Shown: positions 1 to 64,000 of the stretch, in pieces | Layout of the letters: each line of letters opens with the position of its first letter | Numbering within the stretch: the first letter of the stretch is position 1 | Source: Convolutriloba macropyga | Lineage: Eukaryota | Reading direction: 5' to 3' | Assembly: GCF_964194025.1 (NCBI RefSeq) | Contig: NC_134475.1 | Span: 66,588,001 to 66,652,000, forward strand | DNA length: 64,000 nucleotides | The notes under the pieces: generated by a model | What the model was told of the DNA's origin: nothing | Seen by the model: the letters and a program-made list of their open reading frames with translations, nothing else | The model's database searches: none | Program-made: the position numbers and the translations under genes

Positions 1-21
1 GTTGTTCAATTGAGAGTTTGT

Positions 22-1687
22 TTAAACAATTGAGGCCAGTGTTCGTCCGTATCTACTTTTGGCACCGTGTAGCATAGTGTTGTGTCGTTGTCTGTATCCT
101 TGTTCCCTGCAGTTAGGGTTTGAGGGACAATTGCTGGCTCGATGGTTCGCCCCCAAACAATTTCTGCAAAGATTCAACTGACAAACCGTTTGTAGTCTTT
201 CATCTGCTGTCTTTGCTTGAAACAGTGGGCAGTGGAATAACTGATGATTACCGTCGTTGAAGACACAAGGCAGAGGCTGGCTGTTGCTGTTGCTTCCTCT
301 TGTTGCCTGAAACATTTGTGTTGAGCTCCTCTGGTTGTACTGGTTCCTGTTGTCGTTGCTAAACTTGGTTATGTTCTGTGTTGGTTGTTGTTGCTGATGT
401 TGTTCCGTGTTAGGATGAGTTGGTTGTTGATGAAATTGTCGGGTTCCATCTAAGTTGGAATTTTGTTGATGTGTGTCACTGGCTGTGCTAAGGCTGGTGC
501 TGTTTCGTCCTTGATGCGTTGAACGTTCATGTGCTTCGGCTATTTCTTTAATCTATGGTTGAAGTCTGCAAGTGTCGGCTGTTGAATTCTTCGTCGTAAA
601 ACAAACTGATTCCATTTGAATTGTTCGCTGTAAGGTAGTTTGTCGGTTACATTCTTCAAGATTGTCGTGCTGTTGAGATCGGCTTCGAAATTAAGTTCTT
701 TCAGTGTCCTTGTCATGGTGTTTATGAAGGTGGAGAATTTTACAATTGTCCAAGGAAGGGATGTCGTTGGTGGCCTGTAGTTCATGAGTTTCTCCAACAA
801 ATTGCTGATGATGACGTTTGGGTTCCCAATGCGCTGTTTCAACTCGTTTATTGCATCCTTGTACAGGTGCCCGTTGCAGGCAAATCCTTTAATTGCTGTT
901 TTGGCTTTTCCAATTACAAGTCCCTGTAGATAGGCCATCTTCTGTCCGTTAATGAGATGAGTGTCTCCAATCATGAAGCTGCCCATTTGCTCGGGTCACC
1001 GTTGGAATTCTGAAGATCCATCTTTGGAAGAGCTTCCACATAAGGCGTATAGAATGGAACTGGTTGTGATAAGGTTGTTAACAATTTCAGTGGTTGTACT
1101 GTTGGCTGATTGAATGTCTGTGTGTCCCCCCTTCCAGTTACTCTGTTCTGCTGGTCGTTTAGGCTGCTTGAGTAAGCTAGTCTGTCGTAACAAAAACTGT
1201 TGAGGTTGTCACGTTGAGCGGAATTGCTAGTTTCCGGTTGTTCTTTGTGTAAACTTCTGTTGATGGATGTTTGCTGTTGTCCAATTGCTCTAGGGTTGAT
1301 GTTGTTTTTGGTTGCTGAGTTATCGGCTGTCGAATTGGCTGTTACTGTTGTCTCGTTGTTGTCTTATGTGTTGAAGTTTGTTGTGGTGTTTTCTTGCGAA
1401 AGGTGCTTCTGAATTTTAACTTTTATGTCATCTATGTTGTTCCACGTGTCAGTGATTTTGTCGATGTACTCCTCGTGCTGATTTTCGTCAAGCTGTGAAG
1501 TCAACTCGTAACTGGTTTCCTCGAACTCCGAAAATGTTTCCACTGCCTTTTCATGGAAATTCTTCGCTGCGTTTATGTTCCCACTGTCAATCAATTCGCT
1601 CATGATTTGCAGGTTTTTCGCAATTTTCTCCCCCATCACCCTGATTTTTGCTTTTAAAACGGGTGGTTGCATGGTTCTGTTCGGCAT
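22..1687 (-). pseudogene. gag: BEL/Pao gag, broken by frameshifts and stops (pieces 1364-1687, 540-986, 22-315)
   Basis: The N-terminal coiled-coil piece, capsid-like piece and Cys/His knuckle piece lie in the expected order but are split by frameshifts and stops. Confidence 0.8.
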
Positions 1688-1871
1688 TGCTGTCAGGCGA
1701 TTTGTTTTCTGCTTTGTGTTTTGTGTTGTTGAAATGCTGACTGTGTGGGGGGGTCTTTATTGTCCGGTGGGGGGGGGGCTTGGTCTTTGGGGTTGATTCG
1801 TGGTATTGGTCTTTGCCTTTGCCCTTGCCTTTGCCTTTGTCTTTTGATTGCGCGTTCGAGCTTGGTTATGG

Positions 1872-1881
1872 GGGGTCACCA
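1872..1881 (-). promoter_or_regulatory. Primer binding site, tRNA-Trp-like
   Basis: The minus strand reads TGGTGACCCC, complementary to the GGGGTCACCA 3' end typical of eukaryotic tRNA-Trp, 8 nt inside the candidate LTR end. Confidence 0.5.
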
Positions 1882-1889
1882 TAAAAAAC

Positions 1890-2086
1890 TGTGCGTTTTT
1901 CCGCTTTCAGTTAATATTGAATGTGTAGTGTTGGTGGTGCTGTGGCCGAAAGTCAGAGAAGCAAACTAATCAGCTTGCTTCACTGACGCCAGTGTTGGCG
2001 GTGTTTCAAAAAAGAACCTTGAGTTATAGTTACTTTGGCACGATATGCCTGGGCTACCCTTTGCCCACTGTTGTTCCTTGTCAACA
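1890..2086 (-). repeat. Candidate 5' LTR of the BEL element
   Basis: The minus strand starts TGTTGAC, ends GCACA and directly precedes the PBS. The partner LTR is outside the window, so the boundaries are unverified. Confidence 0.45.
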
Positions 2087-2788
2087 GTTAAAACTTTCGT
2101 GAGATTTGCTTCACAAATCTTCTTTTGCTACCATGAAAAAGTGATCCATTTCCTAACCATTGAATTCCATCTATAAAATCAACATTATGACTTGGTGTTT
2201 CATAAAGTTACAGTTTTTAGCACGTGCCTCTCCTGGTACACTTGCTATTTAGGGAGTGGATTTAGAGTGAGACCTCGGCCCGGGAAACCCAATTGATGGA
2301 TGAAGAGTAACAATGGGAGAAGACAATGCGCTAGTTAAACGTATCACAAAACCACTGAATAACATGGAATATGGAAAATTGGCATGCATGACTGTTATCA
2401 AAAACACATGGCTACCGATGTGCGCGATCCAAGCCTGTTCTGATCAACCCATCCAGACCCAAAATCAGCTTTGATCAGTCAGACTTGAGTCGAGCACTGG
2501 AATTACTTTTACTGACACTTTTTACCGTTCAAGGAGCAGTAACCATTGATATAAAGTATTTTTTTCAGGAAAATAGACGTCATGTTATCTGTATAGTTTT
2601 TAGGTTCTTTGGCAAAAAATTTTTATTCCAAACGATGAAAAATTTTCAGCTCGACAGCAAATACCAAAACTTAGTCTTTAGCCTGGTCTGGGAAGTAAAA
2701 CCGGGAAGTGCTCCTCAAAAAACAGTAAACTTGGAGGTTAATTATCTCTTCTTATTTCGGTTGAATCTTTTGGTTCTTAGCACTTCTT

Positions 2789-3000
2789 CCAGACTCTGAA
2801 GAGGTTTCTGATCAGACCCTACAGACTCTGTAAACAGCTCTGTTCAGTCTATCCGCACAACTATTTAGACCTTAGATCACGCTATGATCAGACTATCCAG
2901 ACTCTGGACGGGGCTCTGATCAGACTGTCCAGACCTAAGGTAAAGCCCAGATCAGACCGTGAAGACTATGGATGGTGTCCTAATCAGACCTTCCAGACAG
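2789..3000. repeat. Degenerate ~32-bp tandem array (core GATCAGAC-N3-CCAGAC)
   Basis: Core units start near 2807, 2839, 2883, 2915, 2947 and 2979. Related units occur at 2438-2485. Confidence 0.75.
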
Positions 3001-4619
3001 TAGATAGTGCTGCCAGACTGGTTGAGGTTAACCCCCGTGCGCGAACAAAGTTGGTGTGATCAGGACTGGCTCGGGTTGCGCACCTCAACTTGGCTACGAA
3101 CCCAAAAAATGGGTTTTTGGTATTTAAAAAATGTGCACTGCCGGACGGCAACAAACTGATGGCGACTATTATGTAAAAAAGGGCATTCAAAGGTATCATT
3201 CGAGAAAATAGTATTATATAATTTGGGTTAGTAGAGGAAATAGTGCTGAACTGACCACGATCACGAGGAAACCAAGAAGCCATGTCGGAAAAATACATGA
3301 ATTCGCCTAGCGAAGGGTGTTTTGACAAGGTGATTTGTAATTATAAAAAAAGATCGAAATAGAAATAACCAGCAAACTCTCTGCATGTTGTTTTTAAAAA
3401 GTGAACCGGCAAAATAATTTACCCAAACGTTTAAATAGTGGAGCGCACGAACTACAATCCAGCAGGAAAAGGGAATCCAAGCGCTGCTCGTGACACTAAG
3501 GCAAAATTTGGGCTTTATCCTAAAGACAATGAGGACCAGCTGCAAAAAGGTGACAATCACGGGTGACAAAGGGAACTCAAGACAATCACTGGGTAGCGCT
3601 GATGAAAGTGCACCTCTAAGCGAACTTCAACCTCAAAACGGGGAATCATCGAGACTTAATCCACATTTTTTTAAATTAGTGGAGTCAGAACCAGAAAAAA
3701 GTCTAAAGAAACCTGAATTCAATCCGAATTCAATATTTTTTTGAAAGGGAGAAAAATCTCTTTCGGTACCAAAAAAAAGTTTCGAAACGAGTTTAAACAT
3801 CACGATCAAAAACTACTCAGCGAACTGCCCTGTAGAGGAAAAACTGACATTGCCAGTGGTCGGTCTGATAAAATGTATAAGTAGGTTTTCAAAAATTTTC
3901 TCTGATATACCAATTATAAGTGAAAGTAACAAAAAAGAAAGAAATCGAGAAAAAACATTACGTGAAGCAACGTTTTAAGTTTAAGATTGTGAGATACGAC
4001 TTCTGAAGGGGACCTGAAATATGTCTAAAACCAGTCGGCTTTACTCTCCAAAACTTTTAAAATAAATTTGGTTTCTTTTACAACCAGAAGCAGCTTCTCC
4101 GGTCAAATCTCAAAATTGATAGAAATATCGAAACAATTTCTCTGTCTCAGTCATTGGAACGCCATAATCAATGGCTTTTGTTAGAATCATCTGGTATTCA
4201 AAATCGGCGGAGACGAAAAAATCAATGATATTGAATCTTGATATCATCATCAAGTACAAGAAACCAACACTTCGGTTGTGCGTGACGCATTAAAAAGAAG
4301 ACAAATCTAAAATGGCTGATTGATGAATTAAATTCTTAGGTTTGGTTGGGCCAAATTCATCTGAATTTCTAACTTTAAGCGCAAATTAGTCGCAAAGGAA
4401 ACAGAGAAAATTCTCAATGCTGTCTGGTTGTCAGCAATCGGAATTGAGCTAATGTACATTTGGATATGCAAGTAATGATTACAGCCTATGTTTATAAATG
4501 TGTTCCTAGTTACTCTTGACAATAAAAATTTCGATCACGACTTTGAGTGATTTAACAAATTGAGCGGGATGAAAAGGTTGGAAAATATCACACACACAAA
4601 AAATTTTTGAAACGGCACA

Positions 4620-6373
4620 AATTTAGTTTATACTTCAAAGGTAAGTGTGGTAACACAATTTTATAAAAGAAAGTTTTCCGCGAAGTTAGCTGAACTTCCG
4701 GTAACTACATATAACGCTTTAAAAAAAAAGAAAACATTGAATTCCAAAATGTTACACACCTTAAAAGTATCAACAAAATGGCAATGTACAAATTCTAAAA
4801 TACATAAAACAATAAGAATATATTTTATTTACAACGTTTGGAATACTAAAAACATAGAAAAAATATATTGGATATTAAGGAAATTAAAAACAATGAAAAC
4901 TTAATAAAGGTCCCTAAACAAATCTCTGTACTCCAATGCCTTTGGGTCCTTCAGATATTCCTTGAAATAGAATTCTTTCAAAAAACCTTTGATGTTTTTA
5001 ACCTTATCGAGTTTTTGTCTTTGTTCATATGGAAATTCATTGTAGAATTTCATGGCTTGCAGCATCAATGATTTATCGAGGAATTCCGAATTACTTTTCA
5101 TAGCAGGATAACTTTTTCCCGTTCTCGCATTCTGTTTACAATTGGAAGATTGCAATACATTGTTGTTACTAAAAGCTGGTAATTGTTTCCTAACATATTT
5201 CAAGAAAAACACCATATATCGATATTTGAGAAGGAATTCAACAGGCATGATTCTGTTTTTTATTCTTAAATCATACTTTTTTCTTTTGAAACACACTTCT
5301 ATTCCCCAATTAAGTTGTTTTTCTAATGTTATCATGAGATTTGTTCTGATATCAACGAGCATAAAAGATGAGTATTGAATGTGACTTAAAACAAGCGCGT
5401 TCAATAGTGTTACTCTAGTTTTTATAGGAAAACAGTTCTTTATATTTTTCAAGAATTTGATGCTGCAGGCCATTCTGGAGAGTATTCTTTTGATCTCTTC
5501 TTTAAAGTTTAATTTGTTGTCTAATATTATTCCTAGATATATTACCGACGACGATTCTCCTATGTTCACATCGATAACATTGAGATAAGACGGAGTTCGT
5601 GCTTTTTTGATGGAGCAAACACGATATATTCTGTCTTCTTATTGTTCATCATTAATTGATGTGATTGGAAATAATAACATAGTTTTTCAATATTTTTTTC
5701 CAAATATTTTCTGGCTATATTTTCATTAGCATGAGAAGAATAGAGAAAAGTGTCATTGGCGTTTTGGATTACTTGACAATTGTCATTATCAATAGCTCTA
5801 TGATGATCATTCACATAAATGTTGAACAATATTGGTCCTAATACTGTCCCTTGTGGCACACCTCTTAAGTAAAATCCAGTCGGACTCATTTCCCGAGAAA
5901 ACTACTTTTTGAGTTCTGTCTTTCAAATATGATCTAATCAATTGTGTAGATGTTCCGTCGAATCCTAAACATTTCAATTTTTCTATTAGTATTTCGTGTG
6001 AGATTGAGTAAAATGCTTTTGAGAGATCGAAGAATGCTCCACAAACTGTATTCTTTTATCCATTTCAGTTCTTACATATTCTGTACATTGTAGTATGGCA
6101 TCTGTTGTGGACAATTTTTTCCTATATCCAAACTGTTTAGGTTACAGCGAGTTATTTGAGGTCAAATAGTCATTAATTTGGTTGCTTATAACTTGCTCAA
6201 AGATTTTTGCCAATGCGCCGGTTACTGATATTGGACGATAGTTAGTGGGATCTTCTGTGTTTCCTTTTTTTGTAAAGAGGTGAGACCAAAGCTCTTTTGA
6301 GGTCAATCGGAAAAGAAGACTCAGAAATAAACTCGTTTAATCAGAAATAAACTCGTTTAATCAGAAATAAACT
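4620..6373 (-). mobile_element. 5'-truncated, decayed non-LTR retrotransposon (CR1/L2-group LINE) RT region plus 3' UTR
   Basis: The minus strand encodes ..PLYKKGNTEDPTNYRPISV.., KQFGYRKKLSTTDA, DLSKAF, GVPQGTVLGPILFNIYVND, a degraded YADDT (NANDT) and YLGIILDNKLNF, with frameshifts and stops. Confidence 0.85.
6321..6373. repeat. 20-bp tandem repeat (TCAGAAATAAACTCGTTTAA x2.6) at the LINE 5' truncation point
   Basis: Exact copies at 6321 and 6341, and a partial copy at 6361. Confidence 0.9.
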
Positions 6374-6681
6374 TTTTAATTCGAGTCCATGCATTTGGTT
6401 TTTTTACAAGTTAATCAAGAAAAAATAAAGGGAAATGATTTCAGAATTTGGGCAATCAGACACAAGATACGTCAAAAATCATCAAATGAAAGAAAATGGG
6501 CCTTTTGAGAAAATATGTGAAATAATTTAACTAAACACGAAAAGATTTTTGTGCAAGAGTTTGAATTAATTTTAGAGAAACTTTTTGTTAAAATATTCAA
6601 AATTTTTGAGGCGATTTGATTGACAAACTATAAAAGTTAAATTTCAGTTTAACTTCAGTTGATTTTCGAATTAATAGAACG

Positions 6682-7240
6682 CCCGGACTTGAGGCTCAGA
6701 GCAAATCAGCGCTGAACCAGAGCATTTCAAGAGTGAAAACTCAGTTCCGTTCTGAAACATTGCATCTCCGGAATATTTTAAGTATCTTTATGTGCAGTTT
6801 TTCTTCATTATGGTTATATTGATGTCATAGAGTTCTCCCAGACTAAGTTTATCCTGTATAGTCTGAAAATTACTCATACCCCAAAATTAAGTCTGAGCAG
6901 AATAATATCACACTTTTATAGCTTATAACTGGTAATTACTACACTATTTATACAAAAGCTAGTGTTTAGGCAATTACCACAAAGCCCATTTAGCTTGGGG
7001 GTTACGACTTGCTACGCAAATTAATTGCCACAAGTACGCACGCGGAAGTTCGAAACGCATATAGAGCAAACCTTGTTGGCGGGAGTTCAGTTGAATATAT
7101 TGTTTTTCATGAAAAAATTTTTACTCAAAAATCATACTAGTCATTGGAAATGTTGACATGAACAGAGTACTGACCATCCTAAAAAACAGAATTTCTCTAG
7201 ACTGATTCAGCGCTGATTTACTCTGCCATCAACCTCCGGG
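6682..7240. mobile_element. Non-autonomous DNA transposon (MITE) with CCCGG...CCGGG termini
   Basis: The left arm CCCGG..CAGAGCAAATCAGCGCTGAA mirrors the right arm TTCAGCGCTGATTTACTCTG..CCGGG. Flanks are CG/TG. Confidence 0.7.
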
Positions 7241-10200
7241 TGGGATTTTGCAAAAAAATGATTGAATATTAGATTTGATTATCTGATTATATGCAAAAGA
7301 GTACAGGGTTACTTTTGCGAAAAAAAGGAAAAAAAAACAGTTTTCGGATTTTCTATGAAAATTTTAACAAGAGAATCTTTCGTTGAACAGTGAGAAAAAA
7401 TTGTTTGCTTCTTGGTCAATTTTTTTCTATTAAATTCTAGTAAATAATAGATTTTTTTTTGAAGAATTTCAATTGATTTGAATGAATATTAGAGAATGGT
7501 TAGGGACAGGTTTGAATGAAAGTTAGAGCGTTTTTGTTAAAATTTTTTTTTTAATTATTTATGTGAAAGCATTCGAATGACTATTGGGGGCATTCTTTTG
7601 AAAATTTTTGAATATATTTTATGGGGATATTTTTGAAATTAATTGGTCAAACGTTATGGCATTTTGTTCAAAAAATTGAATGAACATTAGTGTTCTATGT
7701 CAAATGATTTTCAATCATTCAAATTAATTTTAAAGTAATTTTTGGGAAGTTATTTGAAAAAATTTGAGCGTTTTTTGCGAGTGAGCATTTGCGAGTGAAT
7801 GTTAGTTTTTTTGTCAATTATATAAAAATGAATAAACTTTAGATTTCTTGTGGAATTAATCGATTGAAGTTTGCAGGATCTCAGTATGAAATATTCAAAA
7901 CAAAAAAATTGATTGCCATTACTACCAATAATTACAAACGTTAACTCTGACTAAAATTTTGTACCAATTATTGAATCAAAATTAACTGACTGACTTGACG
8001 ACACACAAGCTCTATTTAAAATTATACGAGTTATTTAATCTCGGCTGTTATTGAAAATCTGAACAGCTACCGTGTCTGCTGTCGTAAAAATTTGAATTGT
8101 TGCGTATCCCAATTTCAAAGGTTAACAATTTATAGGGGGATCATTGTAAAAAAAAATTTAAAATCTTATAGAAGTGAAAAAATCCAGTTGCAAAACGTGC
8201 ATAAATCGCAAAAAAATCTCAAACTAATTTTACGGTTTCATTTGAAAAATCTATTCTACTTATCAAGATTTAGACGACATTACATGACAATTTGAGGGTA
8301 CTTTACCTACATTGCGACCTATAATTTCATCAAACAGCTAAACAAACTCACAGTTGTCTGGCAAAAAACTTATGAACTCTTACCAAAAAGAGATATGAGA
8401 ATAACTTGAAAATAGTAACGGTAATGTAATAAATGGTAAAATGCCTGAAGCAGGTTTCTTTTACGTTTTCATATGAATCCATCAAAAATGGGGCCTGGAG
8501 AATGGGGTGTAGTGATATGTTTTCAATTGTCGCCTACGAAAAAAATGTTTTCTTCAGACAAAAAAGGCGAATTATCCAACTTCAAAGTGACGAAAAGAGA
8601 AAAATTTTAACAAAAAGTTTCACCATTTCACACAAAAAATTATTTCAATTCAAGTCATAGATAAGTCTTACTAGATGATCATTAAGAAGAAAATAACTAC
8701 TTAGCTAGTTATGTGAATACTTTTTAGCTGGTACACTGTAAACTGCTTTCTTTGTCAATGAAAAACTTATTCAAGCCAATAGAAACGTTTTCAAAATTCC
8801 CAACAATGTTCACAGTACTGTTTTTCAAAGTTTTGTTATGTTAACACCAATGGTTTCTAACCGCTTCTGATCTCAAGTTAAAGTCAAAGTATTATGGTAG
8901 GTGAAAAAAATGTGACGCTTCATAATTGATGTTTTTCCGCAATCGTTTATGAGGCAGTTCAACAATTTCAAAAAATTTGATTAGATCTTGTGTTTCTTTC
9001 GTAGATGAGAAAAATTGTACTGCTTCTTGGAAACATGTTATCTTAATGAACAGATTGTGTTTGACATATATTTTTGCATTGCAATTAAATTTGCAGTCCC
9101 TTATTGAAAGATGTCAATTTTCAAAACCAGTTCTACATACGCTGGTTGTTTCAAACGCTTTCTAATCTTCAAAAATTGTTTGTGTTTCGGGACTGCTTAG
9201 TTTTAGGCCAGAGATGCAAATTAAAACCAAAAAAGCCCAGTATCTATCTTTTGGCATCCTCGTATTCAATTTTTGTTTGCTTGGACATTTTTCGCCTCGA
9301 CTTTATATAACTTTTAAGACCTTCGAAGACTTCTTTAGGACTCTTATTTTATCAGATTGCATATGTAAAATCAAATTTGTGACAGTTTTTAGTGAAACTT
9401 TTTCTCCAATAAAAAGTATTTTATAGGTCTAGAAGAAATAATCCAGAAAAATTAGATTAAAATGATGATTGCTTAGCACGGAACTTTGCTATGTAAGAGC
9501 AAAAGAAATTAAAAGATAATTGTATCATTTAGGAAATATGACATCCTTGTAAATTGCCATTATTGTTTTTTGAGGAAATTAGGAAAAACAACGTCACGAA
9601 AACACTGGTTCAAATGTTCAAACTGTAAAATACTCAAAGGCATCATTTTTATTTCAAAAAATCTCACAATTAAAATATTTATTGTCTTTCACTCCTCTTC
9701 AATACTGTTTATAATACAAATCTTTAAACTTCGATCGTGTTTTGTTTATACACACAGAGTTTTGACAATTTTTGCAGCTTGTATTTTGGTCGATTGTCGA
9801 CTTAACTCTCCTTTTCTTTTTGTTTCTTTTTTGTTCTTGAAGTTTCTGGTCAAGAAGTAATTTCAATAGATCCTGCGGAGAGAAATTTATAACATGGAGC
9901 TTGGTTTCATAAAATTGTTTTTCAAATGGGACAAATTTTTTTTTGACTCAAAACAAAATTCATGTTCTCTTGCAAAGGAATATTGTTCATTTTCTGCAAG
10001 TTTTGGGCTTTTGCTCTTCAAAAAACTTCTCCGATGATGAGTTATTGTTTACTCAGAAAATGAAATAGTGTTCCAAAATAGAAATAGCCCTGGACATGTT
10101 TTTTCCTTGGTTTTACATACTTTTTAAGACCCTGGAAGCATGACTCAATATATTTTTTAAAATGCACCAAAATTGCAGCTGTGACACTTTTTCCGTAAAA

Positions 10201-11839
10201 TTTTCATCTCCACTCTGTAAAAACCTTTTTTTGATCAAAAAAATTGGGACACAATTTTCTTCAAAATGAGATTAAGATGATGACTGCTTCCCAACAAAAT
10301 GTCAGTATGATAAACAAAAGTTCCAGAGACTCAAATAATGCATACAGTCTTCATTGTTCTTCATTTTAATATATATTATAAATCTTGACACTTCAATAGT
10401 GTTTGTTCTGTGTGGAAACAGAGTTTTGACGAAATTTTTCCACCCGCTCCAAACTGATTTTACAGACATTTCACTCAATTGAAGCTGAAGTTTCATGGAA
10501 AATGTTTACATCATCATTTGGAATTTGTCCCTTAGTTTAAGTCAAATCTGCAAAAACTTTAATAATGTATTCCTTGGCAATTTAACCCCATTTGGCTTCT
10601 GATATTTTTTCTGTATGCTTTTTTATTTTTTTATTTTCTTTATAGCTAATATCAATATCCCCCTATTTCAAATTTTGAAATTTTCTTGTCTTTTGTAGTG
10701 CTTCATGTTTACGTGATTTTAGATCCAATTCCTTTTTTGTTTCTAGTGTATTTTGCATGATAAGGGTCAGGAAATCATAACAATATATTGTGCAGGGACT
10801 AATAGTTAGCTTGAACCTAGTTTTTTGTCGTTTTCATCTTCCAGAGACAACGTGTGGCTGATCACAACATACATTTTCTCTTGAGCCATGTTCTTTTGGT
10901 TCTTCAAAAAGTTCTCATTTGTTAACCTGAAACTAATTCTCAAAAAATCGAATAGTGATCTGAAATAAATATGAGGACAACGTTTGGGCTTGAGGAATAC
11001 TCGCAGAAAAAAAGTTCATTATTTTTTGGTGTACTTTGTTTTTCTTGTTGTAGAAGTTATGTTGATTAGCTGCAGAGCGCTGCAGGAGAAATTCCAATTT
11101 TGATGGGCGGCTCTTACATCTTCATGAGAGTTTTGAAAATAATAGTTTCCTAAGAAAAATTGCGATTAATCTAATTACCATTTCAAAGTTCTATTTGAAT
11201 ACAATCGTTGAATGTTAAATTGCTTATTTAATCATCAATTTGATATATCAAATAACTTGTTGGCGCAAATAGTTAAAAGAAACATCCGACATCAGTCATC
11301 AAAGCTACAGAACTCGAAATGTTTATAAAAACCCGAAAAATCAAATTTTTTTTTAAAAAAATGTACAAGATGTGATTGAGAGTTTGTCCATCACTTCTAT
11401 TTTTGAGAACAGAGCTACCACAGAATATAGTATCTGATTAGAGTAGTCTCTAAGTTTTTTGAGGATTCAACAGAAACTATTGAACCATACTTTGTTAAGT
11501 CGTTATTGTTGATTCAACATTTTTACGGATTAAACAGTCAACAGCGAGTAAAAATCAGGTAAATGATGAGAAAAAATTCGTTAATTGTTTTCACCAAATT
11601 GTTAAGATAGTGCAAAAGCATTATGACATTGCGTTAGGAAACCTTAGAGACAGTTACAAAGAGTACTTGACTTTCATAATGACCAGGATTTGATTCTTAA
11701 CCAACTAAGAACTTTTATGTTATTTTCTTTCTAGATATAAAATAAGGAAAATACAAATGTAGATAAGTTACCCTACAGTTAGTAAGCAGAACAACTATCA
11801 TTTTACTGAGGCCCTACACTTTTAAGGTTCGAATTTCTC

Positions 11840-14800
11840 AAAAAAGATATTCTTAACTTCAATCAGACATAAAGTGACAGTCCTTCGAACAACCAAATGA
11901 GTGAGAGTTTCGTAGAGATTACTACTCAAGTGGAACTAGGGAAAAGAAACAGACCGGCTTAAAAATTGAGTGAATATCGCGTTCCGCGGATACTCTTGAG
12001 CAGTCGCATTTAATTTGGTTTGCCGACTTGCCGGACATCAACAACAATACGAACAGCATCGAAACTGCAACTTTGTTTTGTGGACCAACGGAACTAAGCA
12101 ACAGCAGCCGCTAAAAGACCAAATAGACAATAATAATCAATTGATTCCAAGGGAAATAGTCAACTCAAGATATTAGACAAAAGGCAAGTTTACCTACTCA
12201 GTTCGTTTTCGAGACAACCTTCCCAATCAGAAGGCTACCTAACATAAACAAAACAAAAGCTTAACGTGATTTCTTCGAGACTAAAGATTGAAAAAATGAT
12301 CACATACAGCCACAGATGCTATGATTAAAATTAAAAAAAAAATTTTTAGAAGTGAGATAATCACTCCGGACGCATGTTGGCAGAAAAAAGTGAAGTCTTT
12401 CAATGGGTAAATGAAAACATACCAAATCACGGAGATATTGAAGAACATCGTATACTACTTGTCGACCGTTTTCAATACACATTGCGGGTCCGCAATCTAA
12501 TGAAAAAGAGTCACTCAAACAGCATGAAATGGCAGATTTGAAAAAAGCGTTGAGAACAGAGAATTCAGATAAGTCTCATTAAGAAAGATGATTTGACAGT
12601 TTGGCACAGTGCGCAAGAAAACTGGATGAAAATTGTTCATAAATGGTTTAGTCATTGAAGACAGATTTTTGATTTGAAGGGTTTGGGAACCTCTGTGACA
12701 AGAAAAAGGATTATCCGGTCTTGGTCACACATTGCGGGCTTATAAAGGATTTGGGAAACCAGTCATCTCCAGTGACAGCCACAATAAATAGCAAAAAATT
12801 CAAATCAGACCGTAATAGGCAGGTACAACAACCCATCAAAATTAAACTGATGAAATGCTCAGGTTTCTTCCCGTGGTCATGCTACCAATTGGATTAAAAA
12901 AGAACTCAGTGTTGCAAAGTCGCACTGGTCGAATTAACTTAAAGTCCTGCATATAAAATTTTTAAATCGCTTTGTTAAACAACAAGCAGAGGAACTGTGA
13001 AACTGAACAAGAAAAAAGAGGGAAAAATTAAGCTTCGACTGCAACAAAAGGAATGCGAATTACGTCTGCAACAGCAGTAACAAGAATTACGCGTGCAACA
13101 GCAACAACGAAAACAAGAACTCCGTCTCCGACAACGATTGCAGGAATTCGATATCGAACAAACAAAAGCAGAAGCAGAGAAACAGCAGCAACAGCTCCAG
13201 ATTGAACTGGAAGAGGGAATCTGACGACCAACGTGATCTGCTATAGACGTTGAAAGCGGTCAGGAAACAGGAAACTACAAAAACAAAGGGCAAAATTAAT
13301 ACCCGAAACATTGTCCTTTGCTCAACCACTGCCTCTATATGTGAGCAAGCAATTTTCAAAAATAGTCAGTTAGCGGGACTAACAAGAGAAGATATTCAGT
13401 CTTACCGGGGTTTTCCACAGCATTCAATACACGTGCACAGGGCTTCTTAGTTTCGATGTGAGGTCTGATCAGTCATCAATTTCAGCATGGTACATCAAAG
13501 ACATTCAGAGTGACAGATCAGCAAAAAGATTTCTCTAAGCAGACAACTCATCTCCAAGAAACATTAACTTTTCTAACCAGAATCGGAGACAAAGTTGCAC
13601 ACACAATTCTTGCTACGGATTTGCCGAGAGCCGTGAAAGAAGCACAGTGAACCAAATCAATCCCCCAAGTCATTTGACTACACGGAATGAGCTTGTTTAC
13701 AGTGGCTTGTCACAAATCAAACTGGCTGAGTTTTTGGGCATCTATTTGGGTCGCCAGAGTAGTTTGGTTGATGAGTCGTTTTTCATCGAAAAAAATTCAG
13801 CAATCCTGAAAAGAAGCAATTTTTGAAGAGTAGTGTCACGGGTCAAACAGAAGCACGAATATGAACTTTTGAATTCATTTCACATTCCTATAATCAAGAT
13901 TGGGATCTACTTTGCTATACGTATGGTAGATCAATTTTAATAGAAGACGCAGAGCTCAAAAAATATATAAAATCATCCTCGAATGCGGCTCCACATCACC
14001 ATCAACTTTGCAAGACTGGTTACAATGGCGGTGAACACGTTAAATTGTTTTGGATACACATCCTACCTATAATCAAGATGCGCGCTGAGTTCTAAAGAAA
14101 TTGTCTCCCCCTTTGAGAGAAGAATAGTTTTGGTTGCTTCAATAAAGGTGACTACTGAGAGATTTTGCGGTTCAAAAGCAGTTATTCTTAAAAATTTGTT
14201 GGCGTAGACAAACTCATAGTTTGAGAGACATAAATTCCAAAGTTGCAATAAACTGAACAGGAGCTTTTTCTGTTCATACGCTGAAGACTCAAGCAATTCC
14301 ATTATATCGAAAGTCTTTTAAAAGACGAACGGCTAAAAACTCGGTTTGAGATCAGTTCAAAACTGTGAAATTAATTGAACCGCGAGAACGTGTCTGGACT
14401 TTTTGACTGTGCCTAAACTCTTGCAATCAGGTCACCTATTCAAGGTCTGCAAAAATTTTGGGAAAAGTTCAAATGAATTGAAACAAATGAACTGCAAGAA
14501 CTTGTCCGGAAACTTTGAGTGTGTCTAAACTCTTGCAAACAGGTCACCTATTCAAGGTCTGCAAAAATTTTGGGAAAAGTTCAAATGAATTGAAACAAAT
14601 GAACTGCAAGAACTTGTCCGGAAACTTTGAGTGTGTCTAAACTCTTGCAAACAGGTCACCTATTCAAGACTGCAAAAGCAAGACCTGCAGTTTCCCTATC
14701 TGCAGAGGGCGACACAGAAAACATTAGCATTGAGATTTCTCTAGTAAAAAAGCCAGAACGAGTGTCTCAGACGCTACAACATCAGGCAATGAGTACTCTC

Positions 14801-17330
14801 GTTCTTACAAATTAAGCTGACAGACAGAGAGCACAGCCTTAACGTATTCGCAAAATATGAAGCTGTATCGTCAATCTCATTTGTAAACAAATCAATTGTG
14901 TCTAAACTGTCTAATGCCAAAAAAATTCTGTGTCAACCAGGATCGAAAAAATACATTTAGACAGAACTAGTACAGATTGCTGTTTCGGAACATGAGAAGC
15001 AGTGGCCATTGATAAATTTTCAATCCTATTTTCAAGAATCGAAAAACCATTGTCCATTTTTGAATAATTTTTTGAATCAAGCTTACAATCTGCATGATCT
15101 TCTAATTATCCTGGGAGAAGACTGCTACGTCAAACAGCCGCCAGCACAAATCGAAAGGTAAGAAAATTCCAGCACAAAAAACCTCACAAGTTGTCCTATC
15201 CTTCGTCACAGCAGTCTTCGACTCGCTTGGGATACGTTTACCCTTTACCAAAGCACTTGAGCAGTAATGGGAAAAAGGGTTGTCAATAGAGCACTTAAAG
15301 CTGTTTAAAAATTGGTGCTCTGAACTGAGAGAAAAACAGAACAATATCGAATAGCCAAAGTTTTTTCAAAAACGGTGCTCACGATTTCAGACGCCTCGGC
15401 AGAAGCAGATAGTATCTGTAAGAAGAATTAACGTTGAAATTAATTTATGTCATTGTGAGAGTGCTCTGTAAAAACTATCAGAAACATGACAAAACCACAG
15501 TTCAAATTTTTTTTCTTAGAATACATATTTTGAGCGGAATTTTCAAAATTGATTACACAACAATCATTGGACAGCTTCAACTTTGGATCAACGTCGACTA
15601 CACTCAGAAAATTAGAAACAACAATGTTCAATGCTAACAGCAGTAGGAATGTCGGAAAACTCATCAATGGACAGATTTCGAGGCGTCAAGTGTTTTAAAA
15701 ACTTGCAGTCTTTGAAAACTGAATAGGTCAATTGAAAAACTCAAAGATTACTTGTGGTTAGACCACTCGGCAGTTCTACGAACTGATGACAACAAATGCT
15801 CAAAGCCTTTGTGTCATCTGCACGATGTCCAAGCTGCGCAAGACATCAGTACCGCAGCAAGAGAAAGTCAAGTAGATCAGGCATTTGACTGGAAACGACA
15901 GAGCAGCATCAATTGAATCATAAACTTTTTTGAGAATTGCTTGAGAACAAAAAGTGGTACTCTAACAGCTGCTGAGATTCATGAAGCCGAATAAATGCTA
16001 CTATGAAATATTCAAACCAAAAACTATTTGTGTTTTGAGGTCGATTATCAATTGCAAAGAGATTTAATAAACAATGAACATCGCCAAATCGTCACCCTTC
16101 ATAGAAGAAGCAAAAAAGTTTTGAGTGAATGTTTGATTAACATTAGAAACAAAACTACCAAGAGCGAAGCATCCAGTTGTACAACTTCTAATGTAAAGAG
16201 TACATTTTGACAATCTATAAGAAGGCACAGATTACATGAGAAATTTTCTGCAATGAATATTTGGGATCATTGGGATACAAAACAGGCTGAGAAATTTCAA
16301 GTCGAGATGTATCAATTATAGGCACACGAACTCAATGAGAATATCTTTCAGCCATACCGGATTGGACTAATAAGAACTCATTGAGGCCAATTTTTTGCAG
16401 CAAAACGGGGTTAGCTGGTTTTACCTCTCACTTGTCTAACAACCAGAGCAGTACACATCGAAGTTGTCCAGTCATTAGACACCGAGTCATGTCTATCCGA
16501 AGCATCGTGACTAATGCAAAATAGCCCTGATAACAAAACATGGCTGCCCAAATATCGTCATCAGTGACAACAGAACGAACTTCGCTACATTTTAATGGAA
16601 TCTGGAAAAGACTGATTCAAAGTTGCAAGAATTTCAAGATTAAAATCTCGGACAATGTAAGCATTACTGATGACGTTCTCAGCATAATAATATTTTAAAA
16701 AAATCTATGGAAAAAATGTGAACGGAAACTCCTGAGACCAGTAAGTGGAGAGTAAGAAGACTTGACAGCACTTACAGAAAGTAACTTCCTTCTAGGACGT
16801 GAAAATGCAAGTACACCTTTGATGCCGAATAATGAACGGTAGTATGATCCGAGAAATTTTCCTAAATGGCTCAAGCACAAGGTTGTTTGTTCTGAAAAAG
16901 ATGTTCTCGCAAACATCTACATCAATGGAACCACAGATCAAACTGTTCAAAAGAGCGTTTGCAAAAAAATTTTAAAAAGGCAAACTCGTTTGGCTATTGG
17001 ATGAATCTGTTAAACGCTGCGAATGCAAAAATAAGCTAGTCATTGAAATCTTCACTGGCATTCATTGTATTGGTAGCAACAGGTAGTTAGCAACAAAAAA
17101 TTTTTATGACTGAACAAATGGCTAACGTCAGTACATAGTTTAACACGAAGGATATTCTTAAATTCAACCAAACTTAAAGTCACAGTCCATTGAACGACCG
17201 AGTTGCTGATAGTTTCAACCAGATTATTATTCAGTTGGAATTAGAGTCATCGATGATCCAAGCTGGCGTAAATTTCAGAACCAGGCTGCGAAGATTGAAT
17301 TGCCTTCAGATTATTGAGCAGCAGCAATAA
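11840..17330 (+). mobile_element. Old, decayed BEL/Pao LTR retrotransposon (approximate boundaries)
   Basis: Diverged direct repeats at ~11844-12010 and ~17148-17325 are LTR remnants. Relic pol motifs: AVFDSLGIRLPFT (~15210), ISDASAEA (~15385), TCLTTRAVHIEVVQSLDTESC (~16430), GCPNIVISDNRTNF (~16542) and RPVSGE*EDLTALTESNFLLGR (~16735). Confidence 0.8.
14413..14677. repeat. 112-bp tandem duplication (about 2.3 copies) inside the decayed BEL pol
   Basis: Units starting CTAAACTCTTGCAA at 14413, 14525 and 14637 are near-identical. Confidence 0.9.
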
Positions 17331-20300
17331 AACAGGAGGTGTTATAAATTCCTGCACTTTTTGAGAGTTGAGGGATCAAAGTTTGTCTTTTTTTTTACTC
17401 TGTTAGCTTTCATATCTAGTCGTTATATTCAATACAACCGTGGTTAAAAGTACTTACTTATGATTGCCCTATAAAATTTGCTGGCGTGTTACAAATAATT
17501 TGGTTTCTATTTTTTAAAATCATATTGTAAAACAATTTGTAAAATGACAAGTTTTTTAAGCTGTCAAACAGAATACTGAATCGTCCTCTTCGTTATTTTA
17601 AGAGAGAACTTCTTGTGTGACTTTTTTACAAGCCTGAAATTGTACAATCTTTTACAACTCTTAAACAAAATTGAAAATTATTTTAAAACAAGTCAATAAA
17701 ATTGAACTTTATAAAAAAAATACTTGCAGTTTCCCGGTTTTTATTTTTGGGAAATGAATTTACTTGTAGAAAGTATACACTACACTATTTCTCGTTTCGT
17801 TTTTTTTTGAAAAAAAATGATTGAAAACAAGAATAGCATTTGAACTGTTTGTAATCAAAAACTTTTTTGGTAATAAACAGATATAGCATAGAGCTTTATC
17901 AAATTTTTTGCTCGCAAGCGGTTGAGCATTTACTAGTTCAATTTACGGCTATCTGACGCGTTTTGCGTTTTCGGCTTTAACATTTGAACATTTTGGCTCT
18001 GTTAATCGGAATATAAGAAATGATGCAGTTATTTTATTTGCACACATTTTAACTTTTCCGTGTTGGATGATGTCTCATATACTACACCTGCTCAAAACAA
18101 AAAACTGATTGAAATTCTGAGATTGAATCAAATTCATAATTTGATGTCCCTATGAATAACGTGAAACAATGAAAACATGTTTTAGAACAAGGAAACTCTT
18201 GATATTTTTAGTAGAATAAATATACTTTGTTGACAAGAACACAATTCTTCAATTATTTATGAGCTGTTTTTGTAGTTTTTTTAGGCTTTTTTTTACCATT
18301 CTTAAGTTTCAGAATTTTGAATGCAATGTTCATTGTTTAAATTTCTTTATAACATTCATTTCTCTTATTTTAGGAGCTCGCTTTTGAAGTTGCGTTACAA
18401 AATGTCTGAAAAGACGACAGTTATAATGATAATTTTGCGACGTTTGCACGCAACACTTAAGAATAAAACAAAAGTTAGACTCAACATTAAAGGACAATTA
18501 GATCGTGTTTGCATGAAAGAATGAATATTTCAGACTCCAGTTTGTGTGAAGAGAATTAATTTCAGCCCCGAAAGGAAACAATCCAAGTTTGTTCATGTCT
18601 TAACTGTGACATTAAGCTCTTCTTTTTAATTAGAAGATTTCAAGTCCATGTTATTCATCTGGGCGTGAAGTCATTTGAAGTATAAATCTTCAGGAATTTA
18701 TTCAGCGCCAAAATTTTCTTCACCTTGTTTTGTAGTTATGGGCAATAAAATTTCCACAATTTTGTAGGAAAGCCTTGAAATGGTGGGAAATTTCGCTGAA
18801 AGTGGGAAAATTTTCCCTTCAAAGGTCGGAAATAAGTTACTTGGTTTGATCAAAAAGGTTGTTGAAAAAAGAATAAAAGATTAAAATTCTCTTGAGAAAT
18901 TTGAAAGCCGTTAATAGCGAGAAAAAGAGAAAAATTCAAAGCCTTTCAACCTTTTTCTCGAGATACTAAATTATCGATTTGGAACCTTAAAATTTGAGGT
19001 AAGAATTTGTAAATGTATCGCTGTGCTATGGCTGAAATATTTCTCGCATTTGTCGGTCAAATATTTACTCAAATGCGTTGCAAAATGATTTAATGTTTTG
19101 TTAGGATTTCAATTTCGAGTGAGACTAATCTTTTTCAACTGTTACTCGAGTACCATTTCATTAAAAGCCCAAATTGCGGGCGCAAATCAATTGCCTGTAA
19201 CAACTTTACTTCTTTTGAATTTGGGTGATTAAGTTTGAAGGGATATTCTAGAGGGATTTGAGTAAAGCTCTAATCAAATATTTCAAACGTGCTTGCATTA
19301 AATTTGGAGATATTAATCGGAATTCAGCGGACGGGATAGAAACCCTTCGTTGGATCAAAATTTAACCTGTTCTAAAGGTGAACTTGCTATCATCCTTATG
19401 TCTGTCAATTATTTCACAATTCTGTTTCATTCTCAAATACCAACACTTCAAAAATTTCAGATTTACTTAAATTTGATTGGTCTAAAATTATAGCGTTTTA
19501 TATATTTTCCCGTTTAAAAAATTCCATAAAAATTGTGCGCTTGATAATATTGTATTTTTTCAGCGCAGTGCACAATTTTTGCTGTGGTTATCTATTTTGT
19601 TTACAACTTTGTTATGTTACCATCATAAAAATATTACTAAGAGATTAAATTGGTAATTGATTCCCCGAAAATTAGGAATTATAAAAATTAACCTATCTTA
19701 TCACATATGCTGCTTTCTAAGCTTGCTTGGTTTATTTATATAATAAATCAATGCATTTTCGATGGTATATTTGTAATTAGTCATATATATTGCTTTCAAT
19801 TTTTATTTGTTACAGGAAAATAAATTAAAGCTTTAAAGCCTTTTTTCAACAGAATTATTAAGCTTTGAAACCTTACATGAAAATTGGCAACGCGTCAATT
19901 CATTTCCTTTAAACGTTTCAGCTTAACATTTTCACTTTTTTCATGTTCCGTCTTAATTTTGTTCCCATTTTTGCATTTTCATTCCCTCGCTGTTTGACGT
20001 TTTTAGATAATGCAAATTTTAACAAGAATTTAAAGTTTGATTACTGAATTTTCCTCCACCTTTTATTTTCCCACAATTTTCTAATCAAGTTTAGTAGTTT
20101 TAACCAACAATAAATAAATAAGGAAACATTCATTTATTTTGTGAGCTTTTTGTTTACTTGTGTTTATTTGCGTTGTTTATCACAAACGCACTGTCTTTTA
20201 CGAGATGCGGGAGTAAAAATTGCATGATGGAAGCAAAACTGAGCTACAATTGTTCCCATTTTTTACCTTCCATTTCCATTTGAACTGGTAAACAGGCAAT

Positions 20301-21742
20301 TTTAAACTCCTTAATGGTAAGCTGGGAAAAAGTTGCACCACATACTCTTACATATATAAGGAAAGCAAAAATAGTTGTTATGTGTTGGTGTGATTTTTGT
20401 GACGGCTGACTCCGAGATATTTATTTGTGTTATCTTAGCACTAACCTCTCTTTCCCTCTCTCAGAGTAAAAATGGGGAAAAGTTATCTTCCTTTTCCCTT
20501 CCGTCCCCCCACTACCCTAGTCCATATTTTCCATGCTAATTTTGCAAGCAGAAATTGATAAGGTAACAAATTTGACAGGAGGTTTGAAAAGAGAAATACA
20601 AAGTTCTCTTTCTCTCTTACCCAAACTCACTTTTTTAGCTTCGCGTTGTTCAGTGCATATTTTGCTCAATATTATTTCATTACTACACTTAGTTAGTTTT
20701 TCAAAAAAAAATTCATTTATCAATCAAATAGTGTCAGGACAAAATACCCAACGCCAAAATGCCCAGAATGTACCCAATATTTTACCATACATCAAATTAT
20801 CAGAAAATTATCTAAGCTAATTGTACCTAAGAGACATAAATTATAGTATCGTTTTTTGTTTGAAAAACGAACACAGGGTAACCAGCGGCCTCGTTACTCT
20901 GTAATGTGACTCGATTTTATATAGTCACAAGCAAGCATGAGATCATATATTTTGTCATTGGGTAAAAAATCATTTAACAACTAAATTATGATATATTGCT
21001 CTAACCCTGTCATTATAGCCCAGATTCGTGATTAGTCTACGCTCGGAGGAGATTTAATCAGATAACGGATTAGGTGTACATTTATTTGTTGGAACCCTCT
21101 GCGCTTATTTTTACAAAGCGACTGTCAATTGAATTCAAACGTCGGCCATTATTTATCCAACCCAATTTGTTCTATTTAACTCGCTCTATCTCATTCACAA
21201 TTTTATGTCTTTTCTGCAACAAATTACAAAGCAGGTTATTCTGTTAAATAAACCCAAAGCTGTCATTTTACGTGCTTCTGGCGATTCAAAGAATCTTCCT
21301 GGAGTAATTCGTAAAAATATTTGAAAGGGACAAAACCTAGTTTGAACCTTTTGAACTGGAATCTCTCAAAACAGCCTTTTATAGCTAACAGAGCAAAGCG
21401 TCGTAAACCAGCTAGTTATAACACCTTTTATAACGACCGCAGATTAATAACCAGCTCCAGAAAGGGTTAAGGCAGTAACTGATATTGTGTACTACCAAAA
21501 AGAACCAATAGAAATTAACTGTAAAACCCAAATTTTACAACCCTGTTTCCCACTTTTACGTCAAATTTGGTTATATTTAACCGATTTATTGGTTCGAGTT
21601 ATGAATTCTGCTATGAATTTGAGGCAATTTATTAAACAGGAACATCAAACTGAATAAATTTGCTTCTTATTATCTTATAATTTACCCGGTCATCCAAATA
21701 TTATTTTACAATTAGAGACTGATAGAGCCATAATTTGCCCAA

Positions 21743-23096
21743 ATGGTTAAAGAGAAGGTTAGTTTTCTTTGTGGCAACATTAAAAAGAATATCTTGCGCC
21801 GATCGGGCACTGTTGACAATTCGGCGCCCGGCTCACCCTCGATTGCCCGAAACATCACAAGCACTTCATCATTTGACAAAAACAACACGCGAACAAGTTT
21901 AGATGACTCACGTGAAGAAATTTTGTGTATTTTTGACAAATCTTTGACATTACAACATGACTCAGACGACATTTCGACATCTTTTGAAATTCCCCCCGAA
22001 CCCCCTCCGAGGATTTATTTCCCACAAGCACGATCACCAAAGTTGACGGGGTCTCACGGGGGCGAAAGAATAGAATCTGTTCAGTTGATTCAACCTGTAA
22101 TTGAAAGTGCGAATTCAAATAACCAACATGACGACAGAACTCCCTCAGAACATTCTAGATCAACGGCTAGTGAAATCTTCAGTCATCAAGCGCCGAGTAT
22201 TTCTTCAAGTCATTCGTCTAATTCTTCGACAGAATCGTTTCATTGTGATGGTTGCCATTGTTCTAGAAAATCATCGCAGCTTCATATAGCCACATGCAGT
22301 GGAACCCACTCACATTTGCATTATTCGAAACAGATTCCCAATTATAGTTACGATGAGTACTCTAAAACTACTTCAACTTCAAGTCATCAATCGGTTTCAA
22401 TCGGAAGTTCCGACTCCTTAGACATCGGGAGTCTAGCTGCCGAACACAGTTACTCAGCCGCCCACCAAAACCGACTCTCAACCACGGACTCGATTCTCCC
22501 CCCGAGAATTAAACCTTCGGCTTTGGGTTCTTGCAGTCGTCCCGATGGTCGGCGGCGTAGCGGGTGCATCGCATCTCAACCTCAGTCGAAGAAAACGCCA
22601 TCGCCTCAACCACCCCCATTTTTACCCCCTAAGAATTTCATACCCTCCACATCGTCATCGGGTAAAAAATGCGAATGCGCAAATTGTAGATTATCGTACG
22701 TTTCATCTTCAAAGAATTCAAACAGCTCAAATCCAACGCAAGCTTGTGATACATTTTCTATAATTGACCGAAATTCGACGATCGAAAGCTTAAACATGAC
22801 GCCCTGTACGCCTAAACGAAATGCCAGATTGTGCGAAAGGAAGGTTCCGAAAGATTGTCCAGAGTATGAAAACCATTTGGAAAACTCGAAGCCTAGCGAT
22901 TCAAGCTGGCCTGAAATAGGCGAAGTAGTCCCGACAGTTTCAGCCTTTTTGCAAAGCAAGAATTGCAGCAAAAGACGAAGTTCGTTTTCAAAAAGTTTCG
23001 ACAAAGTTCCGCTGAGTTTAACAGTCCACGAAGTGTTTCAAGGTGCGGAATTTGATTCATTTTCACCGAAACTTCCCTTTTCAGAACAGATTTCAG
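21743..23096 (+). CDS. SOCS7-like gene, first coding exon (Ser/Pro-rich disordered N-terminus)
   Basis: A 452-aa ORF, very long for this AT-rich background. The acceptor TTACAATTAG ends at 21715 and there is an in-frame upstream stop. The donor CAG|GTTAGT is at 23097 (phase 1). Motifs include PPEPPPR, PPFLPPK and YEN. Confidence 0.7.
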
Positions 23097-24449
23097 GTTA
23101 GTTTTCAATTGAACGCTTTTCGGAATCTTTTTCCTTACTTTTTGTAGTTGAAAGTCATAATAAACAGATGTGATCATTAATAATGTAACTTGTAAGATTT
23201 GCTTCCGGATTCTTCTTAACAAAACAGTTCTTCTTTATGTTCAATATATTTATTCCGCAGACAACACGTTGAAGAAAAAAAATTGAGAATTAGTTTTTTG
23301 AACTATTAATTTTTTGTGGGTCCACGAAGTTAAACAATGTCTTAGTATCAAATTGTACAATAAGAGCTAATATAGAAAAAGTTTCTGGAGTCTTGGAAAA
23401 CTATTTAACTGTTTATCCTTTTATTGCTACAATAGCTTGATTGTTAAAAAATGAGCAAAATTTTTGCAAAATTTTTAGGTCATAAACTACTTCTAGACTG
23501 TTTTCTCGTAGAGATGCAATTAAGAACTAAATTTGATTCGAAATTAACAGTCAATTAGTTTTTGTGCTATAAAAGTTTACGTGAATCTTTATTTTGACAA
23601 CAATCGACTTATAATAAAATTTCTTCCATAACAATAGCATTGACAATTCTACATTTAAGTAACTCAGCTTTTGAATAGACATCAACCTATAATTTTGTGC
23701 TTTGAGCAGTACGTGATTCAAAATTTTTCTTTTACCTTTCAATTGTCACTTCATGAGCAAAGCTCAAAATTCTACGCGTTGTTTGGACTCGGATTTTACC
23801 GTCTCAAATCTCCAAATTAAATCACCGCATTTCAAGAGCATAAAAACATCACTTAAAATGCAATTGTATTTATAGAATGTAATCAAAATATGGTAAAGGT
23901 TACATTTTTTTAAACCGTGGAGTTATTCTAAGAAAAATGGGAAATCCGTAACTTTTGATTTTGAAGACAACACAAGTTTGCTCAGAAATGGGTTGTCGCC
24001 AATTGCTATGAGTTCTTTAAAGCCTTTGAAAAATTACAGTCGATAAAATTATATTTTAAGTTCGGTCGCAAATAATGATAAAAAGTATTTGAATGATTTT
24101 ATAAAGATATTCAATCTGGTTTTACTGTCAACAAATGGCCATAAATTTGACACTTTGTTTTGCATAAATTTTTCAGTCTACGTAGCATTAAAACGAAAAT
24201 GGATGTTTCTTGGTTGTTTATTGATAACATTTGGTAGCTTTCAGTTAAATAGTGGATTTGAGAGATAGCACAAGCAAAAACTACATAATTTAAGAAAAAA
24301 TTGGCAAGCTTATAAGGTAGAATCATACGCGCGATCGTAATCTCTCTGTCTCAAATAACTTCATTTCATGGTGGAAAAAATTTAGGGCCGCTATTATCTA
24401 TGTGCAGCTATCATTCCCTAGTTGAGATCTAGACTTATGAAAGTAAAGT

Positions 24450-24660
24450 GCTCGGCCAAAATTAACCATGAAAAGACCATGCTCGACCGAAATGGGCTAT
24501 GAAAGACTTTGTATTGATTTTGGCGAGAGCCTCGACTGTATTTCCTCCAAGAAATGATCAACCTAGACAGCGTATTGACCAAAAAAACGTTTCATGACAA
24601 TGTATTGACAAATAAAGAACGTATCAACCAAGTATTGACGCCAAAACGTGACCAATGGCA
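24450..24660. repeat. Degenerate ~30-bp tandem array (GTATTGAC / CTCGAC core)
   Basis: GTATTGA occurs at ~24511, 24572, 24602 and 24632. Confidence 0.55.
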
Positions 24661-24770
24661 GAAATATCGAGTAATTTTACTTGATTTTGTCGCCACTTTT
24701 CACGACCCATATTTTAAGATTAGAGTTATAAGCGTTTGTCGAAACCAGTCAAAATAAGCAATTTTATTTC

Positions 24771-24946
24771 AAATTTGGAATCTTTTCCGTTTATGCCCCC
24801 CTCCATCTTAGTGAGTGCATTTTATCTGAACCCCCCAGTTGCACGTGCCAAAGTTTTACGTAAAAAATTTCTAAGTAATGGCACGTGCTCTGTAACTGGG
24901 GGCGCATAACGTACTGGAGGGCACAAACGGAAAAGATCCCAAATTT
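24771..24946. repeat. Inverted-repeat (hairpin) element, probable MITE core
   Basis: AAATTTGGAATCTTTTCCGTTTATGCCC mirrors GGGCACAAACGGAAAAGATCCCAAATTT, with an inner CCCCCAGTT/AACTGGGGG pair. Confidence 0.7.
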
Positions 24947-25305
24947 GCTTTAAAATTGGATATATCCGCAACTGGATTTCACGATTAGTGTTTTTGAGGA
25001 TATCGTGAGAAAGTAGTGACATTTTTTTGGTTCTCGCAATTTTTGATCAATTTCTGAATTAAATTTGTGGATTTTATAACAAAATTTGGCATTTGAAAAA
25101 TATAAAACTCCTCACTCGCTCTTTTTTAACTTGTTATTGTAAAACTGTTCTGGTTCTCTATAGAGCAGACATAAGAGCAGTTGCTAGTTTACTTTACTGC
25201 GTTCAGCAGGAATTTTTAAATTGCCATCGCTAACCAATTGCTCGTCAAAGTTGTCTTCAAAAATCTTATCTGACTATAAGAAAAAAGTATCCAAATATTC
25301 TACTA

Positions 25306-25447
25306 GTAATGCGTGTACGGTAGGTTTCGAACCAAGAGAAGAGATTTACAACAAGAAAATTAAAAATTAGAAAAATCCATATTTTTTTTGGTTTATCTTT
25401 TTTTTAATCTCTCTGGCTTGATATGAAACCTACCGTACACACATTAC
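25306..25447. mobile_element. 142-bp MITE with an 8-bp target-site duplication TTCTACTA
   Basis: TIRs GTAATGCGTGTACGGTAGGTTTC / GAAACCTACCGTACACACATTAC; TTCTACTA at 25298-25305 and 25448-25455. Confidence 0.85.
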
Positions 25448-25783
25448 TTCTACTAAGGCTCTTCCATGACCTTTAAAAGACCTAAGGGGGAACAATTCAA
25501 TAATTTCTGGAATTAATGGAGAGATTTTTAAACTATGCAAATTATTATCCTAGTTAAACACACTTACTTATTCAATTACATCAAACTGAGTTAATACTTG
25601 TGTCGCGTCAAAAAATAGACTGCTTATAAATTTGATCCCTATTTGGTCGTGCGTAAATTACTTAAACTACGTAAGCATTTCATCTCAAAACTATTAGTAG
25701 CTGAATTTTTAATGCAGTGTAATTGCATAGAAACTGTCTGCTTCCGATATTTAATACAAATGTCACAACGATTGTAATTTTAG

Positions 25784-25836
25784 GCAATGACGACCGATTG
25801 ATGAAAAAGACGCGTCAAAGTCTGCTCCTCTCAAAT
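25784..25836 (+). CDS. SOCS7-like gene, 53-nt internal exon ((G)NDDRLMKKTRQSLLLSN; helix preceding the SH2 domain)
   Basis: TTTTAG| acceptor and |GTAAGT donor. Phase 1 in and phase 0 out exactly bridge the exon ending 23096 and the exon starting 39625. Confidence 0.65.
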
Positions 25837-25939
25837 GTAAGTTCCTCCTCTTTTTTCAACTCACTTCCTGTAAAATTAAGCATGAAAAATTAGGATATAA
25901 ATTCATGGCGTCTAAAAACCCAGCTGCAACGAATATTGT

Positions 25940-26317
25940 GGCCGACAGGGCGTTAAGCCGACAAGTGATAAATTTGAAATTTAGCCATCAGATTAAATCT
26001 AATTGGTCAACGGATCGTTTCAACAAAGGCCTCCCCTTTTGAAACCTAGAAAATAATTGTCCCCACCCTTCTAAAATACACAATGTATTTACGGTTCAGA
26101 TAAGTTCTGATTGTTCAAAAATGTGTTCATTTAAACTCTAGTCAAAAATTATCTCCCTCCCCTTTTGCAATGGGGAAGGCGAATGCTGGTAAGATCTTGG
26201 TCGTCAAATATATTCGGTCAAAAGACCACCATTGGTCCAACCAATTTTATACGCGCTGTCCAGATGTCGGATTAAATTCTCATTTTTGGTTGTCGGCTAA
26301 ACACTCGGGTGATCGGC
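25940..26317. mobile_element. MITE family copy 1 (GGCCGACAGGG..TTAAGCCGACAA / TTGTCGGCTAAAC..TCGGC)
   Basis: Imperfect TIRs, similar to 30549-30728 and 44199-44395. Confidence 0.55.
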
Positions 26318-27685
26318 AAGAACTTTTAAGGGCATTGAGCAATTATGTGATTTTTACCTTGCTTTCTATGTACGTTTGATTGAAGTATACAAACAATTTA
26401 TTGTTGGTGCATTTTTACAGAGGTATGGATGTATATAGTTTGTTCATTTAAGAAAGGTGGTTGAGGCTGTTAGAAGTGTTTGAGTGCTAATTGAGAATTG
26501 TAAATGAACCTAAAAGCTGTCAAAGCTAATCTGAGGTTCAGACAGTATGCATACATTACCACCACTACCACCCCACTATAGCACCCTCATTTGAAAACCC
26601 TATCACGTCTCTGCTATATTTGACACGTAGGGCTTCAAATCTACTGCTTTCAATAATCACCCCTCTTTCTAGCACTCTAGTTCCTACAACACTACCCCCC
26701 CCCCCCTCCCCCCTCCCCCGGTCTAACAATTCCTCACTCTAATATTGCATCTCACATGCACTTAACAAGACTACCTCGGTAGGTGTATGAACTGAATTTT
26801 GTACATTTATGAAATGTTCATTAATTTTGAGGAGGAAATATTTATTTTGAAAGAAGGGAAACAAGGCTGTTATTGCGTATACAGAGCAATTTCTTATAGT
26901 TGCTTCCCAAAAACATGGAAAAAGTAGACTGCTGAGATATTGTGGATTTTGAAGGTAAACAAGACGACTCGTTTGAGACTGTGCGTAGCACAGAATTTTC
27001 CAACTTATGTCTGAAATTTGTCAAAAAAATTTTCTGTGTTCTGAGAAGAAGAGCTTTTTTAAGTAAATTTTGTGGGGAAACTCAAATTCCTGAGCAACCC
27101 TGAGTGTGACTTTCGTTATTATGAAGAAGATCAAGTTCAGAACAATGAACATTGAGCAAATTTTTCCAGAGGTAAAACCATAGAACTCGTCAATTCTTTC
27201 CAATATAAGACAGCTTTCCACAGAAACTTTTTTTTTCTCATAACAAAATGCATTTTTTATTTTTGGCAAACTGAAAAATTTTGCTTTAAAATGTATCTAT
27301 TGTGCAACAATTTGAACAATTGAGTGTTTTGTTAGACGCGATTCAAAATTTGGGCTGAGCTCGATTTCACCGCGGATACTTACGTTAAGAAGTAACTAAA
27401 CTTTAATGAGGCGCGAACTTTTTTCCAAAAAATTTCCGCTATGTTTTTTGTAAATTACTGACAAGAATTTAAAATCAGGGCTCAATTAATAACTGATTCT
27501 ATTTGCAATAAACGAGGCCCAACGAGATTATAATATGGTTTCAGAGTTAAGCTCATGGTTCTTATGGCTCTGACAAATCGTTTTCGTAAAAACTTTGTGA
27601 TCTTGAATTTTGCTTTTATTCTATTTTTGAAGCCCAATGACTCAGTGTCCCCAACCAACGATCCAATTAATTTGAACATGAAGTA

Positions 27686-27801
27686 TGAAAGAACATAAAT
27701 AATTCTTTGAGTTGTTATGTAATGTCTGTTAAGACTTTCATAGAGGCATGAAACAACATAAACAATTTTTTGAGTTGTTATCTAATGTCTGTTATGACTT
27801 T
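27686..27801. repeat. ~62-bp tandem duplication
   Basis: ATGAAA.AACATAAA.AATT.TTTGAGTTGTTAT.TAATGTCTGTTA.GACTTT occurs twice. Confidence 0.8.
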
Positions 27802-28399
27802 GAATATATCTGTTTTTAAGAAAATATCTGTTAAATTTTGAACTCGGCATTTTTGAGCTCTAAATTGTATATTATTTCTCTCAACCTCGCGCGCAGTCTC
27901 AGTACATACAGGAAGAAAACGAGTTCTTTTCAAATTAATGCTTTAAAATTTAGTTAAATGAGTTACAAATTAATGCCGCTTACGGTTTTATATTCAACTA
28001 ATGTTTTTTTGTTTTTATTCTACTCGTTTTCATTTTATTTAATTTTTTTAGCATAATTGCAAATTTTATGAGATCCCTTTTGTTTCCTTGTCAAATTAAC
28101 ACGTTATTGACGAGTCCACATAAAGGAAAGCATAGTAGGGGAAAAGTACAACGTTGGGAAAAGGCGTATCTGGATATATTAACAGTTTTTGTTGAACAGT
28201 TTATGCTTTTTGGGCTGAGACACAGTTATCTCGCAAAAATTTGTGTATTTTCTGTTTTGGCCTATGTTTGTCTTTTTGTTGTTGTACGCCATATACCTTA
28301 TAACGACGGCGACGGGTCTCAATTGCTTCTCTAGGACGTATACCTCAACCTAGTTAAAAATTTCATTTAATAGCTGTTTGTTTTATTCAAGTTTCAAAA

Positions 28400-29640
28400 T
28401 TCAAAAAGAAAAATAAAATTTTTCAACTCACTTCTTTGCTTTTTTGTCACCATGTAACTCAATATCCTTAGTTAGCAGCATCAATTTAATTTGTTTTGTT
28501 GATTCAAACTTTTTCTTGTGCTTGGTTGTTCGTTATGACTGATTGCTTTGATCAATTACTTTCGTCAGAAGTTTTTGAGATTTCTATATTGTTCTATTTT
28601 TGGGTTTATTGCCATGTCTACGTAGTCCCTCTATAAGGAAGACTCGTTGATGTTATCATGAGGAGACAAAAATGAGTTTCAGATAACATCTTATAATTAT
28701 AGCGCCTTGAACAGCGTGATGTCGTAAAATGTTTGAAGTTTTGGCTTCTCTATATATTTGTTGATATTTAGCGGGGTCGTGACTTAGTCTCATTTTAACA
28801 GACCCTATTGGCTTCCTGAGGTGTTGCATTTCAATCCATCATCTTTTGTTGAAATGTTAAGTCTGTTAAAACATTTAAAAAGTTGTTTTCAAAAACATAT
28901 TTGAGTTTTTGAGATTCGTTTTTTTTATATACTTTCTTGGTCGATTTGTAGCTCAGTCTCTGTAAACTCGGGTGAGCACTCGTTTCCAGTGAGCTATAAT
29001 TTGTTCTTTATAACAGTTTTAGCTTCTTCAAACATTTGTTTCTTGGCTCTGTTACTACTGTTACTACGAGATTTTATAAAATGTTTGAGATTTTTTTTAT
29101 TAGTACAATTCAAAGGGTTTTTGTTTTCCTTTTAATATATAACAATAATCGTAAGATCCATTGGCTTTCAAATTTTGCACAAATGAAAGTTGGATAATGA
29201 AATGTCTCAGTTGCATTTTTTGGAATTATAAATGAACATTTTAATGAATTCAGTTGATATCTAATGACATTAATAACTGTGATATTGTTTTCAAAAATAG
29301 AAAAGTGTTTTTGAACTTCGCACTTCTTTACTCTTTTTTGTCGACCCCTTAACTAGTTGCTTTGTTGACAGGTCTCATATCATATTTAATGAAAAATAGG
29401 TTAAACTGTTTGTTTTTATTTTGTCTGATGCAAGTTTAATTTTGTTATGATTTCTTTTTTTTAGACATCGAGTTTTGGTCGAAAATAATGTTTGTCGTTT
29501 GATTTTTTTATTGTCATTTTTAGTAGTCCTATTATCAACAATTTTCATCGACCCTCTAGTGTGGAATTATAGTATTCCATTGGTTGTTTATTGAACGATC
29601 TGTATGTTTTGATAGTTCTTATCTCTTCATCATTGTTTGT
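28400..29640 (-). mobile_element. Possible highly decayed non-LTR retrotransposon fragment
   Basis: The minus strand is A-rich and coding-like, with a relic 'ITLFKAL..YKMLSE' resembling the RPITLL..YKILSK pre-RT motif (~28680-28730). No intact ORF. Confidence 0.3.
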
Positions 29641-30548
29641 AGCCAATTAAGTCAAGAATATGGATGAGCGTGGTCGGAACATTATGTGCTTACGCACATT
29701 ACTGAGCCTCCTTGTTTTTCTTTCTATTTAAACAGCTCCCTTTCTCAACCTGCAATGAAATTTGTAGTTGCTCTATGAAAATCAAAATTAGCCTTCAAGG
29801 GCTACAAAATGATCTCCATCTACAATGCGTGAGCAAAAAATTAAATTTTGACAAGAAAACAGAACAGCCTCGCATATATATTCCCCATTGTAGATTCCTC
29901 ACAACAAAATTTCAAATTAACAGCTATTTTTGTCTTTTTGTTCATGCTTCTTTACTTCTTATGTGCATATTTTTTGGAGGCGAAAATTCAGGTATTTTGA
30001 ACCAAAATTGATAAAATTGCAACCACTTGCTTCTGCTGAAAAAAATTACATCCACCAATAATCATTTAACTTATCATTTAACTTGTTTTTATCACTTATC
30101 TAAAATTTAACGGAAAATCCAGTTTAAAAATCTATAAATCGTAACCATAAAATGGATTGAGGAAATATAATTTTTGGAAGCTTCAATGATACGATTATGA
30201 CCATGCAAAGATATTAAAATATCGAAAGCGTGTTTCCACGATTTTTCCACTTTAGTTCACTGTGACGTGTTTATTGAACTGAATGGCTGAAAAATCAGAA
30301 GGAGAACCATTAAACGATTAATCGTTACTTTGAAGTTGTTTGATACCCCTTAAAAAGGGGACAGTATTCTCATATTCCTGTATTGTGTCTAAGCCAGTCG
30401 ATTAAGCGCTGCGTCTTTGAACTTGAAGTCTTAATGGAGACAAAAGCCCTGGTTTTGTTTGTTTTCCTGTTTGTCTGTTTGTGCATTGATTATTTGCTCT
30501 TTTGTATCCCCACGTGGCTAAGCATGTATGAAGACAATAACCGGATTG

Positions 30549-30728
30549 TCCGATAGTGCGTTTAGCCGAAAAACAAAAACTGAGATTTTGTCAACAACCC
30601 TACCGCACACTAATTTTAGTGATTGAACAAACTGGTGATATTCTGTCCAATCAGATTTGTCGACCAATCAGAACTAAGCTGTCAGCTAAATTTCTCATTT
30701 TTTCTTTTCGGCTAAACCCCCTATCGGC
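30549..30728. mobile_element. MITE family copy 2 (inverted relative to copy 3)
   Basis: CCGATAG..TTTAGCCGAAAA / TTTTCGGCTAAACCCCCTATCGG TIRs; the interior matches the reverse complement of ~44200-44300. Confidence 0.6.
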
Positions 30729-33700
30729 TACGGTTCATAGCACCCAGTATGAGAGATAGTAGTCAGTTCACCTGCAATTTCCCCCTCAAACCGCATCAAA
30801 AAGATCAATTCTTCAGTTTTTATGAGCAGTTCAAATTGATATTTTATACTCAAAATAGAGAATGGATATTCAACCGTGAAATTTTGCTGGTGTCAAGTGA
30901 AATTTGCTCTTCATAATTTCTGTTTCGAATGACGTGAAATCGTCAATTAATGCAAACAAAAATTTGTTCCATTTTAGGGTACATTAATTAAACGTTTCTA
31001 GTCTGTCTAGCCTAACTTGACCTCTATAACTTGAGAAAACTTGATTAACAAACAGACACAAATTAAAAAACACAGAGTTTGATAATGAAATTTGTTCAAA
31101 TGTCGATCAGTTTTTGATTATGGCCCGCCTATCCTGACGCGCAATAATGGAAATGCTAAAACCTGCGTAACTTGTTGAACAAATCTCAGCCTTTTCGCAA
31201 ACTTACGTCATCTAGATTTAATTAGAAAATATATGACGTAAATTTGAATCTCAAAATTTTTTTTGACAAATTAATAAATCCTACGCTAATTAATAAATCC
31301 TACGTTTTTATAGGTTTTTAAGCGATGCAATACAAAATACAGGCTAATTATAGTCAGGGAATGAATAAAAGCTAAAGTTAAGGGAACTATCGCTATCAGT
31401 ATTCACAAATATATGTAAAAATACGCTTTCTTTTGCATTGGCTTGATATAATGGAACATTTCACCATGGAAACTAATAGTAGAAAAAATCAATTTTTCTA
31501 GGAACAAAACAGGAGTGGTCATATGAGTTTGTGAATGGCAAAGAATTGTTCGTCGTCAAAGCACTCAAATTATTTTTTAAAAATTAGCTATAAAAATTAT
31601 CAGTTAGTATAGATTAAGTCATTAGTCATAACACTAGTCATGAAAATTGTTCATTTTAAAGTCAAATTGATCTAGTATCTTATTGATTTTAAGTCTATGC
31701 AGCTCAATCCACAAAAACCTATCTAAAAACAGTTTTGCCTAAATCAAACAGCAACAAGTTTTTATTGTTAGCCACCGTTATGTTAACCAAGTTAATTGTT
31801 TTTACGAATATCGCAATAGCGAGAATTAAGACGAAAAATCTCATACCTGCCAATTTGATTTTCGTGGGTACATTTTGCCAAATTTTGATAAAACAAAGTT
31901 ACTCACACTTATCAGAGACAAAAAATTTTTTGCTATTTTCTAGAAAAAGCTATTAATGTGAAGAACCGTCTGAAAATTCAGATTTTAATGCTCAATAAAA
32001 CAATTGCAAACATGACGATTTAGGGAGCACAATTTAGTACCAAAAAATTTTCTGACTTTGACATCTTAAGACGAAATACCAATTATGTGATTTTGATTTG
32101 AGACATTTAAACTAAACTTTTGATCCCAGTCCAGAGTCGGGCAAAATTTGGAATAAGCGCTTTTCTTCAAACACTTTTCCAGGCCTAAAATTAATTCTGG
32201 TATACTTTATGTCAAGATCAATTTAGAATACTGAAATTGTTCAACAGGACAAGTCTGCAATAATTGTTTTCCAAAGGTACCAAAAGAAAATTTAAAGTCT
32301 CTTAAAAGAACAAGGCATTTAATAAATGTGCAAAATTGCAAAAAAATATTATCTCATCAAAGTCATAGTTTTTTTTGTAAAACGTTAAAAAATCTCTTTG
32401 AGTCTAGCGATAAAATGACTAAAGTTTGACAACTATCAACTTTGATTAAAGGTGAGGAAAATTAGGTTCACCGAAAAGAACACAAACTATGATTGAAGTC
32501 CTTTCGTTGGTCATATTTTTTGGAATACGTGCTTATACTGTAAGTTTCTATTGCTAATCGTGCGATACAAATTATCAAAATATTTTATAAAAGGTGTGCC
32601 AGAAAGTGAGTACAACAAGTTTTATTTTAATAAATTTTTTTAATAACTTTGTTAGGTCTTAATTTATTAATCGCAGTTAACGAATCGTTACTCGGAGATT
32701 TGAGTACGACGTTGATGTTGATATTCATGATGAGATCAATCTTTTGAAAAATCTGGCTTTTATTGTAAAACTTGTGATCTCAGGCCATGCTCGAGAAACC
32801 AGTGACAAAGGAATATTGAGAAAAAAACGTACTATTTTCGTCGGTAGTTGAAAGTATAGTAAATAGAGCGCCTGATTTTCAAAAAAGCCGCAAGAATTTT
32901 TACTATTGTTTTCGAAAAGGGTCTGTATTTTTTTCCAATGGATAAACAGATAAAAAATTTTCATTTAGGTAAAGTAGGCAAAAACTGTAACTAGACCTTC
33001 GTGTAGCTAGTGTAATTATTTTTCAGGTAAATGAAATACAAATTTATGAAAAGCAGGCACAAAAAACTATTGAATTGATATCATTGAAGTGTATCATATG
33101 ATCATATTGAAGTTCAGTAACGGTTTCTACATTACATCCATTACGTTTTTTTTTTAAATTGTTTGCTTGATTTTCCCCTTTCAATAAACTTGGGCCATTT
33201 TTTAATATAATATTGAATAAATTCTTTCTCAAACTGATACCAAATGACAGAATAAACATACAATCAGTAAGTTATTATAAGTTTGTAAGAGCACCATTAG
33301 ACTATTACTGTCCGTTCTCAGGTGTCTTGATTCTCAGGTTTCTTGATATAAGTTTTTTCTCAATGATGCATACTATCGATCTCACTTTCTTTTAGAGTGT
33401 TGTTAATGTGCCTCTTTTGCTTAATGATTTATTATCTCGTAGAGGCAATTTTCTTCCAAAAATCAATTCTTTTATATGAAAAAGCCGATTTTTTGAAAAT
33501 GCGACCTCTTTTGTTTTTATTCCACTCATAGAAACTTGTAAAATAGTGATATTCTTTAGCAGTGGCTTGAACTGAGTGTGATTTTTCAATAAAAAATTAG
33601 AAGATTTTGTTAATAGGGTCATAAATAGGATGCTAATCAGGGATATAATTGAGAGATAAATTCAACTGGTAAAGTCACGCTTTTTCAGATAGCCAAGGTT

Positions 33701-36700
33701 GAATTACGATATCTACCCCTCAGTTATCCCCAGACTTCAAGGAAATTGGTGACGTGTCATCAGCGAGCAATAAAAAATCAAAAACCCAAATTTCAAGTGC
33801 AGCCTAGATCATATGCGTAAGAGGCGTCTGGCCCCAATTAACCGTGGCAGCCTTTGAACTATGTCTGGTTTATTCCTCAACCTCTAATTTCGCCCCCTTA
33901 TTTGATCCTCAAATTCGCCCCCAAAAAGTGAAATACAAACCCACTTTTACTCCGCTGGGGTTATCCAAATTTGCATATCCAGCACAACACGACAACCAAC
34001 ATCAAAACTAATACATATATTTATAACTGGAATAAATAATGATATTCGCCGGTAGGGTTTTATTGATTTATTTTGAATCAAACGGAGAATGGACTACACG
34101 AGACTAGCATCGCAAATCCTTCTCAGCATTATTTGATTGAAATTTACTCGAGTGTAAAACACACAGTAGACTCCTTTTTTGCTGGAGTGTGTATGGGTGT
34201 GTGTGGTAGTGGGAAAGAATATCATTTGATGTCTGATATTGAGACCTTTTATACTTGGCCTAGAACTACACCCCCCCCCCCCCCTCTTTAACCATAGTGC
34301 CTTCTGAAAAGACGATCGATGAAAACTGTATTCAAAGGCAACCCTCTGACAAATATACAAACACACACAAACATACAGATATGTTTAATTACGCACATAA
34401 AACTATACACAAACAAAAAAAAACAAACGCAAACACACACAAACAAAAAAATAAATAAATGTACGAAAACTTGTTTTAGAGGCATACCTAATAATCTACG
34501 TCACTGGCATTTTGTCATTTTTTCTCATTAAGCCCCCGGAAAAAACATTTTCATTAATCACCCGCAGTAAAAAGTAATTTTCTCTGCAGATAACTACAAT
34601 TTAATATGCACCTTGATTTCAAGCACTTCAATATCAGATCCTTGATTTTTTAGCTGTAAATATATAAATATGGCAATTTAAAATGATGACGCATTTACAT
34701 TTTTCAAATCACAATCTCGAAACCACACGAAAAGGGTTCTAAACTCGTGTTTAATGACAAAATTGAAAAACGTCAAGCGATAAATTGCGTTTCAGCTTCT
34801 CAAAATTGATATCGTCACCAATTTTAGTTTTTATACAGAATATTAAGTATTTTTAGTCAATACATGTATTCATTCCTCATCAAACTACATGTTTGACGGG
34901 GGCTATAGGCGCGAATCGTAAACTCAATACTAAAAAGGAAATGAAAAATTGAAGCAGGGGGATATATATCTCTTTCCTTTCTTCGCCCTCTCTTTATTTC
35001 CTTGGGCAATAAAAATGAGCCCTGCAGCAGTGCAATATAAAATTAAGTCTCAAAGGTGATGCGCTAATGACACTACAAGATTAGGCGGATTTTTTATCCC
35101 TTTGTTACCCCCTTGCAAAATGGGGTTGGAGAGGGTTGCACCCGGGGGACCAATTTGGGGTTGGTGGTCGGGTGGCGTGACTTCGCACCAGTTTTATGTC
35201 TTTGTGTTAACTGGTATGCTGAAAATGAAGCAGCCACTCATTCACACTTTCATTCTTTTGTTCATTCTCTGTTCATTCACATTTCGTGTTCTTGAGTCAC
35301 GTGACTGTTCAAAGGACAATAGATCAGAATTAAGTTCAATCACAGCTCAGTAATTAAAACTCTTAAGCATTATGATAGAATGGTAGACATAATGAAGACA
35401 GCATTCTATTTATAAAAAAAACACCAACTTGAAGTTCATCCGAGAATTAAGTAAGAATTGCGGTGAAAAGACATTTTCACCAACAAAATACGACATCTTT
35501 GAGCGGTGAATCTAGCGGTGAATTTTCTTTTCGTCACATTTTTTGTGTAGACTGAGAGAAAAAGCTACTGTAAATTAAGCACAGTTTGACCAGAAGATCT
35601 ACTTGTTCAAAGTACATTTTGCCACAGAGTTGAAGCCTTGAGGAACAAGAAAGAACACGAGAATAGGTTATGTGAGTCCTAATTTAGAGAGCTTGACCAG
35701 TTGGTGTAACGGTTAGCACGCTAAGATTTCAAGTACGAGATGCTGGTCCATTTTTTCTGGAGACTTTAACGGGTGAAAATTTGACTGGGAAACTGGAACC
35801 AATAAACATTTTGCGGAAATTTTTGGACTGGTAATATTTTTTGAACAGCAGATATCTAGAACAGCTGTTATTTGAACAGCGTTACTAGAATGTGCCTGTA
35901 AATATAAGAAGCGTTTGCTATGAAAAGTGTTTTTCCTGAATCGGGGTTAAACGTTTCCCTTTCCGACCCGTAAGGATTTTGTAGCTTTGGTATTGGTGAG
36001 CTCAAAAAAATTACAATTTATATATTGTATTTAATTTATGTGATATGATTGTCGAGAAGTTATCGAGGTCATCATTTCGGTATAGGCGTAGTCAAAGTTA
36101 AACAAACTTTGACTGATTCGGAGCCCTCGAATTCATTGGTGTCAATAAATAGGTGTCAGTCATTAATGCCTCTTTCGAATAAACGTATCAACTATGGTCA
36201 GCCGAGGGGTTCTAACTTTCGCAGACATCGAACAAATGAAATTCAGTTTATTCACAAAAAATACAAAAATTAATTTGTGCTGATCATCACCCGTTTTTTA
36301 CATTTGATTTCAGTGTTGTGCTTTAATGCGTAGGCCTTGGCGATTTCTGAACTATCGGCACACAACTTGTAGGTTGGGCTACATTTGTAATAGTCACTAT
36401 TTCATTCTATTTTGGTAAATAATTGATCGAAAATGGTGGAATGGAATGGACATACGTGACAGTGACAAATAAGTGTAATTTCTGTGGCCTCAAATTTTAA
36501 GGCTACTAAAGTCCACATAGGCGTTCATCGATCTCACCTACTTCTGTTGACCTTTCAAAGTGCAAAATGCCTGCAAACAGTTTTTCATTTTTCTCGGGTA
36601 TTTTTAGGCCTCGACAATCACCTGTTATTTCAAAGCTCATATGGAAAAGTTATGTAGGGCGTTTTTTTTAGGTCACGCAATTATTGAAACACCGCCTAAC

Positions 36701-37162
36701 TTTTTTTCCCCCACCTGGAGATATTCACCTTGTCAAATTGATAAAATTATCACATTTTTAAGGGCAAAAAATTATTGAAATGTCGGTTGCTTTCTGTACT
36801 TCTTATTCAGCTAAAACTACACATAAAATACAATGAAACATTGTTTTTGTTCACAGATGCTAAGGAAAACAAAAGGTCTTGTTCACAGGGGTGTAAGAAG
36901 GAAACAGTTTCAATTTAATCAAAACTTTTGTTAATCAAAACTTTTGTTTCATTTTGATACTTTATGCAGCTTTTTAAGTAATCTTGCAATTATTATCAAT
37001 CTTCATTTCAATGCAGAAATCGGTTCCATTAAAATCATTTGCAAGGAATCAATTATCATTTTGAGCCGTCTGTTGGTTCTCAGGGAACAAATGCCTGAAA
37101 TAATGCCAAAGTATAAATTATGTTGTAAATTAAATGCATTAATCATTTTTTAAGTCGTCTTT

Positions 37163-37478
37163 TAAGTGTAAGAAATGATCGTTTCTTCGTCGTTTTTTGT
37201 CGTTTCTTACGTCGTTTTTTTTTTCAAAAGAAATCGTCGTTTTTTGATCGTTTTTTCGTCGTTTAATTGATCTTGAACTAGTTTTTCTCTATTAGATTGT
37301 TTTGGCATGATTGTATTAGGAGCTGATAGCGCAGTTGTGAGTGCATCAGGTAATTTATCGGGAGTTCAAAGCTTCGAATCCCCGACGAAACAACGAAAAA
37401 AACGACGATTACCACGTAAGAGCTTTGATCGGTTTTATCTGATGAAAACGATTGAAAAACGGCGATTTCTTACAAGTG
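37163..37478. mobile_element. Non-autonomous CACT-type (CMC/EnSpm-like) element with GTCGTTTT subterminal repeats
   Basis: TGTAAGAAAT..CGTTT mirrors AAACGGCGATTTCTTACAAGTG. (GA/G)TCGTTTT is repeated on the left arm and AAAACGA on the right arm. Confidence 0.6.
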
Positions 37479-38314
37479 AAAAACAAAATTCCTCAACACG
37501 GTTGGCACGAAATGAGCAGAAAAACTGTTTATACTTTGCTAGTTATTTGTTTTAAAACAGTAGCTTGGTATAGTCCAAGCATTGGTACACTCACGAAATT
37601 GACCATGAGCTGAACATGGGATAAATATAACATAACAAGATACAGAGTTCACTTTCTTTTATCTTTTCACGCGGCCATCTGCCTTATAAGGGCAGAGACT
37701 GAAAAGACCCATTTTGCCCAAAGTGCGTGTAACACCGACTAAACAACTTTTATCTATTCAATTCTGTTTTCTCGTTTGCTTTTTAGTATCTATTAAGTTT
37801 TAATAAGCAAGAAGAAGAACAACTAAAATGTACAACATGTTTTGACAACTATCAACGCAGCATATAGACTATGGTTAATTTCGTCTAGTTTTAACCGTAA
37901 TAAGGATAGTTGATCTATTTTATTTTATTGTCTATTTTGCTTTGAAGGGAAGTTGAGAAAACAACTTTTCCCTCAAGTTTCAAAGAAGTGAAGTTAATGT
38001 TTAATGCTGTTCAAAACACATTCGTGAAAGCTCATTCCCACTTTGTTTGGGATTTCTTAGCGACAGTTGTGAATTATTGATCAAAGTGGTTTTGATCCAG
38101 CTGTACTTGGGTCTAAAAGATTTCACGGCTCTGGCTAAACTTGATTAAATTTTGATAAGGCCTGGCTGTTGGTTTTAGCCACATGTGAGACAGAAATTGT
38201 TGACTCAATTATGAATCAATGGCTAAAAACCGACACATGTTGTATATAATCAATCCATGCATACTTATAAGAACAACCGGTCTCAAAAATGACAAAGGAA
38301 AGGTTCATTTTGTG

Positions 38315-38541
38315 CCCGGGTTGATCACCAGACACCCATATTAAATATTATATAAAATAAAAACATGTTTCGGTATATGAGGACTTTTCAACCGTTTTTG
38401 TATGGAATCCCAGATACAATATTTAAGCCCTTCGATGGTATCTTGTGTACTAAGATAAGAACTTGCATGAAAAATAGGCCTTCACATATGGACCAACCAA
38501 TAATGATCTTATGTATAATATCTAAGACGGGTCAACCCGGG
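38315..38541. mobile_element. Small MITE with CCCGGGTTGA...TCAACCCGGG termini
   Basis: A perfect 10-bp TIR with TG/TA flanks. Confidence 0.5.
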
Positions 38542-39624
38542 TAAAGACCGATTCAAAAACGCAAAATCACTTTGGAAATTTGAATAGGTTAAGAATAATA
38601 ATGATAAATTATTTGGGTATAATTAAGCTAAATGCATTTTTTGACAATTTTTCAGCAATTGAGTATCAGGTCCATTTTATTTCAACGCTTTCTCTTCCTG
38701 AATAGATACTGGAATCTCATCAGTTGGTTCTGCTATCTTTTTTATCGCGGTTTTAATTTGTAGAAATCGCATCCACGCTATATTATGTTTTCACAGCAAA
38801 GTTGATATGCCTATAGAAGGTTTCCATAGGGGCTTTGAATCGATGCTTCACGAATTAGCAAGCACGAGGTTTGGAAATTATTGGAGGCCATACACAGATA
38901 ACAAGCGCTTCAAGAGTTTGTTGTAGCACAACAAAGGGGGGAAGCAGATGGATAAAGAAAATGAGAAACATGGCAGAGTAAAACGAGTTCTCTGTTCCGC
39001 TAACGAATATCAGCAACTAGCTTATTTGCGAGTAATTGCTTCAAATACGTCATTTGAGAAACTATTTCTATCTGTTTTTATCGTGTAATTGTGTTTCAAT
39101 ATAATACATTTCATTTAAACGATGCTATATCTCTTTGACTATCAAGAGGGTCGTTTTTTCCATAGGTTTTAATTCCTTGGGCGTTTCTTTCGTGGGTTTT
39201 TCCCTACTAAATATTGGTTAGAATTGTTAGAATTTTTTTTCCGTGGGTTTTTCTCCGAAACTGATTTTTTGATGCTCTCTCCTTGACATCAAAAAAACAA
39301 AAAAAGCTTTTTTAAGTTTCTGTTTTTTTTAAGTTATATTAAGTTCAAAGTCATATTTTAAAATTGAACCACTGCCTCCTTAAATCAACTATTTCCCCTT
39401 TAATTATAGTTCAATACGGGTTTGACAACCCAGTGAAACGAGACTTGATACAACTTGATAATAAACATACTAAACCATGCTAAATCTAGCACGCAATTTA
39501 TCGTATGAGTTCTTAAGATTATTATTTTGTAACCATTTTAAGCTATTTTTTTTTTAAAAAATACCAATAAACATATTCATATTTCTGATCTAGCAGAATG
39601 TTAATTCGCTGTTCACTGCTTCAG

Positions 39625-39796
39625 CCGGGTTGGTTCTGGGGTCAAGTGAGTGTGGATGAGGCGGAAGCCCTTCTCAATGGGAGGGAAAATGGCTCCTTTC
39701 TGGTGAGGGACTCTGCCTCCAATCCTACTGGGGCATTCAGTCTCTCATTCAGATGCCAGGGTGCCACACATCACACTCGCATTGAAATCAAACACG
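39625..39796 (+). CDS. SOCS7: SOCS-family SH2 domain exon (SOCS7-like)
   Basis: PGWFWGQVSVDEAEALLNGRENGSFLVRDS..FSLSFRCQGATHHTRIE contains the SOCS GW(Y/F)WG and FLVRDS motifs and resembles SOCS7 SLSFRSQGITHHTR. The acceptor is CTGCTTCAG| and the donor CACG|GTTAGT. The subfamily call is by recall only. Confidence 0.85.
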
Positions 39797-40363
39797 GTTA
39801 GTCCATAGCCCAGCGCTTACTTTCTTGAACAAGTAAATAACTTTTATAACCAACTGGTTTAAGTTTACAAGTCAAAGTATGTTTACTTCCTAATTTTTCC
39901 TAATTTTTTTAAAATCAAGATTAGAGGCTCAGTTTTCTACTAAGCATATTTTTTTAGGATCTTGGTGTATCTTCGCGCATAAATCAATTAATTATGATGA
40001 TAATAATAATAAATTGTTTACTTTAGTGATGTATTGTTTAAAATTTATGAGAAGGTTATGCGGATCTTTTTTGACTTCAGTGAAAAATGACAACCGAAAC
40101 AGTCACATCTTTAGTATCTTTCACATCTTGCCTACCAAATTAAATAAAATTGCTGATAAAAGTGTGCGTTTTTGACATCGACGAAAAAGTAACTAACCCA
40201 TTTTTTGCTGTAGTTATTGAGGAAAAATGATCAGAAGTTATACGCATTTTACCTGGTTTCAGAATCTTTACAGCTGAAATATTTTAGTAGGCTTTAACAG
40301 GTTTTAATAAGAAAAAGGGCAGCTGAGAACAGGCTACTGTAGGCCTAATGCTGTTCCGCTGCA

Positions 40364-40676
40364 NNNNNNNNNNNNNNNNNNNNNNNNNNNNNNNNNNNNN
40401 NNNNNNNNNNNNNNNNNNNNNNNNNNNNNNNNNNNNNNNNNNNNNNNNNNNNNNNNNNNNNNNNNNNNNNNNNNNNNNNNNNNNNNNNNNNNNNNNNNNN
40501 NNNNNNNNNNNNNNNNNNNNNNNNNNNNNNNNNNNNNNNNNNNNNNNNNNNNNNNNNNNNNNNNNNNNNNNNNNNNNNNNNNNNNNNNNNNNNNNNNNNN
40601 NNNNNNNNNNNNNNNNNNNNNNNNNNNNNNNNNNNNNNNNNNNNNNNNNNNNNNNNNNNNNNNNNNNNNNNNNNNN
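40364..40676. other. Assembly gap (N run)
   Basis: Run of N. Confidence 1.
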
Positions 40677-41196
40677 TTATTGACCTAGAAAATGTTCCAG
40701 TTTTGTTAATAACAGATACTGCAAACTGCAGTTGTATTTCTTAAGACATAGGAATAAGGATAGGCAAAACAAAAGCATTCCATAATTAGAGCGCGAACCG
40801 TGAAAAAAATGTTTTGAAAAAGTTGATCTGGAAAGACAAATTATTTTTATTCTCAAATTAATTGTTTCTTCGTTTTTTTAATATAGAACGTCAAATTTGT
40901 GCACAAGTTTGACGATTACTGACGGTTTTTGTAATCTTCAACCTTTTGAATAGCTGAAATAAAGCTTAAACTGAAATAAAATGCTTCAGAATTTTTTCTA
41001 AATTTAGTTGTTTGTTGGTGAAAAAATGAAGTTAGCCTTCTAGCTCGAATTTGCGCTGAATATATATTTTTTATTTTGTTGCCTGCGTTGTCTTTGTTTG
41101 AACATGTTTCAATTTCAAAACAACTTGAGGTCAAACTGGTATCCTAATTTTGAGTTTTGGTCATTCTCTGATCTCAAACGTAATTTCTACGTCATC

Positions 41197-42077
41197 CCGT
41201 ACTTAACGCCAAGTCAATATCGGTACTGCTTAAGTCTAACGGCAAGTCTATTTATCAGTACTGATTCAGAGCTAAGACAATGACGCATTTTAGACTTGTC
41301 ATTTTGTGCAAATCTTGGCAAAGACTTGGCAAGTAATTATCCAAGTCTTGGTCTAGACAAGGCAAGTCTAAATCCAAGTAAAAAATAGCCAAAAACGGCC
41401 CAGAATACATCAGACATAGCCAACAAAACTTCAAAAAAGCCGAAGAAAACGCCGAAACATTTTGACGTTTTTTTGCTACTTTTGACTTTTTTCGGCTATG
41501 TTGGCGGTTTTTGGTTTTTTGACTGGCAAGACTTGATTTAAAACTTAGCAAGTCTTGGCCAAGTCTTCGAGTAACGCTTACGTTAAAATGGGTTGCTATA
41601 TGAGCAAACATGGCGAATTTGGGCTTTTGACCCAAGTTTTTGTCTTATTGTTTTTTAAAATTAAAAAACATTTTTGGATGGCTCACCGGCTTTTTTTGTC
41701 CATTTTCCGAATTTTTTTCGCAAGTTTCCGGGCTATTTTTTTGAAAAAATTTCCGACCAATTTCTCTCAATTTTCCGTCTGCTTTTGCGTTTGTCTATCT
41801 TATGGAGAATTTCTTGGCTATTTTGACGTTTTTCTTGTATATGCCAGAAGTTGTCTGGGGATTCCACGCTTGAATGCAAGCCTTAGTCAAAACATGCACT
41901 TAAACGTGCAAGTCTTAAATTCTTAGCCATGACTTCTATTTAGCAGTGCATGTTGCGAGACTCGCATTTAGACTGGCAAGTGTAAAAAGATACAAGACTG
42001 TAGCTCTGAATCAGTACTGGTATAAGACTTGCCATTAGATTTGCCTAATATTGATATTGCCTTGGCGTTAAGTACGG
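41197..42077. mobile_element. Non-autonomous DNA transposon with ~78-bp imperfect TIRs and CAAGTCT/AGACTTG subterminal repeats
   Basis: CCGTACTTAACGCCAAG..CAGTACTGATTCAGAGCTA mirrors TAGCTCTGAATCAGTACTG..CTTGGCGTTAAGTACGG. Confidence 0.85.
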
Positions 42078-42231
42078 TTTTGTTAATTTCATTTGACTCT
42101 ATTTGTCAAGTTGGGATTGTTAGCCAAAGTTTTTTCTTGTTTTTTAAGAAATGAAAATCAGATACTTGAATGCGTTTCGTTTATGCGTCATTGGTGTGCT
42201 TCTAAAGCTCAGTTGAACTGGAAAAACTTTA

Positions 42232-43018
42232 CCCGTACGGAGCTGCAAGTACTGTTCCAGTCTAAACGCAAGTCTGCATGCATATATCAGTACTATCAAC
42301 GTCTAAAAACAAGTCTGCAAGGCTGACAAGTCCTCTCCATGATATGTGCAACACTTCCGATTTGATTCCAAAGTCAAAAACTACTTTTCAATTTTTTTTG
42401 AGTGAGAATTGCAGCAATTTTTGTGACTTGCCACGATTTTAGCATCTATTTTTAGTCACTTTCTTGGAGTGCTATAAAATGGTGAATGGTGCATGCCAAA
42501 CAATAAATAAGCTCCGCGGGGATCTGTTTGGCCCCAATTGGGCCAATGCGAGGCTATTACAGCTGTTTCTGGGCCAGTTTAGTCCAGATTTGCTCTGTTT
42601 TAGCTCGGATATGATGAATTTTTTCTAAATTTTCAGAACAATTTTCGACAATTTCCCGGCCATTTTTGTCATTTTCTCAAGCTTTCTGGACAATTTCCTG
42701 ACTTTTTTGTCCATTTCCTTTTCGAAAATTTTTTTGCTATATTTGGCGATTTTCCTACCAATTTTAGTCAATTTTGCTGTTACTTTTGACGATTCCTCGA
42801 ACCATTTTTGGATAAATTCCAGGCTTTTTCGGGCATTCTTTGTATATGCCAAAGAATGGCACGTCAAATTATTACACGTCTGAATGCAATTCTGATCCAA
42901 GACTTGCTTTTAGTCGTACTCGTTGTGAATAAGACTAAAAACTGACATGCTCAGAGCTCTGAATCAGTACTGATGTAATACTTGCACAGTACTGATAATG
43001 ACTGTGGTTGGCTCCGGG
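42232..43018. mobile_element. Related non-autonomous element, TA|CCCG...CGGG|TA
   Basis: Shares GCTCTGAATCAGTACTG, TTGTATATGCCA and TGAATGCAA with the neighbouring element; TA flanks on both sides. Confidence 0.65.
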
Positions 43019-44198
43019 TACATAAATTTTTTAACGTTTTGATGAAAAACAATGATCCCTAAGAGATGTTTAACGCTCTTTTCAGTCTGAACAAATGTTT
43101 CCACTTATCTTTTCAACAAAGATTGCCAAGCTGCTCAGTAGCACAGCACTAATTATTGTACTTAATTTGAAATTCGGAATATTTTGATGATCTGTATACG
43201 AAGATCAATGTAGTTATTTTTCTACTAATTTTGTGTACCAAGAGTTTGACTTTTCTTATGAAAGGAAGTAGGCTCTACTTTATCAGTGTCCTCGAAAATG
43301 TAATCAAGGTCATTCCCCTCCCCCCCCCCTCTCCTCACTCCAACCTGGAATTATTAAGTCTTTTTATAATGTCGAGCTTTTTATTAAGTGTTACACCCGA
43401 AGAATGCTCATATCTTGAAAAATCAAATGAGAATTTCGGCAAACGATCGTGCAAAGCTTCTTGTCTTTCATCTACTTATAAAGAAATTCAAAATAGTTGT
43501 CGAAAAAATGCATTTATACTCGGAACAATCGAACTTCTTGGTCTGAACTTTAATTGTATTAAGCGAGATGACAAAGTACAATATTGCTCTCATTTAGACT
43601 TCCGTCATCTAGAATCTAATATTATCCCAAATTAAGTCTATTTATCTCTAATGAAGATTAAGTTTTCGAAACCCGCTTCCCAAGACGTCACACAATTACC
43701 AAATGGCTATCAATTGTTAATCCTTGTTGTCTTTATAGAGCTCTACTCAAACTTTAGCTTTTGCGTTTCTTTTAGCCTTGCGTTTTTATGACTTAAGGTA
43801 TAAATTATCTCTAGCTAAACTACTAGCACTACTACTAGCACTAGGCCCCTTATTATCCAAAAGAAAAACCCTAAACCAGTGCCCAGAGGTTATGGAAATT
43901 CCACAGGAGGGGCTAGCATTCATATCCACTGAATAGAAAATGGGGGAAAGTGCAAATTATTTTAAAGGGATTTATAGGCTTATTCCCGGCAAGCCATGAA
44001 TAGCAATTAGCTTACCTAATTGACTTGGGAAGCACCTTAGCCACGGGCTATTTACACACAATGCCACAGTTGGGCTAAACACAAGTCGGGAGAAAGAATA
44101 GAGCCCCTGTTCAATTTCTTCTCTTTCCCATTTAGTTTACGACTACACCAACGAATAATACATACATACGTACATGTGTACGGTGCCATTGGAATTTC

Positions 44199-44395
44199 GG
44201 CCGACAGGGTGTTTTAGCCGACAAAAAATCAGAAATTTAGCGGACAGTTTAATTTTGGTTGGTCGGCAAATCTTATTGATTAGAATATCACCAATGTGTC
44301 CAAACATTTCAATGTGAGGGGGGGGGGGGGTGCGGTGTGGTCGGGTTGCCGGCTTGAAATCTCGGTTTTTTTTACCGGCTAAACTCGCTGTCGGA
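44199..44395. mobile_element. MITE family copy 3
   Basis: GGCCGACAGGGTGTTTTAGCCGACAA ... CCGGCTAAACTCGCTGTCGG, flanked by (CATA)n runs. Confidence 0.6.
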
Positions 44396-45550
44396 TAATT
44401 AAGCTATCACCCATACATACATACATATACGTTTATATAGAAGCAGGCTGGTTTAGCTGCACCCGCTTTTTGAAGAGAGAGGAGGGCGCCTTTGTTTGAA
44501 ATATCCCCAAAGGTTTAATTCAAGGGAACTTCTAGAAAGGCTCCAGGGTCGAACGGCACTGAAATTTACTATTTAACAAATAACTCATGCCTCCTATAAA
44601 GTGATAAATTTTCTGAGAATCTTGTTAGGAATTTTTTTAAGTAAATTCTAGAAAATAGAAGTAATTTTCTTAATTCAAATTTTCTATTCCGACTTTTCTA
44701 TAATTTGTTCTTTAAGGTAAATGTTCTATATTTTTCAAGTTTTCTCAATTTGTAATTTGTTTTGGAAAATTTTATACTGTGACCCTGTTTGGGAAACAAT
44801 GAGCTGGAAAAGTTTTCCGCAGTTTTATGATGCGTTTCTTTTGAATTTGTAGTTGATTTAAAATATAGCAATTGGTAATAAAATTTTGAGGCGACCATTT
44901 TTGTCGGCAGTGGAAATTGAATCTTATCAGATTAGCTTCCACAGGCTTTTTTGTTTCCCTTTCCCAACCATAAATCTCATTTTCCATAATTTCTCCCAAT
45001 TTATTCACATATCTCATGACTCATCCTTTCAATTCCAAAAATTTCTACTGGGAATAATAGAATGAAAGATGGATAATTTTGCACTCGAGTTTGGAAGCAA
45101 CAAGGGTTTTGTTTTGACATAAGGATTCAAAAGAAAGGGTTCTTTTATATTTGCCCAAAATTGCCGCGCCCAAGGGAGCGAGCGAGGGTAAAGTGATTCA
45201 TGTTCTAGATTGTGGTAAGAGCGTGATAAGATCTTTTACCGTCTTCTAACCCAATTCTCGGGGGAGTTTTACCCTTAACACTGCTTTTGCCCAGATAGGG
45301 TTTTAATGATGTGGTTCATACCATGTAAATGATTCATCATGACCCATATGTCTAAATATATTACTTGGGCTTTTATAGATGAAATCATAGCAAAGACGGT
45401 TAATGCACGAATTATCAAAGTTGATCACGTGATAAACCACATGACGAACACCGGAAATTATATGAAGCATGAAATGATTAAGTGTTCACAATATTAATGA
45501 GATTAAAAGCAATGATTTTAATCGTATAATCATAAAATGAGATCAAGCTT

Positions 45551-45780
45551 ACGAAATAGGTTCAGTTGAAAGTTATTTTGAAAGAAATAACGACAAAATT
45601 AAAGGATAATTGTTGTGTATTTTTGAAAGTTGTGGTGATTGACTGAGAAAGAAAATATGAGGAGTCCTCTTATTTTATTTTTTAATTCAATCAACACAGC
45701 TTTCAAAAATACACAACAGTTATCCTTTAATTTTGTCGTTATTTCTTTTTCAAAATAACTTTCAACTGAACGTATTTCGT
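45551..45780. repeat. 230-bp near-perfect palindrome (foldback)
   Basis: ACGAAATAGGTTCAGTTGAAAGTTATTTTGAAA.. mirrors ..TTTCAAAATAACTTTCAACTGAACGTATTTCGT around the centre GAGGAGTCCTC. Confidence 0.9.
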
Positions 45781-46512
45781 TGTAACAATTTCAACTTCTA
45801 TTGATCATAAGATCTGGAGAAAGATTAAAATAACCAATTAAACAAAATACGTACATAAAAATAAAGTATGGAACAACTCTGAAAGCCTAAAAATTTAATT
45901 TGACAAAGTTTATTACCCTAATTTTCTATGCAGCATGCAGCTCTTTTTTTTCAAAATGAACGAAAAAAATGAAAACAATTTTTCGCTGCGAAAAAAATGT
46001 TTAGTAATATTATAACATTTTCCGACTGATATAGGTTCTAAATGAAACCAGAAATAAGTCCTCTTTCGTCATGATACGGTTGTAATCAATATTTGTTTCA
46101 GCTGCTCAATGCATGCTGCTAAGCAGTTTCGTTAAAACCAAAAAAATTACTCTGAAAAAAGAAAAAGAAGTTAAGACAAAAACTGTTGGGATTTTTTGAA
46201 AGTTGGGGGGATTGAAATAGAAGAAAAACTGAGAGGACGTAATACTAAAAAAAATTGTAACACTGAAGGTCAGCTAACAAGTTAAATGAATGGTAAAATC
46301 TTCGAAGATTTATAATCATCTTTCTCATTTTCATGAAACAAAGAAATTTCACTAAATTGTCTTTTCTCGCAATAATAATGAACAATTTCTCTTGCTCTTA
46401 AAAATGGCTGCTAAATAGAAATGGCCATTTTTCCAACAATTTGAGATTATTGATCAGAAGGTCTTGAACAAACTTTACCCATTTTTTGTGAAGTCAGCTG
46501 GATGAAAGGCAT

Positions 46513-46655
46513 NNNNNNNNNNNNNNNNNNNNNNNNNNNNNNNNNNNNNNNNNNNNNNNNNNNNNNNNNNNNNNNNNNNNNNNNNNNNNNNNNNNNNNNN
46601 NNNNNNNNNNNNNNNNNNNNNNNNNNNNNNNNNNNNNNNNNNNNNNNNNNNNNNN
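46513..46655. other. Assembly gap (N run)
   Basis: Run of N. Confidence 1.
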
Positions 46656-48476
46656 AAAAGAGATGAAAGCTTTTAATGACTCATATGAATTCCAACACTG
46701 TTTTTGGATACAAGAAGTTCACTTGATTGTAGTTTAGTTACAATAAAATTAGTCTTACTGATTTTAAGAAAAAAATGAATTTCAGAAGATAAATCATTGT
46801 GTTATGCTGTTCAATTTGGCTGATTTGGTTTGTATTGGGACAGTTATAAATGGAGCAGGATTAAATTTTAAATTCGTAGATAAGTCAAGAAAAATGTAAG
46901 CGCCTGCAAAAAATCTCATTTTCGCTTTTTTCTTTATCAAGCTTATATCGCAATTATTGGGGCTTACTTTTATTTATTTTGGCTGAAAATGAATGAATCT
47001 TTAAATGGCTTCGTGGTTTTTTTCATGTGATCATAAAACGTATCAATTAGTTTTGTGGTAATGGAGTTATTTTGTAATGCGATGTACTCGCCATAAAAGA
47101 ATTTTGATAAAAATCAAAAAAAGTTTTTATGTTTGTACCTTTAAGCAATATTTGATTCACTTTCAAATTAAAGTTTTTGAGGGTTTAGAAATTTTTTTGT
47201 TATTTTTTTCAGTTTTTTTAAAATTGTTGAGCGATGTTTGGTGTTCTAATGCCCCGTAATTCAACTTGCTCCCTTTGTTTCAAAATATATTTTTTATTGT
47301 TATGAACCATAACATAAACTCTTCTTCTCAAACGCCTTTCAAAGACCCACTTTGTTCAGACGGCTGCCAATATATTTGATTGATCACTCTAAATCTGTTA
47401 CAATTGGAATTACTTCATGAATTACAGCCGCCATTCATTAATCGTGTCACCTATTTTTCAACTTATAACATCAGCTTATTTTTCTAAAAATGAGGAAAAA
47501 TTTCACGTTTGAGCACATTCAATTTCTGAAATTGAGTTTAGATGAAAACTAAAAGCTTCTCTGTTTCCAGATTTAAGCGTTTTAATATACAAAATTTTGA
47601 GTCAGTCAAATTGTTTGAAAGAAGAAATTACTATAAAATTCTGTATTTTCATTCCGTTACTATTTTCTAATTCAAACAACGTTTTCCTCGTATCAAAATT
47701 GAACTGAGAAGATTTCACGCACGTAGATTCGATGTTTGTCTGTGGTTTGAAAGTATAAATATAAATTGCTACAAGAAACAGAGCCAGTAAAACTTGTAAA
47801 TTTTGTTATTTCTTTTCAAAATATTGACCACAAGACTTCTCAAAGAACACGTTTGTGAAATTGCTGTTAACTAAAATATACCCTACGAGCAGTGGGCTTA
47901 GAAGAAACGGCGTGAATAAACTGGCTGGTCGTTTATACCTTAGCGGGTTCCACGGGAAAAAGCAGCCAGCTTGAATTACTAATCGCTTGTCTGTTTCTGG
48001 CGTGACATTTTTGTTAATCCATGACTGATCCAATTAATAGGTCTAATTTTAGAGACATAGGCGAATGGAATCAGTGATTTAGAGGTGGAATATACAGTTG
48101 GAAAATGGGGAAAAACGTGAATAAGAGGTCAATCAGTTTCACGTGTCTCCTATTTTTCTATTTACATGTGTAAAAAATCTGCTCAATTTGCGTTACAAAA
48201 ATCGAATTTTGGCCTTAAATGTATTCATTCAATTTACAATAATTCTGTATTGTTTAATGTAATCATTCGCATGTTTACAATTGTGGGAAAAGTATTTCAT
48301 TTGTCCTACCCAAACGAATAACCATTTTTTTAAAGAATATTGATATCACACGCTAGATGAAGCTCTTTGAACATTACTATCGACCATTACATATCAGATA
48401 GCTGTATTTGAGATTTGTGACCCATATCACCAATAACTCCTCGCTACTTGTCATTTTGGGTCAATATTTTTAATTT

Positions 48477-49513
48477 CCCCAGTGATTCTGGAATTTTTAT
48501 CGTGTAAGATTTGATAAGATGCTGATCAAAAAACTTATCGTGTAAGATCTTATCCGGTCTTACACGATAAAAGTTCTTCTGCCCTACGTGAACTTTCATC
48601 TTGTAAGATCTGATAAGATAATAATTCAATTTTGCAGAATCGTTATCTGATAAGATCTGATAAGTATCTTATCAGATCTTACACGATAAATTTTACGTAG
48701 GGTAGAATTTTTATCGTGTATGATCTGATAGGACATGTTTTAATGATTTCAAATTAACCGTATAACGTAGTCAAGTTCCTATGAAAGTAAAAAAAAATGA
48801 TTGGTCAGCTAACCAATTCTGAAACAAAAAACTGTTTGCTGATTCTATTTTTGGCGATAGTTTTATTCTGAGTGTTAACTAGGTACAATGGCTAAACTTA
48901 GTAGTCCAATAGAGTTTTGGTCTTTCGTGAAAAAATTTCAGCCTAGTTTGATAATCACCACCTCAGAAAAAACCTCCTAACACTCGAATGACTTTTTTCA
49001 CAATAACTTATAAGTCTCAAACGACAAAATAGGATGATTTTCTCTTTGTTGCTCTGACATTTAAGTGTTCCAAGCTGTAGGTTTTTGGCTACCGCTTGAA
49101 AGCAACTCTGAATTGTCTTCAATCTGAAGAACGTGTAATGATTAAAGAATTTTTATCGTATAAGATCTGATAAAAATCTTTTCAAAAAGATGGGTCATAG
49201 TTTTCCGAATGTTTATCTTACAAGATCTTATAAGATTTTTGTAAGATTTTACACGATAAACATTTTTTTTCAGGCAGAATTTTCATCTTGTAGGATCTTA
49301 TAAGGCAGAATTTTTATCTTGCAAGATCTGACAAAAGTGAACTTTTATCGTGTAAGATCTTATCAGACCTGATTAATTTTTTATTGTGTAAGACCTCATA
49401 AATTGTCTTACAAAGTCTTAGTCAGGTGACGCATAATCTTATAAGTACTTATAAGACAATTTTGTAAGAAATTTGTAAGATCTTACACGACAAAAATTGT
49501 CGAATGTCTGGGG
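48477..49513. mobile_element. Non-autonomous CCCCAG...CTGGGG element with many ATCGTGTAAGATCT(G/T)ATAAG subterminal repeats
   Basis: CCCCAG..ATTC..AATTTTTATCGTGTAAGAT mirrors ATCTTACACGACAAAAATT..GAAT..CTGGGG. The motif recurs in both orientations in both arms; flanks are TT. Confidence 0.8.
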
Positions 49514-51228
49514 TTTGAAAATAAGAAACATTAATATTGCATATAGTGACGCAATATTGATAAAATAAATAACTAAATCCCTAGTTGTAAAACGTTGCAA
49601 TGGGGCCAAGAGGAAAATACTGTCTGAAAACTCAAAAGTGTAAAAAGAAACAGTGACACTTATTTAGCATTTGGTAAGAGCCATCTTAGTACTGAGAGGT
49701 TCCAGCGGGAACAAATGAGAAATCAATTGTTGCGTAAAGACGAAAAAACGGAAAACGAAAAAAAATTAAACACTAAATCTGTGTATTAGGTTTTCTGGGA
49801 GTAAATTACGTATAGTAAGGACACCCATCAAACGTTTTAAAATTTTAAAACTAAATGCAAATTTGAAAAAAATATACTGGAGACATGCTCAAAAGTAAAA
49901 CCTATATCATGGCTTAATGATTCCTTGGTATAAAAACTGGGAGGCAAATTTAAAACAACCGATGTTGGACAAATCCACAATGGGCTAATTATGATTACTC
50001 ATGAACAAATTTGTCTTTGAAGAAATTTGTTACGCTTATGCTGGAGTAAAATCTTGAAAAAACTGCTGAACATTTCTGTTAAAGGTTTCAATTTTTTTAA
50101 CGGTTTTATGGTTTCAAAATTGATAGTGCCAGTTTTTTATTACTCAGAAAAAGTGATAACATTTTTGCTTCAAAGCAAAAGAATTATTCATTTATTTGAA
50201 AAAATTCAAAAAATTCGATATACAAAAATTACTTCTGAGAAAATTTCTGCTGCAGAACAGTCGGCAGTTAATTTTTGAGTCATTAGACTGGCCTTCAATA
50301 AAACAGAAATTATTTTAAAAAACTATTGAATATTTGTTATTTTAGGAATGCTTTTCATTTGTTTAATTTCGTAAAAACATAAAAAGCATTCATTTAAAAA
50401 CACTTTTTTTGACAGTCTGTAACTGCATTTAGCCATGCTTTTTTAAAGAAAAGTCCAGTCACTCAGTGTACCAAAATATAAATCTGTAGTTTAGTGAGTC
50501 AGAAATCCATTTGACGGAAACAAATTCTTTACTAAATTGTACGAGAGGCAGAAATATAATATCTGAAAACGCGGTTTATGGCGATCAATTTCTTTTTATG
50601 ACAAGAGAATATTGGATGCAAGTTCGTCTGCAACCTTATAAACAAAGTTGTCTCAAAATGTAATTGTTTATAAACATTTACCAGATGATGTTACTTTATT
50701 ATTGTAACCATAAGAGAACGAGTTTGGATTTGATTTATTCCTTCATTTTTAAAACTAATTAGATAACGTTTTTTTTCCATTTTAGGACATTTATTGGTAC
50801 TACACAATTCTTGCTATGCTTTAGTTTTGTTGTTTCAACTTTTGTACCTTTGACAAAAACTTGGTCCATAACCGTCAGAATATTAAACAACCTTGGGAAC
50901 TTCCCAAAAAGATGTGGAATGGGGATTCTGAGAAAATATGAATAGAGTTAATTATTTTTCATCACTCAAAAGATAAATATAAAAAATAAAGTTTTTCAAA
51001 ATTAAGACAACAGAAAACGTTCATTATAATTGCAATAATCTTTGAAAACTGAAAAAAATGTTCGCTCTCGTATATATCACAAAAGTGGTTACAAGGTATA
51101 AGCTGCAAAAAAATGTTCTATTTTTTACATTCTGCTTAGGGGATGGCAAAGAGTTTCTTTGAAAAGAATTTTCTCTCAAATTTTTAATTTTTGATGCGTG
51201 CAAAATTTAAATTTTTTTGGTAATTTTG

Positions 51229-52384
51229 TGTAAAATTTGTGAAAACCTACTTTTTCTCGCAAAATGTCGCAATAAAAATGGATACAACTTGAAATTCAAA
51301 AATCGGTCCTAAACAAGTTGTTAGCATCTATAATGGCTTGCATTTGAACACCATTTGGTGAATCGAATGTTGGTGGGACAAATTAAGGTGGATTTGAAAG
51401 TTGAGTAGGTAAAATAGTGATTTTCTGGGGGTGACCGAATTTATAAAAGTTAGTTATGATTCGGAATTTACCTCAACATGCTCAAACTTGATAGGGAGTT
51501 AGTGCATACCTTGAGGCAAGTTCCGCTGTTGTCAATTCCAGGGAATTTGTTTTAGAGATACCATGGGGGGAACTTTAGACTTCCAAATAAGGCTTAGATT
51601 CTTGAGTTCATAGTTTGACCGGTTGATTAATTGGTAGCGTCACGAGTCTGATACGGCTTTTGTGTTAGTTTAAATAGCTTAAGTAGAAGTCAGCAATGTA
51701 TAAAGAAGGCGTTCAGGTCATTCAATTGTTCTTTTAAAGTCATAACGAACTCTACGTAAGTGAGGACCATTTGTTGTCCATAGCAGCGGTTTGAACAAAG
51801 TTGTTGTTCACGCGTTGTAATACGTCGTGATTCGAGTAGTTGCCAAGAGGGAGTAAACCAACATGGTTGTTGTTGTGGCAGCAGAGCTATAGAAGGCTCC
51901 AAATAACTCTGACATCGTAGAGGAGTTCAACTTAAGTAATAAAAAAGAGAGAGAAGAGCTGTTGTGAAGTGAAGTTGGTCTTTCTTGATAGAAGAAAGAC
52001 TTTTGTAAAGAATATCGAGAGCCAAGAACGAGAGATTCGTGAGGCTGATATCAGAGCAGATAACTTTACTTACTCAGTTTGATTTAGAGAGTTTGGGATC
52101 TTGTGATAAATTCCATTATCTTAATTTGAATTAATTTCTGTTGCTTAAAACCCAAATTGATTTATTCTTGATTCTGTTGATTTATACTATCAAATTATAT
52201 CAATTTATCTTTGAGCAACCGAGTTGAGTCAATTTATCTTTGAGCAACCGGAGACAGAGCAAGCCGGGGACACCGTGAGTAAACTTTGTAGAAAACCTTT
52301 CCACCAAAATAAACCTTTCAAGTTAGGATTTCGGGTGGTAGTGTCTCCCCGCCTATTAACCTAGTCTAAATACGAAATTCTACA
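51229..52384 (+). repeat. 5' LTR (1156 bp)
   Basis: Starts TGTAAAATTT and ends AAATTCTACA (9/10 inverted termini). Near-identical to 62029-63173. Contains a TATA-like TATAAAG (~51699) and AATAAA (~51938, ~52308). Confidence 0.97.
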
Positions 52385-52385
52385 G

Positions 52386-52403
52386 TGGCGCTCCTGGGTG
52401 GGC
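52386..52403 (+). promoter_or_regulatory. Primer binding site, tRNA-Asn-like (TGGCGCTCCTGGGTGGGC)
   Basis: Lies 1 nt after the LTR. Its reverse complement GCCCACCCAGGAGCGCCA resembles the ..GCCCACCC(A/G)GG..CG-CCA 3' end of animal tRNA-Asn(GTT). Confidence 0.75.
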
Positions 52404-52496
52404 CGGTTCTCTTCGAGTACACTTACAATCAGTTGAGCACGGAGAGTAATCCGAGCTCCGTTCGTGACGAAGAAGTCCTGTGTTCATAAGTAAGCA

Positions 52497-53525
52497 ATGA
52501 ACGAAAACGAAAGACAGCTTTTTGCGGAGGCTGTGGTCGTGGCTCAAAACCAGTTGGCGGTTAACAACACAGCTGGCAGGCCCGAAAAGTTCCCGTCGGC
52601 GTTGTTTCCCGATTGGTTTTCATGGAAAGCCCACTTTTCATACCTCATGGACAAACATGGTTGGACGGATGAGCAGGCTCGAAGCACAATACCTACCCTT
52701 CTTGTTGGTTGGGCGATGCAGGAGTTTAATGCCATGCCCCGACACTATCGAGTTCAGGAGCAAGACCAACCCGCTCCCACTCTGGCAAGAATGATGACGT
52801 ACTTGGACCCGAGGATGTCACCCTACAGGAATCCGAGGACAGCGAGAACAGAGTTCAAGAACTTGGCCCAGGGTGAGAAAGAGGATATTCGAGAGTTCTC
52901 CAGACGGGTGAGGTCGCTTGGGGAAATTGCCAATGCCACCATGAATGCAGCTACGAGGGATAACATGAACCGAGAGCAGTTCATCGATGGGCTGTTTGAT
53001 CTAGAGATACAGGAATTGCTTCTGCGGGAGGACCCCAACACGTTCAATGATGCTGTTGATAGGGCCCTTAACATCGACGCAATCAGTCGAGGATCCAGAA
53101 TGAGGCAGCGCAGGCGGTTGACAACCACCAGGTACCTTCAACAGTCAGACCAATTCGTGGAAAGACATCATGTTCAAGCTGTGAGTGGACAAATGGAACC
53201 CGACATGATGAAGGTAGAAATGGACGAGATGAAGAAACAAGTAAAGAATCAGGCAGACATGATTAAAGGGATGTCCGAAATGATGACTAAATTTGTCAAT
53301 TCGGTAATCCCCGGACCACCGAAAGAAACAACAGGAGATCAGGACGGAAATCCGCGCCGATTGTTCAACCCGTACCCCGAAACCAGCCGCTACGGCCAGA
53401 ACTTTGGCAGCACCGATAGGAAGCAGTCTGGGACCTTAAAGCAAGGAGTCCGCTGCTACAATTGCTCTAAGATGGGACACTACGCGCGGGAATGCAACGA
53501 ACCAAAACAGAACCATTTAAACTAA
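52497..53525 (+). CDS. gag: Gag (capsid plus one CCHC zinc knuckle), 342 aa
   Basis: Gypsy-type capsid motifs (DWFSWKAHF..HGW, Q.EKEDIREFSRRV, EQFIDGL) and CYNCSKMGHYAREC. Confidence 0.95.
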   Translation: MNENERQLFAEAVVVAQNQLAVNNTAGRPEKFPSALFPDWFSWKAHFSYLMDKHGWTDEQARSTIPTLLVGWAMQEFNAMPRHYRVQEQDQPAPTLARMMTYLDPRMSPYRNPRTARTEFKNLAQGEKEDIREFSRRVRSLGEIANATMNAATRDNMNREQFIDGLFDLEIQELLLREDPNTFNDAVDRALNIDAISRGSRMRQRRRLTTTRYLQQSDQFVERHHVQAVSGQMEPDMMKVEMDEMKKQVKNQADMIKGMSEMMTKFVNSVIPGPPKETTGDQDGNPRRLFNPYPETSRYGQNFGSTDRKQSGTLKQGVRCYNCSKMGHYARECNEPKQNHLN

Positions 53526-55705
53526 GACGGGCCGGGAGTCTCCAAGGATTTAGGAAAGAAGGTTTCATCCCGGCCGAAAACAAGCAAGATTCAACTAATA
53601 ACCGTGACACTTTAAACGATATAGAAGCAGTCAACAAACTACCGGAACCACGGTTTCTCAAACCCAAAGTTGCAGTGAAGGGGGAACCAGACAAACGAAC
53701 TGGAAGTATTACAGTTACGGGGGAGGTAAATGGGACTCCAATAGAGATTTTGGTGGACACAGGAGCTTCAACCAATATGATAAGATCTTCCACATTTGAC
53801 CAACTTAAGGAACCGCGAAAACTGATGCGGTACCGTGGACTACTGGAAGCAGCTGACGGTCGGTATGTAAACGTTACAGGATCAGCAACAATTCATCTCA
53901 AAATGGGTGGTATTGATGACGAGTGTGAAGTCCTTATAATTGACGGACTCAAAACGGAAATGATTCTCGGACTCAGGGATCTTCAAAAGCATAATTGTGT
54001 AATCGATTTGCAGGCCAACCAATTGTGGACAGCCCCAGTGGAGTCAGCTATAATACCGTTGAACAGCGGAAAATTGTGGGGAACTTCGCAGAATGGTAAC
54101 ACGAAGCCGACACATAAAGCCGAAACGAGAGAAGCGGTCCACCAGATCCTGGAAAAAGTTGGCAAGGAAGACCAAGTAGAGGTTATGATGGCCTCTGGGA
54201 GTATCTACGATGAGGATGGTGAGCATGACGACAACTTAGGACCTAACAGAGAAGAGGAAGAGGAGACCTTAGCTGAAGGGGCGATTAGAGGCCAACAAAA
54301 CTTATGTCTAAATTCAGGGGATGAGGTCAAGATGCAAGCTGGTGAAGATGTTGTTCCTCTAAATTCACCTGAACAGGAAGCCGAGCAAATTTTGAAGAAA
54401 TGTGCCCCGGAAGCACGAGGAGATCACTGGATAGCACTGCGGGACCTTGTCATCAAATACAGAGACGTGTTTGCCTTGGATGATTCCGAGCTGGGATCTA
54501 CCGCCGTGGTCGAGCATCGGATTGAAACGGGTAGCAGTAAGCCTATCAAGGTACCGCCACACCGAATCTCACCAGCTAGGATACCAATCATCCGGGAAGA
54601 AATTCGAAAAATGTTAGCGAGAGGGGTCATACAGCCATCAAGAAGTCCGTATAGTGCGCCAATCGTACTACAGAAGAAGAAAGACGGGAGCTGGAGGTTC
54701 TGTGTGGATTATAGGAAACTGAATGATGTCACTGTGAAGGATGCCTATCCGATGCCTAACCAAGCCCAAGTGTTTGATGCTCTGAGAGGAAATGCATTTT
54801 TCTCTTCTGTGGATCTAGCAAGTGGATATTGGCAAGTTCCTGTAGCCGCCGAACATAGACATAAGACCGCTTTTGTTACCCCAGACGGAGGTCTCTATGA
54901 GTACGTCCGAATGCCCTTTGGCCTGTCAAATGCGCCCGCAACCTTCCAACGACTTATGAACGAGCTATTTCAGCAGGGTCTCTACCAAACTAATCTCATC
55001 TTTCTGGACGATGTCCTCACCTATAGCAAGACGGCAGAAGATCACTTGAAGCATCTCGAAGAAGTGTTCGTGACGTTACGTAATGCAAATTTAAAATTGA
55101 AGCCGAAGAAGTGTCAGCTTTTCCAGAGACAGGTGGTGTACCTAGGTCACGTCATCGGAGTAGATGGAACGTCCCCCGACCCCGAGAAGACGTCAAAAGT
55201 TAAGGAATGGCCCGTTCCCAAGACAGTGAGAGATGTCCGGTCCTTTATTGGATTTGCTAACTACTGTCGAAGATTCATCAAGAACTTTGCAAGCATCGCC
55301 AAACCCTTGCATGATTTGACTAAGAAGAGTGCACGATTTGAGTGGACCCCAGCTCAGCAAGCATCTTTTGACCAGTTGAGATTAGAGCTGGTGACTGCCC
55401 CCGTTCTCCAGTACCCAGACTATTCAGGTTCATTCATTGTAGACACTGACGCCAGTAATGTTAGCATTGGGGCAGTACTTTCCAACGAAATCAATGGAGT
55501 GGATCGACCCCTGGTGTTTTCGTCACGAGTGTTAAGCAGGACAGAGATGATGTACTCGACCACCAAAAGAGAGGCTTTGGCGGTAATACAGGCCCTGAAG
55601 TGGTACCGACCATATCTGTTGGGTGTTCCATTCGTCCTAAGAACTGACCACGCCAGCTTGCGTTGGATGTTTCGACAGGACGCGGATGGGATGACTTTCA
55701 GATGA
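53492..55705 (+). CDS. pol: Pol part 1: aspartic protease, reverse transcriptase, most of RNase H
   Basis: LVDTGAS; RFCVDYRKLN, DLASGYWQV, MPFGLSNAPATFQ, FLDD; DTDAS..KREALA..TDH. Confidence 0.95.
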   Translation: MQRTKTEPFKLRRAGSLQGFRKEGFIPAENKQDSTNNRDTLNDIEAVNKLPEPRFLKPKVAVKGEPDKRTGSITVTGEVNGTPIEILVDTGASTNMIRSSTFDQLKEPRKLMRYRGLLEAADGRYVNVTGSATIHLKMGGIDDECEVLIIDGLKTEMILGLRDLQKHNCVIDLQANQLWTAPVESAIIPLNSGKLWGTSQNGNTKPTHKAETREAVHQILEKVGKEDQVEVMMASGSIYDEDGEHDDNLGPNREEEEETLAEGAIRGQQNLCLNSGDEVKMQAGEDVVPLNSPEQEAEQILKKCAPEARGDHWIALRDLVIKYRDVFALDDSELGSTAVVEHRIETGSSKPIKVPPHRISPARIPIIREEIRKMLARGVIQPSRSPYSAPIVLQKKKDGSWRFCVDYRKLNDVTVKDAYPMPNQAQVFDALRGNAFFSSVDLASGYWQVPVAAEHRHKTAFVTPDGGLYEYVRMPFGLSNAPATFQRLMNELFQQGLYQTNLIFLDDVLTYSKTAEDHLKHLEEVFVTLRNANLKLKPKKCQLFQRQVVYLGHVIGVDGTSPDPEKTSKVKEWPVPKTVRDVRSFIGFANYCRRFIKNFASIAKPLHDLTKKSARFEWTPAQQASFDQLRLELVTAPVLQYPDYSGSFIVDTDASNVSIGAVLSNEINGVDRPLVFSSRVLSRTEMMYSTTKREALAVIQALKWYRPYLLGVPFVLRTDHASLRWMFRQDADGMTFR
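53516..53575 (+). promoter_or_regulatory. -1 programmed ribosomal frameshift signal
   Basis: Slippery heptamer T TTA AAC (53516-53522) immediately before the gag stop, a 7-nt spacer, then the stem GGCCGGGA (53530-53537)/TCCCGGCC (53568-53575). Pol is in the -1 frame. Confidence 0.85.
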
Positions 55706-57768
55706 TTCAGAAGCTTCAGGAATTTGACTTCATGTTTGTGCACAGAGCAGGCAATCAACATGGCAATGCTGACGGTTTATCAAGACGCACGTCAGAAGAA
55801 CCAGACTGGGCTCCCGGGGAGAGAGAAGAATTGACTGGTAGTTGTCCTGAGCCTGTTTCCCTAGAAGTGGCTTTGGCAAGAACCCGAGAATCCTGTGGAA
55901 TGATCCGAGAAGAAGTGGGAGGAGGCGCCGACTCGGAGGAAGATGCACTGGATGGTCAAGCAATAGTTTGGAGTAGAGAGACGCCTGATGTAGAGAAAAT
56001 GCAGCAGGAGGACGAAGCTATTAGCAGAGTTTTCCTGTGGCTTCCCTATAATCCGGGAGGAGATCTTGAGAGTTTTGGTTCCAACTTAGTGACGCGAGAA
56101 GAAGCAGTGCAGCATGGGCCCGAAGTATTGGCATATTGGTCTAGATGGAACGAACTCACCGTGAGGAAAGGCATCCTCTACCGGCGATGGTATTGCTGGG
56201 ACGGAAAACCCCCAATACTTCAAATCGTTGTTCCCGTAGTGGGCCGGAAGGAAATTCTTGATCAGTTGCACGCATCCCCAGTCAGTGGGGGGCACTTTGC
56301 TGTAGAGAAGACGTTAAGGAGAATCCGCCAACGTTTCTGGTGGCCACACATGAGACAAGATGTTGAAAAGAAGCTAGCGTGGTGTCTGCCGTGTGCAGCT
56401 AGGACTACAGCTGGGAGGAAGAGGATTGGAGGACTTGTGCCATTTAAAGTTGGGATACGATTCCACACGGTTGCAGCAGATATCTTGGGTCCAGTTACGA
56501 TGGCCAACGAAACGCGAGCCAAGCACATATTAGTCATGACAGATTTGTTCACGAAGTATGTGGTCAGTGTCCCATTGAAGGGTACTGAAGCACCCGATGT
56601 AGCAAAAGAGATTGTGGAAAGTTGGATTTTGCGATTTGGTGTACCTGACGTACTTCACACGGATCAGGGAAAGAACTTTGGGAGTGAGCTCATGCTGGAG
56701 GTCTGCAGGCTGTTGAAAATTGATAAAACTAGGACCTCACCATATCACCCTCAAGGCAACGGGCAAGTGGAGAGGCACAATCGGGTGATTGCCGATGTCA
56801 TCTCGAAGTATTGTGCGGACAACCCGCGAACATGGGATAAACTGTTACCCTATTTAAGTTTTATTTACAACACCACAATTCACAGGACTACACAAGCAAC
56901 TCCTTACAGCCTTGTGTATGGACAGGAGTGCCAGTACCCCATAGACTTATTCTATCCAAAGCCCCACGACGAAGAACTTACAAGAGACAGCTTTGCGGAG
57001 GATTTGTCACGCTTATTCAGAGAGGCTCATGCATCCGCTAGGGAATCTCTAGGAGTAAACCAGAGGAGGCAGAAGGATCAATACCACAAGAAAGTCTATG
57101 GGAAACCATATGAAAAGCAGGACAAAGTGTGGGTTTACTCAAAGCATAAAGCAAAATCTCGGAAGTTCTTCCTACCGTGGGAGGGTCCTTATGTAGTTTT
57201 AGAACGAACATCGGAGGTTAATTACAAAGTAGCGAAACCAAGTCAAATGGCAAAATGGAGGATACTACACTACAATATGCTCAAACCGTACCTGGAGGAA
57301 GGCGATGCTTGGAGCCCAAAGGAAAAGAAGAGGACTACGGCTCCCAGGTCCGAAGGGTTTCTTGAACATCCAGGCGTAGATCAAGACGAGTGGGAAGAGG
57401 AGGGATTCGATCTACGCCCAACAGAGCAGAATGCCAGGATGCGACGCCTTGTACAGAGAAGGGAACGAAATGAAGGGGTTGAGGAGGACGTGCCGAATTT
57501 GGAGGAACTGTTTCACGAGCAAGTTGTAACGGAACCAGCCAGGGTACCGGAGGAAATTCCAACTGATGGGGGCAGGCTGGAAGCGCCAGTAACTGCTGAC
57601 GATGCACGAGTAGAGTCACCTCTTCGTGAACCAGGGCAACTAGCCCAAGCCCAGCCATCGGGTGTTCCTGAACCTAGGGAGGTAACAGTAGTCTCTCAAG
57701 ATACGGGACCTGCAAGACGACCCAGACGAGAGATCCGCCCAGTCATTCGGCTGGGTATTGACGAATAA
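55702..57768 (+). CDS. pol: Pol part 2: RNase H end, integrase (HHCC, DDE, GPY/F) and acidic tail; separated from part 1 by a 1-bp frameshift
   Basis: IQKLQEFDF..HRAG..HGNADGLSR; H..GGH..CLPC; ADILGP, TDQG, YHPQGNGQVER; WEGPY. Confidence 0.93.
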   Translation: MIQKLQEFDFMFVHRAGNQHGNADGLSRRTSEEPDWAPGEREELTGSCPEPVSLEVALARTRESCGMIREEVGGGADSEEDALDGQAIVWSRETPDVEKMQQEDEAISRVFLWLPYNPGGDLESFGSNLVTREEAVQHGPEVLAYWSRWNELTVRKGILYRRWYCWDGKPPILQIVVPVVGRKEILDQLHASPVSGGHFAVEKTLRRIRQRFWWPHMRQDVEKKLAWCLPCAARTTAGRKRIGGLVPFKVGIRFHTVAADILGPVTMANETRAKHILVMTDLFTKYVVSVPLKGTEAPDVAKEIVESWILRFGVPDVLHTDQGKNFGSELMLEVCRLLKIDKTRTSPYHPQGNGQVERHNRVIADVISKYCADNPRTWDKLLPYLSFIYNTTIHRTTQATPYSLVYGQECQYPIDLFYPKPHDEELTRDSFAEDLSRLFREAHASARESLGVNQRRQKDQYHKKVYGKPYEKQDKVWVYSKHKAKSRKFFLPWEGPYVVLERTSEVNYKVAKPSQMAKWRILHYNMLKPYLEEGDAWSPKEKKRTTAPRSEGFLEHPGVDQDEWEEEGFDLRPTEQNARMRRLVQRRERNEGVEEDVPNLEELFHEQVVTEPARVPEEIPTDGGRLEAPVTADDARVESPLREPGQLAQAQPSGVPEPREVTVVSQDTGPARRPRREIRPVIRLGIDE

Positions 57769-57877
57769 CTAATAGCAATGGGAGGAGGCACTACCACCTA
57801 CTAACAACTTAACGCAACACTTTTTAGTTATCGACCCCAACTAACGACAGGCTGTTTAGGATTCATTCAACCGGACA

Positions 57878-60202
57878 ATGCTGACTTTCAACCTCATTCT
57901 GATTTCAATTGCGGTGATGGGACCGATGGAAGCAATGAAGCTGGAAGGTATCTCTTTCAATCATACGGCAGGAGCGGCTTTCACCACGGAGACGCCAGTA
58001 ATCATAGCTAGTGCCATGGAGTCGACTTGGGTGTCCATCCCTTTTCCTATTCTTCCGGCTATCAACAAGACCCACCTAGACGTTGCCTTTCAAGAATTTC
58101 AATTCAAGTTTGCGAAACGCTGGAACGGTTACTACAAACAACGAATCTGTGGAAACAAGGAACTGACGCAGAGCTATATCAATGTCACTTACATAGCACT
58201 CAAGGGTATAGAATACGAAGTGGACGACATTGCTCGAGTGCTAGCAGAAATGAAGATACGGGCCGAAACGTTCATCAATGGTTCTTTACACATTCACAGT
58301 AGGGAGCGACGATGGGTGAAACCACTGTTGATTGGAGCCGCGGCCGCCATCGTTCTGGCTCCGGTCCTCAAGCAGGGATTCTGTCACTACTTCTCATTCT
58401 TTGGATTTTGTGGAGGAAGGCAAGCAATTGACGAGTTAGGACGGGAGGCAGAGTTTCTTGACAAAGCTGTCAGGACGATAACTTTGGAAACCGGGGAGCG
58501 GATTCATTTGCTTGGGCATTCACTTAACAAGACCCAGAACCAGTTGAAAATGGTTTCTCACGATGCGAATGCGAACTTCCAAATGATCCGGGATGCGATG
58601 AATCGGTTGTTGGAGGAAACCGACGGAGCTTTGGATGGCCAGCGGCTATGCGTCAGTTCGAAACATCACGATGTCTACCAGGAGGCTTCACGATTTTCAA
58701 CGGCCATGCTAAATTACTCGCAAGCTTTGAACGCACTGCGGGAGGAACTTATTGCTTTCAAAATCGGGTTGCACAACTTTGGATACATTTTGGATGATGC
58801 GTTGTCTTCATTGACAAGGGGACTAATTCCAGCTACCCTAATTCCCCCAGAAGTATTGCAGAAGGTCCTTGATGGTTTGAAACTAGACAGGATGCGGGAA
58901 GCCATACCTCGATCCGAGCTGATGACCTACTACGGATTTGAGCTAGTGGATTCTACAGTGATAACGACCACGGGGATTAACGTACTCGTAAATATCCCTC
59001 TTCATCACACTAGCGGATTGTACCATGTCTATCGAGCTGTGGCGTTGCCCCAACCTATTGACGATGGAGTTACGGCAACCCAATATTTGTTCCGAAAGTC
59101 TCACCCTTTAGTTTCGGAGAGAAGAGACCATTTCGCTGAAGTGTCGGAAGAGAAAATTAATTCGCACTGTGTAGGAACTAACCGTCTGAAGTTGTGTCTG
59201 AAACCATTCTCAATGTCCCGAACGAGTGAAGCCACTTGTCTATCCAGCTTGTTTTTTGACTTACCTGCCGCCGCCCTGAAGCTGTGCCCGCAGGAAGTTG
59301 TTGTACTACCAGAGGAGCCAACAGCGGACTACTTAGACGATTCGACTTACTTGGTTACAGCGAGGTCTTCTGCCTACAAGTTCTTCAATTTTACTTATGG
59401 GTTGAAGCAAACTGGTTACCCAGTTCCTGGATGTCGTAGCTGTTTGCTCCGGCCACCTTGCGATGGACGATTTGAGAACCCCAGTGGAACTCTAATTCTG
59501 TACCCGGACCCCAGGACATGTCAGTACAGCAGCGGAATGATGATCAATATCCAGCAACATCCTTTGCTGCGCACCCTATTTGCTACGCTAAGGAAAGTGG
59601 AATCCGAAAGAGTAGGAGCAGAGATCCCCAATGCTTTTCGTGATCAGGCTCATGGAGAAATGCTAGAGGTTCTAAGACTTAACCTGATCGAATTGCCCGA
59701 AGAGACTGTGGACGAGGAAAGTATGGAGCGGATCTCTCGTCCTTTTGCCGAAGGAATTATTAACCAACACATGCCTTTTCATTGGAGTGCATATCATAGC
59801 CGACCAGCCAATGTTGTGGTGTGGTTCTTATTAGCCATAGTCCTGTTCTTCATGGCATACCTTTTCTATCGATCTTGTATGAAGAACCCCGCCCCGCTGT
59901 ATAAGAGACTTTTCCGACAACAAAGGAACCGCTTTCCGTGGTCGAGGATACCCCGAGATGACAGTACTGACTTTTCATCGAGACCTGGCACCGGTCAACC
60001 TGGCTTTTCACCACCTCTTGGAGCTCCACCCAGCTTCAACTCGATTTTCGAACTGAATGAGGCGGCTATCTCGCCGGCGTCGATGTCGGAGACCCCAAGA
60101 CGTGACACAAGCACGGGAATGGGCATGAGAGTGAAGAGAGTGTCGCTACCCCAGGAGAGGTCTTTCTCACCTGGTGAACAATTGCGTGGTGGGGAGTTAT
60201 GA
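57878..60202 (+). CDS. env: Envelope glycoprotein, class I fusion (F-type) architecture, 774 aa
   Basis: Signal peptide; furin site RERR (58301-58312) followed by the hydrophobic fusion peptide WVKPLLIGAAAAIVLAPVL; heptad-rich helix; Cys-rich domain; several N-x-S/T sequons; TM VVVWFLLAIVLFFMAYLFY (~59813-59869); long cytoplasmic tail. Confidence 0.9.
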   Translation: MLTFNLILISIAVMGPMEAMKLEGISFNHTAGAAFTTETPVIIASAMESTWVSIPFPILPAINKTHLDVAFQEFQFKFAKRWNGYYKQRICGNKELTQSYINVTYIALKGIEYEVDDIARVLAEMKIRAETFINGSLHIHSRERRWVKPLLIGAAAAIVLAPVLKQGFCHYFSFFGFCGGRQAIDELGREAEFLDKAVRTITLETGERIHLLGHSLNKTQNQLKMVSHDANANFQMIRDAMNRLLEETDGALDGQRLCVSSKHHDVYQEASRFSTAMLNYSQALNALREELIAFKIGLHNFGYILDDALSSLTRGLIPATLIPPEVLQKVLDGLKLDRMREAIPRSELMTYYGFELVDSTVITTTGINVLVNIPLHHTSGLYHVYRAVALPQPIDDGVTATQYLFRKSHPLVSERRDHFAEVSEEKINSHCVGTNRLKLCLKPFSMSRTSEATCLSSLFFDLPAAALKLCPQEVVVLPEEPTADYLDDSTYLVTARSSAYKFFNFTYGLKQTGYPVPGCRSCLLRPPCDGRFENPSGTLILYPDPRTCQYSSGMMINIQQHPLLRTLFATLRKVESERVGAEIPNAFRDQAHGEMLEVLRLNLIELPEETVDEESMERISRPFAEGIINQHMPFHWSAYHSRPANVVVWFLLAIVLFFMAYLFYRSCMKNPAPLYKRLFRQQRNRFPWSRIPRDDSTDFSSRPGTGQPGFSPPLGAPPSFNSIFELNEAAISPASMSETPRRDTSTGMGMRVKRVSLPQERSFSPGEQLRGGEL

Positions 60203-60736
60203 GAAGCAACCGGTTCCTGTACTAGTGGATAATACTCAGACTTAAGCTTGTATACTTTGACCTTGATCACTCTGACTTCGACTTCTTATGTGGTAGGCCT
60301 TAATCACCCTTTACTTCTAGTGTTTAATTAGAGTGTTACTTGTTACTTTCATTGTATATAGATAAAAAGAATTGAAGCGCCAGACTAGAACAACCCCCCC
60401 CCCACCAATGCAGTAATTGATATCAATTGTTTTAGGGAGTATGCAGGGTAACTCCAATGGGTTTTTACAACCCCCCCTTTAACTCCTAGGCGGAATGGGT
60501 ATAAGACTGCGCTTCATTGTAAATATATTTTTTTATGTAGTGTTACTTGTATATACGAGATCTATATGATCTTATTTGAAAATCCCAAACTCTCGAAAAC
60601 TGATCGATGGGTAAAAGGGAGAAAAACTAAAATATTTTAAGTATATAAGATACGTAAGCATCGGTAAGGCTACAAGAGTAAAGGAAGAAGTAAGTATGGA
60701 TTAGAGGGTTGAAATATAGGGGGAGGCGAGCAAGGA

Positions 60737-61021
60737 TTATTCCTTTCTGCGGTTGGGGAACACAACTCGTGGTCTCAGATCATCTAGTAAGCTTATGACA
60801 TCCCACGAGCTATTCAACTGACCCGAATTAAATAGGCCTTCGACCAAGCTGAGAAATTCGTAAGTCTCGTATGTGCTGAACATTAAGCTATCAATTGAGT
60901 CAGGGTCAATGACAATAGTAAACTCGTAATAATTTGTGGGACTTTCCTGAATTTGAATATTAGAAAATCCCTCCCCAACCAAAGTTTCTAACGCCGGAAT
61001 GTAATATTTGGTGTCGGTCAT
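60737..61021 (-). CDS. Antisense accessory ORF-A, 94 aa, unknown function
   Basis: ATG-to-TAA ORF inside the element, with globular-looking acidic/aromatic composition and a basic C-terminus (RPRVVFPNRRKE). No homologue recognised. Confidence 0.5.
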   Translation of the reverse strand: MTDTKYYIPALETLVGEGFSNIQIQESPTNYYEFTIVIDPDSIDSLMFSTYETYEFLSLVEGLFNSGQLNSSWDVISLLDDLRPRVVFPNRRKE

Positions 61022-61405
61022 TTGTATTTGTTTTGCTGTGATAAGATATAAGGTGTTGTTTACAATGAAAGCTTTGGAACAATGAGATATTTAAACAGTA
61101 GAAGTCAAAATAAGCACGCGTTGGTTGTACAAAGAAGTGATTTCTGTTCATTTTTTTGCTGTTGAAAACTAATGAGCTCTATTCAGCTTTGAGTTGATTG
61201 TTCTGCAAGCAATTACTAAAGACTAATGAGATTCAAGAAGAACGAAACTGGTGTAAGTGACCGAGGAGAGGATAAACTGTGTGGAGAATGAGAAAATCAG
61301 AAAGTAGACAATTCATTTTGGTTCTCTTTATCGTAACGCTAAGTTCAGTAACTTAGGCTTCAGAAAGTTGAAGAGTGAAATTATAACAGCCAACGCCCGT
61401 TCGTG

Positions 61406-61855
61406 ATGGATCTAACAATGTACCCGGTGATCCCCGAATACCATCCGGATGAGTTCGAGGATGAGGAGAAATGGGTGTGGGAGTCCTTTATGTTGGGACT
61501 GAGGTTACGAATCAAAATGATCCGTGTGTCCTTCCACTATCTGATAGTGGAGTTGAGGGAAGACGGTGGATTTGTCCTTCTGGAGGAGGGGAGTGGCCCA
61601 TGGCACGAGCTGAGGGGCTTCCTATCGAAGGATTGGTCGGCCAATTCCAGTGAGATTGCAGAGGAGGGCGATGGAGCTAGTTCCTTCCATCCAAGTGTTG
61701 GCTCAGAGAGTATCGATTCGCTGAGGGTGGGGTCTACCGACAGGCTTACCAGCTACTCCTCCTACTTCGAAGAGCTATCGACGGAGTCGGAGAGTGGAGG
61801 AGTTTTTGAACTAGAGTCTATTTCCAGCGAAGATGACTGCGTTTTTGTCAGCTAA
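61406..61855 (+). CDS. Sense accessory ORF-B, ~149 aa acidic Ser-rich protein, unknown function
   Basis: ATG at 61406 (alternative ACAATG start at 61418). A GC-richer block coincides with the ORF, which ends ~170 nt before the 3' LTR. Confidence 0.6.
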   Translation: MDLTMYPVIPEYHPDEFEDEEKWVWESFMLGLRLRIKMIRVSFHYLIVELREDGGFVLLEEGSGPWHELRGFLSKDWSANSSEIAEEGDGASSFHPSVGSESIDSLRVGSTDRLTSYSSYFEELSTESESGGVFELESISSEDDCVFVS

Positions 61856-62016
61856 AGTTTCACGATTGGTGGAAAAGAGGCTGATTTGATCCTAAATTCT
61901 ATAGTATATTATTATTAAAATCAAATTAAAGCGAATGGGACAGGGGGTCAAGGTAGTATGAGTATAGTGAGTAGTCTTTTTCTAAGTTTAGCAATTATTC
62001 GGGAGAATAATAGTCT

Positions 62017-62028
62017 AGAAGGGAGGAG
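62017..62028 (+). promoter_or_regulatory. Polypurine tract AGAAGGGAGGAG
   Basis: Directly abuts the TG of the 3' LTR. Confidence 0.9.
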
Positions 62029-63173
62029 TGTAAAATTTGTGAAAACCTACTTTTTCTCGCAAAATGTCGCAATAAAAATGGATACAACTTGAAATTCAAA
62101 AATCGGTCCTAAACAAGTTGTTAGCATCTATAATGGCTTGCATTTGAACACCATTTGGTGAATCGAATGTTGGTGGGACAAATTAAGGTGGATTTGAAAG
62201 TTGAGTAGGTAAAATAGTGATTTTCTGGGGGTGACCGAATTTATAAAAGTTAGTTATGATTCGGAATTTACCTCAACATGCTCAAACTTGATAGGGAGTT
62301 AGTGCATACCTTGAGGCAAGTTCCGCTGTTGTCAATTCCAGGGAATTTGTTTTAGAGATACCATGGGGGGAACTTTAGACTTCCAAATAAGGCTTAGATT
62401 CTTGAGTTCATAGTTTGACCGGTTGATTAATTGGTAGCGTCATGAGTCTGATACGGCTTTTGTGTTAGTTTAAATAGCTTAAGTAGAAGTCAGCAATGTA
62501 TAAAGAAGGCGTTCAGGTCATTCAATTGTTCTTTTAAAGTCATAACGAACTCTACGTAAGTGAGGACCATTTGTTGTCCATAGCAGCGGTTTGAACAAAG
62601 TTGTTGTTCACGCGTTGTAATACGTCGTGATTCGAGTAGTTGCCAAGAGGGAGTAAACCAACATGGTTGTTATTGTGGCAGCAGAGCTATAGAAGGCTCC
62701 AAATAACTCTGACATCGTAGAGGAGTTCAACTTAAGTAATAAAAAAGAGAGAGAGAAGAGCTGTTGTGAAGTGAAGTTGGTCTTTCTTGATAGAAGAATG
62801 ACTTTTGTAAAGAATATCGAGAGCCAAGAACGAGAGGTTCGTGAGGCTGATATCAGAGCAGATAACTTTACTTACTCAGTTTGATTTAGAGAGTTTGGGA
62901 TCTTGTGATAAATTCCATTATCTTAATTTGAATTAATTTCTGTTGCTTAAAACCCAAATTGATTTATTCTTGATTCTGTTGATTTATACTATCAAATTAT
63001 ATCAATTTATCTTTGAGCAACCGAGTTGATTCTGAGCCGGAGACAGAGCAAGCCGGGGACACCGTGAGTAAACTTTGTAGAAAACCTTTCCACCAAAATA
63101 AACCTTTCAAGTTAGGATTTCGGGTGGTAGTGTCTCCCCGCCTATTAACCTAGTCTAAATACGAAATTCTACA
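62029..63173 (+). repeat. 3' LTR (1145 bp)
   Basis: Near-identical to the 5' LTR and followed by the TSD TTTTG. Confidence 0.97.
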
Positions 63174-64000
63174 TTTTGTAACAATCCATAGCACACAAAG
63201 ACATTCACCTGATTAGTGGCGTTTGAAGCACCTAATTAGACAGGACATATTTTAAGGGTCCAATCATTTATACTTTCAAAATAAAGGGTCAACCTTTTGC
63301 ATATCACATAATGAACCTGAGAATTGAGACAAACGAAAAGATTCGCTGGCTTACATCTGCAATTTGTTGCATTCCAGTTTTGACAAAATCCGGCAGGAGA
63401 AAACACGTGGAAAGCGGAGTGATTTCTCTAAATTTGCCTGAACCATTTTTTATTTTACCATTCATTAGCCAACTGACCCGTCTGAGTCATCATCAAGTTC
63501 GTATTTTTTTAAGATAAGGGGTTTTGCCCAAATGTCAAACTTTTCTCTTTTGCTTGGAATTGTTTTTCACTATCAGTTTTCTATTTTCCTTATTTTAATA
63601 CATTTTGGGTTTTTTCATCGGTGGAAATCTCATCTTGTTTTGCTTCTAATTTTTTTCTATAATGAAAATAAGTTATTAAGCTCTGAGATAGAATGTGACT
63701 CGCAGAATGACCTGAGGATCAGTTTTTGTTTGTATTTTTTTGTTGAAACTTTTGTTGAATTATTGGTTCCGGGCCCTAAGCTAAGAAGACTGAAATACGA
63801 CGTTAAAAAAACCTTGGTATGTTCAGATTGTTCGATTTGGCAGGCAACAGTTGGTAATTTTGGCCTGGAACCTAAGAAGGATTTGGTAGGTTCGGTTTCG
63901 CAAGATTCGGTATGTTCCCTTTGAATCGTAAAGATAAACAATTTTTTATCGTACGAAAATTTGAGTTTTTCTGTATATAATGTAGTAAAATTTCCGATTG

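Follow-up and report, generated by a model that had tools for sequence, protein, structure and literature searches.

The 64,000-nt window of the acoel Convolutriloba macropyga that we analyzed contains, at positions 51229–63173, a young Ty3/gypsy provirus. It probably belongs, as one copy, to an env-bearing Ty3/gypsy family that has been active recently and has a complex genome; below we infer the steps of its life cycle. Besides gag, pol and env, it carries two small ORFs between env and the 3′ LTR, and both look real and under constraint on the evidence of how diverged copies vary.

Provirus structure

The features of the provirus, with coordinates in the window, are as follows.

51224–51228, + strand: 5′ target-site duplication (TSD), TTTTG; a 5-bp TSD is also present in 8/10 other copies
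51229–52384, + strand: 5′ LTR, 1156 nt, TG...CA
52386–52403, + strand: primer-binding site (PBS), 18-nt complement of host tRNA-Asn(GTT)
52497–53525, + strand: gag, 342 aa, CCHC knuckle at the C-terminus
53471–57768, + strand: pol, PR-RT-RNaseH-IN with GPY motif and acidic C-terminal tail, frameshifted near 55.7 kb
53516–53522, + strand: TTTAAAC slippery heptamer just 5′ of the gag stop, with pol in the −1 frame
57878–60202, + strand: env, 774 aa, uninterrupted, F-type class I fusogen by predicted fold
60737–61021, − strand: putative antisense accessory ORF, 94 aa from Met, acidic, no TM
61022–61405, no strand: 384-bp non-coding spacer between the head-to-head ORFs, with 13 shared frameshifting indels
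61406–61855, + strand: putative sense accessory ORF (ORF5), 149 aa
62017–62028, + strand: polypurine tract (PPT), ending at 62028
62029–63173, + strand: 3′ LTR, 1145 nt, TG...CA
63174–63178, + strand: 3′ TSD, TTTTG

The LTR termini, PBS, PPT and TSD, together with the PR-RT-RNaseH-IN order and GPY/F motif of pol, are those of Ty3/gypsy elements (Metaviridae). An earlier note on this DNA had described a complete provirus with near-identical LTRs, a 5-bp TSD, a tRNA-Asn-like PBS, a CCHC Gag and an intact env of the F type, and most of this description holds. The LTRs differ by 5 substitutions and 3 indels over their 1156 and 1145 nt, TTTTG flanks the element on both sides, the PBS is a perfect 18-nt complement of a host tRNA-Asn(GTT) gene plus CCA, and the Gag knuckle is matched by Pfam zf-CCHC (E 6e-6). 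Where completeness fails is pol: its domain order and its FLDD and GPY motifs stand, but its reading frame does not. Here pol lies in two frames (744 and 706 aa, stop to stop), with the break in the RNase H region. Because pol is open across the site near 55.7 kb in 10/10 other copies examined, the copy at 51229–63173 is probably either not autonomous or affected by an assembly error at that point.

The heptamer at the end of gag suggests a programmed −1 frameshift from gag to pol; a downstream hairpin that could act as a frameshift stimulator was not significant (z −1.1).

Env is an F-type fusogen under selection

Env is not recognizable by Pfam alone (Baculo_F E 0.52), so its assignment to the F type rests on structure. 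The AF2 model (pLDDT 83.4, compared to 38 for a model from the single sequence) matched a baculovirus F model in Foldseek (E 1e-14) and hMPV F (best VIA Z 10.1, rmsd 6.6, 375 aligned). As modeled, therefore, Env has the fold of an F-type class I fusogen. The protein has a hydrophobic segment at its N-terminus, a furin site (RERR, 142–145) followed by a fusion-peptide-like stretch, a TM at about 646–664 and a tail of about 110 aa.

We scored changes shared between copies apart from private ones. For shared changes, env dN/dS came to 0.09 whether the comparison was the young or the old one; for private changes it was about 0.8. This pattern of substitutions argues that env is under purifying selection, and its conservation suggests that the family may be infectious. 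In an alternative reading, the family would now be copied only within germline or stem cells, and Env would be a relic or do something unrelated to infection, for example target membranes or block receptors. One family copy has indeed lost most of env while keeping the extra ORFs, and a sister family includes a four-copy tandem array in which half of env is deleted. We nevertheless regard purely intracellular copying as unlikely, given that the shared-change value is still 0.09 when the two youngest subfamilies are compared (40 synonymous and 15 non-synonymous changes), that Env keeps its furin site, hydrophobic peptide and TM, and that env is unbroken in 7/10 other copies.

Two ORFs between env and the 3′ LTR

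The 1.83-kb interval between env and the 3′ LTR contains two ORFs above our threshold of 90 aa, arranged head to head on opposite strands. The earlier note had reported two further ORFs in 1.8 kb and gave no coordinates; we took the ORFs at 61021→60737 (−) and 61406–61855 (+) to be these. Both are present and constrained, with the qualification that their strands are opposite and the one at 60737–61021 (−) is antisense. The five-ORF organization proposed there is a trait of the family, with no shared frameshifting indel in the 729 bp of the two ORFs.

That count comes from 20 diverged copies picked by DNA match, in which shared frameshifting indels numbered 0 in 282 bp of the antisense ORF, 0 in 447 bp of ORF5 and 46 in 1091 bp of spacers. 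The deficit is significant for both ORFs (Poisson P 7e-6 for the antisense ORF and 7e-9 for ORF5), also without homopolymer sites (1e-3 and 2e-5). Private indels do fall in both, at 7.8 and 5.1 per 100 bp, respectively. From env to the end of the LTR, the indel-free stretches that rank first and second in length are those over the two ORFs.

The case for a conserved gene is firmer for ORF5 than for its antisense neighbor. In the unbiased 20-copy set the substitution test gave p 0.013–0.10 for ORF5. For the antisense ORF, the 20 copies picked by DNA match gave p 0.15–0.20; values of 0.015–0.034 were reached only when 17 protein-match stretches were added, and these are biased because the added stretches were picked by protein match. 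Between the two youngest subfamilies the antisense ORF shows 1 synonymous and 10 non-synonymous changes. Its ATG is retained in 26/31 aligned copies.

In ORF5, about 65 aa at the N-terminus form a conserved domain, which is followed by an acidic, Ser-rich tail (32 D/E). Its match to a sister-family ORF (B1) stands at 32%, with hhalign P 86% and E 4.6e-6 and without any similarity at the DNA level, and a homologue of the antisense ORF was not detected in the sister families. By eye, the two extra ORFs seemed alike, together with three further ORFs from the sister families, but hhalign did not bear this out and passed only ORF5 against B1. Neither accessory protein matched Pfam or PHROGs, and profile comparison with PDB sequences returned nothing (best E for ORF5, 0.31). 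ORF5 had no match among ESM Atlas features; in a large protein database it had 9 matches among 35 candidates, all from ENA and apparently of the same lineage.

These observations could also be due to constraint on RNA or DNA in an otherwise simple gag-pol-env element, the extra 1.8 kb holding packaging or export signals or an enhancer and one or both ORFs being incidental. This is most plausible for the antisense ORF, where the codon signal is weak or reversed. The LTR also holds a stretch of 283 bp without shared indels, as long as those over the ORFs, and no homologue was found outside this lineage. On the other hand, the indel-free intervals begin and end within tens of bases of where the ORFs do, the antisense frame has 0–1 shared stops where 3–7 are expected, and the homology of ORF5 to the sister family exists at the protein level only. 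We therefore give nucleic acid constraint little weight and favor two protein-coding genes.

The codon signal of the 384-bp spacer was not significant, and we suggest this spacer as a candidate bidirectional internal promoter. Around the ORFs, conservation of candidate splice sites and TATA boxes was not clearly above background.

Proposed life cycle

In the life cycle that we propose, LTR-driven genomic RNA would be translated into Gag and, via a −1 frameshift at UUUAAAC, into Gag-Pol; tRNA-Asn and the PPT would prime reverse transcription, and integration would leave the 5-bp TSD. Env, whose RNA would be spliced or start at an internal promoter, would be cleaved by furin and allow entry into another cell of the same animal, so that germline or stem cells could be reached through cell-to-cell infection. 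The two small, acidic, soluble proteins would come from separate transcripts, most simply from a divergent promoter in the spacer. Within the host cell, they would work as regulators or as antagonists of its defense, the role that accessory genes have in complex retroviruses. The copy in our window would depend on Pol supplied by other copies.

Comparison with known elements

Complex vertebrate retroviruses carry small accessory genes 3′ of env, reaching into U3 and lying in antisense; examples of their additional features are HIV nef, the HTLV antisense gene and the internal promoter of foamy viruses. As the earlier note proposed, the acoel element resembles them, in organization and not descent, in having two conserved and apparently constrained genes beyond gag-pol-env. 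The likeness is by analogy only, its Pol being of the Ty3/gypsy type. By that analogy, the element is closer in organization to complex vertebrate retroviruses than to the simple invertebrate elements described so far.

The suggestion of a separate invertebrate retrovirus lineage stands in part. The element is not an insect errantivirus: the F-related env of the gypsy and 17.6 groups is present, but the CCHC-less Gag and tRNA-Lys/Ser primer of those groups are not, and the host belongs to the acoels, its COX1 being 91% identical to that of Symsagittifera roscoffensis. Drosophila errantiviruses (gypsy, ZAM, Idefix; PMC3383448) share the three-ORF backbone, F-related env and a germline-infection model; their Gag, in contrast, has an Arg-rich region and no zinc knuckle, their primers are tRNA-Lys/Ser instead of tRNA-Asn, and accessory genes are not shown for them in that review.

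A separate lineage was mostly anticipated, however, by Chary and Hayashi (eLife RP108449, PMC13524379), whose 'ancient errantiviruses' include F-env Ty3/gypsy elements from hosts other than insects. Ancient errantiviruses are defined operationally by gag-pol-env with an F- or gB-type env, an organization that the acoel element has, and they share with it a furin site and fusion peptide, young multi-copy families and variable tRNA primers, a few of them Asn. Their RNase H is followed by a 'mini' domain instead of a pseudo-RNase H. In the acoel Pol, Pfam finds at the sequence level a single RNase H stretch, with roughly 150 aa between it and the integrase zinc finger; Lokiretrovirus/Odin differs in having dual RNase H, a tether and an acquired one. 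For the ancient errantiviruses, the text considered names no accessory, antisense or OTU genes. Xenacoelomorpha is absent from the genome list of that broad survey, and acoels from 7 supplements; our element extends the range of env-bearing Ty3/gypsy elements to this phylum, which matters for the claim that the env-pol association is older than the split of bilaterians from other animals.

The Tor elements of Oikopleura, in the portion of PMC4402516 considered, are env-bearing Ty3/gypsy elements with a furin-cleaved glycoprotein, a 4–5-bp TSD and a precedent for an internal promoter, but no extra ORFs are described there. Rotifer TelKA has a paramyxovirus-like F env, and rotifer extra genes are alternative ORF3 types, unlike those of the acoel (PMC5408684). 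Accessory genes have a precedent in invertebrates, since C. elegans Cer1 encodes an extra regulatory protein, CERV, needed for genomic RNA export; it differs in being made from a spliced sense mRNA (PMC10309623). Plant Tat/Retand/Grande elements have antisense ORFs with their own promoter between pol and the 3′ LTR, but differ in their hosts and in lacking an F-type fusogen (PMC7264820).

Family copies and sister families

The family has spread recently in many copies. Of 334 candidates, 40 were scored, and at least 13 copies among these reach or exceed 97% identity across the extra 1.8 kb; the LTR pairs of 9/10 other copies are 0–6 substitutions apart, and 4/10 have no break in either half examined. 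Near-identical multiple copies with three uninterrupted ORFs thus characterize the family, though not the copy at 51229–63173.

The very young copies, complex genome and long Env tail would also suit an exogenous, horizontally transmitted acoel virus that is only now endogenizing. We consider this very improbable: older copies form an unbroken series whose DNA identity falls to about 70%, and one genome holds at least four families with env and a common tRNA-Asn PBS, both of which argue for long residence. In an RT tree of 72 sequences, the four host families form one clade (support 0.965) without any named member.

In the sister families, other accessory genes are under constraint, among them an antisense gene that lies in the LTR and has an OTU-protease-like domain; this domain had no Pfam OTU match and no PDB match, and no remnant of the LTR genes was seen in the LTR of our element. 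Among sister-family accessory ORFs, 7/8 tested showed a synonymous excess (p 0.001–0.03). This evidence of selection suggests that several accessory genes, antisense and LTR-borne ones included, can form part of errantivirus-like elements in invertebrates.

A broader reading, which we offer tentatively and hold to be somewhat doubtful, is an acoel clade of infectious Ty3/gypsy viruses whose complex genomes evolved independently of vertebrate retroviruses. Sense and antisense accessory modules would be swapped between env and the LTR and inside LTRs of 3.3–3.7 kb, and ubiquitin-based and chromatin silencing by the host would be countered by two of their products, a deubiquitinase that is OTU-like and has a zinc-finger domain, and a basic protein resembling the histone H3 tail. 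If accessory genes do counter host defenses, they could point to antiviral or silencing pathways in an early-branching bilaterian with pluripotent stem cells. The antisense LTR gene of one sister family contains a canonical 62-nt GT-AG intron, which suggests that antisense transcription occurs in this clade.

A young, env-bearing Ty3/gypsy family

The provirus described in the earlier note occupies the following interval of the window:

51229-63173, whole element

Much of that description stands. TTTTG flanks the element on either side as its TSD, and the LTRs (1156 and 1145 nt, ends TG...CA) differ by only 5 substitutions and 3 indels. The 18-nt PBS is perfectly complementary to a tRNA-Asn(GTT) gene of the same genome with CCA added; of six loci fetched for the PBS-matching tRNA end, five were called tRNA-Asn and one tRNA-Thr. 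Gag (342 aa) has its CCHC knuckle, Pol contains PR, RT with FLDD, RNase H and an integrase with the GPY motif, and env is a single 774-aa ORF with no interruption. Completeness fails in pol, which lies in the -1 frame after TTTAAAC and is split in the window copy by a frameshift near 55.7 kb. Other copies are open at this position (10 of 10), and the break could be biological or an assembly error. The extra sequence (1.83 kb) does hold two further ORFs behind env, one antisense (61021 to 60737, 94 aa) and one sense (ORF5, 61406-61855, 149 aa), oriented head to head across a gap of 384 bp. Elsewhere in the assembly, tRNA-Asn-like 3' ends form tandem arrays (contigs G000:C6:47616978-47640067 and C13:12469437-12671724); a 15-mer of the PBS is present at 407 genomic sites, 63 of which have the context of a tRNA T-loop.

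The 1.8-kb extra region has at least 13 genome matches at ≥97% and at least 9 at 92-94%, with an older tail down to 68%; these are lower bounds, with 40 of 334 candidates scored. We inspected ten young copies for TSD, LTR divergence and ORF integrity. A 5-bp TSD flanks eight of them; of the other two, one has mismatched flanks and one is masked. In nine copies the two LTRs are 0-6 substitutions apart; the tenth, with 77, is apparently a recombinant. env is open throughout in seven, and all five ORFs are without a break in either fetched half in four, so the five-ORF genome is a family trait and the earlier note's alternative, that env and the extra ORFs are missing from other copies, does not hold. 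One additional copy misses most of env and retains the extra ORFs. This is a real, young, env-bearing Ty3/gypsy family. In one older copy (L029, G000:C5:46571500-46581200) the accessory region is in tandem duplicate.

Env resembles viral fusion proteins and was conserved until recently

Env begins with a hydrophobic segment and carries RERR at 142-145 with a hydrophobic peak directly after. It contains 7 sequons for N-glycosylation, and a long tail extends beyond its TM segment at about 646. Pfam alone was uninformative (E 0.52). Baculo_F is matched by 8 of 71 aligned relatives, and a profile of these relatives finds the PDB 'fusion protein' entries 9w4d/9w4c (E 1.5e-9), which we infer to be baculovirus F. 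The ectodomain model (pLDDT 83.4) resembles the F proteins of paramyxoviruses and pneumoviruses (Foldseek E 7e-8; VIA Z 10.1, rmsd 6.6, 375 aligned), as well as models of baculovirus F and chu-like glycoproteins.

Changes common to several copies, which mostly arose during lineage replication, have a dN/dS of 0.01 in integrase and 0.09 in env. Private changes give about 0.8. The spread of the family thus depended on env until recently, which suggests that the family is infectious. Copying within cells only, with Env as a relic, is unlikely beside these ratios; it is highly unlikely that the virus is still exogenous.

The two extra ORFs are probably genes

We compared 20 diverged stretches picked by DNA match, counting an indel as shared when present in at least two copies. 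Shared frameshifting indels number 0 in 282 bp of the antisense ORF (11.9 expected, P 7e-6) and 0 in 447 bp of ORF5 (18.8 expected, P 7e-9), against 46 in 1091 bp of three spacers and 26 in 1143 bp of LTR. With homopolymer sites left out, P is 1e-3 and 2e-5, respectively. Private indels per 100 bp are 7.8 in the antisense ORF, 5.1 in ORF5 and 8.1-9.1 in spacers. Of all indel-free intervals, the two longest (61349-61854 and 60723-61031) match ORF5 and the antisense ORF, respectively. The third (283 bp) lies inside the LTR at 62387-62670, has TATAAA at 62499 and is possibly the promoter region.

In the same set, synonymous excess has p 0.013-0.10 in ORF5 and p 0.15-0.20 in the antisense ORF; an enlarged set, biased by 17 added stretches picked by protein match, gives 0.001 and 0.015-0.034. 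Start and stop codons are mostly retained. In hhalign, residues 25-88 of ORF5 also match a sister-family ORF behind env (probability 86%, E 4.6e-6, 32% identical), and the two show no similarity as DNA. The two youngest subfamilies differ in the antisense ORF by 1 synonymous and 10 non-synonymous changes, where it may be relaxed, fast-evolving or not coding. That constraint on the region acts on RNA and not on protein could accommodate this last count, yet is improbable overall. We regard ORF5 as very probably a real gene and the antisense ORF as probably one. Both products are acidic and lack a TM segment, and Pfam and further profile and feature searches returned no family or fold for the accessory proteins.

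Sister families carry still more accessory genes

An env search of the genome (71 of 1725 candidates scored) revealed three more families, with identities of about 68% in D, 64% in B and 57% in C, which we surveyed in 20 stretches. All three share the tRNA-Asn PBS, CCHC Gag and FLDD, and TSDs of 5 bp were seen in B and C. The four host families group as one clade (support 0.965), with no named member inside, in a tree of 72 RT sequences. Accessory ORFs behind env differ by family: two sense and one antisense in B, none in D, and in C one antisense and one sense ORF placed head to head, as in the window family. The sister clade is richer still in accessory genes. Within its long LTRs (B 3357, C 3346, D about 3724 bp) lies a further gene in antisense orientation, about 295 codons long and under purifying selection.

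Accessory features of the sister families, by stretch of host genome
L051:3106-4724, family B, three accessory ORFs between env and LTR, constrained
L055:3279-4490, family C, two head-to-head accessory ORFs between env and LTR, constrained
L051:960-1850 (+), family B, LTR antisense gene
L055:1883-2820 (+), family C, LTR antisense gene
L061:5548-6444 (-), family D, LTR antisense gene

We tested eight accessory ORFs of B and C for synonymous excess: p is 0.001-0.03 for seven and 0.09 for the remaining one, and none of their non-coding controls reaches significance. In Pfam the N-terminal half of the LTR antisense gene bears a weak likeness to the zinc-binding domain of integrases (E 2e-4 and 5e-3, both below cut-off). 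The C-terminal half contains an invariant Asn-Cys together with a His. Among the Atlas neighbours of this half is a viral cluster (score 0.91) of whose members 19% bear OTU, a lead, short of an assignment, that the half may be OTU-protease-like. In family C a 62-nt GT-AG intron splits the gene on the antisense strand in all five copies inspected, implying that an antisense mRNA is made and spliced. Family C LTRs also hold a basic sense ORF in seven stretches (L056:2464-2787 (-) and six others), whose MARTK start resembles the histone H3 tail; the basic ORF in the equivalent place of family B is a different one (L051:1946-2296, -). The short LTR of the window family bears no trace of these LTR genes. 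At G000:C2:17261000-17307000 (L066), four family B copies stand in tandem at 11.9-kb spacing, and an internal deletion has fused pol and the C-terminal half of env into a single open frame of 1513 aa.

Proposed mechanism

We think it most likely that the family combines standard replication, Env-mediated cell-to-cell spread and two soluble accessory proteins. Replication would be of Ty3/gypsy type, with -1 frameshifting and tRNA-Asn priming, and a subgenomic RNA would serve to make Env; in all four families a pyrimidine-rich site resembling a splice acceptor lies upstream of env. Cell-to-cell infection could reach germline or stem cells. A divergent internal promoter would drive the accessory proteins, which may act as regulators of the element or weaken host defence. 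As a guess, its acidic tail would fit ORF5 for a role as trans-activator or adaptor.

Relation to known elements

The backbone-plus-F-env class is already published: because Chary and Hayashi (PMC13524379) cover 1512 Ty3/gypsy elements with env across animals, including many whose env is F-type and a few primed by tRNA-Asn, elements of this kind were known. Xenacoelomorpha are absent from their genome list, and acoels from the accessible text and seven supplements; that text mentions no accessory, antisense or OTU genes ('accessory' occurs twice in a longer version). What is new is a phylum outside that survey and accessory genes which, judged from sequence comparison, are backed by selection. 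The accessible part of one review reports accessory genes as not shown for Drosophila errantiviruses (PMC3383448). CERV of Cer1 is a precedent for an invertebrate accessory gene (PMC10309623), rotifer elements have extra ORFs and the rotifer TelKA an F env (PMC5408684), Tor elements have internal promoters (PMC4402516) and plant elements antisense ORFs (PMC7264820). Ginger1 transposases contain OTU domains (PMC2836005), and a Ginger1-type OTU could possibly be the source of the sister families' LTR gene. Unlike Odin and the lokiretroviruses, for which dual RNase H is required (PMC9040795), the window element was not seen to have one. Gypsy elements make up 28% of an acoel genome in a report whose accessible text gives no element detail (PMC6451197). 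Searches of the open literature turned up no account of acoel LTR elements with env or accessory genes, and a consensus may exist in Repbase, Dfam or GyDB. Two Pol relatives from other sources (P0192 and P0194; 65% over RT-RNaseH) have a GDSL/SGNH hydrolase domain, which recalls rotifer LTR elements.

Host and other features of the window

We take the host as an acoel on its mitochondrial marker. The mitochondrial COX1 in the assembly translates with the invertebrate code. It shares 91% identity with its counterpart in Symsagittifera roscoffensis, which belongs to the convolutid acoels (phylum Xenacoelomorpha), 75% with Baltalimania and at most about 68% with named non-acoels. A decayed nuclear COX1 copy on a chromosome-scale contig (G000:C13:6185865-6187742; L072, L073), 72% identical to the mitochondrial contig, lends weak extra support. 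Broken gag-like ORFs with Cys/His motifs at 22-1756 (-) of the window look to us like a BEL/Pao element, and fragments at 4901-5901 (-) resemble a non-LTR reverse transcriptase. A Ser/Pro-rich open frame of 455 aa at 21734-23101 (+) is probably a host exon.

Follow-up and report, generated by a model that had tools for sequence, protein, structure and literature searches.

The env-bearing Ty3/gypsy element described here carries, between env and its 3′ LTR, two small head-to-head ORFs that are very probably real accessory genes maintained by selection. The region that holds them is a modular cassette, whose contents differ across a clade of sister families, rather than a fixed gene pair. A first interpretation made from the DNA alone (the sequence-only reading) had proposed a two-gene accessory module. 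The accessory genes stand, but the fixed pair does not, since family X keeps a homologue of one gene, ORF-B, without the other, ORF-A, and in family Y the layout recurs with proteins unrelated to A and B. The element lies in a 64,000-nucleotide stretch of the Convolutriloba macropyga genome, referred to as the window (Table 1).

Table 1. Features of the element carrying ORF-A and ORF-B, and env-to-LTR ORFs of three sister families. Positions are those of the window unless a locus (L number) is given.
Feature	Position	Strand	Remarks
5′ LTR (TG...CA)	51229..52384	+	preceded by target-site duplication TTTTG at 51224-51228
Primer-binding-site-like stretch, begins TGGCG	52386..52402	+	position and TGG start read from the sequence
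gag, CCHC zinc knuckle	52497..53525	+	zf-CCHC E = 6e-6
pol (protease, RT, RNase H, integrase)	53492..57768	+	frameshift near 55700 in the window copy
env-like gene, 774 aa	57878..60202	+	Baculo_F E = 0.51; dN/dS 0.15
ORF-A, 94 aa	60737..61021	-	between env and polypurine tract/3′ LTR
Non-coding spacer, 384 bp	61022..61405	.	candidate divergent internal promoter
ORF-B, 149 aa	61406..61855	+	second in-frame ATG at 61418
Polypurine tract	62017..62028	+	
3′ LTR	62029..63173	+	TTTTG directly after
Family X, B1 (+, 185), B2 (+, 102), C (-, 136)	L112:3101-4727		env-to-LTR
Family Y, F (-, 115), G (+, 148)	L117:3176-3622 (-) and L117:4046-4393 (+)		env-to-LTR, head-to-head, 423-bp gap
Family Z, I (+, 200), B3 (+, 95)	L125:3668-4730		env-to-LTR

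The element is a complete and young env-bearing Ty3/gypsy element. It displays the marks of this class of LTR retrotransposon (TG...CA LTRs, a target-site duplication, a primer-binding-site-like stretch, and a polypurine tract), its pol domains follow the Ty3/gypsy order, and its reverse transcriptase is about 48-49% identical to its closest named relatives, which are pol proteins of invertebrates. The two LTRs differ by 5 mismatches and 15 gap columns, and the 3′ LTR contains no ATG-initiated ORF of 45 aa or more. A frameshift separates RNase H from integrase at 55690-55710, yet the LTRs are 99.6% identical over aligned positions; pol occupies one unbroken frame in several other copies. By eye, the env-like protein contains a basic site followed by a hydrophobic stretch, as well as a C-terminal membrane-like segment. 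Its match to the Baculo_F glycoprotein family falls below the cut-off, and a PDB sequence search with it returned no match.

The window contains further features outside this element. Broken gag-like frames with a Cys/His knuckle on the minus strand (1-1760) probably belong to another LTR element, BEL/Pao-like by eye, and a 245-aa minus-strand frame (4901-5638) resembles, again by eye, the C-terminal part of a non-LTR retrotransposon reverse transcriptase. A 455-aa Ser/Pro-rich open frame on the plus strand (21734-23101) is probably a host exon. A 112-nt tandem repeat in three copies (14345-14680) and a 75-nt inverted repeat with an 18-nt loop (45581-45748) are also present.

The positions, strands, and head-to-head arrangement of the two ORFs that the sequence-only reading had given were borne out, as was its view that neither is gag, pol, or env: both lie between env and the 3′ LTR, and neither matches a Pfam family at E ≤ 1. 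A DNA search of the 1.18-Gb host genome returned at least 52 matches, with 40 of 334 candidates scored. The copies form three classes: 13 are 97-100% identical, a second group 92-93%, and the older copies 68-84%. Counted in 29 of the 30 returned loci (L025 was left out), ORF-A is open in 12 of 13, 8 of 8, and 3 of 8 copies of these classes, respectively, and ORF-B in 12 of 13, 5 of 8, and 0 of 8. Among 20 further stretches with weaker matches, each that carries A or B also carries remains of the family's LTR, pol, or env. Where both ORFs survive in these stretches, the back-to-back layout persists, with LTRs that are about 65-70% identical.

Selection was assessed by mapping 41 other copies onto the window; with a tandem duplicate (L023) dropped and the window included, the alignment had 41 rows, some of them partial. 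Variants were classified relative to the commonest codon of each column and termed shared when present in at least three copies, and private otherwise. Private changes were taken as decay after insertion, and shared changes mostly as evolution during the activity of the family. In ORF-A, shared variants comprised 60 nonsynonymous and 42 synonymous changes (1 stop) versus 164 and 44 among private ones (11 stops), corresponding to dN/dS values of 0.55 and 1.43 (p = 1.4e-4). The figures for ORF-B were 78 and 61 (4 stops) versus 242 and 70 (15 stops), with dN/dS values of 0.49 and 1.32 (p = 4e-6); in both tests, shared variants are not phylogenetically independent and include recurrent mutations. 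The domain and the tail of ORF-B are each constrained (dN/dS 0.41 and 0.59). The env ectodomain, used as a control, is under strong purifying selection. When the threshold for shared variants was loosened to at least two copies, the signal in ORF-A became weak (dN/dS 0.83, p = 0.013).

The reading frames bear the same signature. No column in the true frames has a stop as its commonest codon, whereas such columns number 6-9 for A and 3-10 for B in the remaining five frames, and third codon positions are the most variable in both ORFs. Outside the true frames, a shadow of selection is confined to the frame on the opposite strand with the same third positions (A 0.76, p = 0.13; B 0.53, p = 6e-4). 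Neither A nor B nor env contains a shared indel, whereas the neighboring 1078 bp of non-coding DNA hold 38, with private indels at 81 versus 154 (p = 6e-7). The stop-free true frames, the few shared amino acid changes, and the lack of shared indels thus place both ORFs beyond chance. A dN/dS near 1 with random disruption, named in the sequence-only reading as the outcome that would speak against the pair, is not what the family as a whole displays: both ORFs are under purifying selection across the 41 copies. Like conserved additional ORFs (aORFs), A and B occur in most copies and are under purifying selection. Among the 21 youngest copies, shared nonsynonymous and synonymous changes number 9 and 1 in A, 8 and 5 in B, and 6 and 28 in env (A versus env, p = 6e-5), so that ORF-A has recently been either relaxed or positively selected, the counts being compatible with both.

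Related families were collected through env searches (103 of 1646 candidates scored in one, 104 of 1291 in the other), and 38 stretches of other intact families were read. In a midpoint-rooted integrase tree, the window family (W) joins families V, X, Y, and Z with 98/97 support, apart from S and U; family T, too short for this tree, groups with S in the env tree, and both trees are restricted to this genome. Integrases across the clade families are still 68-79% identical. Further ORFs occupy the env-to-LTR interval in three sister families of the clade (X, Y, and Z), and all four sister families, V included, have LTR-internal ORFs. In S, T, U, and V, the interval from env to the polypurine tract holds no ORF exceeding the listing cut-off (60-95 aa, depending on the locus). 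The additional genes are themselves constrained, with dN/dS values of 0.21 for F and 0.17 for G in family Y (28 of 30 loci) and of 0.27 for B1, 0.31 for B2, and 0.29 for C in family X (24 of 30 loci), tandem neighbors having been dropped in both sets. B2 of family X and B3 of family Z are homologous (hhalign 91%). The head-to-head layout occurs in two families, W and Y, with different genes; the hhalign comparison relates neither F nor G to A or B.

The genes inside the LTRs form a second group. An antisense gene within the LTR is present in families V, X, Y, and Z (L111:5845-6390 (-), L112:721-1614 (+), L117:1783-2229 (+), and L125:2040-2480 (+)) and is homologous across the four families (hhalign 89-98%). 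It contains a domain like Integrase_H2C2 (in X, Y, and Z, with E from 1e-7 to 2e-4), which is followed, in the same or a separate ORF, by a Cys...His protease-like pattern that appears OTU-like by eye. The LTRs of family Y also contain a basic sense ORF of 108-111 aa (L119:2361-2687 (-), L130:2819-3154 (-), and loci L151-L180). Its start, MAR[TS]K[QN]T, is kept in 21 of 30 loci while the following residues diverge, and we take this start to resemble the N-terminus of histone H3. On this sequence likeness, the protein is a candidate histone-tail mimic; a PDB sequence search with it gave no histone match, and database searches supported neither the OTU nor the histone H3 likeness of the sister LTR ORFs. 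The window family lacks the antisense LTR gene and the other LTR ORFs of its sister families. Separately, locus L124 (G000:C2:17266000-17306000) contains a tandem array of four family-X copies; in these, a deletion has joined pol to the 3′ portion of env, yielding one long open frame of 1340 aa from its ATG.

ORF-B encodes an acidic protein (pI 4.2) without a membrane segment (maximal Kyte-Doolittle 19-mer score, 0.98). A domain of about 57 residues (aa 23-79), predicted to contain four strands and a helix, is followed by a tail (aa 80-149) that is acidic and Ser-rich by composition, with 16 D/E, 2 K/R, and 19 S among 70 residues. The domain has a homologue in B1 of family X (phmmer E = 3e-6 among 633 ORFs; hhalign 93%, E = 3e-7; 33% identical), and B1 likewise ends in an acidic tail. 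Sequence comparison with B2 and B3 is only suggestive of a relationship (hhalign E = 0.002, profile E = 0.014), with an almost gapless alignment of all of them. Database matches to ORF-B itself comprised nine close copies. A profile search for the B-type domain also returned nine matches, of which seven are domain members and two are repeat proteins that were rejected as such. Two of these domain members, P0014 and P0015, match this genome at only 32-47% and therefore come from another source, and B3-like proteins are present in another source.

A structural model of the ORF-B domain, computed from an alignment that included B2 and B3, reached a pLDDT of 75 (85-89 in the core). Structure searches with it gave no significant match (best Z 4.0, best Foldseek E 0.086), PC4/PUR-like, PH-like, and chemokine-like folds being the candidates considered. 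In ORF-B, no basic DNA-binding patch is apparent, unlike in a self-sufficient DNA-binding transactivator. Its tail may bear a likeness to SUMO-interacting and TFIIH-p62-binding motifs.

ORF-A is likewise acidic (pI 4.2) and soluble, with no membrane segment (maximal Kyte-Doolittle 19-mer score, 0.69). Its predicted fold, a helix, three strands, and two helices, is of low confidence (pLDDT 56), and structure searches with the model gave no significant fold match (best Z 4.1). As far as sequence comparison reaches, ORF-A is without a homologue outside its own lineage: hhalign probabilities were at most 1.1% against 18 other ORF groups, leaving no homologue in the sister families, and below 1% against the merged B groups. 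No paralogy between ORF-A and ORF-B is detectable, and an ESM Atlas search with both gave no usable match. Neither protein contains TRP28 (PF04195), the domain of the plant Retand/Grande antisense aORFs (Pfam, E ≤ 1), or the combination of a single transmembrane helix and a polybasic region typical of sORF2/FAST-like fusogens (hydropathy maximum below 1.0).

The arrangement of the two genes constrains how they can be expressed. ORF-A lies on the minus strand and would need a minus-strand RNA, which upholds the earlier statement that it cannot be translated from an LTR-driven sense RNA. ORF-B would need a subgenomic 5′ end, as 18 ATGs lie between the env stop codon and its start. Were an antisense RNA from the 3′ LTR left unspliced, it would contain five ATGs upstream of A, two of which are conserved (present in 31 of 39 and 33 of 36 copies, respectively). 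The 127 nt preceding A and the 118 nt preceding B are free of ATGs, as are 100 and 140 nt in family Y, although runs of 118-140 nt are only weakly unusual; these runs would place the likely 5′ ends at 61022-61148 for A and at 61290-61405 for B. The spacer proved to be of the predicted size (384 bp against about 385), and its AT content of 64.6% exceeds only slightly the 62.4% between env and A and the 62.7% in the LTR. It is not additionally constrained (ratio of shared to private variants 0.42 versus 0.39 and 0.34 in other non-coding parts), shares no sequence with the LTR, and has no similarity to or alignment with the family-Y spacer (77 of 300 shuffles score as high). A 10-mer common to the regions upstream of B and of G in family Y was discarded as a shared motif because it is not conserved within the family. 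No conserved AATAAA was found downstream of ORF-A.

In the model that we prefer, transcription would start inside the 384-bp spacer in opposite directions. ORF-B, through its folded domain and acidic tail, would transactivate or de-repress the element in the manner of foamy-virus Tas, and ORF-A may, as a guess, be a fast-evolving factor that touches a host protein. The parts of this model differ in strength. A divergent internal promoter in the spacer is likely, with modest confidence, whereas the role of ORF-B as an acidic regulator is a guess from its anatomy that we regard as possible but doubtful. The combined reading, in which A and B are selected coding genes, likely transcribed divergently from the spacer, and B is predicted to be a small nuclear regulator acting via its acidic tail, appears to us evenly balanced.

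Alternatively, both genes could be driven from the LTRs, with A expressed from an antisense promoter in the 3′ LTR as a spliced, HBZ-like RNA, B expressed from a spliced or trans-spliced sense RNA, and the spacer representing two leaders. LTR antisense promoters are known (PMC7264820), and a spacer without promoter-like conservation favors this route. A pyrimidine-rich sequence ending in CAG lies 14 nt before the ATG of A in young copies; such an acceptor site precedes 5 of 9 antisense ORFs in the clade versus 16% of background ATGs (p = 0.009, with a threshold set post hoc and genes that are not independent). However, the putative acceptors do not hold across copies, and the idea that either gene is preceded by a conserved splice acceptor was rejected: the AG before A is replaced by CAAC or AAAG in 13 of 16 other aligning old copies, CAG being kept only in L022, L023, and L096; the site before B reads AAG in 8 of 8 mid-age copies; and F of family Y has no AG acceptor. 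Conserved upstream ATGs would also block simple scanning from the LTR. Together, the ATG-free runs, the upstream ATGs, and the unconserved AGs weakly favor start sites in the spacer, and we consider LTR-driven expression of the pair somewhat unlikely.

The genes might also be expressed from the spacer yet act in counter-defense, as decoys or adaptors binding the host's silencing or immune proteins, and not as regulators of transcription. Such a role would fit the rapid turnover of unrelated small ORFs across the five sister families, the amino acid bias of the recent changes in ORF-A, and the sister LTR ORFs with an H3-like start or a protease-like pattern; those likenesses lack a database match, however, and the window family does not carry the LTR ORFs in question. 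This role is, in our judgment, unlikely. A status as passive passengers, or as frames that happen to be open in young copies, is very improbable for the two ORFs and already largely refuted. In the 21 youngest copies alone, the whole ORFs do not differ significantly from neutrality (A p = 0.67, B p = 0.34), and A has no outside homologue, but such an origin is at odds with the family-wide dN/dS, the codon periodicity, the absence of stop columns and shared indels, and the 33%-identical homologue of B.

Accessory genes of foamy viruses are known only from the sense strand, and HTLV-1 HBZ is, as ORF-A, an antisense gene downstream of env. Foamy-virus Tas combines an acidic C-terminal activation domain with an internal promoter, and this domain is reported to have little homology between viruses (PMC517496). 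The element resembles foamy viruses with their Tas/Bel1 and Bet proteins in having accessory genes, for which an internal promoter is proposed here, and the acidic C-terminus of Tas resembles the ORF-B tail in composition (PMC517496, PMC13220597). Foamy viruses, however, are Retroviridae rather than Ty3/gypsy elements, Tas binds DNA directly, and no sequence similarity of ORF-A or ORF-B to foamy-virus accessory proteins was found. HBZ is transcribed from an antisense promoter in the 3′ LTR (PMC7264820); in contrast, ORF-A lacks a bZIP or basic region, its start lies roughly 1 kb away from the LTR with conserved upstream ATGs in between, and a sense gene adjoins it back-to-back.

Among Ty3/gypsy elements, the closest parallels to ORF-A in position are the conserved plant antisense aORFs located before the 3′ LTR (Grande gene23, RIRE2, and Retand TRP28; PMC7264820, PMC11963269), and gene23 is described with a promoter upstream of the gene (PMC7264820). 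The element described here differs in having env and in placing a sense gene back-to-back with the antisense gene. With the metazoan "ancient errantiviruses" (PMC13524379) and the Tor elements (PMC4402516), it shares the gag-pol-env order and many near-identical copies, and env of Oikopleura Tor3b/4b is reported to be expressed from an internal promoter (PMC4402516). For those elements, unlike the present one, no post-env ORFs appear in the descriptions consulted, and the words "accessory" and "antisense" do not occur in the main text of PMC13524379, whose supplements may list such elements. Small selected accessory ORFs, sORF1 and sORF2, with sORF1 being nuclear, are described for the Drosophila MDG1 group; unlike the back-to-back A/B pair, both are sense ORFs and lie upstream of gag in env-less elements (10.1101/2025.03.14.642691). 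The bdelloid ORF3s are accessory ORFs in animal Ty3/gypsy elements as well, but encode env, esterase, or exonuclease (PMC5408684). A literature search that covered mainly open-access main texts found no description of the A/B pair or of the cassette.

The finding draws its main weight from a cassette that is modular, uses both strands, and extends over the clade. Customary depictions of env-bearing Ty3/gypsy elements show gag, pol, and env only; the families of this clade carry selected accessory genes on both strands, which have been gained, duplicated, swapped, and lost between families. Tentatively, and with more doubt than confidence, the clade may have independently evolved genomes of the complex-retrovirus kind, with as many as five accessory genes in an exchangeable cassette on both strands, placed in the env-to-LTR interval and within the LTR and expressed partly from internal divergent promoters. 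The cassette would include a new small-domain family of B and B1 (probably also B2 and B3), an H3-tail mimic, and an integrase-zinc-finger/protease-like protein, which together would regulate the element and counter chromatin silencing. The clade thereby offers a natural system for how simple retroelements acquire regulatory or counter-defense genes, as complex retroviruses did, and concrete candidates for transposon-encoded regulators of animal silencing.
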